Shown here: positions 1 through 64,000 of the stretch, piece after piece
Layout of the letters: each line of letters begins with the position of its first letter
Position numbering within the stretch: the stretch's first letter is position 1
Source: an uncultured Bacilli bacterium
GTDB lineage: Bacteria > Bacillota_I > Bacilli_A > RF39 > UBA660
NCBI GenBank assembly: GCA_934167485.1
Contig: CAKPKL010000003.1
Coordinates: 7,153-71,152 of the forward strand
Direction of reading: 5' to 3'
Length of the DNA: 64,000 nt
The notes under the pieces: generated by a model
Databases searched by the model: none
Told to the model about the DNA's origin: nothing
What the model saw: the letters and a program-made list of their open reading frames with translations, nothing else
Position numbers and translations under genes: made by a program

Positions 1-243
1 GGAATACAAAGTGATGCTGAAAAACTTATTTTATTTATGTTTACAATAGATCCTACTTTTGAAGCAGCTAAAATTGCTGGAGAATGCAATAAAACTGATG
101 AAGTGGAATTTAAAATGATAAACAAATTTGGACTATATGATAAGAATTTAATAAAAATTGAAAACTTCTTTATTAAAAATTTTTTATCAAAAAAATATGA
201 AAAATCTATTAATGATGAAATTGAAAGAAGAGCTTTTAAATAG
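1..243 (+). CDS. hypothetical protein; possibly the 3' end of a gene that starts upstream of the window
   Basis: ORF 37..243 stays open to the window edge in the same frame; no recognisable motif. Confidence 0.25.
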   Translation, partial: GIQSDAEKLILFMFTIDPTFEAAKIAGECNKTDEVEFKMINKFGLYDKNLIKIENFFIKNFLSKKYEKSINDEIERRAFK

Positions 244-1525
244 TTCTTCTTTTTATTAGGTAATCACTAATTTCATCTAAATTCATTCTTCTAGAACCTT
301 TAATATAAATAAAAGTATTATCTAGATCTATTTGATTTAAGTAACTTATTAAATCAATATTGTTACTAAAATGTATCCCCTTTATATATTTAGAATATTT
401 GCCTATTGTTAATACTTTTCTATTTTTTATTTGTTTTAATTTTCTATCTATTTTTTTATGTATTTTTTTAGAATACTTACCTAGTTCTAATATATCACCT
501 ATAATTATAATTTTATTAGATTCTATATTTTTTAAATAATTAATACCAGCTATAAACGATTCATAACTTGAGTTATAGCAATCATTTATAATAGTACTAC
601 TTCCTATTTTCTTATAATTCATTCTTTTCTCTGTTATTTTAAAACTCTTAATTTTTTTTACTATATATTTCATTTTAATATTAAAATCTAAACATGTTTT
701 AATAGCTAATAATATATCTGGTATAAAGTGTATTCCTGGATTATTAAATACTATATTATATTCTTTATCAGTATAAATACAAAAAGATACTTTATCTATA
801 TCTTGCTTTATATTATAAGCTCTAAGTTTATTGTTTCTTTTTAAACCACACTTATATGATTTTGTTTTTTTTAAATATTTATCATCACCATTTACAATTA
901 AATTTTTTTGTTTCATTCCCTTTAATATACTTATCTTTTCCTTGAATATATTTTTTCTCTTTTTAAAATATTCTAAATGTGATGAACCTATATTAGTTAT
1001 AACAGCATAATCTGGATTACATAATTTTGATAAAAATTCTATTTCTCCCATATGATTTGATCCTAATTCCATAACTATTATATCTATAGAATTATTAAGA
1101 TTAAATAAAGTCTCGGATACTCCAATTAAATTATTATGACTACCTATATTACTTAATACATTATATTTAAAACTAAGAATATGCGCTATTAAATCTTTTG
1201 TTGTTGTTTTACCATTAGAGCCTGTAATTGCTATTAAAGGAACCGGGTATTTATCTCTAATATATCTTGCTGTTTTACACATAGCTCTATACGTATCTTC
1301 CACTTTAAAACATTCATCATAAGTACTATCACTATCTGTAATACATGCAATAGCTCCTTTTTTTATGGCTTCGTAAACAAAATCATTACCATCATAATTT
1401 TTACCCCTTAAAGCAATAAAAACATCTCCAGCCTCTATTAGTCTAGTATCTGTTCTTATATTGTTAATTATTTTACTCGAGTTACTTGAAATACCAATCA
1501 CTTTCAACAGTTCACTTAATTTCAT
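236..1525 (-). CDS. murF: UDP-N-acetylmuramoyl-tripeptide--D-alanyl-D-alanine ligase (Mur ligase, MurF-like)
   Basis: Mur ligase P-loop ITGSNGKTTTKDLIAHIL. N-terminal MurF-type substrate region D.R.IEAGDVFIALRG.NYDGNDF. 429 aa. Confidence 0.7.
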   Translation of the reverse strand: MKLSELLKVIGISSNSSKIINNIRTDTRLIEAGDVFIALRGKNYDGNDFVYEAIKKGAIACITDSDSTYDECFKVEDTYRAMCKTARYIRDKYPVPLIAITGSNGKTTTKDLIAHILSFKYNVLSNIGSHNNLIGVSETLFNLNNSIDIIVMELGSNHMGEIEFLSKLCNPDYAVITNIGSSHLEYFKKRKNIFKEKISILKGMKQKNLIVNGDDKYLKKTKSYKCGLKRNNKLRAYNIKQDIDKVSFCIYTDKEYNIVFNNPGIHFIPDILLAIKTCLDFNIKMKYIVKKIKSFKITEKRMNYKKIGSSTIINDCYNSSYESFIAGINYLKNIESNKIIIIGDILELGKYSKKIHKKIDRKLKQIKNRKVLTIGKYSKYIKGIHFSNNIDLISYLNQIDLDNTFIYIKGSRRMNLDEISDYLIKRRTI

Positions 1526-1579
1526 TAAATCACCAGTAAATTATATATATATTATATAGAAAATATGAAAAAAATAATC

Positions 1580-2167
1580 CTAAGAATTATTTTTTTCTTT
1601 ATATTTTAAAATTTTTTCTATGTAGCATTTACCACATAAAGGTTCATAGGTAGCATCTATTCCATCTATAGCCACAACATCACCTTCCGTTACATACTTA
1701 CCATTTATAATTCTTGCATTAAATCTTGCTTTTTTACCACATGAACATATTGTATAAAGTTCTTCTAATTCATCGGCAAGTGCGATTATATGTTTAGATC
1801 CTTCAAATAATTCTGCCTTAAAATTTGACTTTAAGCCATAACATATAACTGGTATATTATGAATTTTAGCAATTATCCATAATTCTTTTATTTGATCTTT
1901 TGACATAAATTGTACCTCATCTACTAATATACAATCTATATTCTTTAGTTTAACTTTTTTTAATATAGAATCATCAGGTAAAATTAAATAATCAACTTTT
2001 CTTTCTATCCCTAATCTAGAAACTATATTTTTATCACCTTTTTTATCAATACTAGGTTTAAGTATTATAATATTTTTACCTTTTTCTTCATAATTATAAG
2101 CAACTTGTAATAAAGCAGTTGTTTTACCACAATTCATAGCTCCATATCTAAAATAAAGTTTTGACAT
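1580..2167 (-). CDS. tdk: thymidine kinase
   Basis: N-terminus MSKLYFRYGAMNCGKTTALLQ (P-loop). C-terminal zinc ribbon CSCGKKA...CGKC. 195 aa. Confidence 0.85.
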   Translation of the reverse strand: MSKLYFRYGAMNCGKTTALLQVAYNYEEKGKNIIILKPSIDKKGDKNIVSRLGIERKVDYLILPDDSILKKVKLKNIDCILVDEVQFMSKDQIKELWIIAKIHNIPVICYGLKSNFKAELFEGSKHIIALADELEELYTICSCGKKARFNARIINGKYVTEGDVVAIDGIDATYEPLCGKCYIEKILKYKEKNNS

Positions 2168-2170
2168 AAA

Positions 2171-3091
2171 TTACCTCCTCGCTCTTGGATGAGCATTTAA
2201 ATATATATTTCTAATTTTTTCATTTGTCAAATGAGTATAAATTTGAGTAGTCGATAAATTTTCATGACCTAACAATTCTTGAACACTTCTAAGATCTGCT
2301 CCATCTTGTAACATATGTGTAGCAAAAGTATGTCTTAATACATGTGGAGAGATTTTTATTTTGATTCCTGCTATTATAGCAGCTTCATCTACTATAGTTC
2401 TTATTTCTCTTTCATTTATCTTTTTTCCAGTTTTGCTAAGTAATAAATAGTCTATATTATTTTTATTTAATTTATTATAACTTTCTTTAAAATACAAATT
2501 CAATAAATTTTTACATCTACTTCCAAAATAAACAATTCGTTCTTTATTACCTTTACCTGTTACTTTAATCGTTTCATTTGATATAGATATATCACTTACT
2601 TTAATATTTGTAATTTCTCCTACTCTTATACCAGTTGAATAAAGTATTTCAAGTATTAAAGAGTTTCTAATACTTACATAATTTTTATTATCAAATGCAT
2701 TAAGTAATTTTTCAGTATCATCAAAATTTAAATACTTTGGTAATTTTTTATCTAATTTAGGATTAGCTACAAGTAACATAGGATTATTATCTATAATATT
2801 TTCTTTCTTTAAATATTTAAAAAAACTTCTTAAAGAACTTATATGTCTTGATATTGTTTTATTAGTATATTTTAAGTCATATAAATAATTAATATAAAGT
2901 CTAATATCTTTATAATCTACAGCATTATAACTACTAATATTATTCTCATTTAAATATTCCAGAAATATAGACAAGTCTCTATAATAACCATCTATAGTCA
3001 ATTTTGAATAGTTTTTTTCTAACTTTTCTTCATCAAGAAAATTTAATATATATTCTCTCATATTATCACTACCTATATAATTATAACACAA
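2171..3091 (-). CDS. xerD: tyrosine recombinase XerC/XerD family; true start probably at MREYIL, about 3061
   Basis: C-terminal catalytic motifs HVLRHTFATHMLQDGADLRSVQELLGHENLSTTQIYTH. About 300 aa. No flanking phage genes. Confidence 0.75.
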   Translation of the reverse strand: MCYNYIGSDNMREYILNFLDEEKLEKNYSKLTIDGYYRDLSIFLEYLNENNISSYNAVDYKDIRLYINYLYDLKYTNKTISRHISSLRSFFKYLKKENIIDNNPMLLVANPKLDKKLPKYLNFDDTEKLLNAFDNKNYVSIRNSLILEILYSTGIRVGEITNIKVSDISISNETIKVTGKGNKERIVYFGSRCKNLLNLYFKESYNKLNKNNIDYLLLSKTGKKINEREIRTIVDEAAIIAGIKIKISPHVLRHTFATHMLQDGADLRSVQELLGHENLSTTQIYTHLTNEKIRNIYLNAHPRARR

Positions 3092-3106
3092 AAAAAGAGT
3101 AAAAAT

Positions 3107-4639
3107 CTACTCTTCTATATCATTCATACCACTTGTGAAAGATCCTACTAATTCATTAAATTTTAATATATTATTAGCTAAATCATTTTTATCAGATTCA
3201 AGTTTAATTTTATCTAAATTTAATTGAGTTCTTTCTTCATCTAAAGAATCTTTTTGTTTTCTTAGCATATCTTCTATACGATTTAATTCTTCTTTTCTAT
3301 CATCATAAGCACTTTGAACATCTTTTTCTACATTCTTAATTTTTGCTTTTTCTTGTTCTTTATATTCTTCAAATTCTTTTTTGTCTTTCTCTAAATTAGC
3401 TTGATATTCTTTTAAGGTATTTAATCTATTTTCTACCTCTTTTTTTGTTTCATTTAATTTATTTAAAACTTCTGCTTTATATGCATCAATTTCATCTAAT
3501 TGAGCTTTTTTAGTTTTTGAAACCTCTAATTGTAAAGCCTTTAATTCATCAAATCTTCTATCTATTTTATCTTTCATTTCTGAATTTTTCTTAAAAATAT
3601 CATAGGCTTCTTGTACGTTAGTACTCATTTTATCAAATAATTTATCTATATTAGTTTCATCTAATGGTTCTTCCTTATATTCAGTTAATTTATTTAACTC
3701 TTCTATTGGAGTGCCACCAAAAGTTTCACTAGATTTCTCTTCTGTTTCAGTTTCCACAGTTGAAGCAATTGGTTCTTCTATTGATTCATTTTGAACTTCT
3801 TGTTCTTCTTCTGGTTCAACAGGTTTGTTTTCATCTTGATTATCAGTCTCAATAGTATTTGCATCTGATTCTTTTGAAGCCTCAAAATCATTCTGTTGAA
3901 TATCTAATGGTATATCATTAATTTCAAAACTCATTGGAGTATTATCTTCACTAGATTCCACAGGCTCATTTAAAGTTTCTTCTGCTGTATTATCAATAGC
4001 ATTATTATCTTCAACTTGTTCTTGTTGTGAATTTAAATTAGCACTGTCATCAGTTAAATCATTAGAAACTACTGTATCATCTGCAGTATTTGATACATCT
4101 ACTTGATCATTATTTAATGTTTCTGGAGAATTAACTGGTCCTTCTTCTGATATCATTTCTTCATTTTGAGTTTCTTCTACTGGAGTCATTGGTGTTTGTT
4201 CATCTAAAGCCTCAGGCACTTCATTAGATTCAACACTCTCAGTTTGATTTTCTACTGGAGCAGCTTCTTGACTAGGAGTTGATTCTTCCATTGGAGTTGT
4301 TAAATCAACCTCTTTAGGTTCTTCTACTCTAGCATTAAAACTTCCATATGAATCATCACTATTTTGCATTTGTGAGTTTGAAAATTCATCTAATCCTGAC
4401 GAATAACCAGAGCCATAAAAATTGCTTGTATCAAAATGAGTATCTAAATCTGATGTAGTAACATTACTTGGAGTACTACTTTGTTCCACATTATTACTCA
4501 TCTCTTCATTAGCAAATAAATCCTCGTTTTCATAATTACTTTCACCTAAACCATTTATAGAACTATAGTTAAAATTATTTGTATTTTGTTGTTCTTCATT
4601 TCCTCCAAAGTTAAAAACATAATCTTCATTATTATTCAT
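3107..4639 (-). CDS. acidic low-complexity / coiled-coil protein of unknown function
   Basis: 510-aa ORF. N-terminal half is D/E/N/S/T-rich and disordered-looking. C-terminal ~180 aa has strong heptad coiled-coil character (KEVENRLNTLKEYQANLEKDKKEFEEYKEQEKAKI). Confidence 0.5.
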   Translation of the reverse strand: MNNNEDYVFNFGGNEEQQNTNNFNYSSINGLGESNYENEDLFANEEMSNNVEQSSTPSNVTTSDLDTHFDTSNFYGSGYSSGLDEFSNSQMQNSDDSYGSFNARVEEPKEVDLTTPMEESTPSQEAAPVENQTESVESNEVPEALDEQTPMTPVEETQNEEMISEEGPVNSPETLNNDQVDVSNTADDTVVSNDLTDDSANLNSQQEQVEDNNAIDNTAEETLNEPVESSEDNTPMSFEINDIPLDIQQNDFEASKESDANTIETDNQDENKPVEPEEEQEVQNESIEEPIASTVETETEEKSSETFGGTPIEELNKLTEYKEEPLDETNIDKLFDKMSTNVQEAYDIFKKNSEMKDKIDRRFDELKALQLEVSKTKKAQLDEIDAYKAEVLNKLNETKKEVENRLNTLKEYQANLEKDKKEFEEYKEQEKAKIKNVEKDVQSAYDDRKEELNRIEDMLRKQKDSLDEERTQLNLDKIKLESDKNDLANNILKFNELVGSFTSGMNDIEE

Positions 4640-4652
4640 ATAGCACCTCTTT

Positions 4653-5273
4653 TTATTCTTTATCCTCTAATATTGGTCTAAAATTTGAATTAAACTCACT
4701 AACAATTTGTTTAAATCTAGCACACTTTTGTTCTAAATTTTTTGTTTCTAATTCAATTTTTTTATTTGTTACTTCTTTGTATTTCTCTAATTGATTTCTT
4801 TGTGAATTAATTTTTTCTTCTTCCTGGTGTAACCTATCAAGTTCCAATGCTTTATATGACTTAAATTGTTCCTGTTCTTCTTTTAATTTATCTCTTTGAA
4901 TTTCCAACTCTTTTTTTATAAGTTCTAATTCTTTCAAAGAATTATCAGTATTTATTTTAAGTTCTTCTTCTGCTCTAGTAATTCCATCTCTTTTTAACTT
5001 AAAGAATTCTTCTAATTGAAGTTTCTTTTGCGCTACTTCTTGCTTTTGAACTTCCATATAACTTTCAAATTCTTGTTTAGCTCTATTTAATCTCTCTTTT
5101 TCATCAAAAAGTTCTTGTTCCTCTTCAAGGTTCAACTTCTTTTTTTCATTTAAACTATTAATATGAGCTTTAAAACTAGTAACATCCGAACTTAACTTAT
5201 TAAATAAATTATCTAACTCATTAAGATTCACTGACTCTTCTTTTGTATCAATTTCTCTAGTATCATTAAACAT
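4653..5273 (-). CDS. coiled-coil protein of unknown function
   Basis: 206 aa, almost entirely E/K/L/Q-rich heptad repeats. Tandem with the preceding acidic coiled-coil ORF. Confidence 0.45.
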   Translation of the reverse strand: MFNDTREIDTKEESVNLNELDNLFNKLSSDVTSFKAHINSLNEKKKLNLEEEQELFDEKERLNRAKQEFESYMEVQKQEVAQKKLQLEEFFKLKRDGITRAEEELKINTDNSLKELELIKKELEIQRDKLKEEQEQFKSYKALELDRLHQEEEKINSQRNQLEKYKEVTNKKIELETKNLEQKCARFKQIVSEFNSNFRPILEDKE

Positions 5274-5391
5274 ATTGTCACCCTTTTACTCTTCACAAAT
5301 CAATAGATAGTACTCTTCTACCATATTAACACTAAAATTGTATCATTTTTTTATAAAAAAAACAATACTTTAGAAGTAATATTTTTTTATT

Positions 5392-7554
5392 TTAGATTTT
5401 TTTAGGATTTATATCTATATCAAGTACTATATCATTTAACTGTTTTGATTTATCTGTTATAAATTTTAAATTATCATATATTTGTTTTAAATTTTTATAT
5501 TTAATAATTATTTGAATATAGTATTTATTATATATTTTAGGTATTGTACTTGCAGATGGGCCTAAAATTATTATATCTTTTGTATTTGTTTTTAAGTATT
5601 CTTTTATCTTGTTTACCTCTTTAAATAGTTTTTCATAATTAGTTCCATTTAATTTAATTAAACAAAGATTATAGTAAGGTGGATATTTTAATTTTTTTCT
5701 TATACTCATATCCTCATTATAAAAACTTAAATAATCATGATTACTAGCGCATATTATACTATAATGTTTAGTATTAAAACATTGAATTATTACTTTACCA
5801 GGTTTAGTAGATCTACCACTTCTACCAGCAACCTGATTTAGTAAAGAATAAGTTCTCTCACCACTTCTATAATCTGGTATATTTAATGTAGCATCACCAT
5901 TTATAACTCCTACTAGTGTGACATCATCAAAATCAAGTCCCTTAGAAATCATTTGTGTTCCGATTAAAATATTATACTTTTTATTTCTAAAATCATTTAC
6001 TATTCTTTCATGACTTCCTTTTCTTCTTGTTGTATCAATATCCATTCTAATAGTTTTAGCTTTATCAAAAAGATTGTTTACCTCTTCTTCTAATTTCTCA
6101 GTACCTATACCAAAATCATTAATTCTATCACTATTACATTCTGGACATCTATTTGGTTTATAAGTAGTATAATTACAATAATGACAATTAAGTTTATTAC
6201 CCATTTTATGATAAGTAAGTGGTATATCACAGTTTGGACACTTAATAACACTCCCACAATCTTTACAAGTAATAGTAGTAGAATAACCTCTTCTATTTAA
6301 TAAAAGTATTACCTGTTCATTCTTGTTTAATCTATCCGTTATATCATAAATAAGTTCATTAGATAATATTCTATTACCTTTTTTTATTTCAGTTTTCATA
6401 TCTATTATTTTTACTAAAGGTAAATTTTTATTAACTCTTGTTTTTAAAGTAAGTAATTTATATGCACCTGTACAAGCTCTAGTATAACTTTCAATAGAAG
6501 GAGTAGCACTTCCAAGTATTAATGGGCAATTATAAGTTTTAGCTCTCTTGATTGCAATATCAACTGCATTATATCTAGGATTATTATCTTGCTTATATGT
6601 ATCTGAATGTTCCTCATCTAATATAATTAACCCAATATTAGTAAAAGGCGCAAATACGGCACTTCTTGCTCCTATTACTATTTTAACTTCTCCCCTTAAA
6701 ATCTTTCTCCATTCATCATACTTTTCTCCATCTGATAACGCACTATGAAGAACAGCTATAGAACTTTTAAATCTACTTTTGAAAATATTTACTAATTGTG
6801 GAGTTAAACTAATTTCTGGAACAAGGACAATAACCTCTTTTCCATTTTTTAAGACTTCTTCTATTATATGCATATAAACTTCAGTTTTACCACTACCAGT
6901 AACTCCAAATAGTAAATATGGATTAAATTCATTTAAAGAGTTTAAAACTTCATCTACTACATTTTGTTGTTCTTCATTTAATATAACTTGTTTATCTTTA
7001 TAATTAGTACTTAGATTAGTTCTATAAACTTCTTCTTTAATCTCTTTTACTATATTATTTTTTATTAAAGTATTAATACTACTAACTGATATTTTAGTTA
7101 ATTCACTTTTTAATACTTTACCATTTTTTAATAAATCAATTATTTCTTTTTGATTATCATTGCGAGGAATATAATCCTTATTAGTAAGTTCTATATATGT
7201 TACAAATTTCTTATTAATATTAAAATCCTTATGAGCTTTTAAAGCACTTGGTAACATAGTTTGATAAGCACTTATCAAATTACATAAAGTACGACTACTG
7301 ATATATTTACCTAATTCAAGCATTTCTTTATTTAAAACCGGTTCTTCATCTATTACTTCTATAATTGATTTTAATTCATAATCTACATTTATATTGTTAT
7401 AAGTATTCAAAACAAATCCTTCTAATTTTTGTCTACCAAATGGAACTAGAACTCTTTTACCTATTAAATTACTATTAATATTATCAGGTATAATATAAGT
7501 AAATGTTTTATCTATTTTTTTTGTTTTAAGTTCTACAAGTACATCAGCATACAT
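5392..7554 (-). CDS. priA: primosomal protein N' (PriA helicase)
   Basis: Walker A GVTGSGKTEVY, DEAH-like LIILDEEHSD, and zinc-finger insertion CKDCGSVIKCPNCDIPLTYH...CHYCNY...CPECNS. 720 aa. Confidence 0.85.
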   Translation of the reverse strand: MYADVLVELKTKKIDKTFTYIIPDNINSNLIGKRVLVPFGRQKLEGFVLNTYNNINVDYELKSIIEVIDEEPVLNKEMLELGKYISSRTLCNLISAYQTMLPSALKAHKDFNINKKFVTYIELTNKDYIPRNDNQKEIIDLLKNGKVLKSELTKISVSSINTLIKNNIVKEIKEEVYRTNLSTNYKDKQVILNEEQQNVVDEVLNSLNEFNPYLLFGVTGSGKTEVYMHIIEEVLKNGKEVIVLVPEISLTPQLVNIFKSRFKSSIAVLHSALSDGEKYDEWRKILRGEVKIVIGARSAVFAPFTNIGLIILDEEHSDTYKQDNNPRYNAVDIAIKRAKTYNCPLILGSATPSIESYTRACTGAYKLLTLKTRVNKNLPLVKIIDMKTEIKKGNRILSNELIYDITDRLNKNEQVILLLNRRGYSTTITCKDCGSVIKCPNCDIPLTYHKMGNKLNCHYCNYTTYKPNRCPECNSDRINDFGIGTEKLEEEVNNLFDKAKTIRMDIDTTRRKGSHERIVNDFRNKKYNILIGTQMISKGLDFDDVTLVGVINGDATLNIPDYRSGERTYSLLNQVAGRSGRSTKPGKVIIQCFNTKHYSIICASNHDYLSFYNEDMSIRKKLKYPPYYNLCLIKLNGTNYEKLFKEVNKIKEYLKTNTKDIIILGPSASTIPKIYNKYYIQIIIKYKNLKQIYDNLKFITDKSKQLNDIVLDIDINPKKI

Positions 7555-7654
7555 ACTATCACCCTACATAAATTATACTATATTTTTTTTAAGTAATAAA
7601 GAAAAAAGGATATAAATTTATCCTAATTAAAAATTTTATGCTTAGTAATTTGTT

Positions 7655-9545
7655 TTAAATATCTAAACTATAAGGACTATTTGCAGTTCCCTCTCCTCCG
7701 GTTATATAGACCATAGATGATAGAGTTATAACTGGACGAGACGCAAGCCACGTGGCCACAGCGCCGCTGCCGCCACTAATCCCGCTGCCGTACACATGCG
7801 ACACATTGACAGACGAAGAAATCCATCTGTTTGTATACCAGAAATTAATATTTAAATCATTTCCTGTATACATTTCTCCCCAACTTGGTAAGACTACATT
7901 AAGTGTCACTTCTCCATCTTCATCTAATATACTATAATCTCTTGCGTATCCACTCTGTTTTAATTTAACTGTTGTTGGTATTATCATACTCTTTGCTTTA
8001 TCACTATACCAATTATAAAAACTGTTTGTTGCATTATTTAAATAGTATGGTAAGCTCTCTCCTGTGTTAACGATGAATTCTCCTTCACCTTTCATTAAAT
8101 CAAACCTGTTATGATTTGTACATCCTCCTGTATAATAATTATCACCATTAATGTTTTCTTCTCCATATTTCTTTTCTGGTGAATACAAACAACTCGTTGA
8201 TCCTTCGCCTGAGTCTATACTATAAAATGGTATGTATATTCCAGATCTTATTGCTACTGTATCTGGTAAGTTTCTTAATACATCTGCTCTTTCTACTTTT
8301 ATACTTCCATCACTATTTATCTCTACTATTCTATATCTTACTTTTGATGTGCTTGTTTTATTACTTACTTTATTTATATATGTTTCATTTATTTCTGTTA
8401 CATATGGATTACTTGATTCATCTAAATATACATAATCTCCTACTTTTCCTAAGTTAAGCTTTGTGTTCTTATTTAAGTTTCTTTCACTACTTAATATATA
8501 TGGATTAGCTCTTGTTCCTTTGCCACTTTTTACAAGTACATTATCTTTTATGCTTATTACTGGTCTTACTCCTAATCCATATGTATTTGTACTATACTCT
8601 ATTGATAATTTACTTGAATTCTCATAATAAGTTTGCCAGTTGTTATTTGATGATGTATTGTTTGGTGTTATAAGCCAAGATAATTCATCTTCATCTAGAT
8701 ATGATCCTCCATCTTGAATTGTCATTTCATCTAAAGCATATATATAATCTTCATATGTTAATAGTCCTACTTTTTCTGTTATTTTATTTGTACAAGATGT
8801 CATTTTTGTATATGAGTCTGGGGTTACATCTACTGGATCTATACAAAACTCTGTTTCTTTAATCAAGTCTGTTCTTTCTAATCTACTATAGAAATATTCA
8901 TTTAACCATTTCTTTACCCAAGATGAGTTCCAATCGTTTGTTTCTCCATAAGCAATAGAAGTTAATGATACAGGTGATACTAACTTAATTGTATTATTTG
9001 TATCATTTGTCTCCATTACTTCCCATAGTTGACCTGAGTATAGTACATAGTTATTCATAATTGTTTGTTCATCTTTTGTTCCATACACTTTATTTACTGT
9101 ATTTCCATTTACTACTACATTTTTCTTTATATGTTTTGTATCACTTTCTATTAAACTCTTTAATGTTTTATAATCGCCTATAGAATCTCTTCCCTCATAA
9201 TAAAATATATAATCTGTATCATTCATATATACAAATACTTTTTTGTTTTCATCTTCATCTGTATTTTGTATATATCCTTTACTTTTTAATTCTCCTATTG
9301 TTATTTCACTTGGAGCTGATTCATTTTTTGTTTCATATTCTGATACTATGTAAAGTTTAGCTGCTCTTTCTATATTCTCTATACTTCTTTCTTTTGCCGC
9401 TGCTTTACTATCTGTTATTATATCTAACACTATTGGTGTAGCTATTAAAACTATAATTGCTAGTATTACTATAACAGCTAAAAGTTCTATTAGGGTAAAT
9501 CCTTTACTATAGGTTACCCCCCCCCCAGGCGTTATTTTTTCTCAT
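7655..9545 (-). CDS. large type IV pilin-like protein, phase-variable; currently frame-disrupted by a G10 tract just after the start codon
   Basis: The annotated ORF (7655..9430) lacks a signal and begins at a GTG. The same frame continues upstream through KGFTLIELLAVIVILAIIVLIATP, a class III pilin signal, to G10 (9517-9526 on +). ATG at 9545 with RBS aaGGtaGGGa. In frame only if nG is 9 or 12. Confidence 0.6.
9517..9526 (-). repeat. homopolymeric poly-G tract (10 nt) in the pilin leader codons; candidate slipped-strand phase-variation site
   Basis: Ten consecutive C on + (G on the coding strand) in a ~25% GC context. Flank aaaaataacgcct[G10]ta is shared with the two other tracts. Confidence 0.8.
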
Positions 9546-9579
9546 TCTTATCCCTACCTTCTTATTTTTAACTATATTT

Positions 9580-9608
9580 ATTATACTAAAAAAATATAGA
9601 TTAATCAA
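9580..9608 (-). promoter_or_regulatory. sigma-A-type promoter TTGATT-17-TATAAT (repeat-element copy A) driving pilin-like gene 7655..9545
   Basis: Minus strand reads ttgattaatctatatttttttagtataat. Same ~35-bp element at 23554-23582 and, inverted, at 29836-29870. Confidence 0.6.
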
Positions 9609-9612
9609 TAAC

Positions 9613-10455
9613 CTATATTTTATATTTACTATAGAATTTATCTATTTGAGATTTTTTATTTGTACTTATTTTATCTTTAAATAACTTATCATATTCATAT
9701 TTAAGAACTGTTATATGTTTTGCATCTACATCATTTGTTGGATACATTGTTATAATATCATTTGTATTTGGAACTACTACAACTTTTATAAAATTATACA
9801 AATCTCCAGCACTACTTCCTATATTTGAAACACTAAAATAATGCACTTCCAACATATCTCTTTTATTGGCTTTATTTTTATTATCTATTTGATCTCTTAC
9901 TATATTAAATAAATATTCTAAATCAATATTCTTATTAAAATAAACCTGATTATTATCTTCATTACTTGATATATGATCACTTATATGTTCTAAAGCTAGA
10001 TTTGAATCATAATTTTGTATTTGACTTTTTAACATATCACATCTATCGCCCATTTTAAAATTACAATACATTCCTAATTGTTTTTTCATAACTAATTCAG
10101 ATATAGCAAGTGAATGACCTTTTATTCCCTCTTTACCGTATAACATTGGAAGAAGTTCTAAGGCTTCATTATACATATTTAGGTGATAATATAATAAATA
10201 TAATTCTAGCATAGCATACTCATTATCTTTATATTTAATAGCTTTTGAAAGTTCATTTAACGCTTCATTATACATTTCTAATTCTCTATAAGCCTTAGCC
10301 CTCATAAGTAGTATTTTTTTACCATTATCGCAATAACTCATAAACTTTTCTGATGCTTTCAAAAAATTAGAATATTTACCAGTTTTATATAAATTAACTA
10401 ATCTTGTATAAAAATTATCGTTGATTCTTCTTTTACTAAATTCACTATTACTCAT
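9613..10455 (-). CDS. TPR-repeat-like protein
   Basis: Repeated A..Y.E/AL..L..A helical motifs (AKAYRELEMYNEALNELSKAIKY...YNEALELL). Confidence 0.45.
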   Translation of the reverse strand: MSNSEFSKRRINDNFYTRLVNLYKTGKYSNFLKASEKFMSYCDNGKKILLMRAKAYRELEMYNEALNELSKAIKYKDNEYAMLELYLLYYHLNMYNEALELLPMLYGKEGIKGHSLAISELVMKKQLGMYCNFKMGDRCDMLKSQIQNYDSNLALEHISDHISSNEDNNQVYFNKNIDLEYLFNIVRDQIDNKNKANKRDMLEVHYFSVSNIGSSAGDLYNFIKVVVVPNTNDIITMYPTNDVDAKHITVLKYEYDKLFKDKISTNKKSQIDKFYSKYKI

Positions 10456-10463
10456 AAATTCTC

Positions 10464-10730
10464 CTATATTTTTAATTTAACTATTGTACACCCATTATTA
10501 TTATAAAATAATTTATAGTCGATAACACTCTTATTTTTTTTAAGAGTTAGATGTACTTCTTCTTTTAATATGCCACTACCAATTCCATGGACTATACATA
10601 CTATCTCGTTTTTTAAAACTATATTATCATGAATAAATTCATTTACTTTAACGCGAGCACTATCTCTATCAAATCCATGTAAATCAACACTAGGTAAACT
10701 ATTTACAAATATTACTTCATTAAGTTCCAA
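10464..10730 (-). CDS. Smr-domain protein
   Basis: VDLHGFDRDSARVKVNEFI...IVCIVHGIGSGILKEEV matches the Smr signature (DLHG...HGKG). Confidence 0.6.
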   Translation of the reverse strand: MELNEVIFVNSLPSVDLHGFDRDSARVKVNEFIHDNIVLKNEIVCIVHGIGSGILKEEVHLTLKKNKSVIDYKLFYNNNGCTIVKLKI

Positions 10731-10734
10731 TATA

Positions 10735-11550
10735 TCACCTATTTCTACTACTTATAACTTTTGATTCATCAATCGTTATTGGTAAACCAAACCTCATTTT
10801 ATCTTCTATACTATATAATTTAGTTACATTATCATAAAATTCTTTTTTATCACTAGAATAAAATTTAAAATCATATAAATATTTTTCTTGATTTATATTA
10901 TATAAATAATCTTCTAATGGTACATTAAACATATTACCTTTAAATACCTTAATATATCCACTATATAAATTATTTATATAATCTTTCTCTAATTTTTTAT
11001 GTATATTTAAATTTTTTGGATAGGATTTAACACTCTTTAATATTTTTAATGAGGAATCTATATCAGCTATTCTCTCACCAGGTATAAAATTATATAATTT
11101 AAAATATAATTTATCTACTTTTTTATCTTTTCTTTTTTTACTCAATAATTTACTTTTATAAATATCATACATTATATCTGGATTAGATATATCTAAAAGT
11201 AATTTAATTGTATCATCTTTAGTAGATTTATATTTTTCTTTTAAGTGTTCTAATTCATGTAATACGTATCTTACTATTTGTAAATTAGTATATAGTACGT
11301 TTTCTGTTCTTCTATGATATTTATATAATTTATTTAAATCAACAGTTATTATACCTTTTAAGGTGTTGCACAAACACATTATATCTTTTTCATATATTTT
11401 TTCAAAAGTTAAACCAGAAAAAATATCTTTAGTAATATAATCAGAATTATTTATTTCATCTAAAACTATATGATTTATTAGATTTTTATCAACTAATATA
11501 CCTTTTTCTGATAAATATATAATTTGTTCTAATAATTCATTGCTAATCAT
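10735..11550 (-). CDS. hypothetical protein
   Basis: 271-aa ORF, no recognised motif. Confidence 0.4.
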   Translation of the reverse strand: MISNELLEQIIYLSEKGILVDKNLINHIVLDEINNSDYITKDIFSGLTFEKIYEKDIMCLCNTLKGIITVDLNKLYKYHRRTENVLYTNLQIVRYVLHELEHLKEKYKSTKDDTIKLLLDISNPDIMYDIYKSKLLSKKRKDKKVDKLYFKLYNFIPGERIADIDSSLKILKSVKSYPKNLNIHKKLEKDYINNLYSGYIKVFKGNMFNVPLEDYLYNINQEKYLYDFKFYSSDKKEFYDNVTKLYSIEDKMRFGLPITIDESKVISSRNR

Positions 11551-11606
11551 ATTACATCCCTTTTCTACGTGCTATATTCTATCATTAATTAATAATAAAG
11601 TCAAAA

Positions 11607-12212
11607 TTATTTAATTTTAACTTTATCAGTTATTACCTCATCTAAAGCTATATCAAAAGGACTATTTTCTATATAAAAATCTTTAAGAAGTTGTTCATCA
11701 TAACAAACTCCAATATTATATGAATTAGAATCCTTCAAATATTTATCATAATACCCCTTACCAAATCCAATTCTATTTTTATTTGTATCAAAACAAATAC
11801 CCGGAACTATTATAAGATCTATATCCTTTGAATTTATTATGTTTAATTTATCTAACAACGGTTCTTTTATTTTATATTTATTAATATTTATTAAATCTTC
11901 TCTTGAATTTATTTTGCAAAATATCATATTAGAATCATCCAATACTATTGGAAGGCAAACTATTTTATTATTTTCTATCGAGAAATCCATTAAAGAATTT
12001 AAATTAACTTCATTTTTAAATGAACTATAAACACCTATAGTTTGTGATTGTTTATACTCTTTTTCATTTAATATTTTTTCTACTATTATTTTAGATTTAT
12101 AATCACTATTTGTTAAACTATTTCTAAGATTTAAATAATATTTTCTTAATTCAGATTTATTCATGTAATCACCAAAAATATTATAAAAAAAAGATTGAAA
12201 TAAATCAATCAT
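11607..12212 (-). CDS. 5-formyltetrahydrofolate cyclo-ligase
   Basis: C-terminal IVPGICFDTNKNRIGFGKGYYDKYL matches the MTHFS G.G.GYYD motif. About 190 aa. Confidence 0.65.
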   Translation of the reverse strand: MIDLFQSFFYNIFGDYMNKSELRKYYLNLRNSLTNSDYKSKIIVEKILNEKEYKQSQTIGVYSSFKNEVNLNSLMDFSIENNKIVCLPIVLDDSNMIFCKINSREDLININKYKIKEPLLDKLNIINSKDIDLIIVPGICFDTNKNRIGFGKGYYDKYLKDSNSYNIGVCYDEQLLKDFYIENSPFDIALDEVITDKVKIK

Positions 12213-12856
12213 TTTATATGTTTTTTCAGATTACTAACAAGTTTTAAAGTTTCTTGGTCTATTCTTTCATATCTTTGTTGTTTTTCATCATTAGTTAATT
12301 CATTAAAATACTTTTTATTTTTAATATCATAACTAATTGAGTCTAATGTACCACCTGATACTGTATCTTTTTGATTCTTTTTTGAAGTAAATAAAAATGG
12401 TTCCTCATCTATTGTCATCGAATAAATATTCCCATCAGCATCTATTAAAGCTACACCAGTTTGATAATGAGCTAAACTCTCTCCATCTACCATATTTAAA
12501 CAATTTATATAATAATTTAAAATTTCCTGATCAGTCAAATCTTCTCTACCATTTACTCTTCTTACAAATAATCCAGGTTGCATATTTTCATTAAATTTAT
12601 CTACATAAAGTCCAGAATCCTCAGCTATAACTGCCATACCTGTTTTATTATAATACTCTTGAGCTTTTTTTATAGCATTTTCCTCTGCTGTTTTACCATC
12701 TTCTACAACATTTATTTTAACTCCAATTTGTTTAGGCATTAAAACATTTATGTCATCCAAACTAGATAGTCTACGTTTCATTAAATTATATTTATTTTCA
12801 TTACCTGTTGCGAATAACAAATCCATACAATCACTTCCTTGTAAATATTTTAACAT
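12209..12856 (-). CDS. non-canonical purine NTP pyrophosphatase (Ham1/RdgB family)
   Basis: LFATGNENKYNLMKRRL...IAEDSGLYVD resembles the Ham1 ATGN.GK...EDSGL core. Confidence 0.5.
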   Translation of the reverse strand: MLKYLQGSDCMDLLFATGNENKYNLMKRRLSSLDDINVLMPKQIGVKINVVEDGKTAEENAIKKAQEYYNKTGMAVIAEDSGLYVDKFNENMQPGLFVRRVNGREDLTDQEILNYYINCLNMVDGESLAHYQTGVALIDADGNIYSMTIDEEPFLFTSKKNQKDTVSGGTLDSISYDIKNKKYFNELTNDEKQQRYERIDQETLKLVSNLKKHIK

Positions 12857-12908
12857 AAAAGAAAAGAAAACTTCAATATATATTTAAAGTTTTCTCGATT
12901 AATTATAC

Positions 12909-14597
12909 TCATTCATTACCTAACTTTTTACCTATTTTATAAAAAAGTGTATCTTTTTTATTTAAATCATTATAATTACCATTTTCTACAATAATACCAT
13001 CTTTAATTACATATATACTGTCAAATTGTTTTAACAAATCTACTCTATGAGTTACTAAAATAACTGTTTTATTCTTTAAACAATCTAAAAGTAAATTTAA
13101 AACTATCATTTCATTTTGATTATCTAGTGCAGAAGTAGCCTCATCCAAAATGATTAAATCAGAATTGTCAAAAAATAATCTTGCTAAGGCTATCCTTTGT
13201 CTCTCTCCACCCGACAAAAGAATTCCCTTTTCACCTATTTCTGTATCTAAACCATTTTCCAACTTATTATAGAATTCAGATAAATTTAGTTTTTTTAATA
13301 CTTTGATAATTTCTTTATCTGGAATATTTTGATCAAATATTATATTTTCCCTTAGTGTTCCATCAAATAGTGGAGATTCTTGAGAAACATATGAAATAGA
13401 GTCATATAAGGTATTTAAATTGATACTTTGTAACTTATCCTTTCCAATATATACTTTCCCAGCTGTTGGTTTTAAAAGGCCTAATATTAATTTTAATATT
13501 GTAGATTTACCACTACCACTAGATCCAACTATAGCAATTTTTTTCTTTGACATAATTTCCATATTTATATCTTTCAAAACTAAATTTTTATTATATTTAT
13601 ATTTTAAAGAATCAATAATAATGTTTTTATCTTTAATTTTAACTTTTTTACCATTTGTTAATTGCATATCATCATCCAAATTCAAAAATTCTATATACCT
13701 ATTCATCACAATTTTATCAAGTTTATAATCAACATATATAACATTAAAAATAGCGATTGGTTCATAAGCTTTACCTAATAAGGTTATTAATGCTACTACT
13801 GATCCTATAGATAACTTATTTGATAATATTGCATATATAAGAACAGTTATTTTTATAATCCCAACTAATAATGCAAATATTGTAAAAAAAGCTTCATGAA
13901 CTAAAGTTATCTTTATTTTATTATTAACAATTTCGTTTATATTATTATTACATTTTTCTATTTCTTTTCTATATTTTTTATTAATTCTGAAAGATATTAA
14001 TTCTTGAAAACCTCTGATTAAATATTTATTCATATTTTCTTCGTTTTCTACAATACTTTCCTTTAGTTTATAAAGTTTAATTATTATAATTTTAGTTATT
14101 ATAAAAACTAATACATACCCTATAAAAACAACTAATGCAATTTTAAAATCAATCATAAATATAAAAACTAAACTAGATATCATTGTAGGCAACAATTCCC
14201 TAAAAATTCTAAAATAAAATTCATATACTACATCTCTTGCTGCTACAGATCCATTTTCAACTTTTTGAGTTAATTTACCTAAACCTAATTTTTGATATTT
14301 TGAATAATCTATCTTAGATACTTTTTTCAGTGCCGAAAGTTTAAAATCTAAATATAATTTATTTTGTAAATAAACACTTGGATAATTTTCTAAATAAGAA
14401 AAAATTATATACATTATCATAAGAAAGCCGTACAAAATTATCATTTTGAAAGTTAAATCTCCCATATTAAATTTATCTAATATAATTTGAAATAATTTAA
14501 TATTATACGTTCCTAGAACCGATAAAAATATTCCCAATAGAATATATAGAAATATAATTTTTTTATTATTACTCAATGTTTGTTTTATATAATTCAT
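12909..14597 (-). CDS. ABC exporter, fused permease/ATP-binding protein
   Basis: N-terminal 6-TM domain. Walker A GSSGSGKST, ABC signature LSGGERQRIALARLFF, Walker B LIILDEATSALD. Confidence 0.8.
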   Translation of the reverse strand: MNYIKQTLSNNKKIIFLYILLGIFLSVLGTYNIKLFQIILDKFNMGDLTFKMIILYGFLMIMYIIFSYLENYPSVYLQNKLYLDFKLSALKKVSKIDYSKYQKLGLGKLTQKVENGSVAARDVVYEFYFRIFRELLPTMISSLVFIFMIDFKIALVVFIGYVLVFIITKIIIIKLYKLKESIVENEENMNKYLIRGFQELISFRINKKYRKEIEKCNNNINEIVNNKIKITLVHEAFFTIFALLVGIIKITVLIYAILSNKLSIGSVVALITLLGKAYEPIAIFNVIYVDYKLDKIVMNRYIEFLNLDDDMQLTNGKKVKIKDKNIIIDSLKYKYNKNLVLKDINMEIMSKKKIAIVGSSGSGKSTILKLILGLLKPTAGKVYIGKDKLQSINLNTLYDSISYVSQESPLFDGTLRENIIFDQNIPDKEIIKVLKKLNLSEFYNKLENGLDTEIGEKGILLSGGERQRIALARLFFDNSDLIILDEATSALDNQNEMIVLNLLLDCLKNKTVILVTHRVDLLKQFDSIYVIKDGIIVENGNYNDLNKKDTLFYKIGKKLGNE

Positions 14598-14869
14598 ACA
14601 ATCACCTTACTTTTAGTTTTTATAAATCACCATTATAAAAATATATTTTAAGTGCATCTTCAGTATATTTTGGTTTAGAAACATCTATGTCCAAATACTT
14701 ACCAATATAATATATAATAAATTGGGATGCTATAAGTAAATCAAACTCAGCTAAAATATATTGTTTTGACTTTTAAAATTATTAATTTTCTTTTATTACA
14801 TTTTGAATCACAATGTCATTTGGACCAAAGAAAAATATATTGAAAATAAAATGATTTATATTTATTTAC

Positions 14870-15373
14870 TTATTCTATTTGTTCTAACATTTTCTTTTTT
14901 AAGTTATCTATATCTGTAAAAAATAAATTAGTTCCCCTTTTTTTTAGTCCAATCATATTTTTAAATAAACTTTTTATCTCATCTTGTAAATCAGTTGGAA
15001 CATTTAATGGAACTCCATCAACAGTATGTACATGATCTATATATTTTTCTAATGTAGGGAATGCATTTTGAAGAAGTATTGCTGCCTCTTCATCTGCTAT
15101 TTTTCTAATTATAATTGTATTACAAAATCCATATCGTCCTATTTTCTTATCAATTATCTTTTTATATTTATCTACTTTAGAACTTATTGGTATAAACCAT
15201 AAAATACTTTTATCTCTAATCGTAAAATAAGTTGGTCTTTTTTTACCTTTTTCATGATTTTGCATTAAACTATCATCATCTACAATATCGAAATATTCAT
15301 CTTTAATATGATATAAATAACCTGTCTTTATTTCCAAGTACATCATCTCCATATATAATATATCACAAAACAA
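14870..15373 (-). CDS. ToxN/AbiQ-like type III toxin (endoribonuclease) candidate
   Basis: 167 aa. Central motif KKRPTYFTIRDKSILWFIPISSKVDKYKK resembles the ToxN/AbiQ RP....Y.APLSSPKPKH core. Preceded by tandem repeats plus a terminator. Confidence 0.5.
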   Translation of the reverse strand: MFCDILYMEMMYLEIKTGYLYHIKDEYFDIVDDDSLMQNHEKGKKRPTYFTIRDKSILWFIPISSKVDKYKKIIDKKIGRYGFCNTIIIRKIADEEAAILLQNAFPTLEKYIDHVHTVDGVPLNVPTDLQDEIKSLFKNMIGLKKRGTNLFFTDIDNLKKKMLEQIE

Positions 15374-15415
15374 AAGAAAACTCCATCATACGATGAAGTT
15401 ATTCTACATTTTCAA

Positions 15416-15512
15416 CCAGGATCATTTATTAGTCGCACCACCTGGAAGCGAAAAACATTGTCGCCTGGAATCATTTATTATTCGCGCCATCCAGAAGCGA
15501 AAAACATTTTCA
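15416..15512 (-). ncRNA. candidate type III antitoxin RNA (ToxI/antiQ-like); two ~48-nt tandem pseudo-repeats
   Basis: ccaggatcatttattagtcgcaccacctggaagcgaaaaacattg and cctggaatcatttattattcgcgccatccagaagcgaaaaacatttt, each with an internal ccagg/cctgg inverted repeat. GC-rich island in AT-rich DNA, immediately upstream of the ToxN-like ORF. Confidence 0.45.
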
Positions 15513-15531
15513 CACTTTTCAGTGCAATATA

Positions 15532-15560
15532 AATATACTACATTTTTATGAAAATGTCAA
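15532..15560 (-). promoter_or_regulatory. consensus promoter TTGACA-17-TATATT upstream of the repeat array and toxin ORF
   Basis: Minus strand reads ttgacattttcataaaaatgtagtatatt, about 20 nt before the first repeat. Confidence 0.5.
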
Positions 15561-15725
15561 CTATAGTATACATTTATAGTATATTCCCAAAAAATATTAT
15601 TATTAATTTTTTAAGTAATTTTTGCCATTAATGTTAGAAAAAAAGAAATAAAAAAAAGACCAAAATTTTGAAATCTTGGTCTAATTTATATATTTTTATA
15701 TAATAACAAGTTACCTTTAAAACTA

Positions 15726-18356
15726 TTAATTTTCTTTTTCTTTTACTACAGCTTGTGCAGCAGCAAGACGAGCTAATGGAACTCTAAATGGACTACAAGA
15801 TACATAATCAAGACCTACTCTATGGCAGAATTCAACACTACTTGGTTCTCCGCCATGTTCTCCACATATACCCATATGAATATCTGGACGAGTTTGTTTT
15901 CCTAATTTAGCAGCCATTTCTACTAATTTTCCAACTCCATTTTGATCTAGTTTAGCAAATGGATCATTTTCAAAAATTCCTTTAGCATAGTATTCATTTA
16001 AGAATTTAGCAGCATCATCTCTTGAGAATCCAAATGTCATTTGAGTTAAATCGTTTGTACCAAATGAGAAGAATTCTGCTTCTTTAGCTATTTCATCAGC
16101 TGTTACAGCTGCTCTTGGTATTTCAATCATAGTACCAACATGATACTCTAATTTAACTCCAGCATCAGCTATAACTTTATCTGCAGTATCAGTTACTACT
16201 TTCTTAACATATTTAAGTTCATTAACATCTCCAACTAGTGGAATCATTATTTCAGGAGTAACATTCATTCCTTTTTTATTTACATTGATTGCAGCTTCAA
16301 TAACAGCTCTAGTTTGCATTCTTGCAATTTCTGGATAAGTAATAGCAAGTCTACATCCACGATGTCCCATCATTGGATTGAATTCTTTTAATGATTCAAC
16401 TCTCTCTTTTAAAGCTTCAAAACTCATACCTAAAGATTCTGCTAAAGGTTTAATTTCTTCATCTGTATGAGGTAAGAATTCATGTAATGGTGGATCTAAG
16501 TAACGAATTACAACTGGATCTCCTTCCATTGCCTCAAATAATCCTTCAAAATCTTTTCTTTGATATGGTAAGATTTTTTCAAGAGCTTCTTCACGTTTTT
16601 CAACTGTATCTGCAGCTATCATTCTACGGAAGTTAAATATTCTTTCTTCTTCAAAGAACATGTGTTCTGTACGGCAAAGACCAATTCCTTCAGCACCAAA
16701 TTTACGAGCTTGAATTGCATCTCTTGGTGTATCAGCATTAGTTCTAACTTTAAGTCTTCTAACACTATCAGCCCATCCCATAAATGTTTCAAAATCACCA
16801 CTTATTTCAGGAGCAACAGTTTTAACTTGTTCACCATAAACATTACCAGTAGAACCATCTAAGCTCATCCAGTCTCCTTCATGATATACTTTACCATCTT
16901 TTGTTTTAACTGTCTTAGCTTCTTCATCTATTACAAGTTCACCACATCCAGAAACACAGCAAGTACCCATACCACGAGCAACTACTGCAGCATGACTTGT
17001 CATACCACCACGTATTGTTAATATACCATGTGCGATATTCATTCCTTCAATATCTTCTGGAGAAGTTTCAAGTCTAACAAGTAAAATATCACTTTCACCA
17101 TTTTTGCTAGCTTCCATTACATCTTCAGCTGTAAAATAAATTTTACCTGTTGCAGCACCTGGTGATGCAGCAAGACCTTGAGCTACTACTTTAGCTTCTT
17201 TAAGTGCTTTTTGATCAAAATTTGGATGTAATAATTGATCTAATTGTTTTGGTTCTACTTTAAGTAAAGCCTCTTCCTTAGAAATCATTCCTTCATTTAC
17301 TAAATCAACAGCAATCTTTAATGCAGCTTGAGCAGTTCTTTTACCATTTCTTGTTTGTAACATGAAAAGTTTTCCATTTTCTATAGTAAATTCCATATCT
17401 TGCATATCTTTATAGTGATCTTCAAGAATTCCACAAATTTTAACAAATTCATCATAGCACTCTGGCATAGTTTCCTTTAATGTTGCGATTGGTTGTGGAG
17501 TACGAATACCAGCAACAACGTCCTCACCTTGAGCATTCATTAAATATTCACCAAATAGTGCTTTTTCTCCTGTAGCAGGATTTCTTGTAAATGCAACACC
17601 TGTACCACAGTCATCACCGCGATTACCATAAACCATTTCTTGAACGTTTACAGCAGTTCCCCAACTAGATGGAATATCATTAAGTCTACGATAAGTAATA
17701 GCTCTATCATTATTCCAACTTCTGAATACAGCTTTTACAGCTTCCATTAATTGTTCTTTTGGATCTTGTGGGAATTCAACTCCAGCATGATTTTTATATT
17801 CATCCTTATAAATTTCTACAACTTCCATTAAATCTTCAGCAGTAAGTTCTGTATCAAATTCTACTCCTTTTTCCTCTTTGATTACATCAAATTTTCTTTC
17901 AAAAGAGCTCTTTGGAAATCCCTTAACTACATCTGCAAACATTTGAATAAATCTTCTATAACTATCATATACAAATCTTGCATTATTTGTAGCCTTAGCA
18001 AATCCTTTTGCTACCTCATCATTTAAACCTAGGTTTAAAACAGTATCCATCATACCTGGCATAGATGCTCTAGCACCACTTCTTACAGATACTAACAATG
18101 GATTTTCCATATCTCCAAATTTTTTACCTGTTTCACTTTCCAAAGCTTCCAAATGGTCTAATATTTCTTTTTTAATTTCATTAGAAATATCTTCACCATC
18201 ATCATAATACTTAATACAAGCTTCAGTAGTAACAGTAAATCCTCTTGGAACTGGAAGTCCAATTCCTGTCATCTCAGCAAGGTTAGCACCTTTACCACCT
18301 AACAAGTTACGCATGTCTTTGTTACCTTCTTTAAAGGCATAAACATATTTCGTCAT
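15726..18356 (-). CDS. ppdK: pyruvate, phosphate dikinase
   Basis: MTKYVYAFKEG...LLGGKGANLAEMT N-terminus. Catalytic-His region GGMTSHAAVVARGMG. PEP-utilising C-terminal domain. 876 aa. Confidence 0.9.
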   Translation of the reverse strand: MTKYVYAFKEGNKDMRNLLGGKGANLAEMTGIGLPVPRGFTVTTEACIKYYDDGEDISNEIKKEILDHLEALESETGKKFGDMENPLLVSVRSGARASMPGMMDTVLNLGLNDEVAKGFAKATNNARFVYDSYRRFIQMFADVVKGFPKSSFERKFDVIKEEKGVEFDTELTAEDLMEVVEIYKDEYKNHAGVEFPQDPKEQLMEAVKAVFRSWNNDRAITYRRLNDIPSSWGTAVNVQEMVYGNRGDDCGTGVAFTRNPATGEKALFGEYLMNAQGEDVVAGIRTPQPIATLKETMPECYDEFVKICGILEDHYKDMQDMEFTIENGKLFMLQTRNGKRTAQAALKIAVDLVNEGMISKEEALLKVEPKQLDQLLHPNFDQKALKEAKVVAQGLAASPGAATGKIYFTAEDVMEASKNGESDILLVRLETSPEDIEGMNIAHGILTIRGGMTSHAAVVARGMGTCCVSGCGELVIDEEAKTVKTKDGKVYHEGDWMSLDGSTGNVYGEQVKTVAPEISGDFETFMGWADSVRRLKVRTNADTPRDAIQARKFGAEGIGLCRTEHMFFEEERIFNFRRMIAADTVEKREEALEKILPYQRKDFEGLFEAMEGDPVVIRYLDPPLHEFLPHTDEEIKPLAESLGMSFEALKERVESLKEFNPMMGHRGCRLAITYPEIARMQTRAVIEAAINVNKKGMNVTPEIMIPLVGDVNELKYVKKVVTDTADKVIADAGVKLEYHVGTMIEIPRAAVTADEIAKEAEFFSFGTNDLTQMTFGFSRDDAAKFLNEYYAKGIFENDPFAKLDQNGVGKLVEMAAKLGKQTRPDIHMGICGEHGGEPSSVEFCHRVGLDYVSCSPFRVPLARLAAAQAVVKEKEN

Positions 18357-18604
18357 ATTATCCTCCTTTTAACATACAAAAATATTATAACATGAATAAA
18401 AAAAAGAGAGCAAGTAAATTTGGAAAAAATATGAAAATTTATTAAAATTTAGAACATATGGTTCTTATTTTATGCTTTATAGATATCATCTCTTGATGAT
18501 AAAATTATATCAAAATGAACTTTTTGTTTTTAACTAAAATTTATTGTATAATTTACAGATATTGTATTTTTAGCTTAACTAACAATTTCTTAATATATAA
18601 AAAA

Positions 18605-18762
18605 TCAAAGTGTTATACCTTGATTCTTTAACATATAATATGCAATTATTAAAAACGCAATTAAAACTAAGATAGTAAAAAATAAAGTTAGTTTACATTT
18701 TCTTCTAAAAGCCTTTTTCTTTTGAATTGCCTTTTTAGTAGGTCTACCTCTCTTTGCCATAA
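18605..18762 (-). CDS. small basic membrane protein (about 51 aa), hypothetical
   Basis: MAKRGRPTKKAIQKKKAFRRK + single TM (LTLFFTILVLIAFLIIAYYM). Starts 1 nt after the stop of pilin-like gene 18763..19773. Not in the ORF track. Confidence 0.25.
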
Positions 18763-19773
18763 TTAACCCCTATTTATATCACTTTCTAAAATTTCAACTA
18801 CAGGTCTTACACCATAATATGTAGCATCGTTATATAAAGTACTAAGGCTTTCATCTCCTTTTACAACAGCTATTTCTGTTGTTGAAGTTGCAAAACCTAA
18901 CCAATAATATCCTGATGTCCAAGTAAGTGTTGAATCAAAAGTTGAAGTTTTAGTTGATGTATTATATTTATATCCTAAAACAAGTGCTTGATCATAATTC
19001 ATCAATAAAACATTTATTACTCTAACATTTAATTGATCTTTTAAATAGGTCTTATATTCTTCGAGATAAGTCCCAATTAAACTTGATTTATTATTATATA
19101 CAAATTGATTAATTTTATCATATTTCCAGTAATTAGTATCAGAAAATTTTACGGGTCTATATACAGTTACACCTTCACTTAAATGATCATCACTCTGTAC
19201 TAAATCTTCTTCATCACCATACTTAGAATCTCCAACATTTAATGGAAATTTTGTAAGCATTGATATTCTACCATTAACATTTTCAATAACATAAAATTTT
19301 TCAAGGCCACATGTAACTTCATCACTTAAATCAATTTCGTTATTTGAATTTGAATCTGTAAATGTACAAACAGGAGTATATACAGGTGAACATCCTGTTA
19401 CATCTTTTGGATCTATTTCATATTTTGTATTTAAGGTACCATAGCCAGTATTATTTGATGTTATTTTTATTTTTATTGTATCAGAAATAGGCTCATTAGT
19501 TCTAGAATCAATTAGCTTTGAATCTAGTAATCCATACTCTTTTAAATCTAAAACTGTAATATATTTACATTCACCACCATCAGGTAATTTATCTATATTA
19601 TCTGCTCCCCAAGTTTCTGCAGATGATTTAATTAAAGCTAATTGATTATCATATAAATCTTTTTTACTATTTTTAACAACTTTTGTAATAGAAGTTACTG
19701 ATAGTAATGCTAATAATGAAATAATTACTATAACAGCTAACAATTCTACTAAAGTGAACCCTTTATCTTTCAT
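18763..19773 (-). CDS. type IV pilin-like protein (large paralog, 336 aa)
   Basis: MKDKGFTLVELLAVIVIISLLALL class III signal. C-terminal YGVRPVVEIL motif shared with paralogs. Confidence 0.7.
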   Translation of the reverse strand: MKDKGFTLVELLAVIVIISLLALLSVTSITKVVKNSKKDLYDNQLALIKSSAETWGADNIDKLPDGGECKYITVLDLKEYGLLDSKLIDSRTNEPISDTIKIKITSNNTGYGTLNTKYEIDPKDVTGCSPVYTPVCTFTDSNSNNEIDLSDEVTCGLEKFYVIENVNGRISMLTKFPLNVGDSKYGDEEDLVQSDDHLSEGVTVYRPVKFSDTNYWKYDKINQFVYNNKSSLIGTYLEEYKTYLKDQLNVRVINVLLMNYDQALVLGYKYNTSTKTSTFDSTLTWTSGYYWLGFATSTTEIAVVKGDESLSTLYNDATYYGVRPVVEILESDINRG

Positions 19774-19832
19774 ACATAATCCTACTTTCTATAAATATAT
19801 TATATAAAAAAAAAATACTTTTTGCAAGTATT
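19774..19832 (-). promoter_or_regulatory. promoter TTGCAA-17-TATAAT with a T10 homopolymer inside the spacer
   Basis: Minus strand ttgcaaaaagtatttttttttttatataat (A10 on + at 19806-19815), then RBS AGGA and ATG. Confidence 0.5.
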
Positions 19833-21104
19833 TTAATCTTTATATTCAAATTCATAATCTAGAATACGTACAGTATCTCCTTCTTGTATTCCCATTTCCT
19901 TTAATTTGTCATCTATTCCAAGTTTTCTTAACTTTTTAGAAAATCTCATAAATGCTTCATCACTAGCAAACCATGTCATTTTTAAAATCTTTTCAATTTC
20001 ATCTCCAGTAACTACAAATGTATCTCCATCTTTATATATTTTAAATGGTTGTTCACGTTTAAATTTATATAAAACATGACTTTCAAATTTTTCTTCTTCA
20101 TATAAAGGTTGTTTCTCTATTTTGTCTAACATATCTGCTAATTTTATTAAAACTTCATCTATTCCTTTACCAGTTGCAGCACTTATTTCATATACATCTT
20201 TATTAATTTCTTTTTTAAATCTTTCTAGGTTTTCTTCTGAACCTGCTACATCCATTTTATTAGCTATTATAATTTGTGGCTTATCTAATATTTTTTTATT
20301 AAAATCTCCTAATTCTTTATTAATAATTTTATAATCTTCAACAGGATCTCTTCCTTCAAAGGCACTCATATCAATAATATGTGCGATTACTCTTGTTCTT
20401 TCAATATGTTTTAGGAACTTATCTCCTAATCCTTCTCCTAAAGATGCTCCTTTAATAAGACCTGGTAAATCTGCAACTACAAATGATCTATTATCTTTAG
20501 TTTTTACAACCCCTAAATTAGGAGTTAAAGTTGTAAAATGATATGCTGCTATTTTAGGTTTAGCTGCACTTATTTTACTAATGAAAGTACTTTTACCTAC
20601 ACTAGGCATACCAACAAGTCCTACATCTGCAAGTAATTTAAGTTCTACTTTTACTTTTTTTTCTTCTCCAGGTTCACCATTTTCACAAAATGCTGGAGCT
20701 GGATTATTTTTAGTCGCAAAAGCAATATTTCCTCTACCACCACGACCACCATAAGCAGCCACTACTCTATCTCCTTTTTTTGTTAAATCACCAATTATTA
20801 AATTAGTATCTACATCTGTTATTACCGTACCTACAGGAACTTTTATAACTAAATCGTCTGCATTTTTACCATTACATGCTTTTCCTTCTCCATGATTACC
20901 TTGTTTTGCTTTATATATTTTTTTATATCTTAAATCAATTAAAGTATTCAAACCTTCATCAGCTTCAAAAATTATATTTCCACCATGTCCACCATTTCCA
21001 CCAAATGGTCCACCCATCTCAATATATTTTTCTCTTCTAAACGCCATACAACCATTCCCACCACGGCCTGCATTTAATTCAATTATAACTTCATCTACAA
21101 ACAT
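19833..21104 (-). CDS. obg: GTPase Obg/CgtA
   Basis: Glycine-rich Obg fold N-terminus MFVDEVIIELNAGRGGNGCMAFRREKY...GGNGGHGG. G-domain GMPSVGKST and DLPGLI. 423 aa. Confidence 0.9.
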   Translation of the reverse strand: MFVDEVIIELNAGRGGNGCMAFRREKYIEMGGPFGGNGGHGGNIIFEADEGLNTLIDLRYKKIYKAKQGNHGEGKACNGKNADDLVIKVPVGTVITDVDTNLIIGDLTKKGDRVVAAYGGRGGRGNIAFATKNNPAPAFCENGEPGEEKKVKVELKLLADVGLVGMPSVGKSTFISKISAAKPKIAAYHFTTLTPNLGVVKTKDNRSFVVADLPGLIKGASLGEGLGDKFLKHIERTRVIAHIIDMSAFEGRDPVEDYKIINKELGDFNKKILDKPQIIIANKMDVAGSEENLERFKKEINKDVYEISAATGKGIDEVLIKLADMLDKIEKQPLYEEEKFESHVLYKFKREQPFKIYKDGDTFVVTGDEIEKILKMTWFASDEAFMRFSKKLRKLGIDDKLKEMGIQEGDTVRILDYEFEYKD

Positions 21105-21135
21105 AAAATCACCTCCTTAATTATACAATAAAAGA

Positions 21136-22317
21136 CTAAAAATTAATAGTCTTTTTATTTCTTTCTTTTTGATATCTTTTTTCATATATACAAATATTTT
21201 CATCGTCTTCATAATTGAAACCAAGTTTTTCTAAAAATTCTTCTTCTGAAAATATTAATTCATTATCCAAAATAACAAGATCTCCTTGCCCTAACTCATC
21301 ATCGATATCACCATTATAATTAATCGCACTACTAACAGGATCAATTTGATTATCAAAATATACTTTATTAGATTTTTCTAATCTTCCTATATTTGATGGA
21401 TAACAGTCTATCCAAACAAGGCCTTCATCTCTTAATTCTTTATAAACTTGATAGGCATCCTCATAAGTAATATTACCAGTTTCTACTTTTTCAGTTATTT
21501 CAATATAAAATAAAGTACCAGCAAATACACTATTAACTTTCTCTCTCAATAAAGGGCGTAAAAATCTTTTATTATTCTTAATTTTAAAACCCAGTCTACC
21601 TCTCCCTAATTTTAAAATCTTATTACCAATTTGATAAACTCGAGAACTTCCTCCTTCCCCTATTAACCTTATATCAGAGCAATTAACATTTTCATATTTT
21701 AAAACCTCTTTTATTATTTCATTAAAATATGGCATTATTTTTTCTTCTTCTATTCTTTTTGTATTAATATTTAAACTAGATTTTAATATATTTCTCAAAT
21801 AAATATATTGGTGCTTATCTATATATTCAGTTAATTTATTATAAACTTCATCATTCTTTTTAAATAAATCTATATAACTTATAAGTTCATCAAAGTTTAA
21901 AACAATATAATCGATATTATTATATATATCTAAAAAATTTTCATTACAACAAGCATCATATATTAAATAGTTTAATACATTAATAGAACTTTTATTTTTA
22001 AAACATGCCTTTAAATATTCATTTAAATCTATATTATTTTTCTTTAAAAAAGATAAAATATTTACGCATAAAATCTTACTAAACCCTAAATTTACTAATT
22101 TAATAAAATTTTTTGGATTAATAAAATTTATATCAATTTTTAATAGTTTTTTTATAATATAATTTAATGTTATGTTTTTATAATTTTTTACAATAATATC
22201 TATATTCTTCCAAAACAAATTATTTTCTATAACAAAAGCACAATTATAATCGTTTTGAAAATAATTTAGAAAAACTTCATTACTTTTAGATTCTAGTGCT
22301 TTATTAAACTCATCCAT
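21136..22317 (-). CDS. hypothetical protein with possible atypical protein-kinase-like C-terminal domain
   Basis: IRLIGEGGSSRVYQIGNKILKLGRG (Gly-rich loop plus Lys), LVWIDCYPSNIG (catalytic-loop-like D....N), GQGDLVILDNE (DFG-like). Weak. Confidence 0.35.
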   Translation of the reverse strand: MDEFNKALESKSNEVFLNYFQNDYNCAFVIENNLFWKNIDIIVKNYKNITLNYIIKKLLKIDINFINPKNFIKLVNLGFSKILCVNILSFLKKNNIDLNEYLKACFKNKSSINVLNYLIYDACCNENFLDIYNNIDYIVLNFDELISYIDLFKKNDEVYNKLTEYIDKHQYIYLRNILKSSLNINTKRIEEEKIMPYFNEIIKEVLKYENVNCSDIRLIGEGGSSRVYQIGNKILKLGRGRLGFKIKNNKRFLRPLLREKVNSVFAGTLFYIEITEKVETGNITYEDAYQVYKELRDEGLVWIDCYPSNIGRLEKSNKVYFDNQIDPVSSAINYNGDIDDELGQGDLVILDNELIFSEEEFLEKLGFNYEDDENICIYEKRYQKERNKKTINF

Positions 22318-22463
22318 AAAATCCCCTAAATAATTATACTATATTTTAAAAGAAAATTATATCTTTTTTATACTATTTATAAATTTCATATAATTACTTT
22401 ATATTGTTTTAAAAAAAATTTCTATGATACATCATAGAAATTTAATAATTTTGTTTCTAATAT

Positions 22464-23531
22464 TTATTTTAATTTAGATTTTAAGACAGTTATAACAGGG
22501 CGAACGCCATTGTTGAACGCAAGATCACCTTCACCATCTTCATTGTCAACATTGCCATAATTTAAAACACCATAGTAGCTCACAGCCCAAGCAAGATTAT
22601 AATTGCCAGAATATGCTGTTCCTGTCCAATACCCTTCTATATTAGAATCCGACACGTTGCATCCATAACTTGTACAATTATGTGTATTATCAAATAACCA
22701 TGCATATTTATTTGTCCCAGCATCTCCTTCATATTCTGATTCTGAATTCGTATGTAATATATAGTATTGACCACCAGCATTCCATGTTGTGTTTTCAGTA
22801 ATTTTTGCTATTTCACTTGCTTCTATTAATCTTGGACTTAAACTTGCATCCCATGTACTTGTATCACTTTTTAGTTGTGCGATTACTGTTAATGGACCTT
22901 TGTTATTATTTCCAACGTCACCATAATCACTTTCTGTTCCTCCTGCTGCTATATAGTCATCTTGTAATACCCATGCCACCTTTGTTGTAGTATTATGATC
23001 TAGGATTAGATTTACTTTATCTCCACCATCATCATTGAAAGTATAAAACTTCATACATCCATCTTTAACACCTGTAATACTTTGAGATTCTGTATAATTA
23101 TCACAAGTCTTACCTGTTGTTACATCAAAATATACTACTCTTCCATTATAATATATTATATTGCCATATGTATAATCTACATCCTTGTCACTTACACTAC
23201 AATTTTCTAAATAAATATGCCCTTTATTTGATATTACTACATCACATATCGTTTTAGCTCCATCATAATCTACCTTTATTGTTGTTTCTCCTTGAGTTAA
23301 TATTTTACCATCAGTAGTCGTGTATTTTCCACTTGGTACAGTATTTCCGTTTAGTTGTGCTTTTGCTACTGAGTTTTCTACTGCATCTGCATATAATTCT
23401 ATACTTCTTTTTATACTAGAATTCTTACTATCTTCTATTATATCTAGTACTATTGGTGTAGCTATTAGGGCAATTATAGCTAATATTACTATTACTGCTA
23501 ATAACTCTATTAATGTGAAACCTTTCTTCAT
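22464..23531 (-). CDS. type IV pilin-like protein (large paralog, 355 aa)
   Basis: MKKGFTLIELLAVIVILAIIALIATPIVLDII. C-terminal block CMKFYTFNDDGGDKVNLILDHNTT...GVRPVITVLKSKLK shared with 28221..29600. Confidence 0.75.
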   Translation of the reverse strand: MKKGFTLIELLAVIVILAIIALIATPIVLDIIEDSKNSSIKRSIELYADAVENSVAKAQLNGNTVPSGKYTTTDGKILTQGETTIKVDYDGAKTICDVVISNKGHIYLENCSVSDKDVDYTYGNIIYYNGRVVYFDVTTGKTCDNYTESQSITGVKDGCMKFYTFNDDGGDKVNLILDHNTTTKVAWVLQDDYIAAGGTESDYGDVGNNNKGPLTVIAQLKSDTSTWDASLSPRLIEASEIAKITENTTWNAGGQYYILHTNSESEYEGDAGTNKYAWLFDNTHNCTSYGCNVSDSNIEGYWTGTAYSGNYNLAWAVSYYGVLNYGNVDNEDGEGDLAFNNGVRPVITVLKSKLK

Positions 23532-23553
23532 GTTATCCTCCTATTCTAAATAA

Positions 23554-23582
23554 ATTATACTAAAAAAATATAGATTAATCAA
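23554..23582 (-). promoter_or_regulatory. sigma-A-type promoter TTGATT-17-TATAAT (repeat-element copy B)
   Basis: Minus strand ttgattaatctatatttttttagtataat, followed by aggaggataacATG of the pilin-like gene. Confidence 0.6.
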
Positions 23583-23601
23583 TAACCTATATTTTTTATT
23601 A

Positions 23602-25653
23602 TTAATATCTTGTTCTATCTTTTATAATGTTTTTACTACTTAAATAAGTAAGAATAAAATATCCGCCATATATAAATACCAAAAATAAAGCTGTCATAAT
23701 AATTGAAGGTAATAATTTATCATTTCCAAATGTTTCTAATATAAATGTACAAAACTTTATACCAAATATCGAATGAATTATAGCAATTATTAATGGGAAT
23801 AAAAAGAATATTCCTATTTGTCTAAATAGTGCTTTATTAATCAATTTCTCATCAGCACCTAATTTTCTTAAACAAATAAATCTTTCTTTATTATCAGCTT
23901 GTTCTGATAGTTCTTTAAGCGCTAAAAGGGCTGCACTTGAAATTAAAAATATTATTCCTAAATAAAGTCCTATAAATGTAACGAGTGCTCCAAGTCCAAC
24001 TGAAGAATTTTTTATATCTATTTTAGTATTATAAGAAAGATATGTATCAACATTATAATGTTGATCAATTATATTTCCTAGTTTTTCATCATAATCATCC
24101 TTATTACCAGGCTTATAATTAGCAAGCATAACACTTGATTTTAAAGCACTTTCATCTACTACTTTATCTGGTACTATAATTATTCCAATATTAGTATGAT
24201 TTGCTCCTATATCTACAAAACCATCTTTACAAGTATCATATTTAGGATATAAATAACTATCAAATATTTTTATTTTTTCTTTTAATTTAAGTGCTTTATT
24301 TCTAATTTCATTTATAGAATCATAATCTGAAATTATTATATATTCATTATCTTTTAATGTATATGTATCCTTATTATAGTATTTAGCAACCTTATTATAA
24401 TCACTTAATTTCATAATTATTTCAGGGTTATCAAGTTTCATATACTTATATTCTTTGCTTATTTCATCTCGAATACTACCTAAAGTATTTGCCATAGTAA
24501 GATTATCATCTACAAATCTATTAACTGTTATACTATCTTTAAAATAATCATTTTCATTTATATTTAAATTTTTTAATGTCTCTTCTATTGATACATATGA
24601 ATCATCTATTATCTCTTTAGCAATTTCATTATCATAACCTAAATTTCTTGATTTTATAATTTCTATATCAACAGGAGCTAAAGAATTAAGATTTGCAGTC
24701 ATTGAATTTTTTAAACTTAATGATGAAGATAATACGCATATAGTTATAAATAACATAATAGATATTATTGTCATTGAAAATACTGTTGTATTTACTTTAC
24801 TACTTATTTGTCTTAAAGTAAAACAGTTTAAATCTTTATAATATATATTCTTAATTGACATAGTTATTTTTAATATTAAACCAGACAATGACCAAAATAT
24901 AAAGAAAGTAGAGATTAAACCAAGTGTTATTGGTATAAATATCATATTAAAGTTTGTTAATTTTTCTACTCCACCTGTAACTAAATAATAAGCATATCCA
25001 AGCATACATGATGATATTATAAAGATAATAATACAAAGTATCGGATTTTTTATTTTAACTTTCTCAGATTTTTTATTTGAATATATTAAATCTATTAATT
25101 TACATTTACTAACACTTATAGTATTAAATAAAATAACTAATAAATACATTATACCAAAATATATCAAAGATTTAATACAAGCACTCCTAGAGAATACAAA
25201 TTTAAATCTAGTCATATCTGCTTCAAATAAGCTTGCTACTAATATACTCATAAATTGTGATAAAAATATACCTAAAGCTAAGCCAACAACAAGAGATACA
25301 ATACCAATTAAAAGTGTTTCTATAAATAATATTAATGATATTTTTCTTTTGCTCATACCAAGAGTTAAATAAACACCAAATTCCTTATTTCTTCTTTTCA
25401 TTAAAAATCTGGATGCATATATTATTAAAAATCCTAGTATAAATGAAACAAAGACACTTACGCCAGATAAAAGATTAGTCATAAGATCTATTATTTCATA
25501 TGTTCTCTTAGTTACATTCAACATAACAGTTTGAGAATCTATTGAATTAAAAACATAAAATATTGCTACGCCAAGAACTAATGTAAAAAAGTATATAGCA
25601 TAATCTTTTATACTCTTTTTAATATTTTTTAATGAAATCTTAAAGAGCATCAT
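23602..25653 (-). CDS. ABC transporter permease, FtsX-like (BceB-type, 10 TM with large extracellular domain)
   Basis: 683 aa. N- and C-terminal TM bundles with a central extracellular domain. Directly downstream of the ATPase. Confidence 0.7.
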   Translation of the reverse strand: MMLFKISLKNIKKSIKDYAIYFFTLVLGVAIFYVFNSIDSQTVMLNVTKRTYEIIDLMTNLLSGVSVFVSFILGFLIIYASRFLMKRRNKEFGVYLTLGMSKRKISLILFIETLLIGIVSLVVGLALGIFLSQFMSILVASLFEADMTRFKFVFSRSACIKSLIYFGIMYLLVILFNTISVSKCKLIDLIYSNKKSEKVKIKNPILCIIIFIISSCMLGYAYYLVTGGVEKLTNFNMIFIPITLGLISTFFIFWSLSGLILKITMSIKNIYYKDLNCFTLRQISSKVNTTVFSMTIISIMLFITICVLSSSLSLKNSMTANLNSLAPVDIEIIKSRNLGYDNEIAKEIIDDSYVSIEETLKNLNINENDYFKDSITVNRFVDDNLTMANTLGSIRDEISKEYKYMKLDNPEIIMKLSDYNKVAKYYNKDTYTLKDNEYIIISDYDSINEIRNKALKLKEKIKIFDSYLYPKYDTCKDGFVDIGANHTNIGIIIVPDKVVDESALKSSVMLANYKPGNKDDYDEKLGNIIDQHYNVDTYLSYNTKIDIKNSSVGLGALVTFIGLYLGIIFLISSAALLALKELSEQADNKERFICLRKLGADEKLINKALFRQIGIFFLFPLIIAIIHSIFGIKFCTFILETFGNDKLLPSIIMTALFLVFIYGGYFILTYLSSKNIIKDRTRY

Positions 25654-26407
25654 TTAAATCCCCTCCAAGCATTGTTACAACATCAATTATTTCATTAAAA
25701 AATTCTTTTCTTGTTTTATCGCCTTTTCTAATTTCATTAAATATTTTTCCATCTTTAATGAATATAACTCTAGAAGCATAACTTGCAGTAAATGCATCAT
25801 GTGTTACCATAAGTATAGTTGTTGAAAGAGATTCATTTAAATAATTAAACCTTTCAAGTAACATCTTTGAGGATTTAGAATCAAGAGCTCCAGTTGGTTC
25901 ATCTGCAAGTACAAGTTTTGGTTCTGTTATAATTGCACGTGCACTTGCAACTCTTTGTTTTTGTCCTCCACTCATTTGATATGGATATTTGTTTAGAATA
26001 TCACCTATATTTAATTCCTTAGATACTTTTTTTATTTTCTCATCTATTTCTTTAGATTTAACATTTTGTATCGATAAAGCTAAAGAAATATTTTCATATG
26101 CAGTTAAAGTATCAAGTAAATTAAAATCTTGAAATATAAATCCTAATTCTTCTCTTCTAAATTTATTTAAAGCATTTCCTTTTAATTTAGTAATATCTTC
26201 ACCTGCTACATAAATATGTCCTCCAGTTACCCTATCTATTGTAGATATACAATTAAGAAGTGTAGTTTTACCACTACCACTCGCACCCATAATAGCGACA
26301 AATTCTCCTTTTTCTACCTCAAAAGAAATATTATTTATAGCTTTTGTTAAGCTAGATTTGTTTCCATAATATTTTTCTATTTTTTCTATTTTTAAAACAT
26401 TTTCCAT
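25640..26407 (-). CDS. ABC transporter ATP-binding protein (BceA-type)
   Basis: [12 protein letters not shown] Walker [16 protein letters not shown] signature, [12 protein letters not shown] Walker B. Confidence 0.85.
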
Positions 26408-26494
26408 AAAATCTTCCTTTCATAATTAAATTTTATTATAAAAAAGAATATTTGTCGTAAGTTTAATATTACTAAATATTACAATTTTGTAATA

Positions 26495-27502
26495 TTAGAT
26501 TTTATAAAAATCATTTTTACCAAATATAATATTTATATTTGTATATTTACCTTTAATTGAATCTATTTCTATTTTATGCCCCAATTTATCACATAATTTT
26601 TTTGTAATGTATAATCCCATACCGGTTGATTTAGTAGAACCCCTACCATTATTCCCAGTAAATGATTTATTAAATACTTTAGGTAAATCGCTTTTCTGTA
26701 TACCTATTCCATTATCCCATATAGATAAAACCGCTTTATTATTTAAACTAGTCCCAGTTATTCTTATTATAGAATTATCCTGCTTCTTATATTTAATACA
26801 ATTATTAATTATTTGATTTATTATAAACTCTAACCATTTTGAATCAGTATATACTTCTATATTTTTTATATTAATATCAAGTTCTATATTATTTTCTAAT
26901 ATATCATCTTTATTATTTAATAAAACATTACTAACTATCTTATCTAAATTAACTTTCTTTATTAAAAAATCTTCTTCAGTATAATTACTTCTAACATAAT
27001 AAAGTACTTGATCTATATAATTATTTAATTTTTTTATTTGTTTTAAAAATTTCTTATCTATATTAGAATTATTATGACACATTAATACTAAACTAGATAT
27101 TGGAATCTTTACTTCATGAATCCACATTTCTACGTATTCTTTAAAATCATTTATATTAGAACTATAATCATTTACTTCTTCAAGCATAGATTTATTTATA
27201 TCATACAAACTATTATAAAGTATATTACCTTCATAAAATTCTGGTTTATTTAAAGTTTCTAAAATTAAATATTTCTTATCTAATTTATTTAAATTATTTA
27301 TAAATTCATCATAGAACTTTTTCTTTCTATAATAATTTATAAGTATTATTGATATAAAAGACATAATTATAATAAATGAAACAGAAATTATTAAAGATAT
27401 GCTTGTTTTAAATACTAATAACATCAATAATACTATTAAATAACTTATTATAAATATTATGATAGAATATACTAAATCTTTTAAATATTTTATTAATTTC
27501 AT
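26495..27502 (-). CDS. sensor histidine kinase (BceS-like, intramembrane-sensing)
   Basis: Two N-terminal TM segments with almost no extracellular loop. H-box WIHEVKIPISS. ATPase G-boxes DNGIGI...GMGLYI. Confidence 0.75.
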   Translation of the reverse strand: MKLIKYLKDLVYSIIIFIISYLIVLLMLLVFKTSISLIISVSFIIIMSFISIILINYYRKKKFYDEFINNLNKLDKKYLILETLNKPEFYEGNILYNSLYDINKSMLEEVNDYSSNINDFKEYVEMWIHEVKIPISSLVLMCHNNSNIDKKFLKQIKKLNNYIDQVLYYVRSNYTEEDFLIKKVNLDKIVSNVLLNNKDDILENNIELDINIKNIEVYTDSKWLEFIINQIINNCIKYKKQDNSIIRITGTSLNNKAVLSIWDNGIGIQKSDLPKVFNKSFTGNNGRGSTKSTGMGLYITKKLCDKLGHKIEIDSIKGKYTNINIIFGKNDFYKI

Positions 27503-28161
27503 AATAATATATACCCTTGCCCTTTTCTTGTTTCAATTGAATTATCATAACCTAAACTAGCTAACTTACTTCTCAATCTACTTATATTTACAGTTAAAGC
27601 ATTATCATTAATGTATTCTTCATTATTCCAAAGATTTGTCATAAGTTCATCACGAGTTACTATTCTATTTTTATTAGATAATAAATAATTAAATATAATC
27701 ATTTCATTTTTAGTAAGTTCTACAGTTTCTCCATTCAAACTAAGATTTCCCCTACCTATATCAACATCTATATCATGATATTTTAAAATATCTATAGTGT
27801 GTTCTAATCGTTTAAATAAGTTTTGTATTCTAAGTAATAATATTGTTGGGTTATATGGTTTAGTTATATAATCGTCAGCTCCATATGACATAGATAATAC
27901 CTCATCTGTTTCACTTACTCTACTTGTAAGCATAATAACAGGTACATTAGACTCTTTTCTAATACTTTTTAATAAAGACTGTCCATTAATACTTGGTATA
28001 TTTATATCTAACAAAACTAAATCTGAATTACTTTTTAGTATCTCTTCTTTAGCATTATTAAATTTTTTTAATACGATTGCATTATATCCATCATTTATTA
28101 ATAAATTTTTTAGTTCGCTTGCTATCATTTCTTCATCTTCTACTATTATTATTTTCTTCAT
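27499..28161 (-). CDS. OmpR-family response regulator (BceR-like)
   Basis: Receiver domain (VLLDINIPSINGQ). C-terminal winged helix (LTKNEMIIFNYLLSNKNRIVTRDELM...RLRSKL). Confidence 0.85.
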   Translation of the reverse strand: MKKIIIVEDEEMIASELKNLLINDGYNAIVLKKFNNAKEEILKSNSDLVLLDINIPSINGQSLLKSIRKESNVPVIMLTSRVSETDEVLSMSYGADDYITKPYNPTILLLRIQNLFKRLEHTIDILKYHDIDVDIGRGNLSLNGETVELTKNEMIIFNYLLSNKNRIVTRDELMTNLWNNEEYINDNALTVNISRLRSKLASLGYDNSIETRKGQGYILL

Positions 28162-28220
28162 GATTCACCTCTTCTTTTATTATACATTAAATATTAAAAA
28201 AAGCACAATTAAATGTACTT

Positions 28221-29600
28221 TTAATTTAATTTGGATTTTAAAACCTCTATTACTGGACGTACTCCATGATAGTCCGAATCATCAACGGTAAAGCGGTTAT
28301 CGATCAAACCACTTAAATCTACATACCATGCATAGTTAATATCTCCAGCACTAGAAGACACACTCCAATAACCATGCATATATGATGTTGTTGTTGAATC
28401 AGCATTATTTAAACATCCATAGTCTGTACATGATATATGTGTTCTATCATATAACCATCCATATTGACATCCTGTAGTATTTCTTCCCTCTGTGCATGTA
28501 GAACTTTCTGTTGTTGTTTTACTATCAAAATAATAAAAATCTGTTGCAGTTGTCTCATCCCACTCTGTGTTTCCTGTTATTTTCGCTATTTCATTTGCTG
28601 TTATTATTCTGGCTTTATAATTATTATAATCTACTGTATAATCAGTATTTGTGTAATTTGATGGAGTCTCTGTTCCTTGCCATAAATATGTATCTGTTTT
28701 AAGTTGTGTTAATACTTCATTTGGTCCTGATGTGTTCCGTCCACTTGAGTTCCATGCAATAAGTGCTGTAGTATTATGATCTAAGATAAGATTTACTTTA
28801 TCTCCCCCATCATCATTAAATGCATAAAATTTCATACATCCACTATTTACTCCTGTATTACTTTGTGTTTCTGTATAATTTGAACACTTAGTTCCTGTAT
28901 CCACATTAAAGTATACAACCTCCCCATTTTTAAATGTTTTTATTTCTACACCATTTATTGTTATTATTACTTTGTCAGTTGCTTTTGACAATATCAACGT
29001 TCCTGTTGTTTTATCCCAGGTATATTGTGCCCCTATTACTGTTATATTATCAGGTAAATTATATCCTTCTGGTGCTTTAAAAATTAATGTTTTTGTCTCT
29101 ATATTTTTTATTTGTACTTCATTCTTACTATCACTATTTATATTTGTTAGTTTAAATTCTATATCATACAGTTTTATTTTAGACAACAAATATTCATTTT
29201 TATCTTCATCATACTTAATATAATATCCAGACATTATTAGTGTAGTATCTCCTATTACTGTTCCATCTGTTATAAATATTATTCCACTTGTTGGTTTATT
29301 ACCTTTTACATCTATCTTTATTTCTGTTTCACTACATTTATTATCTACCAATTCGTTTGAGCATATATTCCCATTATTCATGATATAATACTTTCCATTT
29401 TTTATTACTTTACCATTTAAATCTTCTAATGATATTGCTTGTTCTACTCCATTTAAATAATTTTTTACACTTATTTTTATACTTGCTTCTTTACTATTAT
29501 CTATTATATCTAGTACTATTGGTGTTGCGATTAGGGCGATTATCGCTAGTATTACGATTACTGCTAGTAATTCTATTAAAGTAAAACCTTTTCTTTTCAT
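28221..29600 (-). CDS. type IV pilin-like protein (large paralog, 459 aa)
   Basis: MKRKGFTLIELLAVIVILAIIALIATPIVLDII. C-terminal CMKFYAFNDDGGDKVNLILDHNTTA...GVRPVIEVLKSKLN. Confidence 0.75.
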   Translation of the reverse strand: MKRKGFTLIELLAVIVILAIIALIATPIVLDIIDNSKEASIKISVKNYLNGVEQAISLEDLNGKVIKNGKYYIMNNGNICSNELVDNKCSETEIKIDVKGNKPTSGIIFITDGTVIGDTTLIMSGYYIKYDEDKNEYLLSKIKLYDIEFKLTNINSDSKNEVQIKNIETKTLIFKAPEGYNLPDNITVIGAQYTWDKTTGTLILSKATDKVIITINGVEIKTFKNGEVVYFNVDTGTKCSNYTETQSNTGVNSGCMKFYAFNDDGGDKVNLILDHNTTALIAWNSSGRNTSGPNEVLTQLKTDTYLWQGTETPSNYTNTDYTVDYNNYKARIITANEIAKITGNTEWDETTATDFYYFDSKTTTESSTCTEGRNTTGCQYGWLYDRTHISCTDYGCLNNADSTTTSYMHGYWSVSSSAGDINYAWYVDLSGLIDNRFTVDDSDYHGVRPVIEVLKSKLN

Positions 29601-29643
29601 ATTATCCTCCTTCTTTATTTTACTTTTGTAAAGATACCAAAAA

Positions 29644-29688
29644 ACACAAAGAAACCTAGAGTTTTATTCTCTAGATCTTTGTGTTTAT
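29644..29688 (-). terminator. intrinsic terminator / attenuator hairpin inside the 5' leader of pilin-like gene 28221..29600
   Basis: Minus strand cacaaagatctagag-aataaaa-ctctaggtttctttgtg then ttttt. It lies between the poly-G upstream ORF and the pilin RBS. Confidence 0.5.
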
Positions 29689-29720
29689 GTATTCTAATAG
29701 TATTATAGTATAATTAGATA

Positions 29721-29730
29721 CCCCCCCCCC
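29721..29730 (-). repeat. homopolymeric poly-G tract (10 nt) inside an upstream ORF (start 29770) ahead of the pilin-like gene
   Basis: C10 on +. Flank aaaaataatgcct[G10]tatcta. Upstream ORF begins atgaagatatcattaagaaaaaacaataaaaataatgcctgg (MKISLRKNNKNNAWGGG). Confidence 0.8.
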
Positions 29731-29796
29731 AGGCATTATTTTTATTGTTTTTTCTTAATGATATCTTCATATACTACCACTACCTTTACTATATTT

Positions 29797-29825
29797 AGTA
29801 TATATTTTTATACACTATTTGTCAA
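29797..29825 (-). promoter_or_regulatory. consensus promoter TTGACA-17-TATACT for the poly-G leader and pilin transcript
   Basis: Minus strand ttgacaaatagtgtataaaaatatatact, then RBS aaaGGtaGtGG and upstream-ORF ATG at 29770. Confidence 0.55.
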
Positions 29826-29835
29826 TATTTATATT

Positions 29836-29880
29836 AAAAAAATATAGGTTATTGATTAATCTATATTTTATATAAAAGCT
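29836..29880 (+). repeat. third copy (C) of the ~35-bp pilin-promoter element, in inverted orientation and with a degenerate -10
   Basis: + strand aaaaaaatataggttattgattaatctatatttt matches copies A and B, then diverges (atataaaagc instead of tttagtataat). Points toward the 3' end of ORF 29879..30418. Confidence 0.55.
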
Positions 29881-30418
29881 ATTTTAATTTAATAAGTACA
29901 TATATACTTTCTATTAGTGATAATACCTCTGATATAAGTAATAACAACCCTGCTGTTGTTGCAATTGTCATAATTGATGTAAATGGATTAATTATTAATA
30001 ATATACCTAATACTATCATAAGTATAGTAAGTATTACTAACCATATATATTCTGTTAATATTGTACTTAAATTAATAGATAATTGTAACTTAAATAAATT
30101 ACTAACTATTATCCATATACCTAATATTATTGGAAATATATTTATTAAGTCCATTCTATATATAAATATCATTATACCTGATATAAGTGTAATTAAACCT
30201 AATAATAAATCAAAACTAAATAATCTAGATTCATGTGACATTGTAAAGTATGAAACAAAATAACCTATACCATTTATAAACATAATAATAGAAAATATTA
30301 TTACAAATACTTCTAAAGATTTTAATGGATTAATTATTAAAAATATAGAAAGTATTATCATTAAACTAGATATTATTATTGAATAGCTTTCACATCTTTT
30401 TATATATTCTTTTATCAT
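29879..30418 (-). CDS. integral membrane protein, hypothetical
   Basis: 179 aa, about 6 predicted TM helices, no conserved motif recognised. Confidence 0.4.
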   Translation of the reverse strand: MIKEYIKRCESYSIIISSLMIILSIFLIINPLKSLEVFVIIFSIIMFINGIGYFVSYFTMSHESRLFSFDLLLGLITLISGIMIFIYRMDLINIFPIILGIWIIVSNLFKLQLSINLSTILTEYIWLVILTILMIVLGILLIINPFTSIMTIATTAGLLLLISEVLSLIESIYVLIKLK

Positions 30419-30552
30419 ATATTCCTCCTATATTTAGGATACCATATTTTTAAATTTTTATTAATATACAAAAATTATATAAATGTAGTTTATTATACAA
30501 TTATATTTCAGTACTTATTAATTTTTTTATCTATTTCTAATAATTCTTTCAC

Positions 30553-31137
30553 TTAATTCTCCAAATCTTTTAAAGTAATTCCCCAAGAGTTTAAATGTTT
30601 ATATATAGTTTCTGTTGGGATACCTAATATATTATAATAACTTCCTTCTATTTTATCTAAAAAGTTAGATACCATTGTTTCAAAAACAAATCCTGATACA
30701 TGTAATGTACTTGGTTCATTTTCTATATAATAATCTATATCACTTTCACTTATTTTTCTTAAAATAATTTTAGTACTAACACAATCAGTTATTATTTCAT
30801 TATTATATTTATTAATAAGTGTTATACCTGTTATTACATACGAAGTATTTCCAGAACAAAGTCTTAAATTATTTTTAGCTTCTTCTAATGTTTTAGGTTT
30901 TTCTAATATAATACCATCTACATATACTACTGTATCAAGTGATAGTATTATTCCATCATTTATTTTATCTTCTACGCTTTTTGCTTTACCAAAAGATAAG
31001 TCTTTAACATATTTATAAACATCATTATAATTTTTTGACTCTTCCTTAAAATTACTTTCTATATTAGTATGTTTTAATCCTGTTGTATTTAATATTTTAC
31101 TTTTAAATTTAGATGTACTAGCTAATATTAGTTTCAA
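30553..31137 (-). CDS. maf: Maf-like nucleotide pyrophosphatase
   Basis: MKLILASTSKFKSKIL N-terminus. Length 194 aa. Overlaps the next ORF by 4 nt. Confidence 0.55.
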   Translation of the reverse strand: MKLILASTSKFKSKILNTTGLKHTNIESNFKEESKNYNDVYKYVKDLSFGKAKSVEDKINDGIILSLDTVVYVDGIILEKPKTLEEAKNNLRLCSGNTSYVITGITLINKYNNEIITDCVSTKIILRKISESDIDYYIENEPSTLHVSGFVFETMVSNFLDKIEGSYYNILGIPTETIYKHLNSWGITLKDLEN

Positions 31138-31457
31138 TCTATCACCTTTTCTAAGTATATTCTATTATTAAATGAACCTCTTTTTAGTACTTTTTGATGA
31201 GCTATAAGAGAAACATCTTCTAAAGTTTTTCCTTCTATTTTAGCAAGTGCTGCTATTACTTCTAACATATCAGCTAATTCTTCTAGTCTATCCTGTCCAT
31301 TTGCACTTATTACCTCGTTATATTCCTCATAAAATTTTTTTTCTAACTCTTTTTTATATTCATCTTCATTCAATACTTTTATAACAGGATTTTCTCCATT
31401 ACCTTTTATTATATCTGGTATTTTATCTCTTACTAATTTATTATATATTTTATCCAT
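31134..31457 (-). CDS. MazG-like nucleotide pyrophosphohydrolase domain protein
   Basis: KLVRDKIPDII...EEYNEV...LEELADMLEVIAALAK resembles the all-alpha NTP-PPase fold (E..E/D-rich helices). Confidence 0.45.
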   Translation of the reverse strand: MDKIYNKLVRDKIPDIIKGNGENPVIKVLNEDEYKKELEKKFYEEYNEVISANGQDRLEELADMLEVIAALAKIEGKTLEDVSLIAHQKVLKRGSFNNRIYLEKVID

Positions 31458-31502
31458 AGTATCACCTATTTAATTATAACAAAAATAACTATTTTTGAAT
31501 AG

Positions 31503-33134
31503 TTATTTTGAACTTTTTACTATAGATATAAATAATACACGTGTAGAATTATTAGATGCGAAACCTTTATAGTTATTAGTTAATTCTACTAGTGCTTGAG
31601 CCTTACTACTATAGTTTGCAAGCTTATTAGCAGTATTACTTAATTTATTTATTCCTTCACTATTAAATGCACTAATACCTTTATCTAACTTGTTTATACC
31701 ATTATTTAATTTATCTACTCCATTATATAATGTATTAAGTGAAGTTTTTATTGTATCCATCGCACTATCTCTTACGTTATTAGCTACTTCTTTTGATACT
31801 TTTTCTGCTACACTTCCTGCAACACTAGAAGCAGTCATAGAAGATACTGTAACAGATACTTCTTTTGATATCTTCTCTGCTACATACATTGAAGTTGATT
31901 GTGCAGTATTTTTAGCTGCTATACTTGAATATTTACTTATAACTGGTAAGTATTGATCAGATGCAATAATACTACAACTATTTGCTTGTTCTGGCGTCAT
32001 TGTTCCTCCCTGGCTTTGTATTGACTTACCAATTTCACAAGCAACATAATCATTATATTTTCCTGAATCTTGTAAATATTCCACTACAGCTTCTTCTACT
32101 TGTGATTTTACTATATTAACTACCTCTGGATCATTAGGATTTAAATTATTTTTAACTGTATTCCAAGTATTAAGAGCTATTTCATTTTTATAGTCATCTG
32201 TATACATAGATTCTACTGTACAAACTGATGCATCTTTAATAGAATTAATTTGTTCTTGACTTAAAGCATCTCCTGTAAGTTTATTAAGTGACGCTATTGA
32301 AGTTTCTAAACTATTTTTTAAAGTATTAGAACCTTTTGTTACTTCTTTAGAACCATCTTCTATTTTATTCATATTAGTTTGTAATGCATTAACACTACTA
32401 TATACTGTATCCAATTTATTAAATATATCTAAATCGCTATTATCTAATAATTTAGGTGTAGATACTATATACATATTACCTAAACTAAATTTTTTAGTAT
32501 CATATGTTATTGTAATTTCATCCATTCCTTTTAAACTATTTAAACCAATACTATCGTATAGTCCAGGAGATGATATACCTACTAATATATTTTTAGTACC
32601 ATTATTGATAACTTTTCCATTTGTTATACTTATATTAGAACTATTATTATCTAAAATAGTTCCTACAGTTACTACAAATGGTGTATACATATCAGTATAA
32701 ACTCCATTTACTAGTACTCTATTTTTCTCATTATTTGTAAATGTTAATTTAATTTTAACACTACCACTTTTACCTATCATATCTTTACTATTCATCTTTT
32801 TACCATTTAAATAATAGGTAATTTTAGTATCTATTGGAAGATTCTTATCTATTTTACCTCTATAATATATATCACTTCCTTTAGTACTCCATTTTATATT
32901 ATTATTTTCTATTTTAAATTTTTCTTCACCATTTATATTTAAAATATCAGTAAGCATACTCTCATCATCTATTGTACCTGTTTCTTTATTTACTAAATGG
33001 TTTACTACCGTAATATTAGTAATTTTTCCTGACGTATTTAAATTTGTATAAATTGTTTCACTTTTTTCTAAAGCAAATGTTGTTACTGGCATTAAGAGTG
33101 TAAGTGCGAGTAACATTTTTAATTTATTTTTCAT
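31503..33134 (-). CDS. secreted protein / lipoprotein with signal peptide, hypothetical (possible accessory partner of the MMPL transporter)
   Basis: MKNKLKMLLALTLLMPVTTFA signal. 543 aa. 11-nt overlap with the upstream MMPL gene. Confidence 0.45.
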   Translation of the reverse strand: MKNKLKMLLALTLLMPVTTFALEKSETIYTNLNTSGKITNITVVNHLVNKETGTIDDESMLTDILNINGEEKFKIENNNIKWSTKGSDIYYRGKIDKNLPIDTKITYYLNGKKMNSKDMIGKSGSVKIKLTFTNNEKNRVLVNGVYTDMYTPFVVTVGTILDNNSSNISITNGKVINNGTKNILVGISSPGLYDSIGLNSLKGMDEITITYDTKKFSLGNMYIVSTPKLLDNSDLDIFNKLDTVYSSVNALQTNMNKIEDGSKEVTKGSNTLKNSLETSIASLNKLTGDALSQEQINSIKDASVCTVESMYTDDYKNEIALNTWNTVKNNLNPNDPEVVNIVKSQVEEAVVEYLQDSGKYNDYVACEIGKSIQSQGGTMTPEQANSCSIIASDQYLPVISKYSSIAAKNTAQSTSMYVAEKISKEVSVTVSSMTASSVAGSVAEKVSKEVANNVRDSAMDTIKTSLNTLYNGVDKLNNGINKLDKGISAFNSEGINKLSNTANKLANYSSKAQALVELTNNYKGFASNNSTRVLFISIVKSSK

Positions 33135-35196
33135 ATTTAACTCCTTTCATATTTAATGTAGTTTTCATAATTATTTTATCAAATACAAGTAATAAACTTG
33201 GAAGTATTAATATTACTGTTAACATGCTTATTATTGATCCACGACTTAATAATTCACATATTGAACCTATCATATCTATTTTTGTATATACTGCAACACC
33301 AACTGTAGCTGCAAAGAAACAAAGAGCAGATACTATAATTGATGGAACAGTTGTACTTAAAGTTTCCTTCATAGCTTCATATTTATTTCCTATATTTTTT
33401 CTATCATTTAAGTATTTTGTTGACATAAGTATCGCATAATCTATAGTCGCACCAAGTTGTATTGTTCCAACTACTATAGAAGCTATAAATGGTAAACTTG
33501 TATTTGTAAAATATGCGAATGCCATATTTACAAATATAGCAAATTCTATAGAGAATACTAATATAACTGGAAGACTAATAGATTTTAATACAAATAACAT
33601 TATAAAGAATATAACTATTATTGATATATAATTAACCATGCGGAAATCATGGTCTGCTATTTCTACTAAGTCTTTCATAAGTGGGCCTTCACCAGCTATT
33701 ATTCCTTCATCATCATACTTATAAACTATATCCTTTATTTCATCTACTTGATTATTCAAATCATCACTAGCAATCTCATATGAAGAATTTAATATTATAA
33801 GTTGATATTTATCATTATCCATAATACTTATTAAATCATCTGGAATCATTTCTACTGGAAGTCCAAAATCTAATACTGTATTAGGAGCTAAAACTAAATC
33901 TATACCATCTACGTCTTTTAACTCTTTAGTTAAATTTTCTATTTTATTTGCTTTTATATTTTTATCTACTAATATAATTTCTGGAGAAACTATATTAAAG
34001 TTTTTTGCTAAATTTGTATTTGCTACATTAAAAGCTAAATCATTTGGTAATGATTCATCTAATTTATAATAAACATCATAGTTGTTATTACCTATATAAG
34101 CTGGTATCATAAGTAATACAAAAATAATTATAATTAATATATTGTGATTAATTGAAAATTTCTGTAATCTTTTAAAACTTGGAAATATATTCTTATGTTT
34201 TGTTTTTTGTATTAATTTATCAAATACAAGAAGTAATGATGGGAAGAGTGTTAAAACTGTTATAACTCCACAAATTACTCCTTTAGCCATTACTATACCA
34301 ATATCACGTCCGAGTGTTAAATCCATTGAACAAAGGGCTAAGAAACCAGCTACTGTTGTAAGTGATGAACCTAATACCGATACAAATGTATCTTTAATAG
34401 CAAGACTCATTGCATTCTTAATGTCTTTATTTTCTTTTTTATATTGTTCATATTTATGATATAAGAATATTGAAAAATCCATAGTTACCCCTAATTGCAA
34501 TATAGCTGTTATTGCTTTTGTTATATATGATATTTCTCCTAAAAATACATTAGAACCCATATTATATATAATAGCAATCCCTATATTACCTAGTAATAAA
34601 AATGGTATTATATATGAATCTGTTGTTATAAAAAGTATAATTAAACATAATATAACTGCTATTGTTACATAAATAAATACCTCACTATTAGATAAATTCA
34701 TAGTATCAAGAACCATTGCTGTCATACTACTAATATTATTAGGATCAGTAATTTTTCTTAAATCTTCTAGTGCTTTTATAGTACTATCTTCACTTGTAGA
34801 ACCATTAAATGTAACCATTATAATTGTACTATCACCATTATATAATTTATCTTGTAATTCATCAGGTAATATTTCCTTAGGTAAAGTAGTACCTATCGCA
34901 TCAGTTACACTAAATACTTTATTTACTCCATCTATTTTTTTTATTTTATCTTCTAACTTTAATATATCACTACCAGAAATATTATCTGTTTCAACAAATG
35001 CATATGATCCAAGACCAAACTCATCAGTTAATACATTTTCTCCTTTAATAGTGTCTATATCTTCTGGTAAATATACCAATATATCATAATTTGTTCTAGT
35101 ATTTACATAACCTATTATTGATGGAATTAAAAGTAATAAGCAAATAGTAACTACTAAAACACTATGATGTGTTATAAAATCTCTTAATTTTTTCAT
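33124..35196 (-). CDS. MMPL/RND-superfamily membrane transporter
   Basis: 690 aa with two 6-TM bundles separated by soluble domains. The upstream TetR regulator is divergent. Confidence 0.65.
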   Translation of the reverse strand: MKKLRDFITHHSVLVVTICLLLLIPSIIGYVNTRTNYDILVYLPEDIDTIKGENVLTDEFGLGSYAFVETDNISGSDILKLEDKIKKIDGVNKVFSVTDAIGTTLPKEILPDELQDKLYNGDSTIIMVTFNGSTSEDSTIKALEDLRKITDPNNISSMTAMVLDTMNLSNSEVFIYVTIAVILCLIILFITTDSYIIPFLLLGNIGIAIIYNMGSNVFLGEISYITKAITAILQLGVTMDFSIFLYHKYEQYKKENKDIKNAMSLAIKDTFVSVLGSSLTTVAGFLALCSMDLTLGRDIGIVMAKGVICGVITVLTLFPSLLLVFDKLIQKTKHKNIFPSFKRLQKFSINHNILIIIIFVLLMIPAYIGNNNYDVYYKLDESLPNDLAFNVANTNLAKNFNIVSPEIILVDKNIKANKIENLTKELKDVDGIDLVLAPNTVLDFGLPVEMIPDDLISIMDNDKYQLIILNSSYEIASDDLNNQVDEIKDIVYKYDDEGIIAGEGPLMKDLVEIADHDFRMVNYISIIVIFFIMLFVLKSISLPVILVFSIEFAIFVNMAFAYFTNTSLPFIASIVVGTIQLGATIDYAILMSTKYLNDRKNIGNKYEAMKETLSTTVPSIIVSALCFFAATVGVAVYTKIDMIGSICELLSRGSIISMLTVILILPSLLLVFDKIIMKTTLNMKGVKYEK

Positions 35197-35370
35197 ATTG
35201 AACTCCTTTCACTTAAACATTTTATTCTTTTAAAAATAAAATTACATCAACATATTTATTCTTGCGTATGATATCCAACAAATATATGAAAATGTATGTA
35301 CATTTAAACTACTTTTGTTGGATATCTTTACAAACGTATAAATTAGTGTATAATTATTGTTGGTGATAAT

Positions 35371-35931
35371 ATGGATAAAAAAATAGATTTAAGAGTAATA
35401 AAAACAAAGAAAAATTTATATAATAGTTTACTTATTCTTATGGGAAGCATGCCATTTGAAGATATAAAAGTATCTGATATATGTGATAAATCATTAATAA
35501 ATAGATCAACTTTCTATGCTCACTTTAGTGATAAATATGAACTATTACATTCACTTATATCAGACTTAAAAGAAGAGTTAGTTTTAACTTTAGAAAAAAA
35601 TCAAGGCATAGAAAATCCAAAAGATTATTATATGAAAATGATTGAATTATTTTTAACTCATATAGATGATAATATTAATACATATAAAGCTATTATAAAT
35701 AATAATAAAGATAGTATAGTTATGGATATGGTAACAGATACTTTAACAAATGATATTAAAAACAAACTAAAAAAAGAAGCTACTGGTAAAATACCTGTAG
35801 AGTTTATTTCTAAATTTTATATAGGAGCTGTTATAAGTGTAGGTATTGAATATTTAAGAAATCCTAAAGCAAATTCAAAAGAAAAAGTAATTGAATATTT
35901 AAATCAATTACTTCCTGATAAAATATACTAA
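35371..35931 (+). CDS. TetR/AcrR-family transcriptional regulator
   Basis: N-terminal HTH FEDIKVSDICDKSLINRSTFYAHFSDKYELL. 186 aa. Confidence 0.8.
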   Translation: MDKKIDLRVIKTKKNLYNSLLILMGSMPFEDIKVSDICDKSLINRSTFYAHFSDKYELLHSLISDLKEELVLTLEKNQGIENPKDYYMKMIELFLTHIDDNINTYKAIINNNKDSIVMDMVTDTLTNDIKNKLKKEATGKIPVEFISKFYIGAVISVGIEYLRNPKANSKEKVIEYLNQLLPDKIY

Positions 35932-35935
35932 TTAT

Positions 35936-37132
35936 TTAGTATTTTTTATTTACTATTTTTTCTGTTATCGCACATGTTGGTATATCACCTACTACATTAA
36001 GACAAGTAGCTGGTGGATCTACTATCCAACCTATAGTTGCTATTATTGGAAATGCTTCACTACTAAATCCATAAAGAGATACTATTAACATCTCTCCTAT
36101 AAGTCCTCCACCTGGAATTCCACTCATTACAACACCCGATAGTACAGCAATAACAATAGCTATTAAATATGTATCAAGCCCTGTAAAACTTTTACCAAAC
36201 ACAGTAAATAAGAATGCTATTTTAAGTATTGAGGCCATACTAGAACCTTCCATATGCATAGTTGCTCCTATTGGCATAACAGTACTACTTACATCTGGAT
36301 CCATATTCATATTTTTAGAACACTCTAAATTAGCAGGAAGACTTGCTAAAGATGAACAAGTACCAAGAGATGTTACTGTAGGAATAAATGAATATTTAAG
36401 AAACTCTTTTATACCTTTTTTACCACGAGCTATATAAGAATATAAAGAATAAAAAATTATGAAATAAAGAATAGACATTATATAATATAAAATCATACTT
36501 TTAGCGTAACTACCTATAATTTCTTTACCATATTCACCTATTAAAGATGCAAAATAAGCACAAAGTCCAATAGGTGCAATATACATAACTATATGAATTA
36601 CTTTAAGCATTACTAAAGATAAAGAATAAAGTCCCTCTTCTATTTTTTTACTATTAGTAAGATTAACTCCAAATCCAAATAAAATAGAAAATATTATAAG
36701 TGGCAACATACTACTTTTAGATAGTAATAAATTAAAATCACTTACAGTAACCATATCAACTATTTTATCTCCTATATTTATACTTTCTCTTACCCCCTCA
36801 CTTAAAGCTATACTAATACCATCACTAGGTGAAAATATTTTAACACCTATAAGCATAAATATTGAAGCTATCATACTAGTTATTATAAAAACTAACAACA
36901 TTACTCTAAAAGTCTTATTTAATTTTTTAAAACTTTTTATTCTAGATATACTACTAGATATAGTAAAAAATACAAGTGGAACTACTATTGTATAAAGTAA
37001 ATTTATAAATATAGTACCAATTGGTTTTAAATTTATCGCATTATCTTTTAATATAATACCAATTACACATCCTATAATTATTGAAACTAATAAAATTATT
37101 GGAAATTTATAAGTCTTTATTATTTTTTTCAC
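35936..37132 (-). CDS. dicarboxylate/amino-acid:cation symporter-family transporter
   Basis: 398 aa, polytopic. PIGATMHMEGSSMASILKIAF resembles the DAACS re-entrant-loop region. Confidence 0.5.
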   Translation of the reverse strand: MKKIIKTYKFPIILLVSIIIGCVIGIILKDNAINLKPIGTIFINLLYTIVVPLVFFTISSSISRIKSFKKLNKTFRVMLLVFIITSMIASIFMLIGVKIFSPSDGISIALSEGVRESINIGDKIVDMVTVSDFNLLLSKSSMLPLIIFSILFGFGVNLTNSKKIEEGLYSLSLVMLKVIHIVMYIAPIGLCAYFASLIGEYGKEIIGSYAKSMILYYIMSILYFIIFYSLYSYIARGKKGIKEFLKYSFIPTVTSLGTCSSLASLPANLECSKNMNMDPDVSSTVMPIGATMHMEGSSMASILKIAFLFTVFGKSFTGLDTYLIAIVIAVLSGVVMSGIPGGGLIGEMLIVSLYGFSSEAFPIIATIGWIVDPPATCLNVVGDIPTCAITEKIVNKKY

Positions 37133-37288
37133 ATATTACCTCCTGGTAAAATATATGTCAAAAAAAAAATATTAGACTAATTACTAATATTTAGTGGGTT
37201 CAATTTAATTATATCACTAAAGAATTCAAAATAAAAGACTATTATTATAAAAATTAAATGTGCTATAATTAAAGAGAGCCTAGAGTAA

Positions 37289-38923
<1,635 letters not shown>

Positions 38924-38925
38924 AA

Positions 38926-38958
38926 GAATTGGATTATTCCAATTCTTGTGTATTATTT
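38926..38958 (+). terminator. rho-independent terminator after pyrG
   Basis: agaattggattattccaattct hairpin followed by a T-rich run. Confidence 0.5.
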
Positions 38959-39316
38959 TCGTTATTTTTAATAGAATATTTAGTAGATAATGTATCACTA
39001 TTGACATTACTGTTTGATTAATGGTATATTATTTGCAACAGAAGTTGACTTCGGGATTTTACCCGTACTCGACTTCTTTTTTTCTATATATTTCAACTAA
39101 GTTACCATTTCTTAACATATTATCAAAATAATTTTAATTATTTTTCTCATAAATAGCCCCTATTCTATTTGAGGCCATTTTAACTTTATTATATTATTCT
39201 TTTTTTATAAATTTCTATAGAAACAATAAAGCTATTATTATCATTATCCTTTACTTCCATTAAAACAATAAAGTTATTTTTTAAATAATTACCTTTATCG
39301 GTGTACTAGTATACCG

Positions 39317-39682
39317 CTTAGGAGTATATAATAAGATGACATAGTTCTAAAACCGGCTACTGTTAACACCATAAATAGCCTTCGTTTCAATACCATTTAA
39401 GATAACATAGTTCTAAAACTATCAACATTATTATTTCTATCATCTATATGTTTCAATACCATTTAAGATGACATAGTTCTAAAACATAGATATATATGTT
39501 TAATTGATTATAAATGTTTCAATACCATTTAAGATAACATAGATCTAAAACAATCAATACCGGCTTCATCCATAATTAATAGTTTCAATACCATTTAAGA
39601 TAACATAGATCTAAAACAATCAATACCGGCTTCATCCATAATTAATAGTTTCAATACCATTTAAGATAACATAGATCTAAAA
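39317..39682 (-). CRISPR. type II-A CRISPR array: 5 full 36-bp repeats plus 1 degenerate terminal repeat, 5 spacers of 30 bp (two identical), leader at 39683-39765
   Basis: Repeats at 39383-39418, 39449-39484, 39515-39550, 39581-39616, 39647-39682 (gtttcaataccatttaagat[a/g]acatag[a/t]tctaaaac). Degenerate copy at 39317-39352. Spacers 39551-39580 and 39617-39646 are identical (aatcaataccggcttcatccataattaata). Confidence 0.9.
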
Positions 39683-39765
39683 CCTCAAATCATAAATCTA
39701 TACCCATATTATCATAGAGAAAATAATATTTTATAAATGGTATTTTTCTATGTCTATTAAGTTTA

Positions 39766-40437
39766 TTATAACATGAATTCATCTAAATCTTCATCAATAA
39801 TTAACTTTTTTTCATATTCAACAGTTGTTCCATAAGTTTGTGAATCTATTAACAATAATTTTATTTCGTTATAAACGGCATATTTATAAAATTCAATTAA
39901 TTCTGTTTTATTTAAATATTGCTTTAAATTAACAAATATTAGGATATTTTTAGTATTTAATGCTTTTTCCAAATCTATTAACAATAATAGATTATCTAGT
40001 AACTCATTATTGTAGTTGATAGATAATTTAACAAGCTTTGTTAAATTATCTATTGTTACATTCTCTTCAATATTTAATGGTAAATCAATATTATTTAGTA
40101 TTCTTTTATATAATTTAATAATTTTATTATATAAGTTAAATAAATTGTTTCTATCACTCTCATCTATGTTTTCATTAACATACTTTGATAAATCATTAAT
40201 ATACTTTTTTGAATCAAATTGAAAATCAAAAAAATTTATAAATATTTTTATTTTACCATTTAAATTTTTTTCTTCATCTTTTTTGAAAAAAGAAATATTA
40301 TCTGAATATCCAATATTATATATAGAATATAAGTCATTAACAAAACGATAAAAGTAATTTTTGTTTTCTATTTCTATAACATTAACACTATTTTTTAAAT
40401 CAATAGTATTATCTATATAATTAACCTTCATATTCAT
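39766..40437 (-). CDS. csn2: Csn2 (type II-A CRISPR-associated)
   Basis: About 220 aa, Lys/Asn-rich, last gene of cas9-cas1-cas2 before the array (II-A synteny). 4-nt overlap with cas2. Confidence 0.7.
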   Translation of the reverse strand: MNMKVNYIDNTIDLKNSVNVIEIENKNYFYRFVNDLYSIYNIGYSDNISFFKKDEEKNLNGKIKIFINFFDFQFDSKKYINDLSKYVNENIDESDRNNLFNLYNKIIKLYKRILNNIDLPLNIEENVTIDNLTKLVKLSINYNNELLDNLLLLIDLEKALNTKNILIFVNLKQYLNKTELIEFYKYAVYNEIKLLLIDSQTYGTTVEYEKKLIIDEDLDEFML

Positions 40438-40754
40438 AATATAATCAATCTATCCTCACTATTAACTATTTTAGTGTTACTTTCTCCTATTATATTTTCT
40501 ATTTGTGAATATTGTTTTTCTGTAACAGTTAACACTTGTATTAATCCTTTTTTAGGAGCATTTTTTCTAAGTCTTTCAACTAATATATTGGATTGCTGAG
40601 AATTAAGGACAAGTTTAGAGTAAACAGATTCTTGCATCATAATAAAACCTTCACTCAATAAATATTTTCTAAACTTTAGATAATTTCTTTTATCTATTGC
40701 ATAAATATTTGGTAAATCAAAAAACACCATTGTTCTCATAACTCTATCCCTCAT
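40434..40754 (-). CDS. cas2: Cas2 (true start probably MRTMVFF, about 40736)
   Basis: MVFFDLP...[27 protein letters not shown]...LTVTEKQYS matches type II Cas2. Confidence 0.85.
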   Translation of the reverse strand: [106 protein letters not shown]

Positions 40755-41616
40755 AATAAATAAATTCCTTATACCTATTTATATCGTTTATAGAATCTAA
40801 TGTATTCTTAACAAAAAATTTTATTATATCTTTTAAAGTGTAATTCTTTCCAAGATATTTATATGTATTGTTAAATATGTTTACTATATCTAATTTATAA
40901 TTGGTATCTAATTCTCTATCTTGATTATAATATACAAAATTATCAATAATTACTCTAAATGGTTCCATTAAATCACAAGTTAGATTAAATTCATTAAATT
41001 CATTTTTATGGTGTATTCCAAGTTGTGTTAAATAACCATTACTTACAACTTCTTTATTAACTGTAGAAAGCAAAATAGCATAACCATAATTAAGAGCTGC
41101 GTTAATATTGTCTTGATGATTTCTAACAAAGTGCATTCCATATAATGCGTTAAAATATACTTTTGCAGAATGACCTTCTCTATTAGTTTTATCGCCTGGC
41201 ACTACATCATCAACATAACTTAAAACAAGTTTATATTTATCTGAGTTAATTTTTTTCAAAAGACTAGCTTGATTAAGTATTTTATTTTTTACAATTTTTT
41301 CCCATAACAAATCTTTTTTAGACACTTTCCAAGATATTTGCTCTTTTATTTTCTTACTAGTATTGTGTCGTGAATAATAAGAAGATAGTTCTCCAAATGG
41401 ATTATGTTTATCATCACAAAAAATAATATTTATTTTATTATCTGACAATTCTTTTAAGAGATAAGCAGAAATAGATACAGATATTGAATCTACAATTATT
41501 GTATCTATTTCTGATAAATGAATATATTTTTCATCATTGTCTTGTTTTACAACTAAAAACCTATTCTTATAATTTATCTTTGATTGTCTAGTAATTACAA
41601 CTGTTCTAAAACTCAT
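40744..41616 (-). CDS. cas1: Cas1 integrase
   Basis: MSFRTVVITRQSKINYKNRFLVVKQ...HLSEIDTII...IIFCDDKHNP...EGHSAKVYFN...MEPFR match type II-A Cas1. Confidence 0.9.
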   Translation of the reverse strand: MSFRTVVITRQSKINYKNRFLVVKQDNDEKYIHLSEIDTIIVDSISVSISAYLLKELSDNKINIIFCDDKHNPFGELSSYYSRHNTSKKIKEQISWKVSKKDLLWEKIVKNKILNQASLLKKINSDKYKLVLSYVDDVVPGDKTNREGHSAKVYFNALYGMHFVRNHQDNINAALNYGYAILLSTVNKEVVSNGYLTQLGIHHKNEFNEFNLTCDLMEPFRVIIDNFVYYNQDRELDTNYKLDIVNIFNNTYKYLGKNYTLKDIIKFFVKNTLDSINDINRYKEFIYYEG

Positions 41617-44600
41617 ACGTAGTTTCCTTTATACCAGTTACTGATTGATTATAAACTATAGCGTGTTCTATAATCCTATTACATTTCTTTCCAAAAGCCA
41701 TAGAATAGTTTTTATCTAAAAATTTTAAATTGGCATTTATACTATTACACCTTAATAACCCTAATAGTTGAATTACTAACATTTCTTTATTTTCTAAAGT
41801 ACAATTAATATTATCATCTATAATTTGTCTTAATTGTTCTGCTAAATTATTGTATAGTTTATAAGTTGTAGCTATTTTATTATAAATAGCTTCTATTAAT
41901 GACTTAATATTCTGCTCATAACTTACATCATCTATAGCATTTTTCTTTTTATTCAATAAACGATTTAGAGTATTTTTGTATTTTATCATGTCTGATTTAT
42001 TAATAGATAATTCTAACGAATTACAAACTTCAACTTTATCTGTTGCACCAACCAAACTACATATTTGTTCATTCCAATCCAACTTAGTAAAGAAAGGAAT
42101 AGGTTTAGAAATTATTTTATAATTATCATTATCTTCTAATGATAATAAATTTTTAATATATTGTTCTTTTAATAATTCATTTTTAACTTTATCTATATAA
42201 ATAGGTATTCCTATCATCTTTTGCGATTCTTTTCCATTTTTAGTAAATCTTACAACAATAGCATAAGATGGGTTTAAACTTGTATATGACCCATATAATT
42301 TAGTAGGCATATTACCTTTTAATGGTACTCCACTTTGTCCTTTTTTATTCTTTGTTTGATTATATAACTCACCTGTTTTTATTTCTGTTTTTTTACTTAT
42401 AAGAATATCATTTCTATAATAAGTATTTTCTATATTTCTGTTAAATTCAGAAGCCTCAAACAATACTTCTCCAGTTTTCTGATCAACTAAGTTTCCAGTA
42501 ATTTTATTAACAACATCACTTAATTCATTATCTAATGAATTAATAACAAAACCATAGTTTAGTTTTTTATAATCTTTCATTTTTATTAAATATGCATTTA
42601 TTTCTTTTACCATATCATAATTTAAATTTTTCTTCATGAATTTTTCTTTATATTCACCTAGTACTGCAGTTAAATATGCATCAAAAGCATGATGATAATC
42701 ATTTAAATCTCTAAATTTATATAATTCATATCTTTCTCTATAATTATGAGATAAATTAGCTTTTAAATAAACAATTTTGGTATCATATAAATTCTTTATT
42801 ATGTTGGCTACATGTTTTGTTATTTGTCTAGTTTCAACTAATTGTCTATTAATAAATCCCTGAATATCTTCATCTTTATATGCTTTTCTTGTTAATCTAT
42901 AAAACTTTTTAGCTGACATAAGATTTATTTTTTTTAAATGTTCCCACCATCTTATCATATTTGTCGTCCTATAGTTTTCTGGTAACACTAATTTATCTTT
43001 TTTATTTTGATTATAATCTCTATAAACAAGTGCTTTATTATCAATTGAATCATCCTTAATCAAACTTTGAGGTAATATATGATCAACCTCTACACTATTT
43101 GTTTTTAAGTCTTCTATATTAATTGATTTACCAGAATATAAACATTTTCCTTCTTGAATGAAATACAAAAATAATTTTACAGAATCTATCTTTTCTTGTT
43201 GTTTTAATTCTTTTTCTATTTTTAGTAAATTACCATTATATTCATCTACATTTTTCTTGGCTTCTGCATATATTTTTTCTAGATATTTCTTTCTATCATC
43301 TCTACGCTCTTTTTTGCCATCTTCTCTTGCCATTTCTATCATAACAGTTTTAGGTTTATATCCCATTATTTTTATTATCTCGTCAACAACTTTTAATGAT
43401 TGATATATTCCCCTTTTTATTGCTGGAGAAGTTGCTAAATTTTCTACTAATGAATAATTTAATTTAATATTTCCACTTACATTATTCTCTTCATTAATTT
43501 TATCTTGAAATTTATATTTATCATTATTTATTATTTGAATAAAATTCTCTTCTGTTTCATACATTAAATCTATAATTGATTTATTGATACCACTTTTTTC
43601 ATCTTTATAATAAATATCTTTTAATAGTTTTCTTGATAGTTCTCCCCATCCACTATATTTTTTATTAATTATTTTGTTTATTTGACTATCATTTAATTCA
43701 ACATATTTATTTCTAACTTTTTTCTCTAATATATCTTTATCATCAAAAATAGTTATCCATTCTATTATTTCATCAGCAGCTTCTTCATTATAAGAAGTTC
43801 CAACAAATATTCCATCATCTCCATAAAAATCGATATATGATTGCATATTATTAGCAAACTTACCATCCGCAGAATAACCGGTAACATTAATATCATTTTC
43901 AAACATTTCAAAATCTTTTGAAGAATGAATATATTCTTTGAATTTTTTATCAGTAATTGAACCTCTAGTTTTCATAAATAAATCAGTAAGTATTTTGTTT
44001 TGAATATCATTATCTATTTTATTTCCATTTATTTTAATTTGTTTTAATTCGTTCAATACTTTAAATTTACAATAAAGTATGGAATTATTAGCTAAAGCGT
44101 CTTCTTTTAATAAATAAGTACATTTTGATGTCATTCTTTTTATAAATTTCTCTGCCGTTGTTTCTTTATCAATTACTTCATCAAAGTTATAAGGTGTTAT
44201 TTTAACATTATCTTTTCTTTCTAACCATGCAAACTTACTTTTTTTATTTAATGGACCAATATAGTATGGAATTTTAAATTCTAATAATTTTGTAATTTTA
44301 TATTCATCATTTACTTTATCTAATAAAAACGGATAATATTTACCTTGATTTTCTATTATTTTAATTAATTCATTCATATTTATTTGATAAGGATATTTCC
44401 CATTTTCAGAATTAGTAATTCTAGGCAAAAACTCACTATTTTCTAATCTTAATTTATTTTGATTATATTTTTCTATTAAAGATACATTTGTAATCTTATC
44501 AAATAATTCAGGAAAATAACTATCTAATTTCTTTTTAAATTCATCTACTGTTATTTTATTGTGTATATACTGTTCATATATGCAAATATATTCTTTATCT

Positions 44601-45670
44601 TTCTTAGTAGCTTTCTTACTTCTAAACATTTCATTATATTTTTTTCTATTATAATTGAACATTTCCTTCAATAATTTTAAATCCCTTTGATGTTCTTCAT
44701 ATTTATCTGTCATTAAATAAGAAATACTTATATAATTACGTCCTTTAAATATTTTTTTTAGAAAAACCATATCATATAATTCTTTTAATAGCTCTAAAGT
44801 ACTTAACTCATCACCTAATAATTTTTCTAAGTCATCATATTTATCATCAAAATCTGTACCACTAAAACTAATAGATATTTTATTTTCACTATCAATTGCA
44901 AATAAATCTTTAACAACAAATTTACCACCTGTTATTAATTTTCCAAATTCACTAGCAAATTTTTTATTTTCTGAAATATCATATAATTCTTTTTTTAAAT
45001 TTACTTTAATATCATTTTTAGATTTATCCATTATTATATTTTTTAATTCTTCATAATCAATTTGATTTAAAATATCTTCAGAAATATTAAGCCTGCTAAC
45101 AGTTTCTGATAGTTCTCTAAATACATCTTTTAATTTACCAACTAAATTTAAATCATTTGCATTGAATTTACCATTATATAAAAAGTTTCCTCTGTATTTA
45201 ATAATATGATGTATTGCTAAATATACTAATCTTATATCTTCTTTAGAATCATCATCAATTAATCTTTTTCTCAAATGATAAATAGTTTTATATTTTTCAT
45301 TATATTCTCTTATCTTAGCTTTTTCATCAGTGCTAAGAAAAATTGTTTTATTTATACTATCCTTTTCATGATATTTAGATTCTTGTAATTTTTGAAAAAA
45401 ATTAGGATCTACTTTATTTATTTCACCTTTAAATTCTTCTTGAAGTAATCTAATTCTCTCTCGTCTTCTAGCATATCTACGTCTAGTACTACGAAATCCT
45501 CTTCTTCCTTCAGCGGTATTTGCAGTATCAAAAAGTCTTACTCCCCATAAAGCTTTTCTGTTTTTTCCTGTACCTTTTCTAATTATTTTTTGAGTTTTAT
45601 CTTCTACTACTGCCCAACCTACAGAAGTAGTTCCTATATCTAAACCTATATTATAATTTTTCTTTTCCAT
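41606..45670 (-). CDS. cas9: Cas9 endonuclease (type II-A); start taken at MEKKNYNIGLD with RBS ttGGAGGtttgtcaaATG
   Basis: RuvC-I IGLDIGTTSVGWAVV, HNH VDHILPQSLIKDDSIDNKAL, arginine-rich bridge helix RRRYARRRERIRLL. About 1354 aa. Confidence 0.9.
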   Translation of the reverse strand: MEKKNYNIGLDIGTTSVGWAVVEDKTQKIIRKGTGKNRKALWGVRLFDTANTAEGRRGFRSTRRRYARRRERIRLLQEEFKGEINKVDPNFFQKLQESKYHEKDSINKTIFLSTDEKAKIREYNEKYKTIYHLRKRLIDDDSKEDIRLVYLAIHHIIKYRGNFLYNGKFNANDLNLVGKLKDVFRELSETVSRLNISEDILNQIDYEELKNIIMDKSKNDIKVNLKKELYDISENKKFASEFGKLITGGKFVVKDLFAIDSENKISISFSGTDFDDKYDDLEKLLGDELSTLELLKELYDMVFLKKIFKGRNYISISYLMTDKYEEHQRDLKLLKEMFNYNRKKYNEMFRSKKATKKDKEYICIYEQYIHNKITVDEFKKKLDSYFPELFDKITNVSLIEKYNQNKLRLENSEFLPRITNSENGKYPYQINMNELIKIIENQGKYYPFLLDKVNDEYKITKLLEFKIPYYIGPLNKKSKFAWLERKDNVKITPYNFDEVIDKETTAEKFIKRMTSKCTYLLKEDALANNSILYCKFKVLNELKQIKINGNKIDNDIQNKILTDLFMKTRGSITDKKFKEYIHSSKDFEMFENDINVTGYSADGKFANNMQSYIDFYGDDGIFVGTSYNEEAADEIIEWITIFDDKDILEKKVRNKYVELNDSQINKIINKKYSGWGELSRKLLKDIYYKDEKSGINKSIIDLMYETEENFIQIINNDKYKFQDKINEENNVSGNIKLNYSLVENLATSPAIKRGIYQSLKVVDEIIKIMGYKPKTVMIEMAREDGKKERRDDRKKYLEKIYAEAKKNVDEYNGNLLKIEKELKQQEKIDSVKLFLYFIQEGKCLYSGKSINIEDLKTNSVEVDHILPQSLIKDDSIDNKALVYRDYNQNKKDKLVLPENYRTTNMIRWWEHLKKINLMSAKKFYRLTRKAYKDEDIQGFINRQLVETRQITKHVANIIKNLYDTKIVYLKANLSHNYRERYELYKFRDLNDYHHAFDAYLTAVLGEYKEKFMKKNLNYDMVKEINAYLIKMKDYKKLNYGFVINSLDNELSDVVNKITGNLVDQKTGEVLFEASEFNRNIENTYYRNDILISKKTEIKTGELYNQTKNKKGQSGVPLKGNMPTKLYGSYTSLNPSYAIVVRFTKNGKESQKMIGIPIYIDKVKNELLKEQYIKNLLSLEDNDNYKIISKPIPFFTKLDWNEQICSLVGATDKVEVCNSLELSINKSDMIKYKNTLNRLLNKKKNAIDDVSYEQNIKSLIEAIYNKIATTYKLYNNLAEQLRQIIDDNINCTLENKEMLVIQLLGLLRCNSINANLKFLDKNYSMAFGKKCNRIIEHAIVYNQSVTGIKETTYEF

Positions 45671-45699
45671 TTGACAAACCTCCAATTTTTTGGTATTAT

Positions 45700-45801
45700 T
45701 AAATTGTCTTAATACCATTTAAGATGACATAGAGAGTTAAAATAAAGCTTTTAAGCCTAAATGCTCACTAAGTGTTCGAACGGTTAGCCGTTCTTTTTTT
45801 T
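45700..45801 (+). ncRNA. tracrRNA candidate, divergent from cas9
   Basis: Anti-repeat cttaataccatttaagatgacatag pairs with crRNA repeat 5'-GUUUUAGAACUAUGUCAUCUUAAAUGGUAUU. Followed by agaGUUAAAAUAAagc (S. pyogenes-like nexus) and hairpin gaacgg-ttag-ccgttc + T8 terminator. Confidence 0.6.
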
Positions 45802-45924
45802 GTGTCACTATTAGTATATCATATTTTAGTAAATAATAATAGATAAATGTTTCATTAATAGTGCAAAATGTTTAAAGCAAACGTAATAGAATATTTAAAT
45901 AATTTAATAAAAAAAGATGAATTT

Positions 45925-47157
45925 TTAAATTTTCATCTTTCTTATTTTATTTACTTCAATAAGTAAAAATAACATCGCTAAAAAGCACACACAACTAAGA
46001 ACTAAAACTATAGATAGATATTTATCTTTTTCTTTCATTAATTTATCAATCATATAAGTATTATATCTTTGTACTGAATTTTCTTCTACATCATACAAAT
46101 AATAACCCTCATGACCTGTCATAGTATTAGTCGCATATATTAAATAATAATCATCTAAATCTTCTACTTTATATGCGGTTACTTCTTCTCCATTTATTTT
46201 AATTTTTTTCTTAGTATAGGAACTTTTCTTATCTTCATGAATATATAAATTCATTCTATTAAACTCATACTCTTTATATATACTGTATTTATCAGTTTTT
46301 GAATCATATGCATACAAACCTATATCCCCATCACTATTTTTTAATCCAACTAAAGTTATCTTTGTAACTTCATTATATAAAGTAGGAATATCGAAATCTG
46401 ATATCTTTACAGTATCTTCTTTATAACCATCTTTTGTACCAATCAATTCTCTTTTTTTGATGACTCTATACTTCTTACCATTTATTTCTACCTCAATAGG
46501 ATCTTTTTCTTCCATATTAGCTGTAATCTTATATGTCTTTTCATTTCCATTTTGAGCTATTACAACAATATTTATAGTATTAACGCCTTCACTTACTTGT
46601 ACCTCTCCTGCACCTTTTATAGATGCACTATTATGTTCAGCTACTGCTTTAACATTAATTTTTTCAGTTCCAGGAATAAGCTCTATAGTATATTCCAATG
46701 TATCCTTATTAAAAGCTGTGTTTAATTCATATCCATCAACACTTAAGCTTTTTAAATTATTATTACTACTATATGTTTTATTTATTTCAATTGGTTTTGT
46801 TGTACTCTTTTTTATAACATTAATTGTAATAGAACGACTTCCAGTAAATTCATTACCATCGCCATCTGAAACCTCTGTAGCATTTACAGTTATGGTAGCA
46901 CTCCCTACTTGATTAGCTGTAAAATATAAATCGACTGATGAATTTTCTAACCATTTTGAATCACCACCAGCAAGTACATTACCATTTGATGACGTTATAT
47001 CAAATCTACCAGTTAATCCACTTGCTTCAACTGTAACTTTAACACTATTTCCTACATAAACAGTAGTATTTGCATTTATACTAAAAGCATCTACTTTATT
47101 TACTCCTATAAAAATAGTTAACAAAAGTAAAAATAATATATATTTTATTTTTTTCAC
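45925..47157 (-). CDS. cell-surface protein with signal peptide, Ig/cadherin-like beta-sandwich repeats and C-terminal TM anchor
   Basis: MKKIKYILFLLLLTIFIGVNKVDA signal. LKSLSVDGYELNTAFNKDTLEYTI cadherin-like beta-sandwich motif. C-terminal hydrophobic segment then KIRKMKI. Confidence 0.5.
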   Translation of the reverse strand: MKKIKYILFLLLLTIFIGVNKVDAFSINANTTVYVGNSVKVTVEASGLTGRFDITSSNGNVLAGGDSKWLENSSVDLYFTANQVGSATITVNATEVSDGDGNEFTGSRSITINVIKKSTTKPIEINKTYSSNNNLKSLSVDGYELNTAFNKDTLEYTIELIPGTEKINVKAVAEHNSASIKGAGEVQVSEGVNTINIVVIAQNGNEKTYKITANMEEKDPIEVEINGKKYRVIKKRELIGTKDGYKEDTVKISDFDIPTLYNEVTKITLVGLKNSDGDIGLYAYDSKTDKYSIYKEYEFNRMNLYIHEDKKSSYTKKKIKINGEEVTAYKVEDLDDYYLIYATNTMTGHEGYYLYDVEENSVQRYNTYMIDKLMKEKDKYLSIVLVLSCVCFLAMLFLLIEVNKIRKMKI

Positions 47158-47167
47158 AATTTACCTC

Positions 47168-49249
47168 CTATTGATTGATTGTTCCAGCACCCATAATCAT
47201 ATTTTTTATTTTTACATAATCTGTTGCTTTTACTTGACCATTATGATCAACATCAGCAGCTTCTAAATATGCACCTGACAATGTAATACTTCCCATTATT
47301 TTATTTTTAATTAAAACATAATCTGTTGCTTTTATCTTTCCATCGCCATTTACATCACCATAAATAACTATTTCATACTCTTTAGTTTCTGAACCAATTG
47401 TAATAATTACTTTATCACCGGTTGCGACAACACCAGATTGTTTATCTTGATTTAATTTATTTCTCAAACTTACAACTGCATTTGAATTAGCATTTGTAAT
47501 TCTTGTTCTAATAGCTGATATATCACTTCCTACATTAAATCCACTTAAATATTTATCATTATTTTTAATACCAGCATTATTTAAAGTGGTTGTAACATCT
47601 ATTGGATCATCTATCTTTGTACCTGTTAATATAAAGTTTATTTTATAATATTTAATATCTCCATTTTGAGCTGTTACTTTAAGAGTTTTAGATGTGTTTT
47701 CATTTATATCAAATGTTCCTAATCCACTAATTGTTGCAGATCCATTTACTGGTTTTGCTTCTATTTTAACCTTAGGAGTATTAATATCTACATAATAATT
47801 ATATTCTTCAATATCACCATCAAAATCCGCAACTTTCTTATCATTAATAACTATTTCACTTAAATAATTATTTGGCCATCCACTTCTTACACTTGCATCT
47901 GGAAGTGCGGTAGATGCAGGCATATCACGATATACAGGAATAAAGAAAACATAACTTAAATCAAGTAATCCATTTTCATAATAAGCTCTATATGTAGAAT
48001 GTCCCTCTGTTGATGGAGCTGATATATCTTGCATATATTGATGAGTGTAATTAGCATGATTTGGAGTCTTTCCGCTTCTTACTAAATAGTTATAAACTAC
48101 ATCAAACTTTTTAAAATACCCTGTATCTTGGCCATAAGATAGATAATTCTTTTTAATCCATTTTGCTCCACCTACTATAGCCCTATATTGAGTATTCCAT
48201 GGCTTTAATACATCTTCTTCTGTACCTGCAGCAAAATCAAGTCCTCTATACACAGGGTTTGATCCACTAGTAGCACCTATATTATAAAAGTTATACATAC
48301 CATTATATTGTCCATTAATTGCAGTACCAGGAGTAGCTCCATTTGAAACTTCTCCTTTAGATAAAGACGCTAAATATATAGGACATACACCACTTTGTTT
48401 ACCAGCCTCTAAAAATGTATCAGTAAAACTTGCTAAATAATCTGAACCAAATATACTTTTAATACTTTCTTTCATTTTATCATCACTGGAACTTGTGTCA
48501 TATGCCAAAGACTTAAATTGAAAAATATACATATCTCTTAGAAAATTTCTAGGATCCAAATAATAAGATATTGTTTGAGTGTTTATTCTATACCAAGGAT
48601 CACTACCTGTTACATCATCAAAAGCAATATAATAATCATCCTTGTAATTAAATGAACTAGGTCCTACTTCTAGATAAGCATAATTATTTGACATACTTCT
48701 TCTAAGTAAACTTCTAGAACCATACCACTCATTTTGTACCACTTCTTCAAAAGTTAATTCAGTATCTATAGCAACGAAATTCCAGTTAGGATGAGCACTT
48801 TTTAAGAAAGCTAAATTATCCCAATAACTCTCAGGAAAACCAGCATTTTTAAATTGATTTTTTAAATAATCATTAAGAAGTGAATCCTTCTTTAAATTAG
48901 CATTACAAAAATATCCTTCATAAGTCTTTCCTACACTATCGAAATAAAATGTAGCCTTAACATAGTAATCACTACATAAATTAGTATCTTTGGTTGCTAC
49001 CTGTTCTCCATTTTCTATTATAGTTACTACATCACCAGTATCAAGAGCATACAATCCACTCGATACAGAATTTAAATTTTTATCTTTATAAAAACAAGAT
49101 GAACCATTATAAACTTTTCCATTTATTGGGCATTTAGTATTAGCCGGATTCATAACAGTTGCTTTATAATCAGCTTGTACATGATCTATAAATAAAAGAG
49201 ATGATATAACAAAAGTAACAATAAATAAATATTTATATGCCATTTTCAT
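47168..49249 (-). CDS. secreted glycoside/peptidoglycan-hydrolase-like protein with C-terminal dockerin-type repeats
   Basis: Signal peptide. Central domain (YLDPRNF...). C-terminal paired Ca-binding repeats DVNGDGKIKATDYVLIKN...DVDHNGQVKATDYVKIKN typical of dockerin type I. Confidence 0.5.
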   Translation of the reverse strand: MKMAYKYLFIVTFVISSLLFIDHVQADYKATVMNPANTKCPINGKVYNGSSCFYKDKNLNSVSSGLYALDTGDVVTIIENGEQVATKDTNLCSDYYVKATFYFDSVGKTYEGYFCNANLKKDSLLNDYLKNQFKNAGFPESYWDNLAFLKSAHPNWNFVAIDTELTFEEVVQNEWYGSRSLLRRSMSNNYAYLEVGPSSFNYKDDYYIAFDDVTGSDPWYRINTQTISYYLDPRNFLRDMYIFQFKSLAYDTSSSDDKMKESIKSIFGSDYLASFTDTFLEAGKQSGVCPIYLASLSKGEVSNGATPGTAINGQYNGMYNFYNIGATSGSNPVYRGLDFAAGTEEDVLKPWNTQYRAIVGGAKWIKKNYLSYGQDTGYFKKFDVVYNYLVRSGKTPNHANYTHQYMQDISAPSTEGHSTYRAYYENGLLDLSYVFFIPVYRDMPASTALPDASVRSGWPNNYLSEIVINDKKVADFDGDIEEYNYYVDINTPKVKIEAKPVNGSATISGLGTFDINENTSKTLKVTAQNGDIKYYKINFILTGTKIDDPIDVTTTLNNAGIKNNDKYLSGFNVGSDISAIRTRITNANSNAVVSLRNKLNQDKQSGVVATGDKVIITIGSETKEYEIVIYGDVNGDGKIKATDYVLIKNKIMGSITLSGAYLEAADVDHNGQVKATDYVKIKNMIMGAGTINQ

Positions 49250-49321
49250 TTATACCACCTACCTTCTATTCCATTATATCAAATTATATAAAAAATGTAT
49301 AGTATAGGTACCTTATTTCCA

Positions 49322-49858
49322 TTATTTACATGTATATATTTTTACATTTTTACTACCATACTTTTTATTTTTTATAAGTTCCAATATATCATTATCTACA
49401 AGTTCACCTTCATACTCACATATAACAATACCATTTTTTGATAGTAAATTATATCCTACAATTTTATTTAAACAATCATTTATAAGATTTAATTTATATG
49501 GAGGATCTAAAAATATAATATCAAATTTAATATTACTATTTTTAAATAATTCTAATGCATTTTTATAATCCATTTTAAGTATATCAATATCATCTTTCAT
49601 ATTATTTGTATTAGTTTTTATTATATTTATTAATTCTATATTATTATCAATAAAATAACATTTAGAGGCTCCATTACTTATAGCTTCTATTCCAAGAGAA
49701 CCACTACCAGCAAAAAGATCTAGAACAACACTATTTTTAATATGATTTTGAATCATACCAAATAATGATTCTTTTACTCTATCCATAGTAGGTCTTGTAC
49801 CATCTATATTAAATCCTATTAAATTCTTACCTTTATATTTTCCACTTATAACTCTCAT
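49322..49858 (-). CDS. rsmD: 16S rRNA (guanine966-N2)-methyltransferase RsmD
   Basis: MRVISGKYKGKNL...TRPTMDRVKESLFGMI...LDLFAGSGSLGIEAISNGA...LDPPY. Confidence 0.8.
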   Translation of the reverse strand: MRVISGKYKGKNLIGFNIDGTRPTMDRVKESLFGMIQNHIKNSVVLDLFAGSGSLGIEAISNGASKCYFIDNNIELINIIKTNTNNMKDDIDILKMDYKNALELFKNSNIKFDIIFLDPPYKLNLINDCLNKIVGYNLLSKNGIVICEYEGELVDNDILELIKNKKYGSKNVKIYTCK

Positions 49859-49892
49859 GATATCACCAATATAATTCTATCACATTTTAAAT

Positions 49893-50114
49893 TTATTTTA
49901 AAGAAGAAATAATCGCACTCACCATCTCAAATGTAGATAATGCTTTATTAAGTCTATCACTAGGTCTTAATTTATAATTAGTTTTTAATTCCTCTACAAA
50001 ACTAGAAAACATATCTGGATCCCTATTAAGAACTTTATACCAATATGAATTTTCATGTAAGTATTTTAAGTACATAGGATTACTTTTTAATTTAAATTGT
50101 AAATCTAAAGTCAT
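49893..50114 (-). CDS. small hypothetical protein (YlbE-like position next to rsmD)
   Basis: 73-aa ORF; placement by synteny only. Confidence 0.35.
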   Translation of the reverse strand: MTLDLQFKLKSNPMYLKYLHENSYWYKVLNRDPDMFSSFVEELKTNYKLRPSDRLNKALSTFEMVSAIISSLK

Positions 50115-50497
50115 TAATCCTCAAAATGTTTATAAAGAGGTCTTGGTTTATATTTAGGTTTAGAATCAGTACTACTACCATCCTTCTTAGAAAAATCTTG
50201 TACTACTCCTAGTACCCTTTGTACATTGCCAATTCCCTCCTGTATTCCATCTAAATCAACATTCTTAAACCAATTAACAACTTCACTTAAAGTAAGACCT
50301 GTAACACCCGTCTTTACTGCATTATTCGTAGTTGTTTTTGTTTCTTCTTTTTTTAAATATTCATCCCATATTTCATTAGATTCTCCATACAAATCATACA
50401 TTTCATAAAATTTTTGCCATGTCATAGTATTATTTTTTACATAAGTTATAAGTTTTGGATTCTTTCTTACAAATTCTTTAAATTCCTCTTTCTTCAT
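50114..50497 (-). CDS. hypothetical protein
   Basis: 127-aa ORF, start/stop overlap with the neighbouring gene. Confidence 0.4.
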   Translation of the reverse strand: MKKEEFKEFVRKNPKLITYVKNNTMTWQKFYEMYDLYGESNEIWDEYLKKEETKTTTNNAVKTGVTGLTLSEVVNWFKNVDLDGIQEGIGNVQRVLGVVQDFSKKDGSSTDSKPKYKPRPLYKHFED

Positions 50498-50556
50498 ATA
50501 ACCACCTATTAAAGTTTATGAAATTTATATTTAATTATTAACAAAAAAAAGTGTTA

Positions 50557-51828
50557 TTAATTACCTATACAATATGGGTATTTAACACCTTTTATAACTA
50601 CTTTTTTAATAACATTTAAATCATCTATAGTGCCTTTTGCTTTTACTAATAAATAATTACCAGTATGACCTATTATATAACCTTCTTTATAAACCTCAGG
50701 TAAAAACTCTACTTCTTTTCCTATAAATTTATTAAAATATTCTTCTTCTAATTTTTTACTTAATATAAGTAATCTCTTTACCCTTTCTTTCTTAATAGAA
50801 TTATCTATATGATTTGGCATATCCTCCGCTTTAGTTCCCTTTCTAAGTGAAAAAGGAAAAACATGTACTTTTGAAAATCCTATTTTTTTTATCGTATTTA
50901 ATGTTTCTAAAAAATCCTCTTCTTCCTCACCAGGAAACCCTACAATTACATCAGTTGTAATAGATATATTAGGTCTAATACTTCTTATTTCTTTTATTTT
51001 ATTTATAAAATATTCTTTATCATACTTTCTATTCATTAACTTCAATATCTTATCGCAACCACTTTGAATTGGAATATGCATGTGATCTACAAGAATTTTG
51101 CTTTTAGATAAAGTATCCATAAAATCATCATCTAACTCCGTTATCTCTATACTAGAAATTCTAAGTCTTTTAAGTCCTTTAATATTTTCTATTTCCCTTA
51201 ATAATTTAGAAAAAGTATAATTATTTAAATCACTACCATAATGTCCAGTATGTATACCAGTAAGAACAATCTCTTTATGACCATCATTTACTAAATTAGT
51301 TATTTCACTAATAACTACCTTAGGATCTTTACTACGAACTTTACCCCTTGAATATGGAATAATACAATAACTACAATAGTTCTCACAACCATCTTCTATC
51401 TTTACATATGCTCTAGTTTTATTAAAATTATTTAAGCACATATCTTCAAATCCTTTTTCCATAATATTCTCTACATCAATAATTGGTTTTCTATTCTTCT
51501 TATATTTTTCTATATAATCTACTATCTTACTTTTACCACTATTACCAAGTACTATTGATACATTTAAACTCTCTAATAATTTATAATTTACCTGAGTCAT
51601 ACATCCTACAGCTATTACAATACTATTTTTATTGTTATTTATAACATGTCTTATAGTCTTCAATGATTTATTATCACTTGTATTAGTTACTGTACAAGTA
51701 TTTATAATATAAATATCTGAATCATTTTCATTACCCTCTATATATCCATGATTTAATAACTTATCTCGCATTACATTAGATTCATAACTATTTACTTTAC
51801 AACCCAATGTATAAATATAAAACTTCAT
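50557..51828 (-). CDS. radical-SAM methylthiotransferase (MtaB/MiaB family)
   Basis: MKFYIYTLGCKVNSYES (UPF0004 N-domain). CENYCSYCIIP radical-SAM Cys triad. C-terminal TRAM-like domain. Confidence 0.8.
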   Translation of the reverse strand: MKFYIYTLGCKVNSYESNVMRDKLLNHGYIEGNENDSDIYIINTCTVTNTSDNKSLKTIRHVINNNKNSIVIAVGCMTQVNYKLLESLNVSIVLGNSGKSKIVDYIEKYKKNRKPIIDVENIMEKGFEDMCLNNFNKTRAYVKIEDGCENYCSYCIIPYSRGKVRSKDPKVVISEITNLVNDGHKEIVLTGIHTGHYGSDLNNYTFSKLLREIENIKGLKRLRISSIEITELDDDFMDTLSKSKILVDHMHIPIQSGCDKILKLMNRKYDKEYFINKIKEIRSIRPNISITTDVIVGFPGEEEEDFLETLNTIKKIGFSKVHVFPFSLRKGTKAEDMPNHIDNSIKKERVKRLLILSKKLEEEYFNKFIGKEVEFLPEVYKEGYIIGHTGNYLLVKAKGTIDDLNVIKKVVIKGVKYPYCIGN

Positions 51829-51882
51829 AACATCACCTACTCAATTATACAATAAAAAAGATATTATTTAAATATCTTTCAA

Positions 51883-53343
51883 TCATTTTAAATAATTAAT
51901 AGTGGCACTAGTAAATGGAGTATTACTGTCACCTACAGTTATTTTATCAAATTCTTCTTTAGTACCATTATAGTTCACTGTTGTAAGTCCTGTATTTTTA
52001 AACGCTTTAGCATCTATCGCTTTGACATTTGTAGAAAGAGTTATTTCTTTTAGTGTTGAAACTGCTATAAATAGGCTATATGGTATACGTTCTACTTCTT
52101 TACCCACTATTACAGAACTTAATCCAGTCCCTTTAAATACTGATCTTGAAGATGTTCCTTCTTGTGTTACCTTCCATCCAGGTTCACAATTTTTAGCATT
52201 ATAATATACTTTTTTTAATTTGTCACATTTCCAGAAAACATTCCATCCCATTGATTTAATATTCTCTGGGATTACTATTTCTTCAAAATTTAATGTTCCA
52301 AAATAATTATAAAATAAATAATGTGGTAGACTTTCTACGTTTTCCCCTATTACAACTTTCTCTATTGGATTCTTCCAAAATATTGAATATACAATACCTT
52401 TTTCTGTATCTCGATAACTAGAAGAATCAACAGATATTGCATTATAGTATAATTCTTTTAATTTAAAATTACATCCTACAGCAGATCTTCCTAAATATAT
52501 AACATTCTCTGGTATTGTTACACTTCTAAGTCCTCCATAACTTATTGATAAATTTCCCATATAAGTAAGTGTTTGAGGTAATATTACTCTTTCTAATGCA
52601 TACAATCCTTCAAATGCACAGTTATCTATTTTCTCTATTCCACTAGAAATTATTATCGTTTTTATCGTTTCATTGAAATTTATAAGATCACTTGCATCTT
52701 CAAGTGTATCAAACGTACCTAAAACAGTATAAACCTTATGTTCTTCACTTATCTTACTTGTATCTACATTTGGTACTCCTACTGCATATACCTCATAATC
52801 ATTTACTTTTCCTGGTACCATAAGCACCGTATCATTACCTGTATACTCTATTAACTGTATTTTGCCTGTTTCTAATACTATATATTTCCAATCTCCTACT
52901 TTGTATACTGTTGTTCCATTTTCTTCTATTGTTTCTTCTGTACCTGTTATACTGTACTCTATATCCTCATTTTCTTTTAATTTATATTTTTTATTATTTG
53001 CATATATATACTTTACTCCATCTAATGTAAGTTTATATGATTCCACTCCATTATCTCCAAATACTATAAAATCATCATATCCTGTTGGTGTTTTTCCTTT
53101 TATACCTATTCCTATTTCTTTTAACTCATCTAGTGAATAACTATTGTTTGCAACATCACCATTCATTTCTTTTTTTGATATTGTTAATTCAGCTGCTCTT
53201 ACATAATTATTTATACTTTGTTCATTACTTGAATTTTTACTATCCTTTATTATATCTAATACTATTGGAGTAGCTATAAGTGCGATTATTGCGAGTATTA
53301 CAATTACCGCTAAAAGCTCTATTAATGTAAATCCTTTTTTCAT
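51883..53343 (-). CDS. type IV pilin-like protein fused to a leucine-rich-repeat (BspA-type LRR) adhesin-like domain; could be extended to 53426 as a leader fusion if the G tract becomes 12
   Basis: MKKGFTLIELLAVIVILAIIALIATPIVLDII start (annotated ORF begins 21 nt upstream at MNRKRKN). C-terminal 250 aa show repeating ...I.E.VISIG..AF..C..L..V.. units typical of TpLRR/BspA repeats. Confidence 0.7.
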   Translation of the reverse strand: MKKGFTLIELLAVIVILAIIALIATPIVLDIIKDSKNSSNEQSINNYVRAAELTISKKEMNGDVANNSYSLDELKEIGIGIKGKTPTGYDDFIVFGDNGVESYKLTLDGVKYIYANNKKYKLKENEDIEYSITGTEETIEENGTTVYKVGDWKYIVLETGKIQLIEYTGNDTVLMVPGKVNDYEVYAVGVPNVDTSKISEEHKVYTVLGTFDTLEDASDLINFNETIKTIIISSGIEKIDNCAFEGLYALERVILPQTLTYMGNLSISYGGLRSVTIPENVIYLGRSAVGCNFKLKELYYNAISVDSSSYRDTEKGIVYSIFWKNPIEKVVIGENVESLPHYLFYNYFGTLNFEEIVIPENIKSMGWNVFWKCDKLKKVYYNAKNCEPGWKVTQEGTSSRSVFKGTGLSSVIVGKEVERIPYSLFIAVSTLKEITLSTNVKAIDAKAFKNTGLTTVNYNGTKEEFDKITVGDSNTPFTSATINYLK

Positions 53344-53396
53344 ATTTTTCCTCTTTCTATTCATACTTCCGAGTAAGGTTATTGTATAACTAGATA

Positions 53397-53407
53397 CCCC
53401 CCCCCCC
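53397..53407 (-). repeat. homopolymeric poly-G tract (11 nt) in a leader ORF (ATG 53426) upstream of the pilin-LRR gene
   Basis: C11 on +. Flank aaaaataacacct[G11]tatcta. ATG AAT AAA AAT AAC ACC TGG-G11 (MNKNNTWGGG). Confidence 0.8.
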
Positions 53408-53460
53408 AGGTGTTATTTTTATTCATATTTTTTACCTACTTTCTTATACTAACTATCCTA

Positions 53461-53489
53461 ATTATATAAAAAGATTGAACTATTGTCAA
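53461..53489 (-). promoter_or_regulatory. consensus promoter TTGACA-17-TATAAT for the leader and pilin-LRR transcript
   Basis: Minus strand ttgacaatagttcaatctttttatataat, then RBS aaGtAGGt and ATG at 53426. Confidence 0.55.
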
Positions 53490-53501
53490 TCTAAAAAAAT
53501 A

Positions 53502-54668
53502 TTACCTAACCTTAATTTTTTCATTTTTTGTCTCTATATGAATTCTTTGAATAATTCCCAATGATGCGATTAAAGATAGTGTAAAACTTCCACCATAAGA
53601 TAAAAATGGTAATGGTACTCCAGTTAGAGGAATAATCCCAAAAAGTCCACCTAAATTTATAAAAATATGTAAGAATATGTAAGTAGCAACCCCTATACAT
53701 ATATATTTATTACTTATCTTTTTTGTTTTCATAGATAATTTTAATATTCTATATAATATTATTATGTATGCGATAAATATTAAACTACATATTAGTACTC
53801 CATTTTCTTCTGCGATGATTGCAAAAACCATATCAGTATGAGGTTCAGGTATATATGAATATTTTTGTGTACTTTTACCAAGCCCAACACCAGTAAGACC
53901 CCCATTATTTATAGCTATATATGCATTACATACCTGATATCCAGTTGATTCATATTTCGAACATGGATTAAAAAAATCAAATCTAGAAAGTTGAGCTTTT
54001 GATAAAACATATCCTGCAAAATTCAACATGGACAAAAGTCCTATTACACCTATAACTCCAACTATTAAGGTTGATTTAAATTTTTCCCCACTAGATATAG
54101 GACTTGAAAAGAATAAAACTACAAATATACCTAAAAGTATAATAGCTGTTCCTAAATCCTTTTGTAAAAAAACTATCACTGGAAAAATAACACCAAAACC
54201 AATTATTTTCCAAATTATCATATCATGTTTTTCTTTCATATCAGATAATTTTTTTGAATATTTTTCAAACAATAAGCTTAGTGTAAGTATTATTGTAGGT
54301 TTAGCAAATTCACTAGGTTGGACTTTCATAAATTTTAAATCAATCCAGTTTTGAGCACCTCTAGTGGAAACACCTTTTAATACTAAATACAAATTCATAC
54401 TTAGTACTACTACATATACAATAAGCATCCAATATTTATAATCTTTTGTTTCTACTTTAAATATTAATATTAAAAAAGCAATTAAACTTATAAATAATAT
54501 TACTGAATGTTTAAAAAAATAATAAAATAAATTAGCATCCCTATTAACTACAGCTTCTCTGCTAGATGCAGTAACTATATTTAAAGTACCGAATATAATT
54601 AATATAAGTGTTGTAAATAATAATATTTTATCCATATCAGCAAAAGTTTTCTTTATTTTTTTAAACAT
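53502..54668 (-). CDS. FtsW/RodA/SpoVE-family peptidoglycan glycosyltransferase (SEDS)
   Basis: 10-TM protein. C-terminal GGSFTLSLIASLGIIQRI and NGGLTGVGLGKS motifs typical of SEDS proteins. Confidence 0.8.
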   Translation of the reverse strand: MFKKIKKTFADMDKILLFTTLILIIFGTLNIVTASSREAVVNRDANLFYYFFKHSVILFISLIAFLILIFKVETKDYKYWMLIVYVVVLSMNLYLVLKGVSTRGAQNWIDLKFMKVQPSEFAKPTIILTLSLLFEKYSKKLSDMKEKHDMIIWKIIGFGVIFPVIVFLQKDLGTAIILLGIFVVLFFSSPISSGEKFKSTLIVGVIGVIGLLSMLNFAGYVLSKAQLSRFDFFNPCSKYESTGYQVCNAYIAINNGGLTGVGLGKSTQKYSYIPEPHTDMVFAIIAEENGVLICSLIFIAYIIILYRILKLSMKTKKISNKYICIGVATYIFLHIFINLGGLFGIIPLTGVPLPFLSYGGSFTLSLIASLGIIQRIHIETKNEKIKVR

Positions 54669-54796
54669 ATTATTTACTCACCTACCTTATATATTAATTT
54701 TAACATATATTATAAAATTTAACAATAACTAGGTATTTTTAATTATCAAGATGAATGTAAAATAATATGATATATTGACTAGATTGGAGGGTTATT

Positions 54797-54964
54797 ATGT
54801 ATTACTATGGTGGATATCAAGGATACGGTGGATATCCTTATGGTGGATGTGGAAATACCTGTGGCGGAGGTTACGGTACAGGATATGGAGCAGCTATCAT
54901 ATTAGTTTTATTTATTCTTTTAGTTATTGTAATTGGTGCTCGTGCTTTTGATGGCAATAGATAA
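54797..54964 (+). CDS. small Gly/Tyr-rich membrane peptide, YjcZ-family-like sporulation protein (55 aa)
   Basis: MYYYGGYQGYGGYPYGGCGNTCGGGYGTGYGAAIILVLFILLVIVIGARAFDGNR. RBS ttGGAGGgttattATG. Not in the ORF track (under 60 aa). Confidence 0.5.
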   Translation: MYYYGGYQGYGGYPYGGCGNTCGGGYGTGYGAAIILVLFILLVIVIGARAFDGNR

Positions 54965-55089
54965 ATCTTCTAAATAATTAAAAATCTCTAGTTTTCTAGG
55001 GATTTTTTGTAATTATTTACTAATATTTCAAAGTTATTATATTTTATTAATCTAGTTTTTATGATATAATACTACTTGGAAGTGATTTT

Positions 55090-55638
55090 ATGTTTAAAAA
55101 ATTAAATATATTAGATGAAAAAGACCCACATTTAAGAAAATCTAGTGTGGATGCTAAACTACCTTTATCTAAGGAATATAAAACTTTAATAAAACAAATA
55201 ATAAAAGAATTAACATATAGTCAAATAGAAGAATATGAAAAGAAATATGAATTAAGACCTGGTATGGGACTTGCCTTTAATCAACTTGGTATTAATGAAA
55301 AAGTAATTGTTATTGTTTATGAAAACAAAGATGGAATATTTGAAGAATATGTAGTTGTTAATCCAAAAATAATAAGTTATTCTGATGAAATGATTGCTGC
55401 TGAAGCTGGTGAAGGATGTCTAAGTGTTAACCGTGAGGTACCAGGACATGTTAAACGTCATGCTAGAGTTACTGTTGAAGGATTTGATGTAGATGGTAAT
55501 CCTATTAAAATAAGAGCAAGAGAAGATCTTTCTATAGCTTTTCAACATGAAATAGATCATTTAAACGGTATTTTATTTTATGATAGAATTGATAAGAATA
55601 AACCTTTTTATACTGAAGATGAATTAAGATTAATATAG
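55090..55638 (+). CDS. def: peptide deformylase
   Basis: Motifs GLAFNQLG, EGCLSV, HEIDHLNG. Confidence 0.85.
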   Translation: MFKKLNILDEKDPHLRKSSVDAKLPLSKEYKTLIKQIIKELTYSQIEEYEKKYELRPGMGLAFNQLGINEKVIVIVYENKDGIFEEYVVVNPKIISYSDEMIAAEAGEGCLSVNREVPGHVKRHARVTVEGFDVDGNPIKIRAREDLSIAFQHEIDHLNGILFYDRIDKNKPFYTEDELRLI

Positions 55639-55739
55639 GAGGTATTTATGAAGGGTGCGCTTAAATACATTGCTTTATTTTTAGTAGCTTGTATACTTTC
55701 AATAATAATTTATTATAGTATATAAAAACAAAACTTTAA

Positions 55740-56969
55740 TTAGTTTTGTTTTTTATATCTTATTTTTAAATATTTATTATATAAGAAATATAGTAATTTA
55801 TTATTTACATAATCAAATTCACCTATAAATTCTTTTAACTCTCCACCAAGTCTTTGTTTAAATAAATGAATACCATATATTGGATTATCCTGAGTAGGAG
55901 CTCCCGTTGTACCAAAGAAATCTATTACTTTATATCCAGATTCATTAGCATCTTTTATTATTTCATAGTACAATAAATAATTAGCATTTAACCATCTTAA
56001 TTTATTATGATTACCACCGTGTACTGTCCATACCATATCTTTATATTTAGCAGTTATTATAGATGATAGTACTAATTCTTTTTCATTTATATCATTAATT
56101 TCTACCAATTCTTTATTAAGTTTACTTAGTTTATTTTGTAAATCTTTTATTAAATTTTGACTTTTTGATACATTTTTATTTTGTACATTTTCTAATTTTT
56201 CTATTTGTGATTTAATATCACTTATCAAATTATTATATGTATCTTTTAATTCATTTATATTTACTTTTAAAACATATATATCACTCATGTTATGGTTATT
56301 AAATATTTTATAAAATTCTTCATAATATGATTTTTTACAAGGAGATATGTGTTCTCTAATACCAGTTTCTACCATTGTTGTATAAAATGCATCTATATCT
56401 TTTATATCTCCTTTATACATATTTAAATTATATTGATTACCTTTATTTAATATTTTTCTTGTTGTTGGATGAAATGAAGCATAAACATCTTTTATATTTT
56501 TATCAATATCTAATCTAAATGTATATCTTGGTTGATTATGCTCAAAGTTCTTATTAAAGCCTTTATGTTTAAATCCATTTCTTTGTAATTCATCTATTAC
56601 ATAAGCATATTTATCTATTTCTAGATCTGGATCCATTCTAAAAAATATATCATGATTTTTTTTAGTATATTCTTTTAAATAATTACAAAAAGTAGTTATT
56701 AATTTCTTATCACTATAATCTAGTATAAATCCTCTTGGACAATACATATAGCCAATATTATTTAATATTTTCTTCTCTAAAACTAAAGCACTTGCTACAA
56801 GCTTTTTACCCTTTCTTAAACCTACATAATGAGGAATAAACTCTTTTGATTTTTGGATTTGTCCAAAATAATAACTTTGCATAAAATGTGATTTATTACT
56901 ATTAAGTACAAAGTCCTCATATTCTTTTTTATCAATATCTTCTACAAATTCATACATATTATTCACCAT
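55740..56969 (-). CDS. FemAB-family peptidoglycan interpeptide-bridge aminoacyltransferase
   Basis: N-terminal FemAB acyltransferase fold (HFMQSYYFGQIQKSK...). Central coiled-coil insertion (QNKNVSKSQNLIKDLQNKLSKLNKELVEIN). About 409 aa. Confidence 0.7.
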   Translation of the reverse strand: MVNNMYEFVEDIDKKEYEDFVLNSNKSHFMQSYYFGQIQKSKEFIPHYVGLRKGKKLVASALVLEKKILNNIGYMYCPRGFILDYSDKKLITTFCNYLKEYTKKNHDIFFRMDPDLEIDKYAYVIDELQRNGFKHKGFNKNFEHNQPRYTFRLDIDKNIKDVYASFHPTTRKILNKGNQYNLNMYKGDIKDIDAFYTTMVETGIREHISPCKKSYYEEFYKIFNNHNMSDIYVLKVNINELKDTYNNLISDIKSQIEKLENVQNKNVSKSQNLIKDLQNKLSKLNKELVEINDINEKELVLSSIITAKYKDMVWTVHGGNHNKLRWLNANYLLYYEIIKDANESGYKVIDFFGTTGAPTQDNPIYGIHLFKQRLGGELKEFIGEFDYVNNKLLYFLYNKYLKIRYKKQN

Positions 56970-57012
56970 ATTTATTATACACCCTTTTACTCTATTTAAA
57001 TCTTTTTTTATA

Positions 57013-57732
57013 TTAATTTACATGTTCTAATGAATCCCATTTAAAGAATCCTAGTATTCCATACCTATTTCCTACTACATAAGGATAATCAGTACCTTCT
57101 TTTATATCAATAACATATCTTATCCAACCGCTTGCTAAATCATAAACATTATCACTTTCTATACTAGTAGCTGAATATTTTCCTATTATTTTAACTTTAT
57201 CGCCAATATTATACTTAATTTCCTTTAATTTATATTTAGCAATCAAAGTGGTATCTGAATTAAGTTCTTCAAAGTTATATTTACTATCGTTTTTGTACCA
57301 CCCCAAAAACTCATAACCATCTCTTTCTAATTTAGGAAGATCATTTACTATAGTCCCTTTTAATATTTTAGTTTTTTCAATTTTATCATCGTAATCTTTA
57401 AAAGTTATCTCTATATACTCATTTTTTGCCCATTTAGCAGTCAGTTCTATATCTCTTGTTACTTCACTATCAAAATTATACTTTATACCATCTAATTGCC
57501 ATTCTACAAATACATATCCATCTTTTATTGGTGGTTTAGGTTCATTTACTTTAGAATTTTTACTTACATATTTATCTATTAATACCTCATCTGTCCCTGT
57601 TTCAAAAGAGACTGTATATTTATCTTTATCATATAAAAACACTATTATAATTGAAGCTATAAATAAAACTATAATTGAAATAATAATTATTAGTCTTTTT
57701 CTTTCCATAATATCACCAAACCCGATTAACAT
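57013..57732 (-). CDS. membrane-anchored protein with Listeria-Bacteroides (Flg_new-type) repeats
   Basis: N-terminal TM. Two GY.F.GW-type repeats (GYVFVEWQLDGIKYNF; GYEFLGWYKNDSKYNF). Confidence 0.45.
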   Translation of the reverse strand: MLIGFGDIMERKRLIIIISIIVLFIASIIIVFLYDKDKYTVSFETGTDEVLIDKYVSKNSKVNEPKPPIKDGYVFVEWQLDGIKYNFDSEVTRDIELTAKWAKNEYIEITFKDYDDKIEKTKILKGTIVNDLPKLERDGYEFLGWYKNDSKYNFEELNSDTTLIAKYKLKEIKYNIGDKVKIIGKYSATSIESDNVYDLASGWIRYVIDIKEGTDYPYVVGNRYGILGFFKWDSLEHVN

Positions 57733-57780
57733 TATATCATTTTTATAGAATTAAAGTCAAATACTTGAGTATATTGTAAT

Positions 57781-58701
57781 ATGAAAAAACTATTTAATAT
57801 ACTTATATTTTTTATTATTATCTTTTTGATACTTAAAAACTCTATAGAAATAATAGAAAGTATTAAGTTTTCCTTTAATATATGTGCTAATAATTTATTT
57901 CCATGCCTTATACCATTTATGATAATATCAAATATTTTAATAAATTATAATTTTGTTCAAGATATTAGTGATATTTTAAGTAATATAACAACTAAAATAT
58001 TTAAAGTAAATAAAAGTTGTGCTTTCGCACTTATTATGAGTATGATAAGTGGTACACCTAGTAATAGTAAATATTTAAAAGACTTATTTAATAATGGATT
58101 AATTAATGAATATGATATAAGTAAATGTTTATGCTTTTGTCATTTTACTAATCCTATTTTTATATTAGGAACTATTGGTTATAGTTTTCTTGGTAATAAA
58201 AGAATTGGACTTATAATTTTAATTAGTCATTATTTAGGTAACTTTATATCAGGTATATTAAATAGAAATAAAAAATATAAAATTATAAATTTAGAACACA
58301 AATCTAATCTAAATAAAAAAGTATTTATAAATGTGTTAAATGAATCTATTAAGTCTACTATAGATACTTTATTACTTATAATGGGTATTATAACTTCTTG
58401 TCTTATTATTACTGGTTTAATTAATAGTATTTTTAAAATAAATAACGATTATAAATTTATCTTTGGAATACTTGAAATTACTCAAGGACTAAAATATTTA
58501 TCTTTATCAAATATTAATATAACTCTTAAAATAGTTATTTCTACTTTTTTTATTACTTTTGGAGGATTCTGTATACATCTACAAATATTTAGTATATTAG
58601 ATAATAATAAAATAAGGTATTTACCTTATTTTATAAATAGAATTTTTACTGGTATTTTATCTTCTTTTATATCTTTAATTTTATTTAAGTTGTTCCTTTA
58701 A
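57781..58701 (+). CDS. integral membrane protein (possibly YlbJ/nucleoside-recognition-like sporulation membrane protein)
   Basis: 306 aa, multi-TM, weak family resemblance only. Confidence 0.35.
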   Translation: MKKLFNILIFFIIIFLILKNSIEIIESIKFSFNICANNLFPCLIPFMIISNILINYNFVQDISDILSNITTKIFKVNKSCAFALIMSMISGTPSNSKYLKDLFNNGLINEYDISKCLCFCHFTNPIFILGTIGYSFLGNKRIGLIILISHYLGNFISGILNRNKKYKIINLEHKSNLNKKVFINVLNESIKSTIDTLLLIMGIITSCLIITGLINSIFKINNDYKFIFGILEITQGLKYLSLSNINITLKIVISTFFITFGGFCIHLQIFSILDNNKIRYLPYFINRIFTGILSSFISLILFKLFL

Positions 58702-59179
58702 TAAAATAAACTAAATTAATTCCAAAATCTTCATTAGGATAAAGTTTATTTTTTATAGGTATTTTTATTACCATAAATCTATCATTAGATGTATTTATAT
58801 CTAAATATTCATCATATATTGAAGGGTTTGATACTTTAGATCCTTCTTTTAATGAATAAGTATAATTTCCAAATTTTATTTTTTTCTCTTCTACTAATAA
58901 CTTTATAACCTCTCCATTAACAAAAGTAAAATTATAACATAATAACCCTTCAGAACAAGCTTCATGATCTACCATGTTATCCCTATTAATTTTTGAATTT
59001 AATGCATTACTTAAATTACCTTGATTTATAAGTAAATTAGTTTTTATATTATTTTTAGTATAAGTATTTTTTAAAATGACAACAATATTAATAAGTAGTA
59101 TTATAATTACACAAGATAAAGCACATGTTGTAACGAGTTCTATTAAAGTAAAACCTCTTTTATTCATTTTATTCACCAA
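58685..59179 (-). CDS. minor pilin / pseudopilin-like protein
   Basis: MNKRGFTLIELVTT class III signal followed by a hydrophobic helix. 164 aa. 11-nt overlap with the upstream pilin gene. Confidence 0.55.
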   Translation of the reverse strand: MVNKMNKRGFTLIELVTTCALSCVIIILLINIVVILKNTYTKNNIKTNLLINQGNLSNALNSKINRDNMVDHEACSEGLLCYNFTFVNGEVIKLLVEEKKIKFGNYTYSLKEGSKVSNPSIYDEYLDINTSNDRFMVIKIPIKNKLYPNEDFGINLVYFIKGTT

Positions 59180-59648
59180 ACCTTACAGTAGCATAAACAG
59201 AATTTTCAAATTTAGCAATCAATCTATATTTCTGTGTACCTTCTTTTTTTATTTTTGATATAAAGTTTTTAAATTCATCATCATAAGTAACTATTTTATC
59301 TTTATCAAATTTATTTGTAGCAATTATTATTTCACTAATACCTTCTAACTCTAATAGTTTCTGGCAACGTATTTCACTTGTAAACATATCACAACTCTTT
59401 AAATTTACATAATTAGTACTTGTTACATTATTATTTATAAAATCTAATGCTTTTGAATCATCTAAAATATAATTTTTTACTGTATTTAAAGCATACATAG
59501 CCTCAACTGTATTATATTTATAGTTTTCATTATATCCATTACTTAAATTTATAAATTGTATTGTTGTAAATAGGAGAATACCTGCTACAAATGTAGTTAC
59601 AACTAGTGTCTCTGCCAACATAAAACCTTTATTCTTATTTTTTTTCAT
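59169..59648 (-). CDS. minor pilin / pseudopilin-like protein
   Basis: MKKNKNKGFMLAETLVVTTFVAGILLF N-terminus (G-F-x-x-x-E). 159 aa. Confidence 0.55.
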   Translation of the reverse strand: MKKNKNKGFMLAETLVVTTFVAGILLFTTIQFINLSNGYNENYKYNTVEAMYALNTVKNYILDDSKALDFINNNVTSTNYVNLKSCDMFTSEIRCQKLLELEGISEIIIATNKFDKDKIVTYDDEFKNFISKIKKEGTQKYRLIAKFENSVYATVRFGE

Positions 59649-59743
59649 AAATATCCCTACTCTATCTTGAAATTATTACAACATTATTATATAATATATT
59701 TAGGATAAAATCTAGTCCTGAAAGTTATAAAAAGGGTGATAAA

Positions 59744-61336
59744 ATGTTAAAAACTTTTGATTTTGATAAAACTCCAGTAGTTGAAATAGTAAATGAAATA
59801 TTAGTAGATGCATCAAAAAGAGGTGCTTCAGATATTCACTTTGATCCACATGAGGATGCACTTAAAACTCGTATAAGAGTTGATGGTGAATTGATGGATT
59901 ATACAGAAATACCTAATTCTATCGCGAAAAACTTAGTAACGCGTATTAAAATTATTTCTGGTATGAATATTACTGAATCAAGATTACCTCAAGATGGTGC
60001 GATTAAGGCTAACTTAGAAGGTATTGATTTGGATCTTCGTGTGTCTGCTCTACCGACTAATAAAGGCGAGAAAATAGTTATTCGTATTCTTGATTATTCT
60101 CTAAGTTTAGCAGGACTTGAAAGTTTAGGATTCAGTGAAGAAAATTATAAAAAAGTATTAAAATTAATTTCTGTACCTAATGGTATACTTCTTGTAACTG
60201 GTGCGACTGGTTCAGGTAAATCTACTACTATTTATTCAATATTACAAAGACTAAATAAGGAAAATACAAATATTATATCTGTAGAGGACCCTATAGAAAT
60301 GGATATTGAGGGTGTTAACCAAATACAAACTAATAGTGAAATTGGACTTGACTTTGCTACAGTACTTAGATCTATTTTAAGACAAGACCCAAATATCATT
60401 ATGATAGGAGAAATTCGTGATACTGAAACAGCAAAAATTGCAGTTCGTGCTTCAATTACAGGACACTTAGTATTATCTACAATACATACAAACGACTCAT
60501 TAAATACAATTGAACGTTTACTTGATATGGAAGTTGAAAGATACTTACTTGCGAGTGCACTTACTGGTATCATATCTCAAAAATTAGCTAGAAAATTATG
60601 TCCACATTGTAGAAAGCTTAGACCCACAAATGATTATGAAAAAAATATAATAAAGAAAGTTCTTGGAAAAGAAGTTAATGAAATTTACACAGCAGTTGGT
60701 TGTGATAAATGTAAAAACGGTTACAATGGTCGTATCGCAATACACGAAGTACTTATGATTGATCAAAATATTAAGGATGCAATAAGTTCTAATGTTAAAA
60801 AAGAAAAACTAAGACATTTGGTTTATAATGGAGATGTTATTTCCCTATTACAAGATGGTATGATTAAAGTTCTAGATGGACTTACAACGCTTGAAGAACT
60901 ATTAAAGATTATTGAACTTGATGATGATGAAACATTACATTCAACAGGATTAGAAAATGCTATTGAAGTAAATGAATTAACTAAGGAAGGAAATAAACAA
61001 CAACCTGAAGAACAAAAACAAGAAATTCCAAAACCACAGACAGTTGTCGAAAAAACAATTAAAGAGATTCCAAAACAAGTTGCTGTAGAAAGACCAGTTC
61101 AAGTTGAAAATAAAAGTAATAATCAAGTTAATGTTGTACCTCCTAGACCTCAAATTATTAAAGAAGAACCTAAACCTGTACAACAAGTAAGACCTAATAT
61201 AAATAATGAACAAGTAATACAAAAAGAGGTTAAACCAATTGAAAAACCTATTGGGCAGCCAGAGCCTTCTAAACCACAGCCAAAACCAGAAGTAAAAAAA
61301 TCTATATTTGGTTCAAAAATAAGCCTATTCAAATAG
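59744..61336 (+). CDS. type IV pilus assembly ATPase (PilB/GspE/ComGA family) with a C-terminal Pro/Lys/Gln-rich extension
   Basis: Walker A GATGSGKSTT, Asp box, His box, tetracysteine CPHC...C..C. About 130 aa low-complexity tail (PKPQTVVEKTIKEIPKQVAVERPVQ...). Confidence 0.85.
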   Translation: MLKTFDFDKTPVVEIVNEILVDASKRGASDIHFDPHEDALKTRIRVDGELMDYTEIPNSIAKNLVTRIKIISGMNITESRLPQDGAIKANLEGIDLDLRVSALPTNKGEKIVIRILDYSLSLAGLESLGFSEENYKKVLKLISVPNGILLVTGATGSGKSTTIYSILQRLNKENTNIISVEDPIEMDIEGVNQIQTNSEIGLDFATVLRSILRQDPNIIMIGEIRDTETAKIAVRASITGHLVLSTIHTNDSLNTIERLLDMEVERYLLASALTGIISQKLARKLCPHCRKLRPTNDYEKNIIKKVLGKEVNEIYTAVGCDKCKNGYNGRIAIHEVLMIDQNIKDAISSNVKKEKLRHLVYNGDVISLLQDGMIKVLDGLTTLEELLKIIELDDDETLHSTGLENAIEVNELTKEGNKQQPEEQKQEIPKPQTVVEKTIKEIPKQVAVERPVQVENKSNNQVNVVPPRPQIIKEEPKPVQQVRPNINNEQVIQKEVKPIEKPIGQPEPSKPQPKPEVKKSIFGSKISLFK

Positions 61337-61364
61337 ACTTATTTTTTTATAAAAAAAACAATAT

Positions 61365-62132
61365 TTAAAATATTGTTAATAAATCTATTATCTTATTAAA
61401 ATCTACCTTTAATAGTACTATTACAATAGCTGATACAGCAAGAAATGGACCAAAAGGTATTTCATGATTCTTCTTTGATTTTAATACTAATAGTGAGATT
61501 GGTAAACCTATTATTGCAGCTAAAAATACAGATACAATTGACATTGGAAATCCTAGTACAAAGCCATAGATTGCCATAAGTTTAATGTCTCCCCCACCCA
61601 TCGATTCTTTTTTGAATAAAAAATCTCCAAATAATTTTAGTAGCAACATAAATATAAAAGCTCCTACACCTGCTAGAAGTGACATTCCAACAACTTCTAT
61701 GCTACTCATAAAAAATTTGATTATTATTAATATTCCTAAAGATACTATAAGTACACTATCTGGTATTATCATAGTTTGATAATCACTTATTATTATTATA
61801 AGTAGCATTGAAATAAATACTATATAAAATAAGCATTCTAAAGAATAACCAAATACTACAAAGCACAAAGCAAATAGTATTCCACTTGTAAATTCAAATA
61901 TTGGATAAAACCAAGAAATTTTTTCACCACAATTTTTACATTTACCACCTAAAAATAAAAAAGAAAGTACTGGTATTAATTCCATTGGTTTGAGTTTATG
62001 ATTACATTTTGGACAATGTGAACTAGGATATAGAATAGATTCTCCCTTAGGTATTCTATATCCTACTACATTGTAAAATGAACCAAAGACTGTGCCAATT
62101 ATAAAGAACATTATAATTAAAGCATAATACAT
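61365..62132 (-). CDS. prepilin peptidase (A24 family; PilD/ComC-like)
   Basis: MYYALIIMFFIIGTVFGSFYNVVGYRIP. Cys pairs CPKCNH...CKNCGE. Catalytic Asp context IIISDYQTMIIPD and GGGDIKLMA. Confidence 0.85.
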   Translation of the reverse strand: MYYALIIMFFIIGTVFGSFYNVVGYRIPKGESILYPSSHCPKCNHKLKPMELIPVLSFLFLGGKCKNCGEKISWFYPIFEFTSGILFALCFVVFGYSLECLFYIVFISMLLIIIISDYQTMIIPDSVLIVSLGILIIIKFFMSSIEVVGMSLLAGVGAFIFMLLLKLFGDFLFKKESMGGGDIKLMAIYGFVLGFPMSIVSVFLAAIIGLPISLLVLKSKKNHEIPFGPFLAVSAIVIVLLKVDFNKIIDLLTIF

Positions 62133-62136
62133 AAAA

Positions 62137-63897
62137 TCACCCTAAACTTTGTACTTGTTGATACATATTGAACATTGGAACTACTACAGCAAGTAATATA
62201 ACTCCAACTGCAAATGTTAAAAATATAATTAAGAAAGGTTCTACTAAAGCTTTTATCTTAGAAACTGTATTTTTATGTAAACTTTGATAATAAGTTGAAA
62301 CCTTACTCATCATTTCTGCTAATTGACCTGTCTTTTCACCAGTAACAATCATTTCATAGGCTGGAACTGGAAAAGCCCATTGATCTTTGAATGCTGCAGA
62401 AATTTTATCTCCACGTGCTAAATTAGCAACCGTGTCTAATATCATCATTTTATAAATTTCATTATTTGTTACTTTATTTAAAATTTCCATACTATCTGTT
62501 ATATAAACATTATGAGATAGCAATGATGCAAAAGTTTTAGAAAACATAGTTACTTCATTATATATTATTACATTTTTTAAAACTGGTATATGCATAAATA
62601 TCCATTGTAATAATGTTCTTATTATTTTAACATTTTTATATAAATAAACCGTTACAGCTAAAACAGCTACCATAATAACTAAAATCCATATAAAATTTCC
62701 TTGTATGAAATTACTTACACTTATAACCATTAAAGTAAATGATGGAATAGTTTTAGCATCCATAGATTTATATATTTCAACAAATTGTGGTACTACATAA
62801 ACCATTACAAAAGTAACTACTGCAAGAGTAAATACAAATACTATAGTTGGATAAGTTAAAGCACTTATCATCTCTTTTCTTGTTTCCTCTGCTTCTGTAT
62901 AATAATTAACCATATCATCTAATGCTTCTGGTAGTTCACCTGTAAGCTCACTTGCTTTTACCATGTTAATTAATAACTTAGGAAAAGCTCTTCCTCTTTT
63001 CTCAAGAGCAACACTAAAACTTTCTCCAACTGTAAGATCATAAGTAACATCTCTAAATATAGTTTTATAAGCTTTTTTCTGAACTTGTCTTATTAAAATA
63101 TTTAATGCCTCTACAAGTGGTATACCTGATTTTAAATATGTAGATAATTGAGATAAAATAAATATTAAATCCTTATTTTTTACCTTAACTCTATTACCAG
63201 CCATACTTCCATGTAAAGTCTGAATTAATTTACTAGTTCTAATACTATATACAGCTAATCCTTCACCAAGTAAGAAAGACTGAACATCAAGTCTTGAGAA
63301 TGCTTCAAAATATCCTTTAACTTTTTTACCCTTTTGATTAATAGCTATATATTCCCAAACAATTCTTTTACCTTCATTTTCTTGAGGATCATCTGTTGAG
63401 AAATCAACTAGCATAGTTTTAGTATCAAATAATTTTTTATTCTTTGCTTGTTTGACAAGAGCTGCATTTTCAAATTTTTTCTTAATCATTTTAGGTACAG
63501 ATATGAAAGCTGTAAGACCAGCATTTATATAATAACCTAAATTTTTCTTTTCTAAAACTATATCTTCATTTTTATAACTACTAGTATCAATTTTTTTCTT
63601 TTCTTTTTTGTGTCGCTTCTCTTTTTCTAACTTCTTATTTTCTTTTTCTTTAATCTTTTCCCCTTCTCTACGAAGCTTTTCTACATCAACACTGCCTCTT
63701 TTCATAGCAAGTTTACTAAATAAAACAACAACCATAATAAGTGGCCATACAATACCATACCACACATACTTAATAAACCTATATATGTATATACAACCTT
63801 TAATAAATAGATGAGCAACATTTGTAGCTATCTTTACTAAAAAATTGCTTTTTTTATTAGGTTCTTTTTTATTTTTCTTTCCTCTTTTTAAGTTCAA
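62137..63897 (-). CDS. type IV pilus / type II secretion platform protein (PilC/GspF family)
   Basis: Two T2SSF-type repeats (ELTGELPEALDDMVNYY; GEKTGQLAEMMSKVSTYY) with 3 TM helices. Basic low-complexity N-terminal extension. Confidence 0.8.
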   Translation of the reverse strand: MNLKRGKKNKKEPNKKSNFLVKIATNVAHLFIKGCIYIYRFIKYVWYGIVWPLIMVVVLFSKLAMKRGSVDVEKLRREGEKIKEKENKKLEKEKRHKKEKKKIDTSSYKNEDIVLEKKNLGYYINAGLTAFISVPKMIKKKFENAALVKQAKNKKLFDTKTMLVDFSTDDPQENEGKRIVWEYIAINQKGKKVKGYFEAFSRLDVQSFLLGEGLAVYSIRTSKLIQTLHGSMAGNRVKVKNKDLIFILSQLSTYLKSGIPLVEALNILIRQVQKKAYKTIFRDVTYDLTVGESFSVALEKRGRAFPKLLINMVKASELTGELPEALDDMVNYYTEAEETRKEMISALTYPTIVFVFTLAVVTFVMVYVVPQFVEIYKSMDAKTIPSFTLMVISVSNFIQGNFIWILVIMVAVLAVTVYLYKNVKIIRTLLQWIFMHIPVLKNVIIYNEVTMFSKTFASLLSHNVYITDSMEILNKVTNNEIYKMMILDTVANLARGDKISAAFKDQWAFPVPAYEMIVTGEKTGQLAEMMSKVSTYYQSLHKNTVSKIKALVEPFLIIFLTFAVGVILLAVVVPMFNMYQQVQSLG

Positions 63898-64000
63898 ATA
63901 GCTACACCTACCGTTCTTTCTATTCTTATACTAGTAATATTATAACATATTTTTTATAATTATAAAACTTTTTTATTTAATTTCATATAATATTTTAGAA

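Follow-up and report, generated by a model that had tools for sequence, protein, structure and literature searches.

A run of exactly ten G residues (9517..9526, minus strand), lying in the prepilin-leader coding region of a modular type IV pilin gene, is very probably a hypermutable homopolymer through which slippage switches the gene on and off. The gene lies in a window of 64,000 nucleotides (the whole stretch of DNA that was analysed) from an uncultured Bacilli bacterium. Coordinates re-read on the minus strand gave the anatomy described in an initial annotation of this DNA, with a start codon at 9545, the G10 tract and a pilin signal, KG|FTLIE, in succession: aaggtagggataaga-ATG AGA AAA AAT AAC GCC T-G10-taacc tat agt aaa gga ttt acc cta ata gaa. 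Upstream are a sigma-70-type promoter (9580..9608, minus strand; TTGATT, 17 nt, TATAAT; 10/12 matches) and a weak Shine-Dalgarno (SD) sequence, GGTAGGG, with its ATG (9543..9558, minus strand; ATG at 9545-9543), which opens the leader and, when in frame, the prepilin as well. The pilin reading frame (7655..9541, minus strand) is open from 9541 to a stop at 7655-7657, and its codons run TAT (9511-9509), AGT, AAA, GGA (9502-9500) and TTT (9499-9497), with the predicted prepilin cleavage falling between the GGA (Gly -1) and the TTT (Phe +1).

Because the tract follows the start codon and precedes the body of the ORF, a change in its length shifts the frame. At 10 G, the frame opened by the ATG reads MRKNNAWGGGNL* and stops after 12 codons. 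Removal of one G gives, on translation, MRKNNAWGGVTYSKGFTLIELL..., a product of 629 aa, and either 9 or 12 G yields a 629/630-aa prepilin from ATG 9545, which bears out the earlier proposal that the gene is OFF at 10 G and joined in frame to the ATG at 9 or 12. The same annotation placed a TAA immediately upstream in the pilin frame at 10 G, and this is wrong: the TAG and TAA at 9510-9505 belong to the ATG frame, and the pilin frame stays open upstream as far as a TGA at 9544-9542, which shares bases with the ATG. The misplaced TAA leaves the conclusion unchanged, as the pilin frame still has no ATG, GTG or TTG ahead of GTG 9430. This internal GTG, likewise named earlier as the only in-frame start and as one without the signal peptide, opens the sole listed ORF in the pilin frame (591 aa) and lies downstream of the hydrophobic helix. 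Since no start besides the upstream ATG serves the signal peptide at this site (hereafter locus A), the frame decides the outcome.

By its sequence and its predicted structure, the locus A gene is a modular type IV prepilin. The product matches Pfam N_methyl (E 8e-7) and DUF6273, and it carries a class III signal, ...YSKG|FTLIELLAVIVIL, in which a short basic leader ending in Gly is followed by a hydrophobic helix with Glu5. In an AF2 model (pLDDT 91.5), residues 18-69 form the alpha-1 helix, and the modules comprise the DUF6273, a domain resembling part of the T. ramosa IgA protease, and a C-terminal lectin-fold domain. The N_methyl motif, the modelled helix and a prepilin peptidase encoded in the window uphold the earlier description of the gene as pilin-like. 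Indeed, peptidase, assembly ATPase and platform are all encoded within the window, in a type IV pilus machinery block assigned with Pfam (58685..63897, both strands) that contains minor pilin-like genes (58685-59648, minus strand; N_methyl), a PilB-type ATPase (59744-61336, plus strand; T2SSE), a prepilin peptidase, PilD (61365-62132, minus strand; Peptidase_A24), and a PilC-type platform (62137-63897, minus strand; T2SSF).

Under the proposed mechanism, transcription would start from the promoter at 9608-9580 and translation from ATG 9545. With 9 or 12 G, the ribosome would read MRKNNAWGG(G)VTYSKG|FTLIELL..., producing a 629/630-aa prepilin that the window-encoded PilD could cleave after the Gly and that the PilB/PilC machinery could present on the pilus. 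With 8, 10 or 11 G, translation would stop within a few codons and the adhesin would not be made, there being no canonical start to serve the pilin frame until the hydrophobic helix has been passed; in the window, the gene would be OFF. Slipped-strand mispairing at replication would alter the tract by one or two G, and we infer from this a heritable, reversible switch, together with its slippage rate and its effect on expression at locus A. By setting the same leader before many large surface proteins, the lineage may switch each of them independently.

As counterpoints, the SD of the upstream ATG is weak, and slippage of RNA polymerase or of the ribosome on G10 could leave the OFF state leaky. 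A stronger version of the latter, in which the G10 allele is low and not OFF, with transcriptional slippage or ribosomal frameshifting restoring the frame in some molecules to give constant low expression instead of a binary switch, is considered unlikely. Long homopolymers promote RNA polymerase slippage, a glycine tRNA shifting on a G run meets GGG again in either direction, and a tip adhesin may be needed in small amounts only. However, this reading leaves the tract-length differences at the DNA level unexplained, and it can coexist with DNA-level switching.

A chance origin of the G10 run is excluded: such a run appeared in 0/100 dinucleotide-preserving shuffles of the window, and the lengths of G/C runs in the window go from 5 straight to 10, 10 and 11, with no runs of 6-9 nt. 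Slippage needs about 8-9 G/C or more, a length that the tract reaches, and it is far above chance. Only three G/C runs in the window exceed 5; all are on the coding strand, have good promoters, lie upstream of pilin genes, and share the motif AAAAATAAYRCCT-Gn-TAWCYTA. In 311 kb of related-lineage DNA, 30/30 G/C runs of 7 or more are within such leaders, and nucleotide-level conservation extends to the sequences that flank the tract. This tract is carried by a portable promoter-leader cassette with three copies in the window, a point that the initial annotation had overlooked; the other copies are at 29.7 kb (locus B) and 53.4 kb (locus C). The copies differ in architecture: the leader is fused directly to the pilin at locus A; an upstream ORF is followed by an intrinsic terminator and then by the pilin's own SD and ATG at locus B; and, at locus C, an upstream ORF joins the pilin frame at 9/12 G. 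At 29.7 kb and 53.4 kb, the tract falls within an upstream ORF of its own, so the cassette has other uses besides direct frameshifting of the pilin. The promoter region of locus A is also conserved before its paralogues and before a leaderless pilin gene at 23531, and its SD and ATG are conserved across all type A and type C leaders. For the window loci, an additional promoter whose spacer holds the tract was considered and rejected, since its -35 position would sit inside the G run.

In related strains, whose assemblies the earlier annotation had proposed to compare, the tract is not invariant and ranges from G8 to G12 across copies. For example, a metagenome contig (L030; ENA ERZ27287023) aligns with the window over 5,057 nt at 99.94% identity; it shows 2 mismatches and a single indel, G9 for G10, and encodes an intact 629-aa protein (P0001). 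Such differences between near-identical assemblies with conserved flanks, in consensus assemblies of which some are at low coverage, support the interpretation as slipped-strand phase variation. Other fused-leader copies have G8 (L038), G9 (L044), G10 (L036, L046, L047) or G11 (L039, L045). The intact proteins P0001, P0006, P0014 and P0017 read WGGV, which corresponds to G9, and three further copies (L049, L050, L053) are in frame at G10; that alleles are ON at different lengths is what a frame switch would produce and a fixed sequence signal would not. Of the 45 closest homologues, about a dozen have been called N-terminally truncated, without a signal peptide, and all three truncated gene calls that were looked up (P0031 at G11, P0036 and P0042 at G10) sit behind out-of-frame tracts. 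Finally, the architecture is conserved at 45% protein identity in a relative at 31% GC (L051).

These comparisons are of consensus metagenome assemblies, in which homopolymer G runs are error-prone, and Illumina consensus is unreliable at G runs of 9 or more. It could be argued that the true locus A tract is 9 G, that the gene is intact, and that the length differences are homopolymer miscalls; the G9 of the near-identical L030, the very low coverage of variant contigs (only 2.7x for L034, with G12, and only 2.3x for L052), and the several contigs that break at or beside the tract would all agree with this. Such an artefact is nonetheless very unlikely. G10 is found in the window and again in L036, although L036 and L032 (both G10) are 100% identical to the window, perhaps from the same sample, and hence not independent. 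More broadly, other paralogous loci, from independent studies and assemblers, also carry tracts that are out of frame, at 8, 10 and 11 G, and the dozen or so truncated gene calls of the family point the same way. The leader can account for the contig breaks as well, since together with the conserved N-terminal coding region it forms a multi-copy repeat that would break assemblies anyway; breaks at the tract were rejected, as ambiguous, as a sign of within-sample heterogeneity. The poly-G read tails of two-colour chemistry were also rejected as a source, because the tracts are internal, measure 8-12 nt, and recur within one conserved motif whatever the study or assembler. Even if the locus A call were wrong, a hypermutable run would remain in a frame-critical position.

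It is extremely improbable that the gene is a decaying pseudogene, that is, a redundant pilin paralogue permanently inactivated by a frameshift, with the G run incidental. In favour of decay are the out-of-frame state of the window copy and the many paralogues of the family, but the 1,887-nt pilin frame is still open in 25%-GC DNA, where by composition roughly 1/10 codons would be a stop, and a near-identical strain carries the intact form. Moreover, the tract has been kept at many loci and in a distant relative, and G/C runs are found nowhere else, a pattern that argues for selection for the tract and not for decay.

At locus B, a promoter (29797..29825, minus strand; TTGACA, 17 nt, TATACT; 11/12 matches) precedes an upstream ORF (29714..29770, minus strand) that reads MKISLRKNNKNNAWGGGI* at G10 and contains the second poly-G tract (29721-29730). 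An intrinsic terminator (29636..29685, minus strand; -19.1 kcal/mol, z -5.1, U6 tail) separates this ORF from a pilin-like gene of 459 aa (28221..29600, minus strand; N_methyl) that has its own strong SD (AAGGAGG) and ATG. Locus B has a terminator between a repeat-bearing leader ORF and the pilin, whereas no terminator-like site was found at locus A, where the leader is fused directly to the pilin. Measured from the end of the tract, the stop of the upstream ORF falls at +4 with G10, at +15 with G11, and at +47 to +49 with G9/G12; the last of these stops, for 9 or 12 G, is a TAG within the 5' arm of the terminator, an arm that starts at +35. The leader stop is, depending on frame, either far upstream of the hairpin or inside it, and since a frame would be open that far by chance with a probability of about 0.19, it is the architecture, and not statistics, that lends support. 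Tract length varies here as well, with one contig (L034) at 99.91% identity to the window differing by a single indel, G12 vs G10, and with G10 in four others (L031, L032, L033, L035). In one case, a B-type leader also precedes a C11 peptidase.

By analogy with a streptococcal system, tract length at locus B most likely sets how far the ribosome travels and hence whether the terminator forms, which would amount to attenuation. In pil1 of Streptococcus gallolyticus, the proven precedent, a leader-peptide repeat (GCAGA x 22) is combined with a terminator of -18.7 kcal/mol (Danne et al. 2014, PMC3894217). Like pil1, locus B has a promoter, an SD, a leader ORF with a slippage-prone repeat, a terminator, and then an SD and a pilus gene. 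The leader stop lies 29 and 18 nt upstream of the hairpin at locus B and 39 bp upstream in pil1, and in both systems the leader ORF of another frame stops inside the hairpin. They differ in that the repeat is a G homopolymer at locus B and GCAGA x 22 in pil1, and in that the locus B type would regulate type IV pilins and one C11 peptidase, whereas pil1 regulates a sortase pilus operon. Antitermination at locus B is drawn by analogy, and locus A, having no terminator, is not of the pil1 type. If attenuation does operate at locus B, it would represent a second, independent natural example of the S. gallolyticus leader-peptide-repeat attenuator. A minimum-free-energy fold of leader B, in which the SD region of the upstream ORF pairs with sequence downstream of the tract, was dropped, the copies being too similar for covariation; the single informative variant (L006) is not clearly compensatory.

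At locus C, a promoter (53461..53489, minus strand; TTGACA, 17 nt, TATAAT; 12/12 matches) precedes an upstream ORF (53379..53426, minus strand) that reads MNKNNTWGGGYLVIQ* at G11 and holds the third poly-G tract (53397-53407). If the tract has 9 or 12 G, this ORF continues in frame into the pilin-like gene (51883..53343, minus strand; N_methyl and BspA-type leucine-rich repeats), which has an ATG at 53343. No terminator or strong structure was found at locus C, and an exact-protein look-up of pilin C returned no record. The leader has G9 in two relatives (L040, L041), and a third (L048) carries a tract-less, in-frame allele produced by a 9-nt deletion.

As pilins B and C have their own ATG, the tract at these loci cannot act by simple frameshifting of the pilin, and its position in a leader apart from the pilin would suit a poly-G that is mainly a cis-regulatory RNA or DNA element, to which the frame relation at locus A is secondary. 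Such an element could be a ribosome-pausing SD mimic, an RNA polymerase pause or slippage site, or a length-tuned protein binding site. The nucleotide-level conservation of the flanks is in keeping with this idea, as is a similar tract located in the promoter spacer of an unrelated goat-gut Bacilli MAG (L005). It is quite unlikely to be the main explanation, however, since the locus A signal peptide is reached from the upstream ATG alone, the in-frame length varies by allele (G9 vs G10) with each allele keeping the ORF through to the pilin, and the tract-less L048 deletion is also in frame. In addition, no Rfam family was detected in the whole window (gathering threshold) or in leader B (E-value scan), and no stable RNA structure was predicted in leaders A and C.

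The opposite end of the locus A protein may also vary. Judging from its sequence, the C-terminal lectin-fold domain appears to be diversified by a DGR. This domain, of predicted C-type-lectin / FGE-type fold, holds near the C terminus a DGR-like variable region (7751..7822, minus strand; residues about 575-599 of the 629-aa product) that is GC-rich and A-poor. Among four paralogues, the pattern of differences fits well with the NNY codons that would arise from AAY in a putative template. With A at the variable positions, the hypothetical template form would read TGGATTTCTTCGTCTGTC AAT GTGTCG AAT GTG AAC AAC AAC GGG.... Unlike known DGR proteins, neither a cognate template repeat nor a reverse transcriptase was found in the window or in loci L001-L044: blastn-short returned no second copy of the variable region in either, Pfam no reverse-transcriptase domain in the larger window ORFs scanned, and a pattern scan of viral_contigs no match for a DGR template or reverse transcriptase. 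DGR activity, if present, would act in trans. Comparators for the lectin fold include Treponema denticola TvpA (2y3c) and the Legionella Lcl-type DUF1566 domain (8q4e), and the literature searched yielded no account of a type IV pilin diversified by a DGR.

Phase variation by homopolymer slippage is textbook knowledge in Neisseria, Campylobacter and Helicobacter. In pilC, the tract reportedly lies within the signal-peptide-coding region (Jonsson and colleagues, in 1991), as it does at locus A. Experimental proof exists for Neisseria pilC phase variation, a genic G(9-20) in the Neisseria phasome (PMC5953494). As in N. gonorrhoeae and N. meningitidis pilC, a poly-G of about 9 or more lies inside the frame of a pilus-associated adhesin, where its length would switch the protein. 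Unlike the locus A product, Neisseria PilC is not a pilin, has a Sec signal peptide, and belongs to a Gram-negative pathogen; the locus A tract lies in a class III (prepilin) leader, in a low-GC gut Firmicute, as part of a multi-gene promoter-leader cassette. The Streptococcus sanguinis PilB provides an example of a modular type IV pilin (PMC8179133), and the locus A product resembles it in joining an N-terminal pilin module to large C-terminal modules, adhesive in PilB, in a Gram-positive type IV pilus. The resemblance is one of modular layout, the modules themselves having no established relationship in sequence or fold, and the poly-G control is a feature of locus A. A paper on a TANB77 pilin makes no mention of phase variation (PMC11680825), and no report of homopolymer phase variation of type IV pilins in Gram-positive gut commensals was found in the literature searched. 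New here are the organism and the gene family, not the mechanism, which is well established.

An entire family of large pilus adhesins seems to be under the control of this switch, in an uncultured lineage known from metagenomes only. Independent switching, with DGR-type hypervariable tips on some members, points to strong, fluctuating selection on pilus binding or recognition, with host glycans, IgA and phages as possible selecting agents. It is tempting, albeit tentatively and at less than even likelihood, to suggest that one cassette serves three mechanisms in one genome, namely control of the prepilin frame, a homopolymer leader-peptide/terminator attenuator and an in-frame leader extension, whereby members of the modular pilin family and at least one surface protease are switched independently, with some lectin-fold tips hypermutated in trans by a DGR. 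If so, a human-gut Firmicute would combine combinatorial ON/OFF control with targeted adhesin hypervariation. At a practical level, the frequent N-terminally truncated gene calls mean that pangenome and functional profiles of the lineage misreport these pilins. The closest copies come from human-gut samples (Hadza, Nepal). Finally, the same leader is present in a GTDB representative of 25% GC that is labelled "Bacteroidaceae bacterium" and is probably mislabelled.

On the minus strand, locus A, a poly-G tract with a pilin-like gene fused behind it, reads aaGGTAGGGataaga ATG AGA AAA AAT AAC GCC T, G10, taacc TAT AGT AAA GGA TTT ACC CTA ATA GAA, with the leader ATG at 9545-9543, the G10 run at 9526-9517, and the pilin codons for Gly(-1) (GGA) and Phe(+1) at 9502-9500 and 9499-9497, respectively. 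The initial annotation, which placed the tract between the start codon and the pilin signal and left the gene out of frame, is borne out by the window sequence and its translation. Specifically, the ATG frame at 10 G is MRKNNAWGGGNL, ending at TAG 9510-9508, and the pilin frame is open from 9541 and bounded upstream by a TGA that overlaps the ATG. The TAA said to lie in the pilin frame just upstream of it is absent, as both the TAG and the TAA belong to the ATG frame. No ATG, GTG or TTG occurs in the pilin frame before GTG 9430, where the only ORF listed in that frame at G10 begins (591 aa, 7655..9430); as had been noted, this internal GTG lacks the signal peptide, lying downstream of the hydrophobic helix. 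Removal of one G yields a 629-aa protein (MRKNNAWGGVTYSKGFTLIELLAVIVIL...), consistent with the proposal that ATG 9545 joins the pilin frame at 9 or 12 G.

Because the upstream ATG alone supplies the leader peptide, and is joined to the pilin only at 9 or 12 G, the frame determines the outcome at locus A: ATG-initiated translation would reach the pilin at those lengths only, whereby the leader peptide would be made, and the present genome would be in the OFF state. Locus A qualifies at the sequence level as a contingency locus, and its translation is very probably phase-variable through classical slipped-strand mispairing, the allele in this genome being OFF. It would work like Neisseria pilC, which possesses a genic G(9-20) tract (PMC5953494), in that the tract lies within the gene. 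Leaky expression through transcriptional or ribosomal slippage would be compatible with such phase variation. A role for the poly-G purely in RNA- or DNA-level regulation is contradicted at locus A, where there is no other start and where the in-frame tract length varies from allele to allele.

The tract is far outside chance expectation for a window of 25% GC, in which G/C runs have lengths of 1, 2, 3, 4, 5, and then 10, 10, and 11, with no intermediate lengths, and G10 was found in none of 100 dinucleotide-preserving shuffles of the window. Likewise, all 30 G/C runs of at least 7 in 311 kb of this lineage's DNA lie inside such leaders. Tract length, which the initial annotation proposed to compare across assemblies of related strains, differs among them. 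The repaired locus A protein is 100% identical to a 629-aa database entry (P0001), whose contig (L030; ENA ERZ27287023) matches 5,057 nt of the window at 99.94% identity, with two substitutions and a single indel, namely G9 for G10. Another contig, possibly from the same sample, is 100% identical to the window and carries G10 (L036). A consensus error at the locus A tract alone is an unlikely explanation of its length, and an error at one tract would leave the nature of the element unchanged. Three observations contradict a pseudogene at locus A: a 1.9-kb frame is open despite the AT-rich composition, a near-identical allele is intact, and the tract is conserved at many loci.

Type A leaders, in which the ATG and tract are directly fused to the pilin, have been found elsewhere in the chromosome and in further samples with G8 (L038), G9 (L044), G10 (L046, L047), and G11 (L039, L045), and L038 and L039 share 98% identity. 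Among homologues of the pilin, all three of the N-terminally truncated proteins examined (P0031, P0036, P0042) lie behind out-of-frame tracts, and those called from the upstream ATG (P0006, P0014, P0017) contain WGGV, corresponding to G9. Alleles also differ in the tract length that gives in-frame reading. For example, in a strain with 97.7% nucleotide identity (L049, L050), the syntenic orthologue is one base shorter downstream of the tract and is therefore ON at G10; its exact protein is present on 10 contigs.

The window contains two further minus-strand tracts, at locus B (29721-29730; G10) and locus C (53397-53407; G11), both in the same motif as that of locus A, AAAAATAAYRCCT-Gn-TAWCYTA. 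Each of the three precedes a gene whose product has a prepilin N terminus and follows a good sigma-70-type promoter (TTGATT-17-TATAAT at A, TTGACA-17-TATACT at B, and TTGACA-17-TATAAT, with 12/12 matches, at C), and alignment shows that a leader-less pilin gene (23531) shares the promoter too. A conserved 55-nt box covers the -35 region of three pilin promoters (window 9572-9626, 23546-23600, and 29820-29874) and holds an imperfect palindrome, ATAGGTTATTGATTAATCTAT, whose orientation is reversed at the third site; a common regulator may use the box as its operator.

In contrast to locus A, whose lack of a terminator sets it apart from the pil1 attenuator type, locus B (29636-29825, minus strand), of type B, does have that design. 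Here, the leader forms a short ORF of its own, MKISLRKNNKNNAWGGGI followed by its stop at G10, and is succeeded by an intrinsic terminator (-19.1 kcal/mol, z -5.1, U6 tail), a perfect SD, and ATG 29600 of a 459-aa pilin-like gene. In the pil1 pilus switch of Streptococcus gallolyticus, which has been established by experiment, the number of GCAGA repeats in the leader ORF sets whether the ribosome reaches and melts the terminator (PMC3894217). Counted from the end of the locus B tract, the leader ORF stop falls at +4 for G10, +15 for G11, and +47 to +49 for G9/G12, the last of these inside the hairpin, whose 5' arm starts at +35; a 1-nt difference in L042 puts the stop at +53, still within the hairpin. 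The chance probability of a frame open that far is near 0.19, and the copies are too alike for covariation tests. The architecture matches that of the pil1 switch, and from this anatomy tract length at locus B would most likely act through the terminator in the same way. Locus B is G10 in four near-identical contigs, and the sole indel of a fifth (L034; 99.91% identical, 2.7x coverage) makes it G12.

Locus C (53341-53489, minus strand), of type C, has a leader ORF with a purine-rich stretch and pilin ATG 53343 about 60 nt beyond it; with 9 or 12 G the ORF continues in frame into the pilin, and the encoded pilin-like protein has BspA-type leucine-rich repeats. By alignment, a 48-nt segment of type C is missing from type A, and no terminator or strong structure was found at locus C. 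The internal "SD" may be no more than a by-product of the Arg and Lys codons in a long leader peptide. The upstream ATG is suggested to be a real start by L048, whose type C leader has lost 9 nt without a change of frame (aacaGGGtatc), so that a clean tract is missing, and whose internal SD is weakened. L048 occupies the chromosomal site of a type A leader (G10) in L046 (96.5% identical), and a fused and a tract-less leader at one site mean that leaders have been exchanged or remodelled between strains, probably by recombination across the near-identical stretches that encode the N termini of paralogues. In L053 the longer, type B leader is fused to a pilin and is ON at G10, and the tract of L052 (coverage 2.3x) is interrupted.

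One GTDB representative genome, whose Bacteroidaceae label is probably wrong given its 25% GC, has at least five type B leaders (G8, G10, G10, G11, and G11). The cassette is not confined to pilins, since a G8 type B leader and terminator in this genome precede a membrane-anchored clostripain-family (Peptidase_C11) protein (L006, 1760-4111). A distant relative (L051; 31% GC, 45% protein identity) possesses two pilin genes with another leader sequence and the same design: an SD-ATG, overlapped by a second ATG in a different frame, precedes a G9 run (4900-5060 and 9910-10080). Two of the three tract-length classes could therefore be translated, one with and one without a good SD, an arrangement that could act as a three-level switch. 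Separately, a goat-duodenum Bacilli MAG carries G9 with similar flanks in the spacer between TTGACA and TATACT (L005, 3560-3640), apparently promoter-spacing phase variation of a non-pilin gene.

The locus A protein contains N_methyl and DUF6273 domains (Pfam), and a confident AlphaFold model built on 107 homologues (pLDDT 91.5, pTM 0.88) has a long N-terminal pilin helix at residues 18-69. Type IV pilus machinery is found at 58685-63897, where a plus-strand gene for a PilB-type ATPase is accompanied by genes for a prepilin peptidase, a PilC-type platform protein, and two small pilin-like proteins. Together, domain, modelled helix, and machinery identify the protein as a modular type IV pilin, which the machinery is predicted to be able to process and present. 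The large pilin genes, unlike the machinery cluster, are dispersed among genes with housekeeping functions (PriA, Obg, Maf, FtsW). The lineage is uncultured; its loci have their closest copies in human-gut metagenomes (Hadza, Nepal) and the nearest named proteins in "Bacilli bacterium" MAGs, and related contigs carry sporulation genes.

At about residues 575-599 of the locus A pilin (window 7751-7822), a GC-rich, A-poor patch (GC 0.5-0.64 versus 0.25 for the window) is hypervariable between invariant flanks among homologues 75-90% identical overall. Across four paralogues, its nucleotide differences fall almost entirely on the first two positions of NNY codons, with invariant A-free codons in between, a pattern that appears characteristic of adenine mutagenesis acting on AAY codons. 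At this position, L049 (the syntenic orthologue) has ordinary AT-rich sequence. Neither a template repeat nor a reverse transcriptase turned up in the window, the related loci L001-L044, or viral contigs, and targeting of the patch by a diversity-generating retroelement (DGR) is a strong lead, not a demonstration. A literature search of incomplete coverage yielded no published example of a Gram-positive type IV pilin that phase-varies through poly-G, or of type IV pilins diversified by a DGR. More novel, and only partly established, is the wider setting: a single cassette used in three architectures and possibly coupled to a DGR.

Elsewhere in the window, an array lies beside ORFs of 223, 106, 290, and 1370 aa (39379-45718), a layout that suggests type II-A CRISPR-Cas; by size and order, csn2, cas2, cas1, and cas9 are guesses for these ORFs. 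The CRISPR-like array is short, with 36-nt repeats, and its adjacent repeat-spacer units at 39511-39576 and 39577-39642 are 97% identical, so one spacer has been duplicated. Directly downstream of the ORF taken as cas9 are two large proteins (45925-49249) with cadherin-like and type I dockerin domains, the latter unexpected in such a context.

Follow-up and report, generated by a model that had tools for sequence, protein, structure and literature searches.

Organization of the cptI–cptN locus

The window, a 64,000-nt stretch of one contig from an uncultured Bacilli bacterium, carries on its minus strand a promoter, a 5′ leader hairpin, an array of tandem RNA repeats (cptI), an intrinsic terminator and a gene (cptN) predicted to encode an endoribonuclease (Table 1). 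The order promoter, tandem RNA repeats, terminator and toxin is diagnostic of type III toxin–antitoxin (TA) systems. All the elements that a preliminary description had located in this part of the minus strand are present, and its reading as a type III TA module is borne out by their succession.

Table 1. Features of the cptI–cptN unit in the window
Feature	Position	Strand	Description
Sigma-70-type promoter of the cptI–cptN unit	15532..15560	-	TTGACA (15560-15555), 17-nt spacer, TATATT (15537-15532)
5′ leader hairpin	15510..15527	-	UUGCACU-GAAA-AGUGUGA; its end coincides with the first GA|AAAUG junction
CptI antitoxin repeat 1 (R1), 49 nt	15461..15509	-	AAAUGUUUUUCGCUUCUGGAUGGCGCGAAUAAUAAAUGAUUCCAGGCGA; S1 UUCGC/GCGAA, S2 CUGGA/UCCAG; predicted H-type pseudoknot
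CptI antitoxin repeat 2 (R2), 49 nt	15412..15460	-	CAAUGUUUUUCGCUUCCAGGUGGUGCGACUAAUAAAUGAUCCUGGUUGA; S1 UCGC/GCGA, S2 CCAGG/CCUGG
Third-unit start	15406..15411	-	AAAUGU; downstream half of the last GA|AAAUG junction
Intrinsic terminator at the antitoxin/toxin boundary	15367..15400	-	9-bp hairpin (15400-15379), then UUUUCUUUUGUUUU
Extended −10-like element, putative separate cptN promoter	15357..15365	-	TGATATATT; TG-n-TA---T
Ribosome-binding site	15347..15350	-	GGAG, 9 nt before the TTG start
cptN, predicted CptN-family endoribonuclease	14870..15337	-	155 aa, TTG start, stop included; from profile, structure and start-codon comparison

A consensus promoter had been proposed here from the sequence, and 11 of the 12 promoter positions agree with the consensus. 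Its TTGA and the TAGTATATT of the −10 element are invariant or nearly so across 57 related loci, and transcription is predicted to start near 15525. The leader hairpin folds at −5.6 kcal/mol (z-score −4.1) and is found in most relatives, in which 90-93% of the cells are paired and two-sided changes occur (e.g., GCUACU/AGUAGU and CCAUU/AAUGG). A terminator scan returned 2 sites in the region, where 0.2 would be expected. The hairpin and U-run at the antitoxin/toxin boundary had been described as weak; both exist, but the hairpin is not weak, its nine pairs reaching −11.5 kcal/mol (z-score −4.3). Across the 57 loci, 95% of its cells are paired and five of the nine pairs change on both sides. Behind the terminator, the key positions of the extended −10-like element are nearly invariant in the same 57 loci, as is the GGAG of the ribosome-binding site, and one sub-clade has a full TTGACG...TATATT promoter inserted at the extended −10 site. 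The element could possibly act as a separate promoter for cptN.

Relatives occur in at least 428 stretches of a species-representative genome collection and in 990 clusters at 50% identity. The 90%-identity cluster of the exact protein has 830 members, none of them named among the 40 read. A near-identical layout was found in hundreds of uncultured gut Bacilli genomes: related gut Bacilli MAGs retain the full layout (promoter, 5′ hairpin, two repeats, terminator, ribosome-binding site and toxin), and virtually all related loci with enough upstream sequence show this architecture ahead of cptN. The phage GenBank collection contained no relative; plasmids yielded six distant matches (32-39% identity, all annotated hypothetical) and IMG/VR five loci (38-45% identity). 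A weak tblastn match of CptN at 7371-7060 (E 3.4) was rejected as a second cptN. It lies inside a 720-aa ORF (5392-7554), which we take to encode a PriA-type helicase, and it arose by chance, so the window holds no second cptN.

The neighbours of the module in the window are ppdK, an ABC exporter, Ham1 and 5-FTHF cyclo-ligase. Among relatives, it usually lies just downstream of ppdK and adjoins this gene in 33 loci. The block shared with relatives extends over only about 15610-14850, and the downstream flank differs between genomes. About eight related loci have Abi_2 genes beside cptIN at the same site, and some relatives carry two to three tandem cptIN cassettes at the same place. The short shared block, the varying flank and the few relatives with Abi_2 or tandem cptIN lend partial support to the earlier suggestion that the module is an inserted islet, but the downstream ORF remnant cited in its favour is no evidence for it. 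That stretch (14769-14620) consists of 50 stop-free codons without a proper start; no relatives of it were found, none of the 85 fetched loci contains anything similar, and there is no support for regarding it as what is left of a gene.

The toxin gene cptN

The 167-aa ORF originally reported as the toxin (14870-15373) exists and contains the peptide quoted for it, but the start of cptN is most likely not at its top. The TTG at 15337 would give a protein of 155 aa; the codon aligned with it is ATG in 74 of 79 relatives, and the identical protein has a length of 155 aa in public gene calls as well. TTG counts among the normal start codons of low-GC Firmicutes.

With the NCBIfam CptIN equivalog NF047359, the toxin scores 160.1 bits (cutoff 90; E 3.2e-47), covering profile positions 1-150 of 150. 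CptIN was the only significant NCBIfam match, with no TenpN-type family among the matches. Using phmmer, residues 17-156 of the 167-aa ORF aligned with the solved CptN of Eubacterium rectale (4RMO) with an E-value of 7.6e-22. Neither Pfam-A, which includes a ToxN-type model, nor PADLOC gave a match at E ≤ 1. An AlphaFold model, computed from an input alignment without the 4RMO PDB sequence row, has a pLDDT of 94.8. Its best PDB match in Foldseek is 4RMO (TM 0.82, E 5e-13, 32% identity), the next being AbiQ (4GLK, TM 0.74), followed by MazF/CcdB. According to this model, the toxin has a fold of the CptN type, with a twisted beta core and surrounding helices, which is related to ToxN and Kid/MazF. 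AbiQ is a relative at the level of the fold only.

In a family alignment of 45 sequences, with the window protein as the reference row, the family-wide conserved residues Y9, P35, W47, P50, S52, K57, L88, Q90 and P94 are all present in the window protein. It also has the Ser-Ser of the published active-site triad, and K57 and P94 are family-invariant. Three active-site residues of the E. rectale protein differ in the alignment with 4RMO, Arg53 being replaced by Lys, Ser85 by Ala and Tyr104 by His. In the 45-sequence alignment, the Arg53-equivalent position is variable and most members have His at the Tyr104-equivalent position; the substitutions therefore look like family variation and not decay. 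By analogy, CptN would be toxic, would process its RNA and would be neutralised by CptI.

The CptI repeat pair

The array consists of two tandem direct repeats with a period of 49 nt and 78% identity between the copies, whose boundaries follow the register in which CptI is known to be cleaved. Of the shifts of 30-69, only 49 gives such a signal; identity over the best window is 0.80, whereas 200 shuffles reached at most 0.57. Following R2 are 6-9 nt of a third partial unit, an exact 9-nt copy of UGAAAAUGU, which is conserved in relatives; no further copies of the repeat core were found elsewhere in the window. Repeats of this clade measure 49-52 nt. With only two copies at this identity, the array escaped Tandem Repeats Finder, and a search of positions 14300-16000 against Rfam (E ≤ 10) returned only the chance matches SpF39, ctRNA_p42d, snoZ163 and ncr952, far below their gathering scores. 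Several statements of the preliminary description hold for this array: the GC-rich island is real (42% G+C in the repeats vs 25% in the whole window), the arms of the ccagg/cctgg inverted repeats form stem S2, and the two tandem copies are there, although their period is 49 nt and not about 48. On the other hand, the suggestion of a new repeat type fails, since the units align over their full length with the crystallised E. rectale CptI.

The alignment keeps the two stems in register, together with the A-rich AUAAAUG loop and the 3′-terminal ..UGA. Each repeat is predicted to adopt the CptI-like fold, an H-type pseudoknot having an A-rich loop. Among 49 distinct units from 76 loci, the S1 and S2 stems are paired in 96.7% of cells and 6 of the 10 pairs change on both sides, compared with pairing in 30-52% of cells for slid controls. 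The whole-locus alignment of 57 loci likewise has 95% of cells paired, with two-sided changes at 18 of 36 pairs. The single-sequence minimum-free-energy fold of the units is no better than that of shuffles (z about 0); such folding cannot represent pseudoknots, and the repeat structure therefore rests on covariation. The comparative set thereby provides natural covariation support for the CptI pseudoknot beyond the single crystallised example. In this set, the invariant RNA positions lie in the 5′ tail, in the A-rich loop and at the UGA end; these are the likely recognition elements for the toxin.

The two repeats differ in stem S2 by three compensatory pair changes. The exact R2 unit was found in 42 of 72 related loci, and the compensatory differences between R1 and R2 are kept in about 35 of the 57 loci. 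The internal R1/R2 junction reads GA|C and not GA|A in every locus, so that cleavage at this junction is not assured; GA|A stands after R2 and, in most loci, also before R1. One conceivable, although unlikely, reading of these features is that CptI exists here not as interchangeable repeats but as a fixed pair of two different pseudoknots, possibly as a heterotypic complex or as an uncleaved 98-nt tandem RNA at the toxin active site, combined with an extended −10 promoter of cptN's own. The heterotypic complex would comprise one R1, one R2 and two CptN, and with a promoter of cptN's own the toxin-to-antitoxin ratio would be set by two promoters and not by read-through alone.

Combined, these results indicate that the locus is very probably a complete chromosomal TA module of the CptIN family, an assignment directly supported by the family membership and fold of CptN, by the repeat array with its conserved pseudoknot pairing, by the terminator and by the conservation of the whole layout. 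The preliminary description had assigned it to ToxIN/AbiQ with a new kind of ToxI/antiQ repeat. The gene order and the overall toxin fold are indeed alike, and AbiQ is the second-best structural match; nevertheless, AbiQ shares 13% identity with the toxin in the structural alignment, Pfam and PADLOC are without a match, the strong matches are to the CptIN equivalog and 4RMO, and the repeats align with CptI instead of a 34-36-nt ToxI-type unit, again without a match in Rfam. The profile, structure and repeat comparisons together refute the ToxIN/AbiQ assignment at the family level, and we consider it highly improbable. A structured, conserved 5′ region with a terminator before an ORF would also fit a transcription-attenuation leader, in which case the repeats would be a cis-acting element (attenuator or riboswitch-like) of an ordinary gene and not a trans-acting antitoxin. 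There is hardly any room for this explanation, because the downstream protein is a CptN toxin, the duplicated pseudoknot unit is homologous to a crystallised antitoxin, and neither a conserved alternative antiterminator pairing nor an Rfam riboswitch or leader was found. The module could also be a decayed or silenced relic, with a non-toxic protein and diverged repeats that no longer matter, as might be read from the TTG start where most relatives have ATG, from the three differing active-site residues and from the limited identity of the two repeats. However, the ORF is intact, relatives from many species share 68-93% identity with it, the exact protein belongs to the large 90%-identity cluster mentioned above, the substitutions are common to most of the family, TTG is an ordinary start in this group, and the repeat differences are compensatory and kept in over half of the loci; decay is therefore very improbable.

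Proposed mechanism, role and relation to known systems

In the CptIN module as we picture it, one promoter (15560-15532) would transcribe an RNA of ~155 nt containing the 5′ hairpin, two 49-nt CptI repeats and the intrinsic terminator. Read-through of the terminator would express cptN as a 155-aa endoribonuclease with a CptN/ToxN/MazF-like fold, and the possible extended −10 just behind the terminator might add to this expression. By analogy with E. rectale CptIN, CptN would cleave at each ..GA|(A/C)AAUG junction of the repeat RNA, directly 3′ of GA, releasing 49-nt units that would each form an H-type pseudoknot with an A-rich loop, and two CptI RNAs and two CptN would then close into an inactive ring. 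A drop in the supply of antitoxin RNA, for example when transcription is blocked, the locus is lost or a phage infects the cell, would leave CptN free to cleave cellular or phage RNA, and growth would stop. In this scheme, we infer the cleavage sites, the 2:2 stoichiometry, the toxicity, its neutralisation and the trigger.

The preliminary description called the module an abortive-infection system, which is an assumption. Phage defence by abortive infection is a plausible role for the module, which we put forward tentatively. Selfish maintenance (addiction) of the chromosomal segment by ppdK is a possible alternative that we regard with more reserve, and the two roles can coexist. On the one hand, E. 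rectale CptIN stabilised a plasmid in E. coli (PMC3401426, PMC4627078), and CptIN of E. rectale and R. torques conferred no resistance to six coliphages in this host (PMC3401426); the module also sits among housekeeping genes in the window, and its position by ppdK is kept in the 33 loci. On the other hand, the Abi_2 genes beside cptIN and the tandem cassettes in some relatives are as expected of a defence hot spot, although the Abi_2 neighbours are circumstantial evidence for abortive infection; the phage tests that gave no resistance were done with coliphages in E. coli, a host distant from the native one, and other type III families abort phage infection (PMC3401426).

The main value of the analysis lies in correct annotation, as an unnamed ORF and an unannotated RNA array are here recognised as a complete CptIN module, of a family that is very common in uncultured, small-genome gut Bacilli. 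The module is real but ordinary, the family being already known and only this member new, and it leaves the current understanding of type III systems unchanged. The conserved compensating difference between R1 and R2, the extended −10-like element before cptN and the recurrence next to ppdK are mildly new. The conserved non-identical repeat pair, the internal GA|C junction and the possible separate toxin promoter represent three variations on the textbook type III scheme.

The closest known system is the CptIN of E. rectale, crystallised by Rao et al. 2015 (4RMO; PMC4627078). It is likewise chromosomal, with a toxin of the same family and two genetic repeats upstream, followed by the terminator and the toxin. 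The units share the order single-stranded 5′ tail, S1, short L1, S2, S1 return, AUAAAUG-containing A-rich loop, S2 return and ..UGA end. They differ in length (49 nt here vs 45 nt in E. rectale), in L1 (2 nt vs 1) and in the A-rich loop, which is longer here. The published CptI cleavage is ..UUGA|AAG.., leaving a 2′,3′-cyclic phosphate on A45 (PMC4627078). Unlike the E. rectale system, the present one has compensating stem changes between its repeats, the internal GA|C junction, the Lys, Ala and His replacements in the toxin, and a host from an uncultured low-GC gut Bacilli lineage. The conserved 5′ hairpin and the extended −10-like element are noted for the present locus. Blower et al. 2012 defined cptIN from 33 loci, including those of Coprococcus catus and Ruminococcus torques (PMC3401426), with which the present module agrees in toxin family, Firmicute host, chromosomal location and about two repeats (published 1.9-3.4). 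Its 49-nt repeats are 1 nt above the 40-48 nt published for those loci (PMC3401426), and their 78% identity differs from the description of cptIN repeats as nearly identical (PMC12283969).

In outline, ToxIN (Pectobacterium, Bacillus) and AbiQ/antiQ (Lactococcus) work alike, with an endoRNase that processes, and is inhibited by, a pseudoknotted repeat RNA, and they share the promoter–repeats–terminator–toxin order and the fold. They are unlike in that the toxin here has no detectable match to their sequence family, and in that ToxI units of 34-36 nt are present in 2.8-5.5 copies and form triplex-type pseudoknots, compared with two CptI-like copies of 49 nt here. The ToxIN complex is 3:3, whereas that of CptIN is 2:2 (PMC5086642), and abortive-infection activity has been demonstrated for ToxIN and AbiQ but not for CptIN. 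TenpIN has a different toxin family, yet it resembles the present locus as a type III module with few, long repeats, and many tenpIN loci reportedly have repeats that are not identical (PMC12283969).

The CptIN module and its toxin

The minus-strand locus is a genuine, complete type III toxin–antitoxin module of the CptIN family with a recognisable CptI antitoxin, and its type had been correctly spotted from sequence alone in the preliminary description. Because the repeat array exceeds all shuffles and the 49-nt period stands out, that observation is correct apart from small details: all its elements are present, the repeat period is 49 rather than about 48, and the terminator hairpin, with 9 bp, is not weak. 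In a shift scan, period 49 was the sole outstanding signal, and repeat identity (0.80) exceeded that of all 200 shuffles (maximum 0.57). The repeats have 42% G+C versus 25% for the window.

Features of the cptIN locus (window coordinates)
Feature	Position	Strand	Remark
ppdK (pyruvate phosphate dikinase gene)	18356-15726	minus	upstream neighbour of module
ppdK terminator	15682-15657	minus	
near-consensus promoter TTGACA-17-TATATT	15560-15532	minus	
leader hairpin, 18 nt	15527-15510	minus	
R1, 49-nt repeat, AAAUGU...GGCGA	15509-15461	minus	register of E. rectale CptI cut site
R2, 49-nt repeat, CAAUGU...GUUGA	15460-15412	minus	register of E. rectale CptI cut site
third-unit start, 6-9 nt	directly after R2	minus	
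terminator: 9-bp hairpin, then U-run	15400-15367	minus	
extended -10-like element TGATATATT (putative)	15365-15357	minus	between cptI terminator and cptN RBS
ribosome-binding site (RBS) GGAG	9 nt before TTG 15337	minus	
cptN (toxin gene) ORF	end at 14870	minus	

Pfam-A and PADLOC scans of the ORF gave no match at E ≤ 1. The NCBIfam equivalog 'type III toxin-antitoxin system CptIN family toxin' recognised it at E 3.2e-47, with a score of 160 bits (curated cutoff, 90) and all 150 profile positions covered. CptN of Eubacterium rectale (4RMO) was the sole real sequence match among solved structures (E 7.6e-22), and it also ranked first in a Foldseek search (TM 0.82, E 5e-13) with an AlphaFold model built on an alignment of 44 diverse family members (mean pLDDT 94.8), ahead of AbiQ (TM 0.74, 13% identity) in second place and then MazF and CcdB. 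Because the equivalog, the sequence match to 4RMO and the Foldseek ranking agree, the window toxin is CptN; the ToxN/AbiQ family, to which it had been likened, has the fold alone in common with it.

Residue conservation was read from an alignment of 45 family members with the window protein as reference row, so all the conserved residues (window numbering: Y9, P35, W47, P50, S52, K57, L88, Q90 and P94) are found in it, including the Ser-Ser of the Ser-Ser/Thr-Arg triad published for the E. rectale CptN active site (PMC4627078). Compared with E. rectale CptN, the window protein carries Lys for Arg53, Ala for Ser85 and His for Tyr104; across the aligned family members, the residue at the Arg53 position varies and His occupies the Tyr104 position in most, and we would read the three substitutions as family variation, not decay.

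The longest ORF, from TTG 15373, has 167 aa, and four observations point to TTG 15337 as the probable true start, giving 155 aa: the NCBIfam profile and solved homologue alignments begin at residue 17-18 of the 167-aa ORF; GGAG is spaced 9 nt from this TTG; at the aligned codon, 74/79 related loci have ATG and 2 have GTG; and the identical 155-aa protein appears in public gene calls on 4 contigs (ENA assemblies; up to 138 kb). The 90% cluster of the window CptN has 830 members, with no protein name among the 40 read, and the closest named record among the best 80 loci is 'Clostridium sp. CAG:914' (L066; 93% identity). As a curated equivalog recognises the toxin, annotation using the NCBIfam model should pick CptN up, and the cptI RNA part would stay unannotated.

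The repeat RNA and its conservation

Processed E. rectale CptI, as read from the cloning primer of Rao et al. 2015, is AAGUUUACCACUGACCGAUAUGUGGUAUAUAAAUGGUCGGGUUGA (PMC4627078); it is cut at ..UUGA/AAG.., with the cyclic phosphate on A45 (PMC4627078). When R1, R2 and E. rectale CptI were aligned with one unit of the sister clade and three taken from two more distant loci, the multiple alignment was colinear over the whole length, with both stem strands, the AUAAAUG loop and the terminal GA in common columns. Because the E. rectale RNA thus aligns full-length, with stems and loop in register, the window units are CptI-like and not the new repeat type proposed earlier.

A scan for relatives, with one genome per species, gave at least 428 stretches with relatives, from which the best 80 loci were kept. 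Two tandem units occur in all loci with enough upstream sequence except L049 and L071, which have a single repeat each, and the promoter, leader hairpin, terminator and RBS are alike throughout the related loci. The unit is 49 nt in the window's clade and 51-52 nt in a sister clade; hybrid arrays (51-nt R1 plus 49-nt R2) were seen in L009, L020 and L021. In L062, the end of R2 and the 5′ half of the terminator are lost. The natural variants L049, L071 and L062 could reveal the minimal functional antitoxin.

Single-sequence folding of the units was uninformative, as expected for a pseudoknot. Across 49 distinct units, the two stems of the predicted H-type pseudoknot, S1 (unit positions 9-13 with 25-29) and S2 (16-20 with 41-45), were paired in 96.7% of cells, with 6/10 pairs changing on both sides, versus 30-52% pairing in slid controls (partners moved by 1-3 columns). 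In a whole-region alignment of 57 loci, the leader hairpin, both pseudoknots and the terminator were 95% paired, with 18 of 36 pairs changing on both sides (slid controls, 35-48%).

Genomic context

Housekeeping genes surround the module in the window: ppdK, an ABC exporter, Ham1-family, 5-formyltetrahydrofolate cyclo-ligase and pilin-like genes. Besides ppdK, the DNA similarity to relatives is confined to about 15610-14850, a block that opens shortly ahead of the promoter and closes shortly past the stop codon; in every locus, the flank further downstream is unrelated. ppdK lies directly upstream of cptIN in 33 loci (median distance 357 nt), and PPDK identities (63-88%) do not follow those of CptN (68-93%). 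Together, the two findings suggest a variable spot linked to ppdK, or recombination that exchanges cassettes. Tandem cassettes of 2-3 copies are found in L009 (4747-6320), L022 (4735-6350) and L068 (4715-8872), the second cassette of L009 having sister-clade 51-nt repeats and a short remnant copy of the ppdK 3′ end ahead of it. Abortive-infection-like Abi_2 (PF07751) genes adjoin cptIN in about 8 loci (for instance, L061 3518-4462; L039 8188-9222), and in another 8 (L043 type) a Y-family DNA polymerase (IMS) is encoded just upstream, along with a small unknown ORF.

This picture would fit a compact cassette occupying a variable spot linked to ppdK. The earlier idea of an inserted islet is partly borne out by the compact shared block, the unrelated flank, the tandem cassettes and the Abi_2 neighbours; the ORF remnant cited for it falls away, as the minus-strand stretch 14769-14620 consists of 50 stop-free codons (..KSKQYILAEFDLLIASQFIIYYIGKYLDIDVSKPKYTEDALKIYFYNGDL, then stop) ending 22 nt before the ABC exporter gene start, and it lacks an ATG and resembles none of the loci retrieved.

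Mechanism, role and comparison with known CptIN systems

Layout, family and RNA fold together favour the known CptIN mechanism as the best explanation. By homology (PMC4627078, PMC5086642), CptN would cut the precursor RNA 3′ of the A in every GA junction, and the 49-nt units would each fold into a pseudoknot. CptN and RNA would then form a closed, inactive complex, with 2:2 stoichiometry in the E. rectale crystal (PMC4627078, PMC5086642); loss of RNA supply would free the RNase. Phage defence by abortive infection and selfish stabilisation are candidate roles of comparable likelihood. In E. coli, neither the E. rectale nor the R. torques CptIN protected against six coliphages (PMC3401426); plasmid stabilisation was reported for the E. 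rectale one (PMC4627078). No CptN relative was found in the GenBank phage set, and plasmids held distant relatives only; in IMG/VR, five predicted viral contigs (L081-L085) encode relatives of 38-45% identity, with two non-identical CptI-like repeats of 44-46 nt ahead of each cptN. The L085 units are close to E. rectale CptI.

The module departs in several respects from the published picture. In a 2025 survey, cptIN repeats are called "nearly identical" and repeats that differ from each other are regarded as a feature of tenpIN (PMC12283969), whereas R1 and R2 are 78% identical. Their S2 stems (CUGGA with UCCAG in R1, CCAGG with CCUGG in R2) differ by three compensatory pairs, an asymmetry kept in about 35/57 distinct loci; R2 is identical in 42/72 loci, and R1 is more variable. 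The first base is A in every R1 and C in every R2, so the internal junction is always GA/C; the junction after R2 is GA/A, as is that before R1 in most loci. At 49-52 nt, the units are slightly longer than those of the 2012 cptIN survey (40-48 nt; PMC3401426). Within TGATATATT, the TG-n-TA---T positions are nearly invariant across 57 loci, and the start predicted from it would fall at or just before GGAG, with a very short leader. At the same spot, a sub-clade (L032, L042-L048, L053-L055, L065 and L076) has an insertion of ~70 nt holding a full TTGACG...TATATT promoter; given both features, cptN may own a separate promoter there. The repeat asymmetry, GA/C junction, unit length and putative -10-like element are variations within the CptIN family, and the module is an addition to that known family.

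Follow-up and report, generated by a model that had tools for sequence, protein, structure and literature searches.

Repeat slippage is known to bring about phase variation from within coding regions or promoters, and attenuation is known as a response to physiological signals. The window, i.e. the whole 64,000-nt stretch of DNA analyzed here, contains a prepilin-type gene preceded by a slippery G10 tract (29730-29721, minus strand) that lies within a short upstream ORF (uORF), in neither the structural gene nor the promoter. In contrast to classical coding-region slippage, the gene is set apart from this tract by a stop codon, by a terminator and by a Shine-Dalgarno site and ATG of its own, so that a frameshift cannot act directly on the protein. 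How, then, could a change in tract length reach the gene? We propose, as a candidate reading to which we give a little less than an even chance, that the region 29825-29598, termed the cassette, is a phase-variable, ribosome-dependent attenuator acting on transcription.

The leader of the prepilin-type gene

All the features of the locus are carried by the minus strand. The promoter is of the sigma-70 type, composed of TTGACA (29825-29820) and TATACT (29802-29797) separated by a 17-nt spacer. It matches at 11 of 12 positions, represents the top promoter match within 28000-30600 and has a predicted transcription start at about 29790. The uORF starts with the ATG at 29770 and is preceded by a Shine-Dalgarno site, AAAGGTAGTGGTAG (29787-29774), a two-part match to the 16S 3' end with the GGTAG core positioned 9 nt before the start codon. 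The predicted duplex of this site with the 16S 3' end is worth -11.5 kcal/mol, as compared with -12.6 kcal/mol for the AAGGAGG site of the pilin gene. With the present G10, the uORF (29770-29714) reads MKISLRKNNKNNAWGGGI, followed by a stop codon. Further downstream, an 18-pair stem-loop (29686-29642) and a T6 run (29644-29639) make up a putative intrinsic terminator (29686-29639). The hairpin has a folding energy of -19.5 kcal/mol and a z-score of -5.9, with none of 200 shuffles folding as well, and together with the T6 run it is also detected by a terminator scan. Searched as a dispersed repeat, it has no second occurrence in the window. The promoter, ribosome-binding site, uORF and G10 tract placed before the pilin-like gene by an earlier note on this DNA are thus all present, and its strong hairpin with a U run is borne out, the fold of the leader supporting a terminator.

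The gene itself (29600-28221, or 29612-28221 when its Shine-Dalgarno site AAGGAGG at 29612-29606 is included) encodes a protein of 459 residues starting with MKRKG/FTLIELL and matches the PF07963 N_methyl family (E 6e-8). Its class III signal peptide region, MKRKG/FTLIELLAVIVILAIIALIA, carries all the features of a type IV pilin or pseudopilin: a short basic leader, the G/F cleavage site, a Glu at +5 and a hydrophobic N-terminal helix. Between the terminator and the pilin ATG, no second promoter was found in the promoter scan, and hence expression of the gene needs read-through. A TATAAT-like box located upstream of the hairpin (29703-29698) was rejected as a promoter: it is without a usable -35 element and is lost in a related copy of the cassette, L008. 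The segment following the terminator also contains a CTTTAC box (29633-29628), complementary to the 5' GTAAAG that forms part of the uORF Shine-Dalgarno site. On its other side, the cassette is shielded from upstream transcription by a terminator-like hairpin at the end of the upstream DUF308 gene, ATATAG-ATTAATCAATAAC-CTATAT followed by a T run (29866-29842). Compared with the orthologous locus L033 and with locus 1 of the window, the latter hairpin has its loop in inverted orientation.

Tract length and reading frame

We recomputed the frame walk for the different tract lengths. As the earlier note had calculated, the uORF stops at 29714 with 10 G and at 29703 (stop codon 29705-29703) with 11 G. 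With 9 or 12 G, it runs into a TAG (29673-29671) that is reached solely when the G number is 0 mod 3 and that occupies nucleotides 14-16 of the 18-nt 5' arm of the hairpin. The same note had this frame reading past both arms and the U run to 29620, which is wrong. Its attenuator geometry gated by the G number is therefore retained in one respect, as one of the three frames alone meets the terminator, and abandoned in the other, the read-through past the U run.

In the mechanism that we propose, a constitutive promoter would start an mRNA that opens with a short leader ORF provided with a good Shine-Dalgarno site of its own, and replication slippage would alter the length of the G tract and shift the frame of this ORF. 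In two of the frames, the ribosome would stop 27 nt (G10) or 16 nt (G11) before the terminator; the hairpin would then form, transcription would end and the pilin-like gene would be OFF. The present G10 would be one such OFF state. In the third frame, the ribosome would enter the 5' arm and stop at the internal TAG, preventing hairpin formation while RNA polymerase crosses the U run, and the gene would be transcribed (ON). From the sequence elements, we infer translation of the uORF, termination at the hairpin and the control of this termination by the position of the ribosome.

The arrangement with one frame entering the hairpin and two stopping before it is found in 13 of 13 distinct copies of the cassette, which belong to two diverged subfamilies and come from related human-gut metagenome genomes. 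It is realized in three different G-number registers, the ON register being 0, 1 or 2 mod 3 depending on the copy. The OFF-frame stops lie 27-26 and 16-15 nt upstream of the hairpin (7 nt in L008), and the hairpin-entering frame ends in the 5' arm, in the loop (L016) or, in subfamily 2, in the 3' arm. Exactly one open frame in the 34-nt spacer is also obtained in about half of shuffles (~0.5), and for this reason the frame geometry, unremarkable alone, was not used as statistical evidence. The N-terminal part of the uORF is open in diverged versions (MKISLRKNNKNNAW, MVKEISNKIFVRTTW, MVKEVRTKLAENLIW and MVKEKIMKLAQNPT), each with a ~0.27 chance of being open after shuffling.

Runs of at least 10 G are expected 4e-4 times in this 25% G+C window, and three are present. 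All three are part of the motif AAAAATAAYRCCTG(n) and lie either before or within a prepilin-type gene, as against 0.07 such matches expected. The tract has two features of a simple-sequence-repeat contingency locus: it is long enough to slip (about 8 or more units) and its length differs between otherwise identical sequences. Indeed, five contigs (L001-L005), identical in all other respects, carry 10, 10, 12, 10 and 10 G, respectively, the window carrying G10, and the leaders with G10 and G12 are 100% identical apart from the tract. Since these leaders and that of the window are collinear and identical save for the G number, an invertible-DNA switch was rejected. Similarly, a type A locus (see below) sampled in L012 and L013 has G8 in one case and G11 in the other. 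Tract length ranges from 8 to 12 G across all copies, and the tract is uninterrupted in every copy found; the cassettes retrieved via protein look-ups, which were not chosen for having a tract, all carry an uninterrupted run of at least 9 G. Six contigs break precisely at the G tract. The assembled tract has an OFF length at all 13 distinct loci, for which (2/3)^13 = 0.005, with the copies not being independent. A single locus was sampled repeatedly, and of its six sequences one, L003, has an ON length; the contig of this sole ON-length copy has 2.7x coverage. Classical type A loci are likewise mostly OFF.

Cassette copies, sister loci and leader structure

The cassette is about 190 nt in size and precedes pilin-like genes of different kinds as well as one clostripain-protease operon (Peptidase_C11, L008). 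The leader is conserved between the copies and the flanks are unrelated; judged by this comparison, the cassette is conserved and modular. The promoter hexamers are kept in other copies, with a variable spacer sequence. The uORF ATG and Shine-Dalgarno site are kept in all aligned copies: the site is invariant in 8 of the 10, has a G-to-A change at one position in subfamily 2 and a single A-to-T change in L036. We suggest, slightly more tentatively than the attenuator itself, that this would be a portable cassette turning slippage into ON/OFF transcription of any downstream gene or operon. The cassette is absent from distant pilin homologues (L020-L028, ~50-55% identity) and from the closer L031/L032 (P0011, 56% identity), and is thus lineage-restricted. 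In L031/L032, which are orthologous to L029, the uORF and the tract are gone; the hairpin remains, with an ordinary promoter downstream of it, an arrangement to be expected of a hairpin that blocks transcription.

With its promoter, 5' stem-loop and intrinsic terminator, the unit also resembles a small RNA gene in layout. It could be an independent small gene, for a small RNA of ~150 nt or a peptide of 17-40 aa, the pilin gene being expressed through incidental read-through only. We regard this as very improbable, given that the unit always lies directly before a gene without its own promoter, that it matches no Rfam family (no hit at the gathering score in the whole window, and noise only at E up to 10 in 29300-30100) and that the peptide sequence is not conserved, the uORF sequences of the two subfamilies having diverged beyond recognition. 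A riboswitch-controlled pilin leader, of the type of the c-di-GMP-II riboswitch upstream of C. difficile pilA1, was rejected as no Rfam aptamer was matched.

Two sister loci, here analyzed by frame translation, carry the other long G tracts of the window on the same strand. In the type A locus (9545-9507), the ATG is followed by AATAACGCCTG(10), and the prepilin ORF contains the tract (9526-9517). When the tract counts 9 or 12 G, this ORF reads MRKNNAWGGVTYSKG/FTLIELL and continues through to 7655, and with 10 G it is frameshifted (OFF); the type A copy L018, with G9, is in frame. The tract is thus within the coding ORF, where its length would change expression, and the locus is a case of classical slipped-strand phase variation. 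The type B locus (53426-53379) lacks a hairpin and has a uORF whose tract (53407-53397) is G11. At a tract length of 9 or 12 G, the uORF joins in frame with the pilin-like gene 53343-51883, for which a separate Shine-Dalgarno site and ATG are also present. When the type B pilin was looked up as an exact protein, using two alternative starts, there was no match. Types A, B and C, the last being the locus under study, have a common motif and frame, and homology links the open frame of type C (VSSYTITLL) to the type B coding frame (VSNYTIILL). From the type A loci, the homologous ATG can be taken as a genuine start codon, and the tract as a driver of classical ON/OFF switching in the same genome.

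This kinship counts against the proposed mechanism insofar as the open frame corresponds to the ancestral frame in which types A and B encode the pilin, and could thus be a relic. The locus would then descend from in-frame phase variation, from type A via type B, with the pilin gene later gaining its own start codon; the uORF and the G tract would control nothing, and the hairpin would be a constitutive partial terminator or an inherited insulator. The motif and frame common to the three types and the homology of the open frame are consistent with such a descent, as are the ordinary frame geometry in shuffles and the hairpin of L031, which is able to act as an ordinary upstream terminator. However, an unselected run of 9 to 12 G should decay in a 25% G+C genome, and it stands uninterrupted in 13 of 13 copies from two subfamilies. 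In addition, the uORF start codon and Shine-Dalgarno site have been kept in all aligned copies, the cassette has been recruited to a non-pilin operon, and a strong terminator between a gene and its only promoter would silence the gene unless relieved. We consider a functionless remnant unlikely, though by no means negligible.

The upstream part of the leader is predicted to form a helix, P1. Its 5' strand (29784-29770) takes in most of the uORF Shine-Dalgarno site (29784-29774 out of 29787-29774) plus the first base, A, of the ATG, and its 3' strand (29712-29696), just downstream of the G tract, contains the 11-G stop. The prediction of P1 extends to 9 of 10 copies, and between the subfamilies one A-U pair is replaced by G-C, a compensatory change. 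The G tract is placed at the 3' side of the P1 apical loop, and its last Gs pair in a second helix, P2. The terminator hairpin keeps its pairing across the copies, with one G-C to C-G swap and several wobble changes. RNAalifold found no compensatory pairs in seven close copies; when subfamily 2 is added, there is one compensatory pair per helix, in sequences that amount effectively to 3-4 lineages. These covarying pairs were counted by script, as MAFFT misaligned the subfamily 2 inner stem by one column. Leaders of types A and B show no structure better than shuffles.

Such a structure could let the tract act without translation, through the size of the P1 loop, through pausing or slippage of the polymerase along the G run, or through a G-rich structure, and termination or mRNA stability would then be graded and not follow a mod-3 rule. 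The tract does lie in the loop of a conserved 5' helix with its last Gs paired in P2, and a 5' stem-loop can stabilize mRNA in Bacillota. Against this, P1 and P2 alone outdo shuffled sequences only slightly (z -2.15), P2 is not conserved in L030, and no pairing between the G tract and the terminator is predicted. The upkeep of the ATG, the Shine-Dalgarno site and the open uORF would also be left unexplained, making a translation-free effect distinctly unlikely in our view. In folds of single sequences and of the consensus, neither arm of the terminator finds an alternative partner. A G-quadruplex was rejected, as a lone G10 cannot make the standard four-run structure.

Two further points bear on the ribosome-dependent attenuator. 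By prediction, the uORF Shine-Dalgarno site and AUG become trapped in P1 once it has been transcribed, which counts against the mechanism. The main caveat is that transcription-translation coupling in the host is probably poor: the coding strands of the window are 58% purine and 46 of its 51 genes lie on one strand, and Bacillota are classed as having 'runaway' transcription, of which purine bias and gene-strand bias are hallmarks (PMC13323073). RNA polymerase outrunning the ribosomes works against a simple occlusion of the terminator by the ribosome, which would need a polymerase pause to arrive in time. No conserved pause signal was found in the leader.

Comparison with known switches

In E. 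coli rph-pyrE and in pyrBI, as in the cassette, an upstream ORF ends beside an intrinsic attenuator, and read-through is believed to depend on how near the ribosome gets. Frameshifts are believed to alter pyrE expression by displacing this upstream stop, and to lower it when the stop ends up farther from the attenuator (PMC2784333, citing the rph-pyrE attenuation work of Jensen 1993 and Bonekamp 1984). The 1-bp rph deletion of MG1655 (rph-1, K-12) leads to low pyrE enzyme levels, and an 82-bp deletion restoring the stop position was proposed to raise pyrE, with no significant pyrE upregulation seen (PMC2784333). The cassette has the leader ORF and ribosome-binding site near the promoter and the intrinsic terminator before the structural gene that typify pyrBI/pyrE leaders, and its leader ORF ends in or next to the hairpin in one frame only (9 or 12 G). 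In rph-pyrE, however, the signal comes from UTP-dependent pausing of the polymerase, and the frameshift arose as a fixed mutation in the laboratory, in an enterobacterium, whereas in the cassette the reversible G-tract frameshift would itself be the signal, in a dedicated mini-ORF of a low-G+C Bacillota-like host. Gating by a homopolymer had been put forward as undescribed. Indeed, no repeat-gated uORF or terminator switch was found in the literature searched, whose coverage leaves out most subscription journals, but the principle has a precedent in rph-pyrE.

Other systems resemble single aspects of the cassette. Neisseria pilC, an example of classical slipped-strand phase variation in a coding region, has a poly-G tract in its signal-peptide region; a pilus-related gene thus carries a run of G close to its 5' end and is ON in one frame out of three, and the type A locus of the window belongs to exactly this kind. 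In N. meningitidis siaD, a poly-C frameshift reportedly leads to Rho-dependent intracistronic termination (Lavitola et al., 1999), so that tract slippage changes transcription via lost translation; this is Rho-dependent polarity within a long structural gene, whereas the cassette is a dedicated leader with an intrinsic terminator. In C. difficile cwpV, phase-variable premature termination is brought about by DNA inversion. The inversion switches of C. difficile flgB and E. coli fim likewise impose a stochastic, heritable premature termination between promoter and gene (PMC12360218). They rely on an invertible segment, inverted repeats and a recombinase, whereas in the cassette nothing but the tract length varies, a recombinase site is lacking and the switch is proposed to work through translation. 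The B. subtilis vmlR/ABCF leaders are Bacillota leaders that also have a short uORF with a Shine-Dalgarno site upstream of an intrinsic terminator; in vmlR, the position of the ribosome on the uORF decides termination, helped by polymerase pausing (PMC9226507). These leaders differ in sensing antibiotic-stalled ribosomes via antiterminator and anti-antiterminator helices, none of which is predicted in the cassette, where the input would be a mutation. Attenuation of the trp type was rejected, as no alternative antiterminator helix is predicted and the leader is without runs of regulatory codons.

If the proposed mechanism holds, the cassette would provide the first case of an attenuator under the control of a mutable repeat and not of a metabolite, tRNA, protein or drug. 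It would allow any gene or operon to be made phase-variable without touching its coding sequence or promoter, which would account for its spread to various surface-protein genes, including the protease operon. It would also imply an effective interplay of ribosome and polymerase in a Bacillota-like gut bacterium, and provide a natural test case for the influence of ribosomes on intrinsic termination where transcription is thought to be uncoupled. An abundant uncultured lineage of the human gut would then run a contingency-locus family for pilin-like adhesins, with a bearing on colonization and immune evasion.

Architecture of the leader and reading frames of the uORF

All features of the locus lie on the minus strand, in a window of 25% G+C. 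The promoter, TTGACA-17-TATACT (29825–29797), is the top match within the surrounding 2.6 kb, and the uORF opens with an ATG at 29770, about 20 nt 3′ of the predicted transcription start. Its ribosome-binding site, AAAGGTAGTGGTAG, is a two-part match to the 3′ end of the 16S rRNA, with a predicted duplex energy of −11.5 kcal/mol versus −12.6 kcal/mol for the AAGGAGG of the pilin gene. The encoded peptide, MKISLRKNNKNNAW, runs into a G10 tract (29730–29721), and an 18-pair hairpin at 29686–29642 is followed by T6. The fold (−19.5 kcal/mol, z −5.9, with no shuffle reaching equal stability) and the T6 bear out the strong hairpin and U run that an earlier note had placed 5′ of the pilin gene. This gene starts at ATG 29600 and its 459-aa product carries a prepilin N-terminal methylation motif; a promoter scan found no promoter-like site between the hairpin and this ATG.

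The preceding DUF308 gene is closed by a hairpin and T run (29866–29842), whose 13-nt loop is the exact reverse complement of the loop in the orthologous locus L033 and in locus 1 (9594–9618). At type A loci, in which the tract lies inside a prepilin ORF, the −35 hexamer TTGATT comes from this upstream-hairpin loop, so that the orientation of the loop might influence promoter strength. In the related contig L001 (2173–2722), the gene calls split the DUF308 gene 5′ of the cassette into two ORFs (65 and 134 aa) in place of one of 179 aa, which may reflect a frameshift or an assembly error.

The uORF was translated in silico with 7 to 14 G. The stops at 29714 with 10 G and at 29703 with 11 G are those of the earlier note; with 9 or 12 G, the proposed read-through to 29620 does not occur, and the uORF ends at a TAG (29673–29671), nt 14–16 within the 18-nt 5′ arm of the terminator hairpin. 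Two frames halt 27 and 16 nt upstream of the hairpin (proposed OFF states), and the third would set the terminating ribosome on its 5′ arm (proposed ON state). The usual ribosome footprint extends about 12 nt past the A site, and on this estimate a ribosome at the TAG would shield both the 5′ arm and the loop. Apart from the one frame error, the observation is real: since one frame of three would bring the ribosome onto the 5′ arm, its central point, that the frame decides ribosome access to the terminator, holds in altered form.

Sister tracts in the window

Runs of at least seven G or C occur only three times in the window, all on one strand and all in the motif AAAAATAAYRCCTG(n), each tied to a prepilin-type gene; the C-terminal parts of the products differ (none recognised, BspA-type LRR, and DUF6273). 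In type A (motif 9545–9507, G10 tract 9526–9517, ORF 9517–7655, minus strand), the tract lies inside a prepilin ORF (N_methyl and DUF6273), for which no alternative start exists. A tract of 9 or 12 G lets the ORF read in frame as MRKNNAWGGVTYSKG followed by FTLIELL..., and the 10 G now present throw it out of frame; on its sequence, type A is classical slipped-strand phase variation, now OFF. A related contig, L018, has an in-frame G9. In type B (minus strand, uORF 53426–53379, G11), the 0 mod 3 frame (9 or 12 G) continues into a pilin-like ORF with BspA-type LRRs (53343–51883), which would add a 32-aa leader to a gene that also has a Shine-Dalgarno site and ATG of its own. In type C, the locus under study, uORF and gene are separated by an inserted terminator and a new start site.

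The motif's clear-cut classical role at type A, within the same genome, argues for a working switch at type C. Against it, the type C frame geometry may be a legacy of the frame used for coding in types A and B, and in shuffle tests this geometry alone is not unusual.

Elsewhere in the window (45925–49249, minus strand), neighbouring genes for a dockerin-bearing 693-aa protein and for a protein with a cadherin-like β-sandwich domain suggest that this organism builds surface assemblies, cellulosome-like or of another kind.

Distribution and conservation of the cassette

An exact-protein look-up returned five human-gut metagenome contigs, with leaders 100% identical to that of the window except for the tract (10, 10, 12, 10, and 10 G). 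A motif scan of species-representative genomes gave a match in one genome only, the 25% G+C MAG CAVEJT01. This MAG holds five type C cassettes (L006–L010); one of them (L008, 1958–5833) precedes a gene for a membrane-anchored Peptidase_C11 (clostripain family), behind which lie two overlapping genes that encode Q/N-rich membrane proteins. The cassette is thus not confined to pilin genes, and in L008 it may control a whole operon. CAVEJT01 is recorded as 'Bacteroidaceae bacterium', a label that looks doubtful; its loci have 23–26% G+C, and the related window shows Bacillota-type traits (58% coding-strand purine, 46 of 51 genes co-oriented, a YlbD_coat gene). A metagenome scan and homologue look-ups gave further copies, some of them in a diverged subfamily 2 (L029, L030, L035/L036, and L037), and several contigs terminate exactly within the tract. 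In more distant pilin homologues the cassette is missing and the promoters are plain. L031 and L032, orthologous to L029, lack uORF and tract and carry an ordinary TTGACA-17-TATAAT promoter 3′ of a leftover hairpin. In the cassette-free relatives L021–L028, L031, and L032, promoters follow the pattern TTGACAAAT[AG]CTTCTGGGG[GT]AG[AG]GTATAAT, whose spacer holds a short G run; this run is invariant in eight contigs and therefore probably not slippery.

Conservation was judged over 13 distinct type C copies, which are related to each other. The promoter hexamers are retained in the aligned subfamily 1 copies, with variable spacer sequences; in subfamily 2, L030 has TTGACA-17-TATAAT, and in L029 no properly spaced −35 can be recognised. 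The uORF Shine-Dalgarno site and ATG are retained, and the uORF is open in all versions despite a near-complete sequence change between subfamilies (chance after shuffling about 0.27 per version). L036 differs from L035 by one A-to-T change in the Shine-Dalgarno site (AGTAAAGG to AGTAATGG), the two being otherwise identical across the ~315 nt shown (leader and first 45 nt of the gene). The tract, of 8–12 G, is uninterrupted in every copy, including those found through protein look-ups, which were therefore not selected for it. Hairpin stability ranges from −13.5 to −20.7 kcal/mol, with one compensatory change (G-C to C-G) and several wobble changes that keep the pairing. In each copy a single frame reaches the hairpin. 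Its stop falls within the 5′ arm, except in L016, which has a 1-nt deletion and stops in the loop, and in subfamily 2, where the 3′ arm holds the stop; the remaining two frames end at −27/−26 and −16/−15 (−7 in L008). The ON register differs by copy (0, 2, or 1 mod 3), moved by small tract-adjacent indels.

A 5′ leader helix, P1, is also conserved: it is predicted in nine of ten copies, and in it a stretch just 3′ of the tract pairs with most of the Shine-Dalgarno site of the uORF and with the initial base of its start codon. P1 shows one A-U to G-C compensatory change, and in subfamily 2 it takes in more of the start codon through an extension of different sequence but kept complementarity. 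P1 may allow uORF translation only co-transcriptionally, serve as a pause hairpin, or confer stability on the 5′ end. Shortly 3′ of the terminator, a conserved (C)CTTTAC box (29628–29633) is complementary to GTAAAG(G) in the uORF Shine-Dalgarno site; it occupies the same position in L007, L009, L010, L016, L017, L029, L030, L035, and L037, is absent from L008, and could close the entire leader in read-through transcripts.

Evidence for and against a proposed switch and relation to known systems

A maintained and polymorphic tract, a modular cassette and a retained translatable uORF suggest a working switch, as does the strong terminator that separates the gene from its only promoter. The assembled tract has an OFF length at 13 of 13 loci, as classical type A loci mostly do, a pattern merely suggestive because the copies are related. 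Against a switch, covariation is thin, and the single sequence of ON length, L003 (among the six known for the window's locus), derives from a low-coverage contig. The purine share (58%) and gene co-orientation (46 of 51) also count against it, as they fit Bacillota, which a recent study classed as having runaway transcription (PMC13323073). In such bacteria uORF-dependent attenuation works when the polymerase pauses, as at B. subtilis vmlR (PMC9226507); no conserved pause signal was found in the cassette leaders. On balance, tract length probably governs downstream expression in some way; repeat-gated uORF attenuation, the specific mechanism, is the best available explanation, proposed tentatively and at slightly under an even chance.

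Tests of the locus for a trp-type attenuator, a riboswitch, and an invertible switch were all negative. In working principle, the nearest system is E. coli rph-pyrE, where frameshifts alter the distance from the upstream stop codon to the attenuator (PMC2784333), which is thought to set pyrE expression. The nearest biological analogues are the poly-G tracts of Neisseria pilus genes, and the C. difficile and E. coli inversion switches acting via termination (PMC12360218). No repeat-gated leader-ORF attenuator was found in the literature searched, whose coverage excludes most subscription journals. The cassette would be a variant combining two known kinds of control, phase variation and attenuation, of high interest for both fields.

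Follow-up and report, generated by a model that had tools for sequence, protein, structure and literature searches.

Three of five large pilin-like genes in a 64-kb stretch of DNA (64,000 nt, referred to as the window) are best explained as poly-G contingency loci with three different read-outs, a reading to which we assign a probability of about 0.7. The host is an uncultured Firmicute of the human gut with a GC content of roughly 25%. According to the proposed mechanism, a run of 10 to 11 G residues lies about 20–40 nt into a short leader ORF, which is served by a near-consensus sigma-70-type promoter; by slipped-strand mispairing the run would gain or lose G residues and thereby change the frame of the leader ORF. 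In each of the modular pilins of this family, a class III signal peptide and the alpha-1 helix would carry a ligand-binding module, which is either C-type-lectin-like/DUF6273 or a BspA-type LRR. Since the tracts are independent, a population is proposed to display its pilus-borne adhesin modules in various combinations, with predicted consequences for expression, pilus incorporation and adhesion.

Modular pilins and filament machinery

The five paralogues (7655, 18763, 22464, 28221 and 51883) are all located on the minus strand, and each starts with a type IV pilin N-terminus. In agreement with the first-pass annotation, which had described all five as pilin-like, PF07963 (N_methyl) matches every one of them with E-values from 2e-5 to 4e-8, above the Pfam cut-off, and all encode the N-terminal motif [KR]G/FTL[IV]ELLAVIVI of a class III signal peptide. 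The degenerate pattern GFTL[IV]ELLA matches these five genes and one small minor pilin (0 matches expected), and the family profile matches the solved pilins PilE1 (8pfb), MshA and 1oqw. A near-identical 5' end had been claimed for the whole family; it spans about 100 nt of coding DNA in four of the five paralogues, whereas g18763 aligns less closely at its N-terminus, where the '...ATP' part is missing. The central and C-terminal regions differ less than had been stated, since g22464 and g28221 align over a common C-terminal module and a GVRPV-type motif is found at the C-terminal end of four paralogues. A protein length earlier given as 591 aa had been counted from an internal GTG and amounts to 616 aa when counted from KGFTL.

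The bulky C-terminal modules are DUF6273/C-type-lectin-like or of the BspA-type LRR class. Gene 7655 ('type 1'; 7655..9545, minus strand) encodes a modular pilin with two DUF6273-like regions (Pfam N_methyl and DUF6273), and gene 51883 ('type 3'; 51883..53426, minus strand) a pilin with a BspA-type LRR module (Pfam LRR_5 and N_methyl). The product of gene 28221 ('type 2'; 28221..29600, minus strand, start codon ATG 29600) is a modular pilin of 459 aa, for which the AlphaFold model displays an alpha-1 helix (residues 8–61), a beta sheet, an Ig-like sandwich and a C-type-lectin-like module. The remaining two paralogues are g18763 (18763..19773, minus strand; 336 aa), which lacks a poly-G tract and, among these pilin-like proteins, has diverged furthest at the N-terminus (N_methyl match and alignment), and g22464 (22464..23531, minus strand; 355 aa), which combines a pilin with a C-type-lectin-like module behind a plain promoter. 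Sequence and models describe an N-terminal pilin module followed by an extra, independently folding module, and the family proteins of 336–616 aa are modular, probably minor or tip pilins and not the alternative major subunits that had been suggested as one option.

Type IV filament machinery, proposed to process and assemble these pilins, was assigned by Pfam at 58685..63897 on mixed strands. It comprises two small pilin-like genes on the minus strand (58685-59179, with an N_methyl match, and 59169-59648), an assembly ATPase on the plus strand (59744-61336; T2SSE, E 3e-124), and, on the minus strand, a prepilin peptidase (61365-62132; Peptidase_A24 with A24_N_bact) and a platform protein (62137-63897; T2SSF). 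Prepilin peptidase, assembly ATPase and platform protein are all encoded in the same genome, and the large pilins would be cleaved by this peptidase and assembled into a filament.

A 21-bp element, ATAGGTTATTGATTAATCTAT, occurs in three exact copies in the window, where 0.03 are expected. One copy (9596-9616) is overlapped by the promoter of gene 7655 and also spans the stop codon of the upstream gene, a second accompanies the plain promoter of g22464 (23570-23590), and the third is inverted (29844..29864, plus strand) and situated between the stop of a DUF308 gene and the cassette promoter of gene 28221. At the g22464 locus, sequence L033 of the same species is 98.7% identical to the window over 18942-22456 and then carries a replaced gene; the pilin encoded there is a different one, of 335 aa, and is preceded by a cassette with poly-G and terminator.

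Poly-G tracts and their length variation

The cassette AAAAATAAYRCCT, followed by G10 or G11, stands in front of three of the five genes. The tracts are found on the minus strand exactly where the first-pass annotation had placed them, at 9517..9526 (tract 1; G10, out of frame, gene 7655 OFF), 29721..29730 (tract 2; G10, short frame, gene 28221 predicted to be attenuated or OFF) and 53397..53407 (tract 3; G11, not fused). Their common context AAAAATAAYRCCTGGGGG, likewise noted before, proved real, with three occurrences in the window against 0.12 expected, and a G9 pattern gives seven overlapping matches at three loci of the 64-kb window against 0.02 expected. Besides the three tracts, the 64 kb hold no G/C run longer than 5 nt (no other of 6–9 nt), and no A/T run in the window exceeds 10 nt.

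When metagenome assemblies of the same species are set against each other, 5 of 15 locus comparisons reveal unequal poly-G lengths; all lengths are assembly consensus values that for several contigs stem from only 2.5–3.3x coverage, and part of this variation may be artefactual because poly-G is error-prone on Illumina. Control A/T runs of 8–10 nt differ in 0 of 53 comparisons. Tabulated over samples, as the first-pass annotation had advised, tract 3 (gene 51883) is present at the same locus of other samples as G9 (n=1), G10 (n=3) and G11 (n=6), and tract 2 (gene 28221) within the species as G10 (n=7) and G12 (n=1). Tract 1 (gene 7655) is G10 in all four assemblies with readable DNA (G10 is recorded for the window and for L009, L013 and L014); in other strains its alleles are collapsed to GGGG or GGG. 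Polymorphic tracts between conserved flanks are the pattern of contingency loci, in which switching within a clonal population would be reversible and frequent. The promoter of g18763 (TTGCAA...TATAAT) does contain a T10 tract in its spacer (19806..19815, minus strand), to which attention had also been drawn, but this tract is invariant, with T10 in the window and in all four other assemblies of the locus. As an observation that is only suggestive of switching within a population, contigs break at or beside tracts in L010, L014, L021 and L025.

The first-pass annotation had made its proposal depend on whether the cassette recurs and varies in length in relatives. Length variation is documented above, and the cassette was found in other assemblies of the same species, in a related MAG and, in diverged form, in more distant species. 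The cassette version in front of gene 28221, the type-2 module, is present five times in one related MAG, with flanks that do not align with the window, and also in L032, L033, L042 and L052-54. One type-2 copy precedes a non-pilin gene, which encodes a clostripain-family protease. In species whose pilins are only 50–57% identical, the diverged cassette keeps its terminator and folded leader.

These comparisons bear on the possibility that the tracts are mutational relics in the decaying leaders of a rapidly evolving gene family, gene 7655 being a frameshifted pseudogene, genes 28221 and 51883 being expressed constitutively and the length differences being neutral or assembly noise. Such decay would agree with the separate RBS and ATG of genes 28221 and 51883, with the existence of collapsed or interrupted tracts, with the low coverage of several assemblies and with the G10 found in all four DNA copies of the 7655 tract that were read. 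However, not only terminator but also tract, leader ORF and frame geometry are kept at 50–57% pilin identity, where the flanks are unalignable, and neutral decay should leave some G/C runs of 6–9 nt, of which the window has none. Moreover, control homopolymers never vary, an intact tract is located on a 233x contig, ON states occur on contigs with 27–35x coverage, and public data contain gene 7655 in its exact ON form, as described below. Decay is therefore considered unlikely, and functional contingency loci remain the preferred reading.

Three predicted read-outs of tract length

Gene 7655 is preceded by a promoter at 9580..9616 (minus strand; TTGATT 9608-9603, 17-nt spacer, TATAAT 9585-9580), and its only start codon, ATG 9545-9543, is located upstream of the poly-G tract. 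The distance from this ATG to the KGFTL frame is 40 nt at G10, and the frame then ends at TAG 9509-9507. Reading continues into the pilin at G9 or G12, the G9 leader being MRKNNAWGGVTYSKG/FTLIELL. This is the layout of a frameshift switch, a homopolymer of about 8 nt or more in the 5' coding region with one length class in frame, and because there is no alternative start, gene 7655 is OFF at G10. The gene would act as a pure translational ON/OFF switch, in which the start of the leader ORF is the sole start and only G9 or G12 yields the prepilin. Natural alleles of both states exist: P0257 from public data matches the predicted G9 product with 100% identity, four member sequences hold the exact ON form, and relatives of the ON protein begin with MNKNNAWGGVTYSKGFTL and similar sequences, while OFF-type shortened gene calls are likewise found in public data (P0274, P0278 and P0293).

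The leader ORF of gene 51883 starts at ATG 53426 behind a promoter at 53461..53489 (minus strand; TTGACA 53489-53484, 17-nt spacer, TATAAT 53466-53461). At G9 or G12 it is fused in frame to the pilin (MNKNNTWGG(G)VSSYTITLLGSMNRKRKNMKKG/FTL), and at the G11 of the window the leader stops at TAA 53381-53379. The earlier claim of two in-frame fusions was borne out by sequence reading and recomputation, both 7655 and 51883 requiring G9 or G12. A fused gene of 512 aa is called in L015 at G9, fused relatives of this type are P0010 and P0060, and G9 fused ON forms lie on contigs of 27.7x and 35x coverage; together with P0257, these recorded ON forms support the phase-variable repertoire that had been postulated. 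The pilin also possesses an RBS-like AAGAGGA and an ATG (53343) of its own, and a further in-frame ATG is located at 53364. In L006-8, where the tract is collapsed and the leader start is missing, expression apparently depends on an internal start. Type 3 may never be truly OFF, and its tract probably sets high versus low translation instead of strict ON/OFF, the pilin's own RBS being presumably the weaker one. The statement that all three genes are presently OFF accordingly needs grading: it holds for 7655, is probable for 28221 and is doubtful for 51883 because this pilin keeps its own RBS and ATG.

In gene 28221 the tract is separated from the pilin by an intrinsic terminator. The leader promoter (29780..29825, minus strand; TTGACA 29825-29820, 17-nt spacer, TATACT 29802-29797) has 11 of 12 promoter matches and is followed by the leader ORF (29714..29770, minus strand), which contains tract 2 and at G10 reads MKISLRKNNKNNAWGGGI before its stop codon. 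The terminator (29639..29686, minus strand) has outer and inner stems of 10 and 7 bp, a dG of -19.5 kcal/mol and a subsequent U6, and the pilin has its own RBS, GAAGGAGG (29613-29606), and its own ATG. The RBS of the leader ORF, GTAAAGGTAG (29789-29780), is complementary to ATCTTTAC (29638-29628) just past the terminator. Promoter, leader ORF with repeat, intrinsic terminator and structural gene thus follow each other in the order of an attenuator. At G10 the leader ORF stops about 28–30 nt upstream of the terminator stem; only G9 or G12 extends reading into the stem, where the long-frame stop TAG (29673-29671) is situated inside the left arm. In the proposed mechanism, a ribosome in either of two frames would stop 30 or 19 nt before the stem, so that the hairpin forms and transcription ends; in the third frame it would enter the left stem arm and block the hairpin, RNA polymerase would read through, and the gene would be ON. 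At the G10 of the window, gene 28221 would be in the terminated state, OFF or basal, in a manner that is predicted to depend on leader translation and on the terminator.

Frame simulation with eight type-2 modules of the window clade and three distant ones gave the same stop geometry in 11 of 11 modules from at least five species-level lineages: relative to the stem, two frames have their stop codons at -30 and -19 (-10 in a single instance), and the third ends inside the hairpin. This conserved geometry and an experimental precedent in S. gallolyticus (see below) substantiate the antitermination that had been predicted for 28221. The ON frame class, however, differs by clade and is 3n, 3n+1 or 3n+2, and the rule that tract lengths divisible by three are ON is restricted to the window clade, relatives using 3n+1 or 3n+2. 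That the three-frame stop periodicity is kept despite a clade-specific ON class points to reading by the ribosome and not to tract length itself.

The type-2 leader RNA is conserved and structured over about 170–190 nt, with nested helices and the terminator. Type-2 terminators have dG values of -15 to -23 kcal/mol and z-scores of -4 to -6.7, are followed by U6-8, and show a compensatory G-C to C-G change in the inner stem of distant modules. Over the entire leader fold, pairing is kept in 98.3% of cells versus 43–57% with partners slid, and four pairs are compensatory, in a covariation set of eight sequences from two clades with essentially one event per pair. The tract lies towards the apex of a conserved helix of the leader, in which CCU pairs with GGG of the tract, and the helix is predicted to sequester AUG and RBS of the leader ORF, which could limit the translation that the attenuation model needs. 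In Bacillus subtilis, RNA polymerase outruns the ribosomes, and ribosome-mediated attenuation is uncommon.

The long frame is found in only one of about 21 consensus type-2 tracts. This scarcity would suit a default-OFF switch and equally a long frame that is selected against. In a decayed copy in L030, the tract is interrupted (GGGGAGGGGG), the long frame is present and the U-run of the terminator is lost; because of these last two features the copy appears to be locked ON, which fits the attenuation model.

The position of the tract within a conserved helix would also fit an action at the RNA level, by polymerase slippage on G10-11, which would give a mixture of frames in every cell, or by tuning leader fold or pausing through tract length, with fixed low expression instead of heritable ON/OFF states as the outcome. 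Transcriptional slippage is known from long homopolymers, chiefly those of A/T, and the genes are kept intact although 'OFF' predominates among the consensus states. However, length differences between samples are seen directly in the DNA, the three-frame stop periodicity is conserved even though the ON frame class varies by clade, and slippage would add to switching at the DNA level rather than replace it, which makes this explanation quite improbable.

A conserved structured RNA with nested helices and a terminator, one copy of which controls the clostripain-family protease gene, could likewise be a ligand- or protein-responsive attenuator to which poly-G and leader ORF are incidental. Yet Rfam 15 gave no match at gathering score across the whole window, and no convincing antiterminator helix competing with the type-2 terminator was found. 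The most conserved type-2 features are the poly-G tract, RBS and ATG of the leader ORF and the stop-codon geometry, and in 7655 and 51883 this poly-G context operates through direct fusion, so that a riboswitch or protein-responsive leader appears highly improbable. Slippage in the DNA, read out by ribosomes, is the explanation that we retain.

Relation to known switches

The closest parallel to type 2 is the attenuator of the sortase pili pil1 and pil3 of S. gallolyticus, in which GCAGA repeats were shown experimentally to control attenuation (Danne et al. 2014, PMC3894217). A short-frame stop about 28 nt or more before the hairpin corresponds to low and a stop within the hairpin to high expression (PMC3894217). 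Both systems comprise a promoter, a leader-peptide ORF with a repeat, an intrinsic terminator and then a pilus gene, both employ one device at several loci per genome, and both occur in gut-associated Firmicutes. In contrast to S. gallolyticus, the repeat described here is a G mononucleotide and not GCAGA, control is exerted over individual genes for modular type IV pilins (in one case for a protease) and not over sortase-pilus operons, the leader contains extra conserved helices, and the device is a prediction from sequence. The leader is unrelated to the pil1 leader with its GCAGA repeat and, in view of this lack of sequence similarity, has to be regarded as an analogue and not as a homologue.

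Neisseria pilC reportedly undergoes phase variation by a poly-G tract in the region coding for the signal peptide. As in pilC, a G tract in the 5' coding or leader region frameshifts a type IV pilus adhesin and paralogues switch independently, and the architecture of gene 7655 corresponds exactly to this mode. However, PilC is not a pilin, Neisseria is diderm, and the version with leader ORF and terminator is absent there. Since the tract precedes the prepilin cleavage site in the genes of the window, its product would be removed from the mature protein, unlike in PilC.

In Clostridioides difficile, the cwpV-type switch uses an invertible element that creates a terminator in the leader. Both there and in type 2, an intrinsic terminator in the leader sets the ON/OFF state of a surface protein of a Gram-positive gut bacterium, but cwpV relies on site-specific inversion by a recombinase, whereas the type-2 leader would rely on repeat slippage read by the ribosome.

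With regard to protein architecture, the modular pilins PilB (vWA) and PilC (lectin) of S. sanguinis are comparable (Raynaud et al. 2021, PMC8179133). They share with the proteins described here a pilin module with class III signal peptide and a grafted ligand-binding module, are probably tip adhesins as well, and likewise belong to a monoderm with PilB-, PilC- and PilD-type machinery. In contrast, the modules in the window are DUF6273/C-type-lectin-like and BspA-type LRR, and at least five paralogues are scattered as single genes instead of being located in a pil operon; phase variation of the S. sanguinis pilins is not reported in the available part of PMC8179133. The DUF6273 domain has a C-type-lectin fold and is found in DGR targets and phage 'tentaclins' (PMC10743442), and an N-terminal DUF6273 domain is annotated in the IgA peptidase of T. 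ramosa (PMC12402451). No DGR was seen in the window, and, unlike in DGR targets, diversity would arise from paralogue number, allele replacement and ON/OFF switching instead of retroelement mutagenesis.

Attenuator logic and modular pilins are both already known, and their combination is a variant thereof. For type IV pili of monoderms, no published description of poly-G pilin switching was found. Most mapping of phase variation in the gut microbiota has been done via invertible promoters, and to our knowledge SSR-based switching in uncultured Firmicutes is barely charted. We know of no documented switching by leader ORF and terminator other than in the sortase pili of S. gallolyticus, and the version described here would extend the mechanism to a new repeat type, a new pilus system and a broad uncultured clade, together with a conserved fold of the leader RNA that has no entry in Rfam.

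In a more far-reaching joint reading, to which as a whole we give even odds, type 2 represents a portable phase-variable attenuator of about 250 nt that has spread through an uncultured low-GC clade of gut Firmicutes; it consists of promoter, structured RNA, poly-G leader ORF and terminator; it fronts at least five surface-protein genes per genome, mostly modular type IV pilins but also the clostripain-like protease; through it every cell makes a heritable, combinatorial choice among adhesins of the pilus tip; and the fused and direct-start versions are decay products of the cassette that act as simpler translational switches. If true, no SSR-driven repertoire of adhesins would have been described before on the type IV pilus of a monoderm, and leader-peptide attenuation would gain its first homopolymer version, with a state that could be read directly from metagenomes. 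A commensal could in this way vary its adhesion target and its visibility to antibodies and phages without a regulator. The ON/OFF state of its adhesins, deduced from metagenomic tract lengths, could be correlated with host, diet and IgA coating. Annotation pipelines mis-call such genes as truncated or with a wrong start, as has already happened in the shortened calls P0274, P0278 and P0293.

Modular pilin paralogues and their poly-G tracts

All five pilin-like paralogues of the window (genes 7655, 18763, 22464, 28221 and 51883) match the N_methyl pilin motif of Pfam, and near-identical 5' coding DNA of about 100 nt is common to four of the five, which bears out the family with a shared 5' end described in the first-pass annotation. 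Further Pfam matches are DUF6273 in 7655 and 22464 and a BspA-type LRR_5 domain in 51883. The AlphaFold model of the gene 28221 product (68 homologues, mean pLDDT 85) displays a long α1-helix (residues 8–61) on a β-sheet, followed by a β-sandwich and a C-terminal globular module; by sequence match, its N-terminus resembles solved type IV pilins. Independent work on phage receptor-binding proteins has classed DUF6273 as C-type-lectin-like (PMC10743442). Based on this model, the pilin-like N-terminus and the lectin-like DUF6273, the paralogues are modular pilins in the sense outlined by Raynaud et al. (PMC8179133), where a ligand-binding module is grafted onto a pilin carrier. Such an architecture is very common in metagenomes (>4,800 to >6,000 matches per search). 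The paralogues are most likely minor or tip subunits and not the alternative major subunits that had been considered earlier.

Poly-G tracts belong to three of the genes, all on the minus strand: G10 at 9517–9526 (gene 7655), G10 at 29721–29730 (gene 28221) and G11 at 53397–53407 (gene 51883). A pattern search of the window returned these positions and lengths as first annotated, together with the shared context AAAAATAAYRCCT-Gn-TA around all three tracts (3 matches versus 0.12 expected); for the G9 pattern, found at the three loci, the chance expectation is 0.02. Other C/G runs of 6–9 nt were not found in the window. A or T runs of at least 11 nt number 0 versus 3.7 expected from dinucleotide-preserving shuffles, and only two of 10 nt occur (19806–19815 and 37160–37169, the latter upstream of the CTP synthase gene); the window thus appears to avoid long A/T runs yet keeps G10–11 runs.

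Tabulated across same-species assemblies, as the first-pass annotation had proposed, the tract of the 51883 locus is G9 once, G10 three times and G11 seven times, and that of the 28221 locus G10 seven times and G12 once (window included in both), while the 7655 locus is G10 in 4 of 4 readable DNA copies. As a control, every homopolymer of at least 8 nt common to the window and the same-species loci was compared. G tracts differed in 5 of 15 comparisons, A/T runs of 8–10 nt in 0 of 53, where tract lengths are assembly consensus values, several at ~3x coverage. The T10 noted earlier in the promoter spacer of gene 18763 is present and invariant across assemblies. At the protein level, the public record P0257 (four member sequences) is 100% identical over all 629 residues to the predicted G9 product of gene 7655; its relatives start with MNKNNAWGGVTYSKGFTL, MRKNNAWGGVSYSKG and MNKNKVWGGVSYNNGFTL, and there are truncated OFF-type gene calls that start with MDIITDSK. 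Several contigs (L010, L014, L021 and L025) break off at a poly-G tract or no more than 20 nt away from one, as would be expected from length heterogeneity within a sample or from poor sequencing of G runs.

Wiring of the three putative switch genes

In gene 7655 (type 1), the sole start codon, ATG 9545, is located upstream of the tract. With G10 the frame ends at TAG 9509–9507, and with G9 or G12 the predicted product is MRKNNAWGGVTYSKG|FTLIELL. This is predicted to be a classical frameshift switch governed by the tract, as in Neisseria pilC.

In gene 28221 (type 2), a TTGACA-17-TATACT promoter precedes a leader ORF (ATG 29770) enclosing the tract, a two-part hairpin (29686–29642, ΔG −19.5 kcal/mol, z = −5.3) with a subsequent U6 run and, downstream of this terminator, the pilin gene's own GAAGGAGG and ATG. 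In the long frame, the ribosome would enter the hairpin and block the terminator, and the pilin gene would be transcribed. With the G10 of the window, the leader stops 28 nt before the stem and gene 28221 is therefore predicted to be attenuated. A point against this reading is that Bacillus-like organisms seldom use attenuation by ribosomes. The logic, here predicted from sequence, is like that demonstrated by Danne et al. for pil1/pil3 of S. gallolyticus, where an SSR in the leader-peptide gene shifts the ribosome stop site: stops at least 28 nt before the hairpin result in low expression, while stops in or next to it result in high expression, since the ribosome prevents the terminator from forming (PMC3894217).

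In gene 51883 (type 3), a TTGACA-17-TATAAT promoter is followed by a leader ORF from ATG 53426, which at G9 or G12 runs stop-free into a pilin retaining its own AAGAGGA and ATG. The fused, predicted ON state (G9) is found in L015, L040 and L041, whose contigs have a coverage of 27.7x and 35x. Cleavage at G|F removes the leader, so the mature protein is identical from either start, and alleles with a collapsed tract and no leader ATG (L006–8) evidently use the internal start. Both points lead us to expect a high/low dimmer instead of a strict switch, although this wiring is the least certain of the three. Of the three genes annotated as currently OFF, 7655 is out of frame at G10 and 28221 predicted to be attenuated, but 51883 keeps its own RBS and ATG.

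Conservation of the predicted type 2 attenuator

When one genome of each GTDB species was scanned for the exact pattern, the cassette turned up in a single MAG, in five copies, each with the full layout from promoter through leader ORF, poly-G and terminator to RBS. These copies are 84–90% identical to the window, with flanks that are not alignable. Diverged type 2 modules from further species (L042 and L052–54, one at 233x) were reached via contigs of pilin homologues with 50–57% identity, so that the cassette is present in related genomes, as had been anticipated. In all 11 modules, two frames stop 30 and 19 nt (10 nt once) before the terminator stem and exactly one frame enters the hairpin. 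The entering frame is 3n in the window clade, 3n+2 in L042 and L054, and 3n+1 in L052. The geometry is thus general, whereas the rule that a G number divisible by three means ON applies to the window clade and is local. In the distant modules the hairpin is more stable (−22.9 kcal/mol) and has a G-C to C-G swap in its inner stem. A decayed copy, L030, combines an interrupted tract (GGGGAGGGGG) and the long frame with loss of the terminator U-run, as a locked-ON allele should look. Among ~21 consensus tracts of type 2, the ON frame is seen only once.

The leader RBS segment GUAAAGGUAG (29780–29789) pairs with ACCUUUAC directly after the terminator (29628–29638), a helix that can form in read-through transcripts only. 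Another pairing joins the region around the leader AUG to the stretch immediately 3' of the tract, and in the predicted fold the start of the leader ORF is sequestered in a helix. In the leader alignment, columns 8–16 and 169–177 (GUAAAGGUAG versus (A/U)CCUUUAC) are complementary in 8/8 pilin-linked type 2 leaders; the element is missing from L027, the sole copy preceding a protease gene. Across eight aligned sequences 98.3% of cells are paired, versus 43–57% with partners slid, and both sides have changed in four pairs. Since the covariation stems from two clades only, the conserved fold is likely but not proven; an Rfam search of the window gave no family match. The fold could represent a default state ensuring termination without leader translation, or a 5' stabiliser of read-through mRNA.

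In L027 (1823–4111, MAG CAVEJT010000005.1), one of the five MAG copies of the poly-G/terminator cassette (G8) is situated before a gene for a membrane-anchored, clostripain-family protein (Peptidase_C11) of 717 aa, which marks the cassette as a portable regulatory module. The sole GTDB representative genome in which the cassette occurs, the source of L025–L029 (CAVEJT01), bears the title 'Bacteroidaceae bacterium'. Strong AGGAGG ribosome-binding sites accompany its cassettes and pilin starts, which match the Firmicute-like lineage of the window; probably the label is wrong or the bin mixed.

Each ingredient, namely SSR frameshift switching, leader-peptide/terminator phase variation and modular pilins, is already known. 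The literature yielded neither a combination of the three on a monoderm type IV pilus nor a homopolymer version of the leader-peptide attenuator. The finding is real, and its initial interpretation as a phase-variable pilin repertoire is essentially right.

Probable recombination among paralogues and genomic setting

Sequence comparison suggests that type 2 gave rise to types 3 and 1 by deletion or recombination. In type 3 the post-tract TATCTAGTTATAC segment is kept without pairing partner and terminator, and type 1 looks like type 3 minus the internal RBS and ATG; a further hybrid is on record (MKILLRKINKNNTWGGGILYKGFTL). At the 22464 locus of another strain (flanks 98.7% identical), a different pilin lies behind a type 2 cassette, and leader type differs among strains at the 7655 locus. 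In L059 (2720–3000, versus window 29800–29900), NrdD/NrdG instead of Maf/DUF308 lie upstream of the gene 28221 cassette, with the breakpoint at the cassette promoter, which suggests a rearrangement in which paralogous cassettes recombined. Locus replacement, leader differences and this break, in combination with the shared 5' ends, point to frequent recombination among the paralogues.

Three exact copies of a 21-bp element, ATAGGTTATTGATTAATCTAT, are present (0.03 expected), at 9596–9616 (−), 23570–23590 (−) and, inverted, at 29844–29864 (+), each copy between the upstream gene's stop codon and a pilin promoter, whose −35 box is supplied by the 3' half. With A-run/ATATAG and CTATAT/T-run on its two sides, the element looks like a bidirectional terminator hairpin, and it may serve as operator, terminator or recombination boundary; relatives have other palindromes in its place (GATTGATTAATCAATC, GATTGAAATTTCAATC). 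In distant relatives (L043 1–4721, L052 361–3922, L042 3955–4845), the pilin genes are bordered by DUF1016/YhcG (PD-(D/E)XK-like) genes and by fragments duplicated from the 3' end of a tRNA-synthetase gene, as if a pilin and YhcG unit had been tandemly duplicated or inserted.

The window has ~25% GC, and nearly all genes are on the minus strand. Its Firmicute markers are housekeeping genes (murF, priA, obg, ppdK, ftsW), FemAB, a YlbD-like coat protein, a type II-A Cas9/Csn2 locus and strong AGGAGG ribosome-binding sites. Identical proteins are encoded on human gut metagenome contigs (Hadza, MERR22 and OBRE15 sets) and in NCBI MAG GCA_902496155.1. Pilus machinery is located at 58685–63897 (prepilin peptidase, T2SSE ATPase, T2SSF platform protein and two small pilin-like genes).

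The CRISPR-Cas locus (39379–45718; Cas9 of 1370 aa, Cas1, Cas2, Csn2) gave no Rfam match at gathering score; in the short array, repeats of 36 nt (GTTTCAATACCATTTAAGATAACATAGATCTAAAAC) alternate with spacers of 30 nt, one of which is tandemly duplicated. At 45925–49249, a surface protein with cadherin-like β-sandwich and C-terminal membrane anchor adjoins a second one of 693 aa ending in a type I dockerin, which hints at cohesin-dockerin surface display. The DUF308 membrane-protein gene immediately upstream of the cassette is called as 65 + 134 aa in one assembly only (L001 2173–2722, window 29879–30418) and intact (179 aa) elsewhere. In L034 (3561–4807) and L035 (3350–4596), two independent metagenome assemblies, obg (window 19833–21104), an essential GTPase gene, carries an identical 25-bp deletion outside any homopolymer, yielding 256-aa and 140-aa parts; possible explanations are a genuine polymorphism, a misassembly common to both, and programmed frameshifting.
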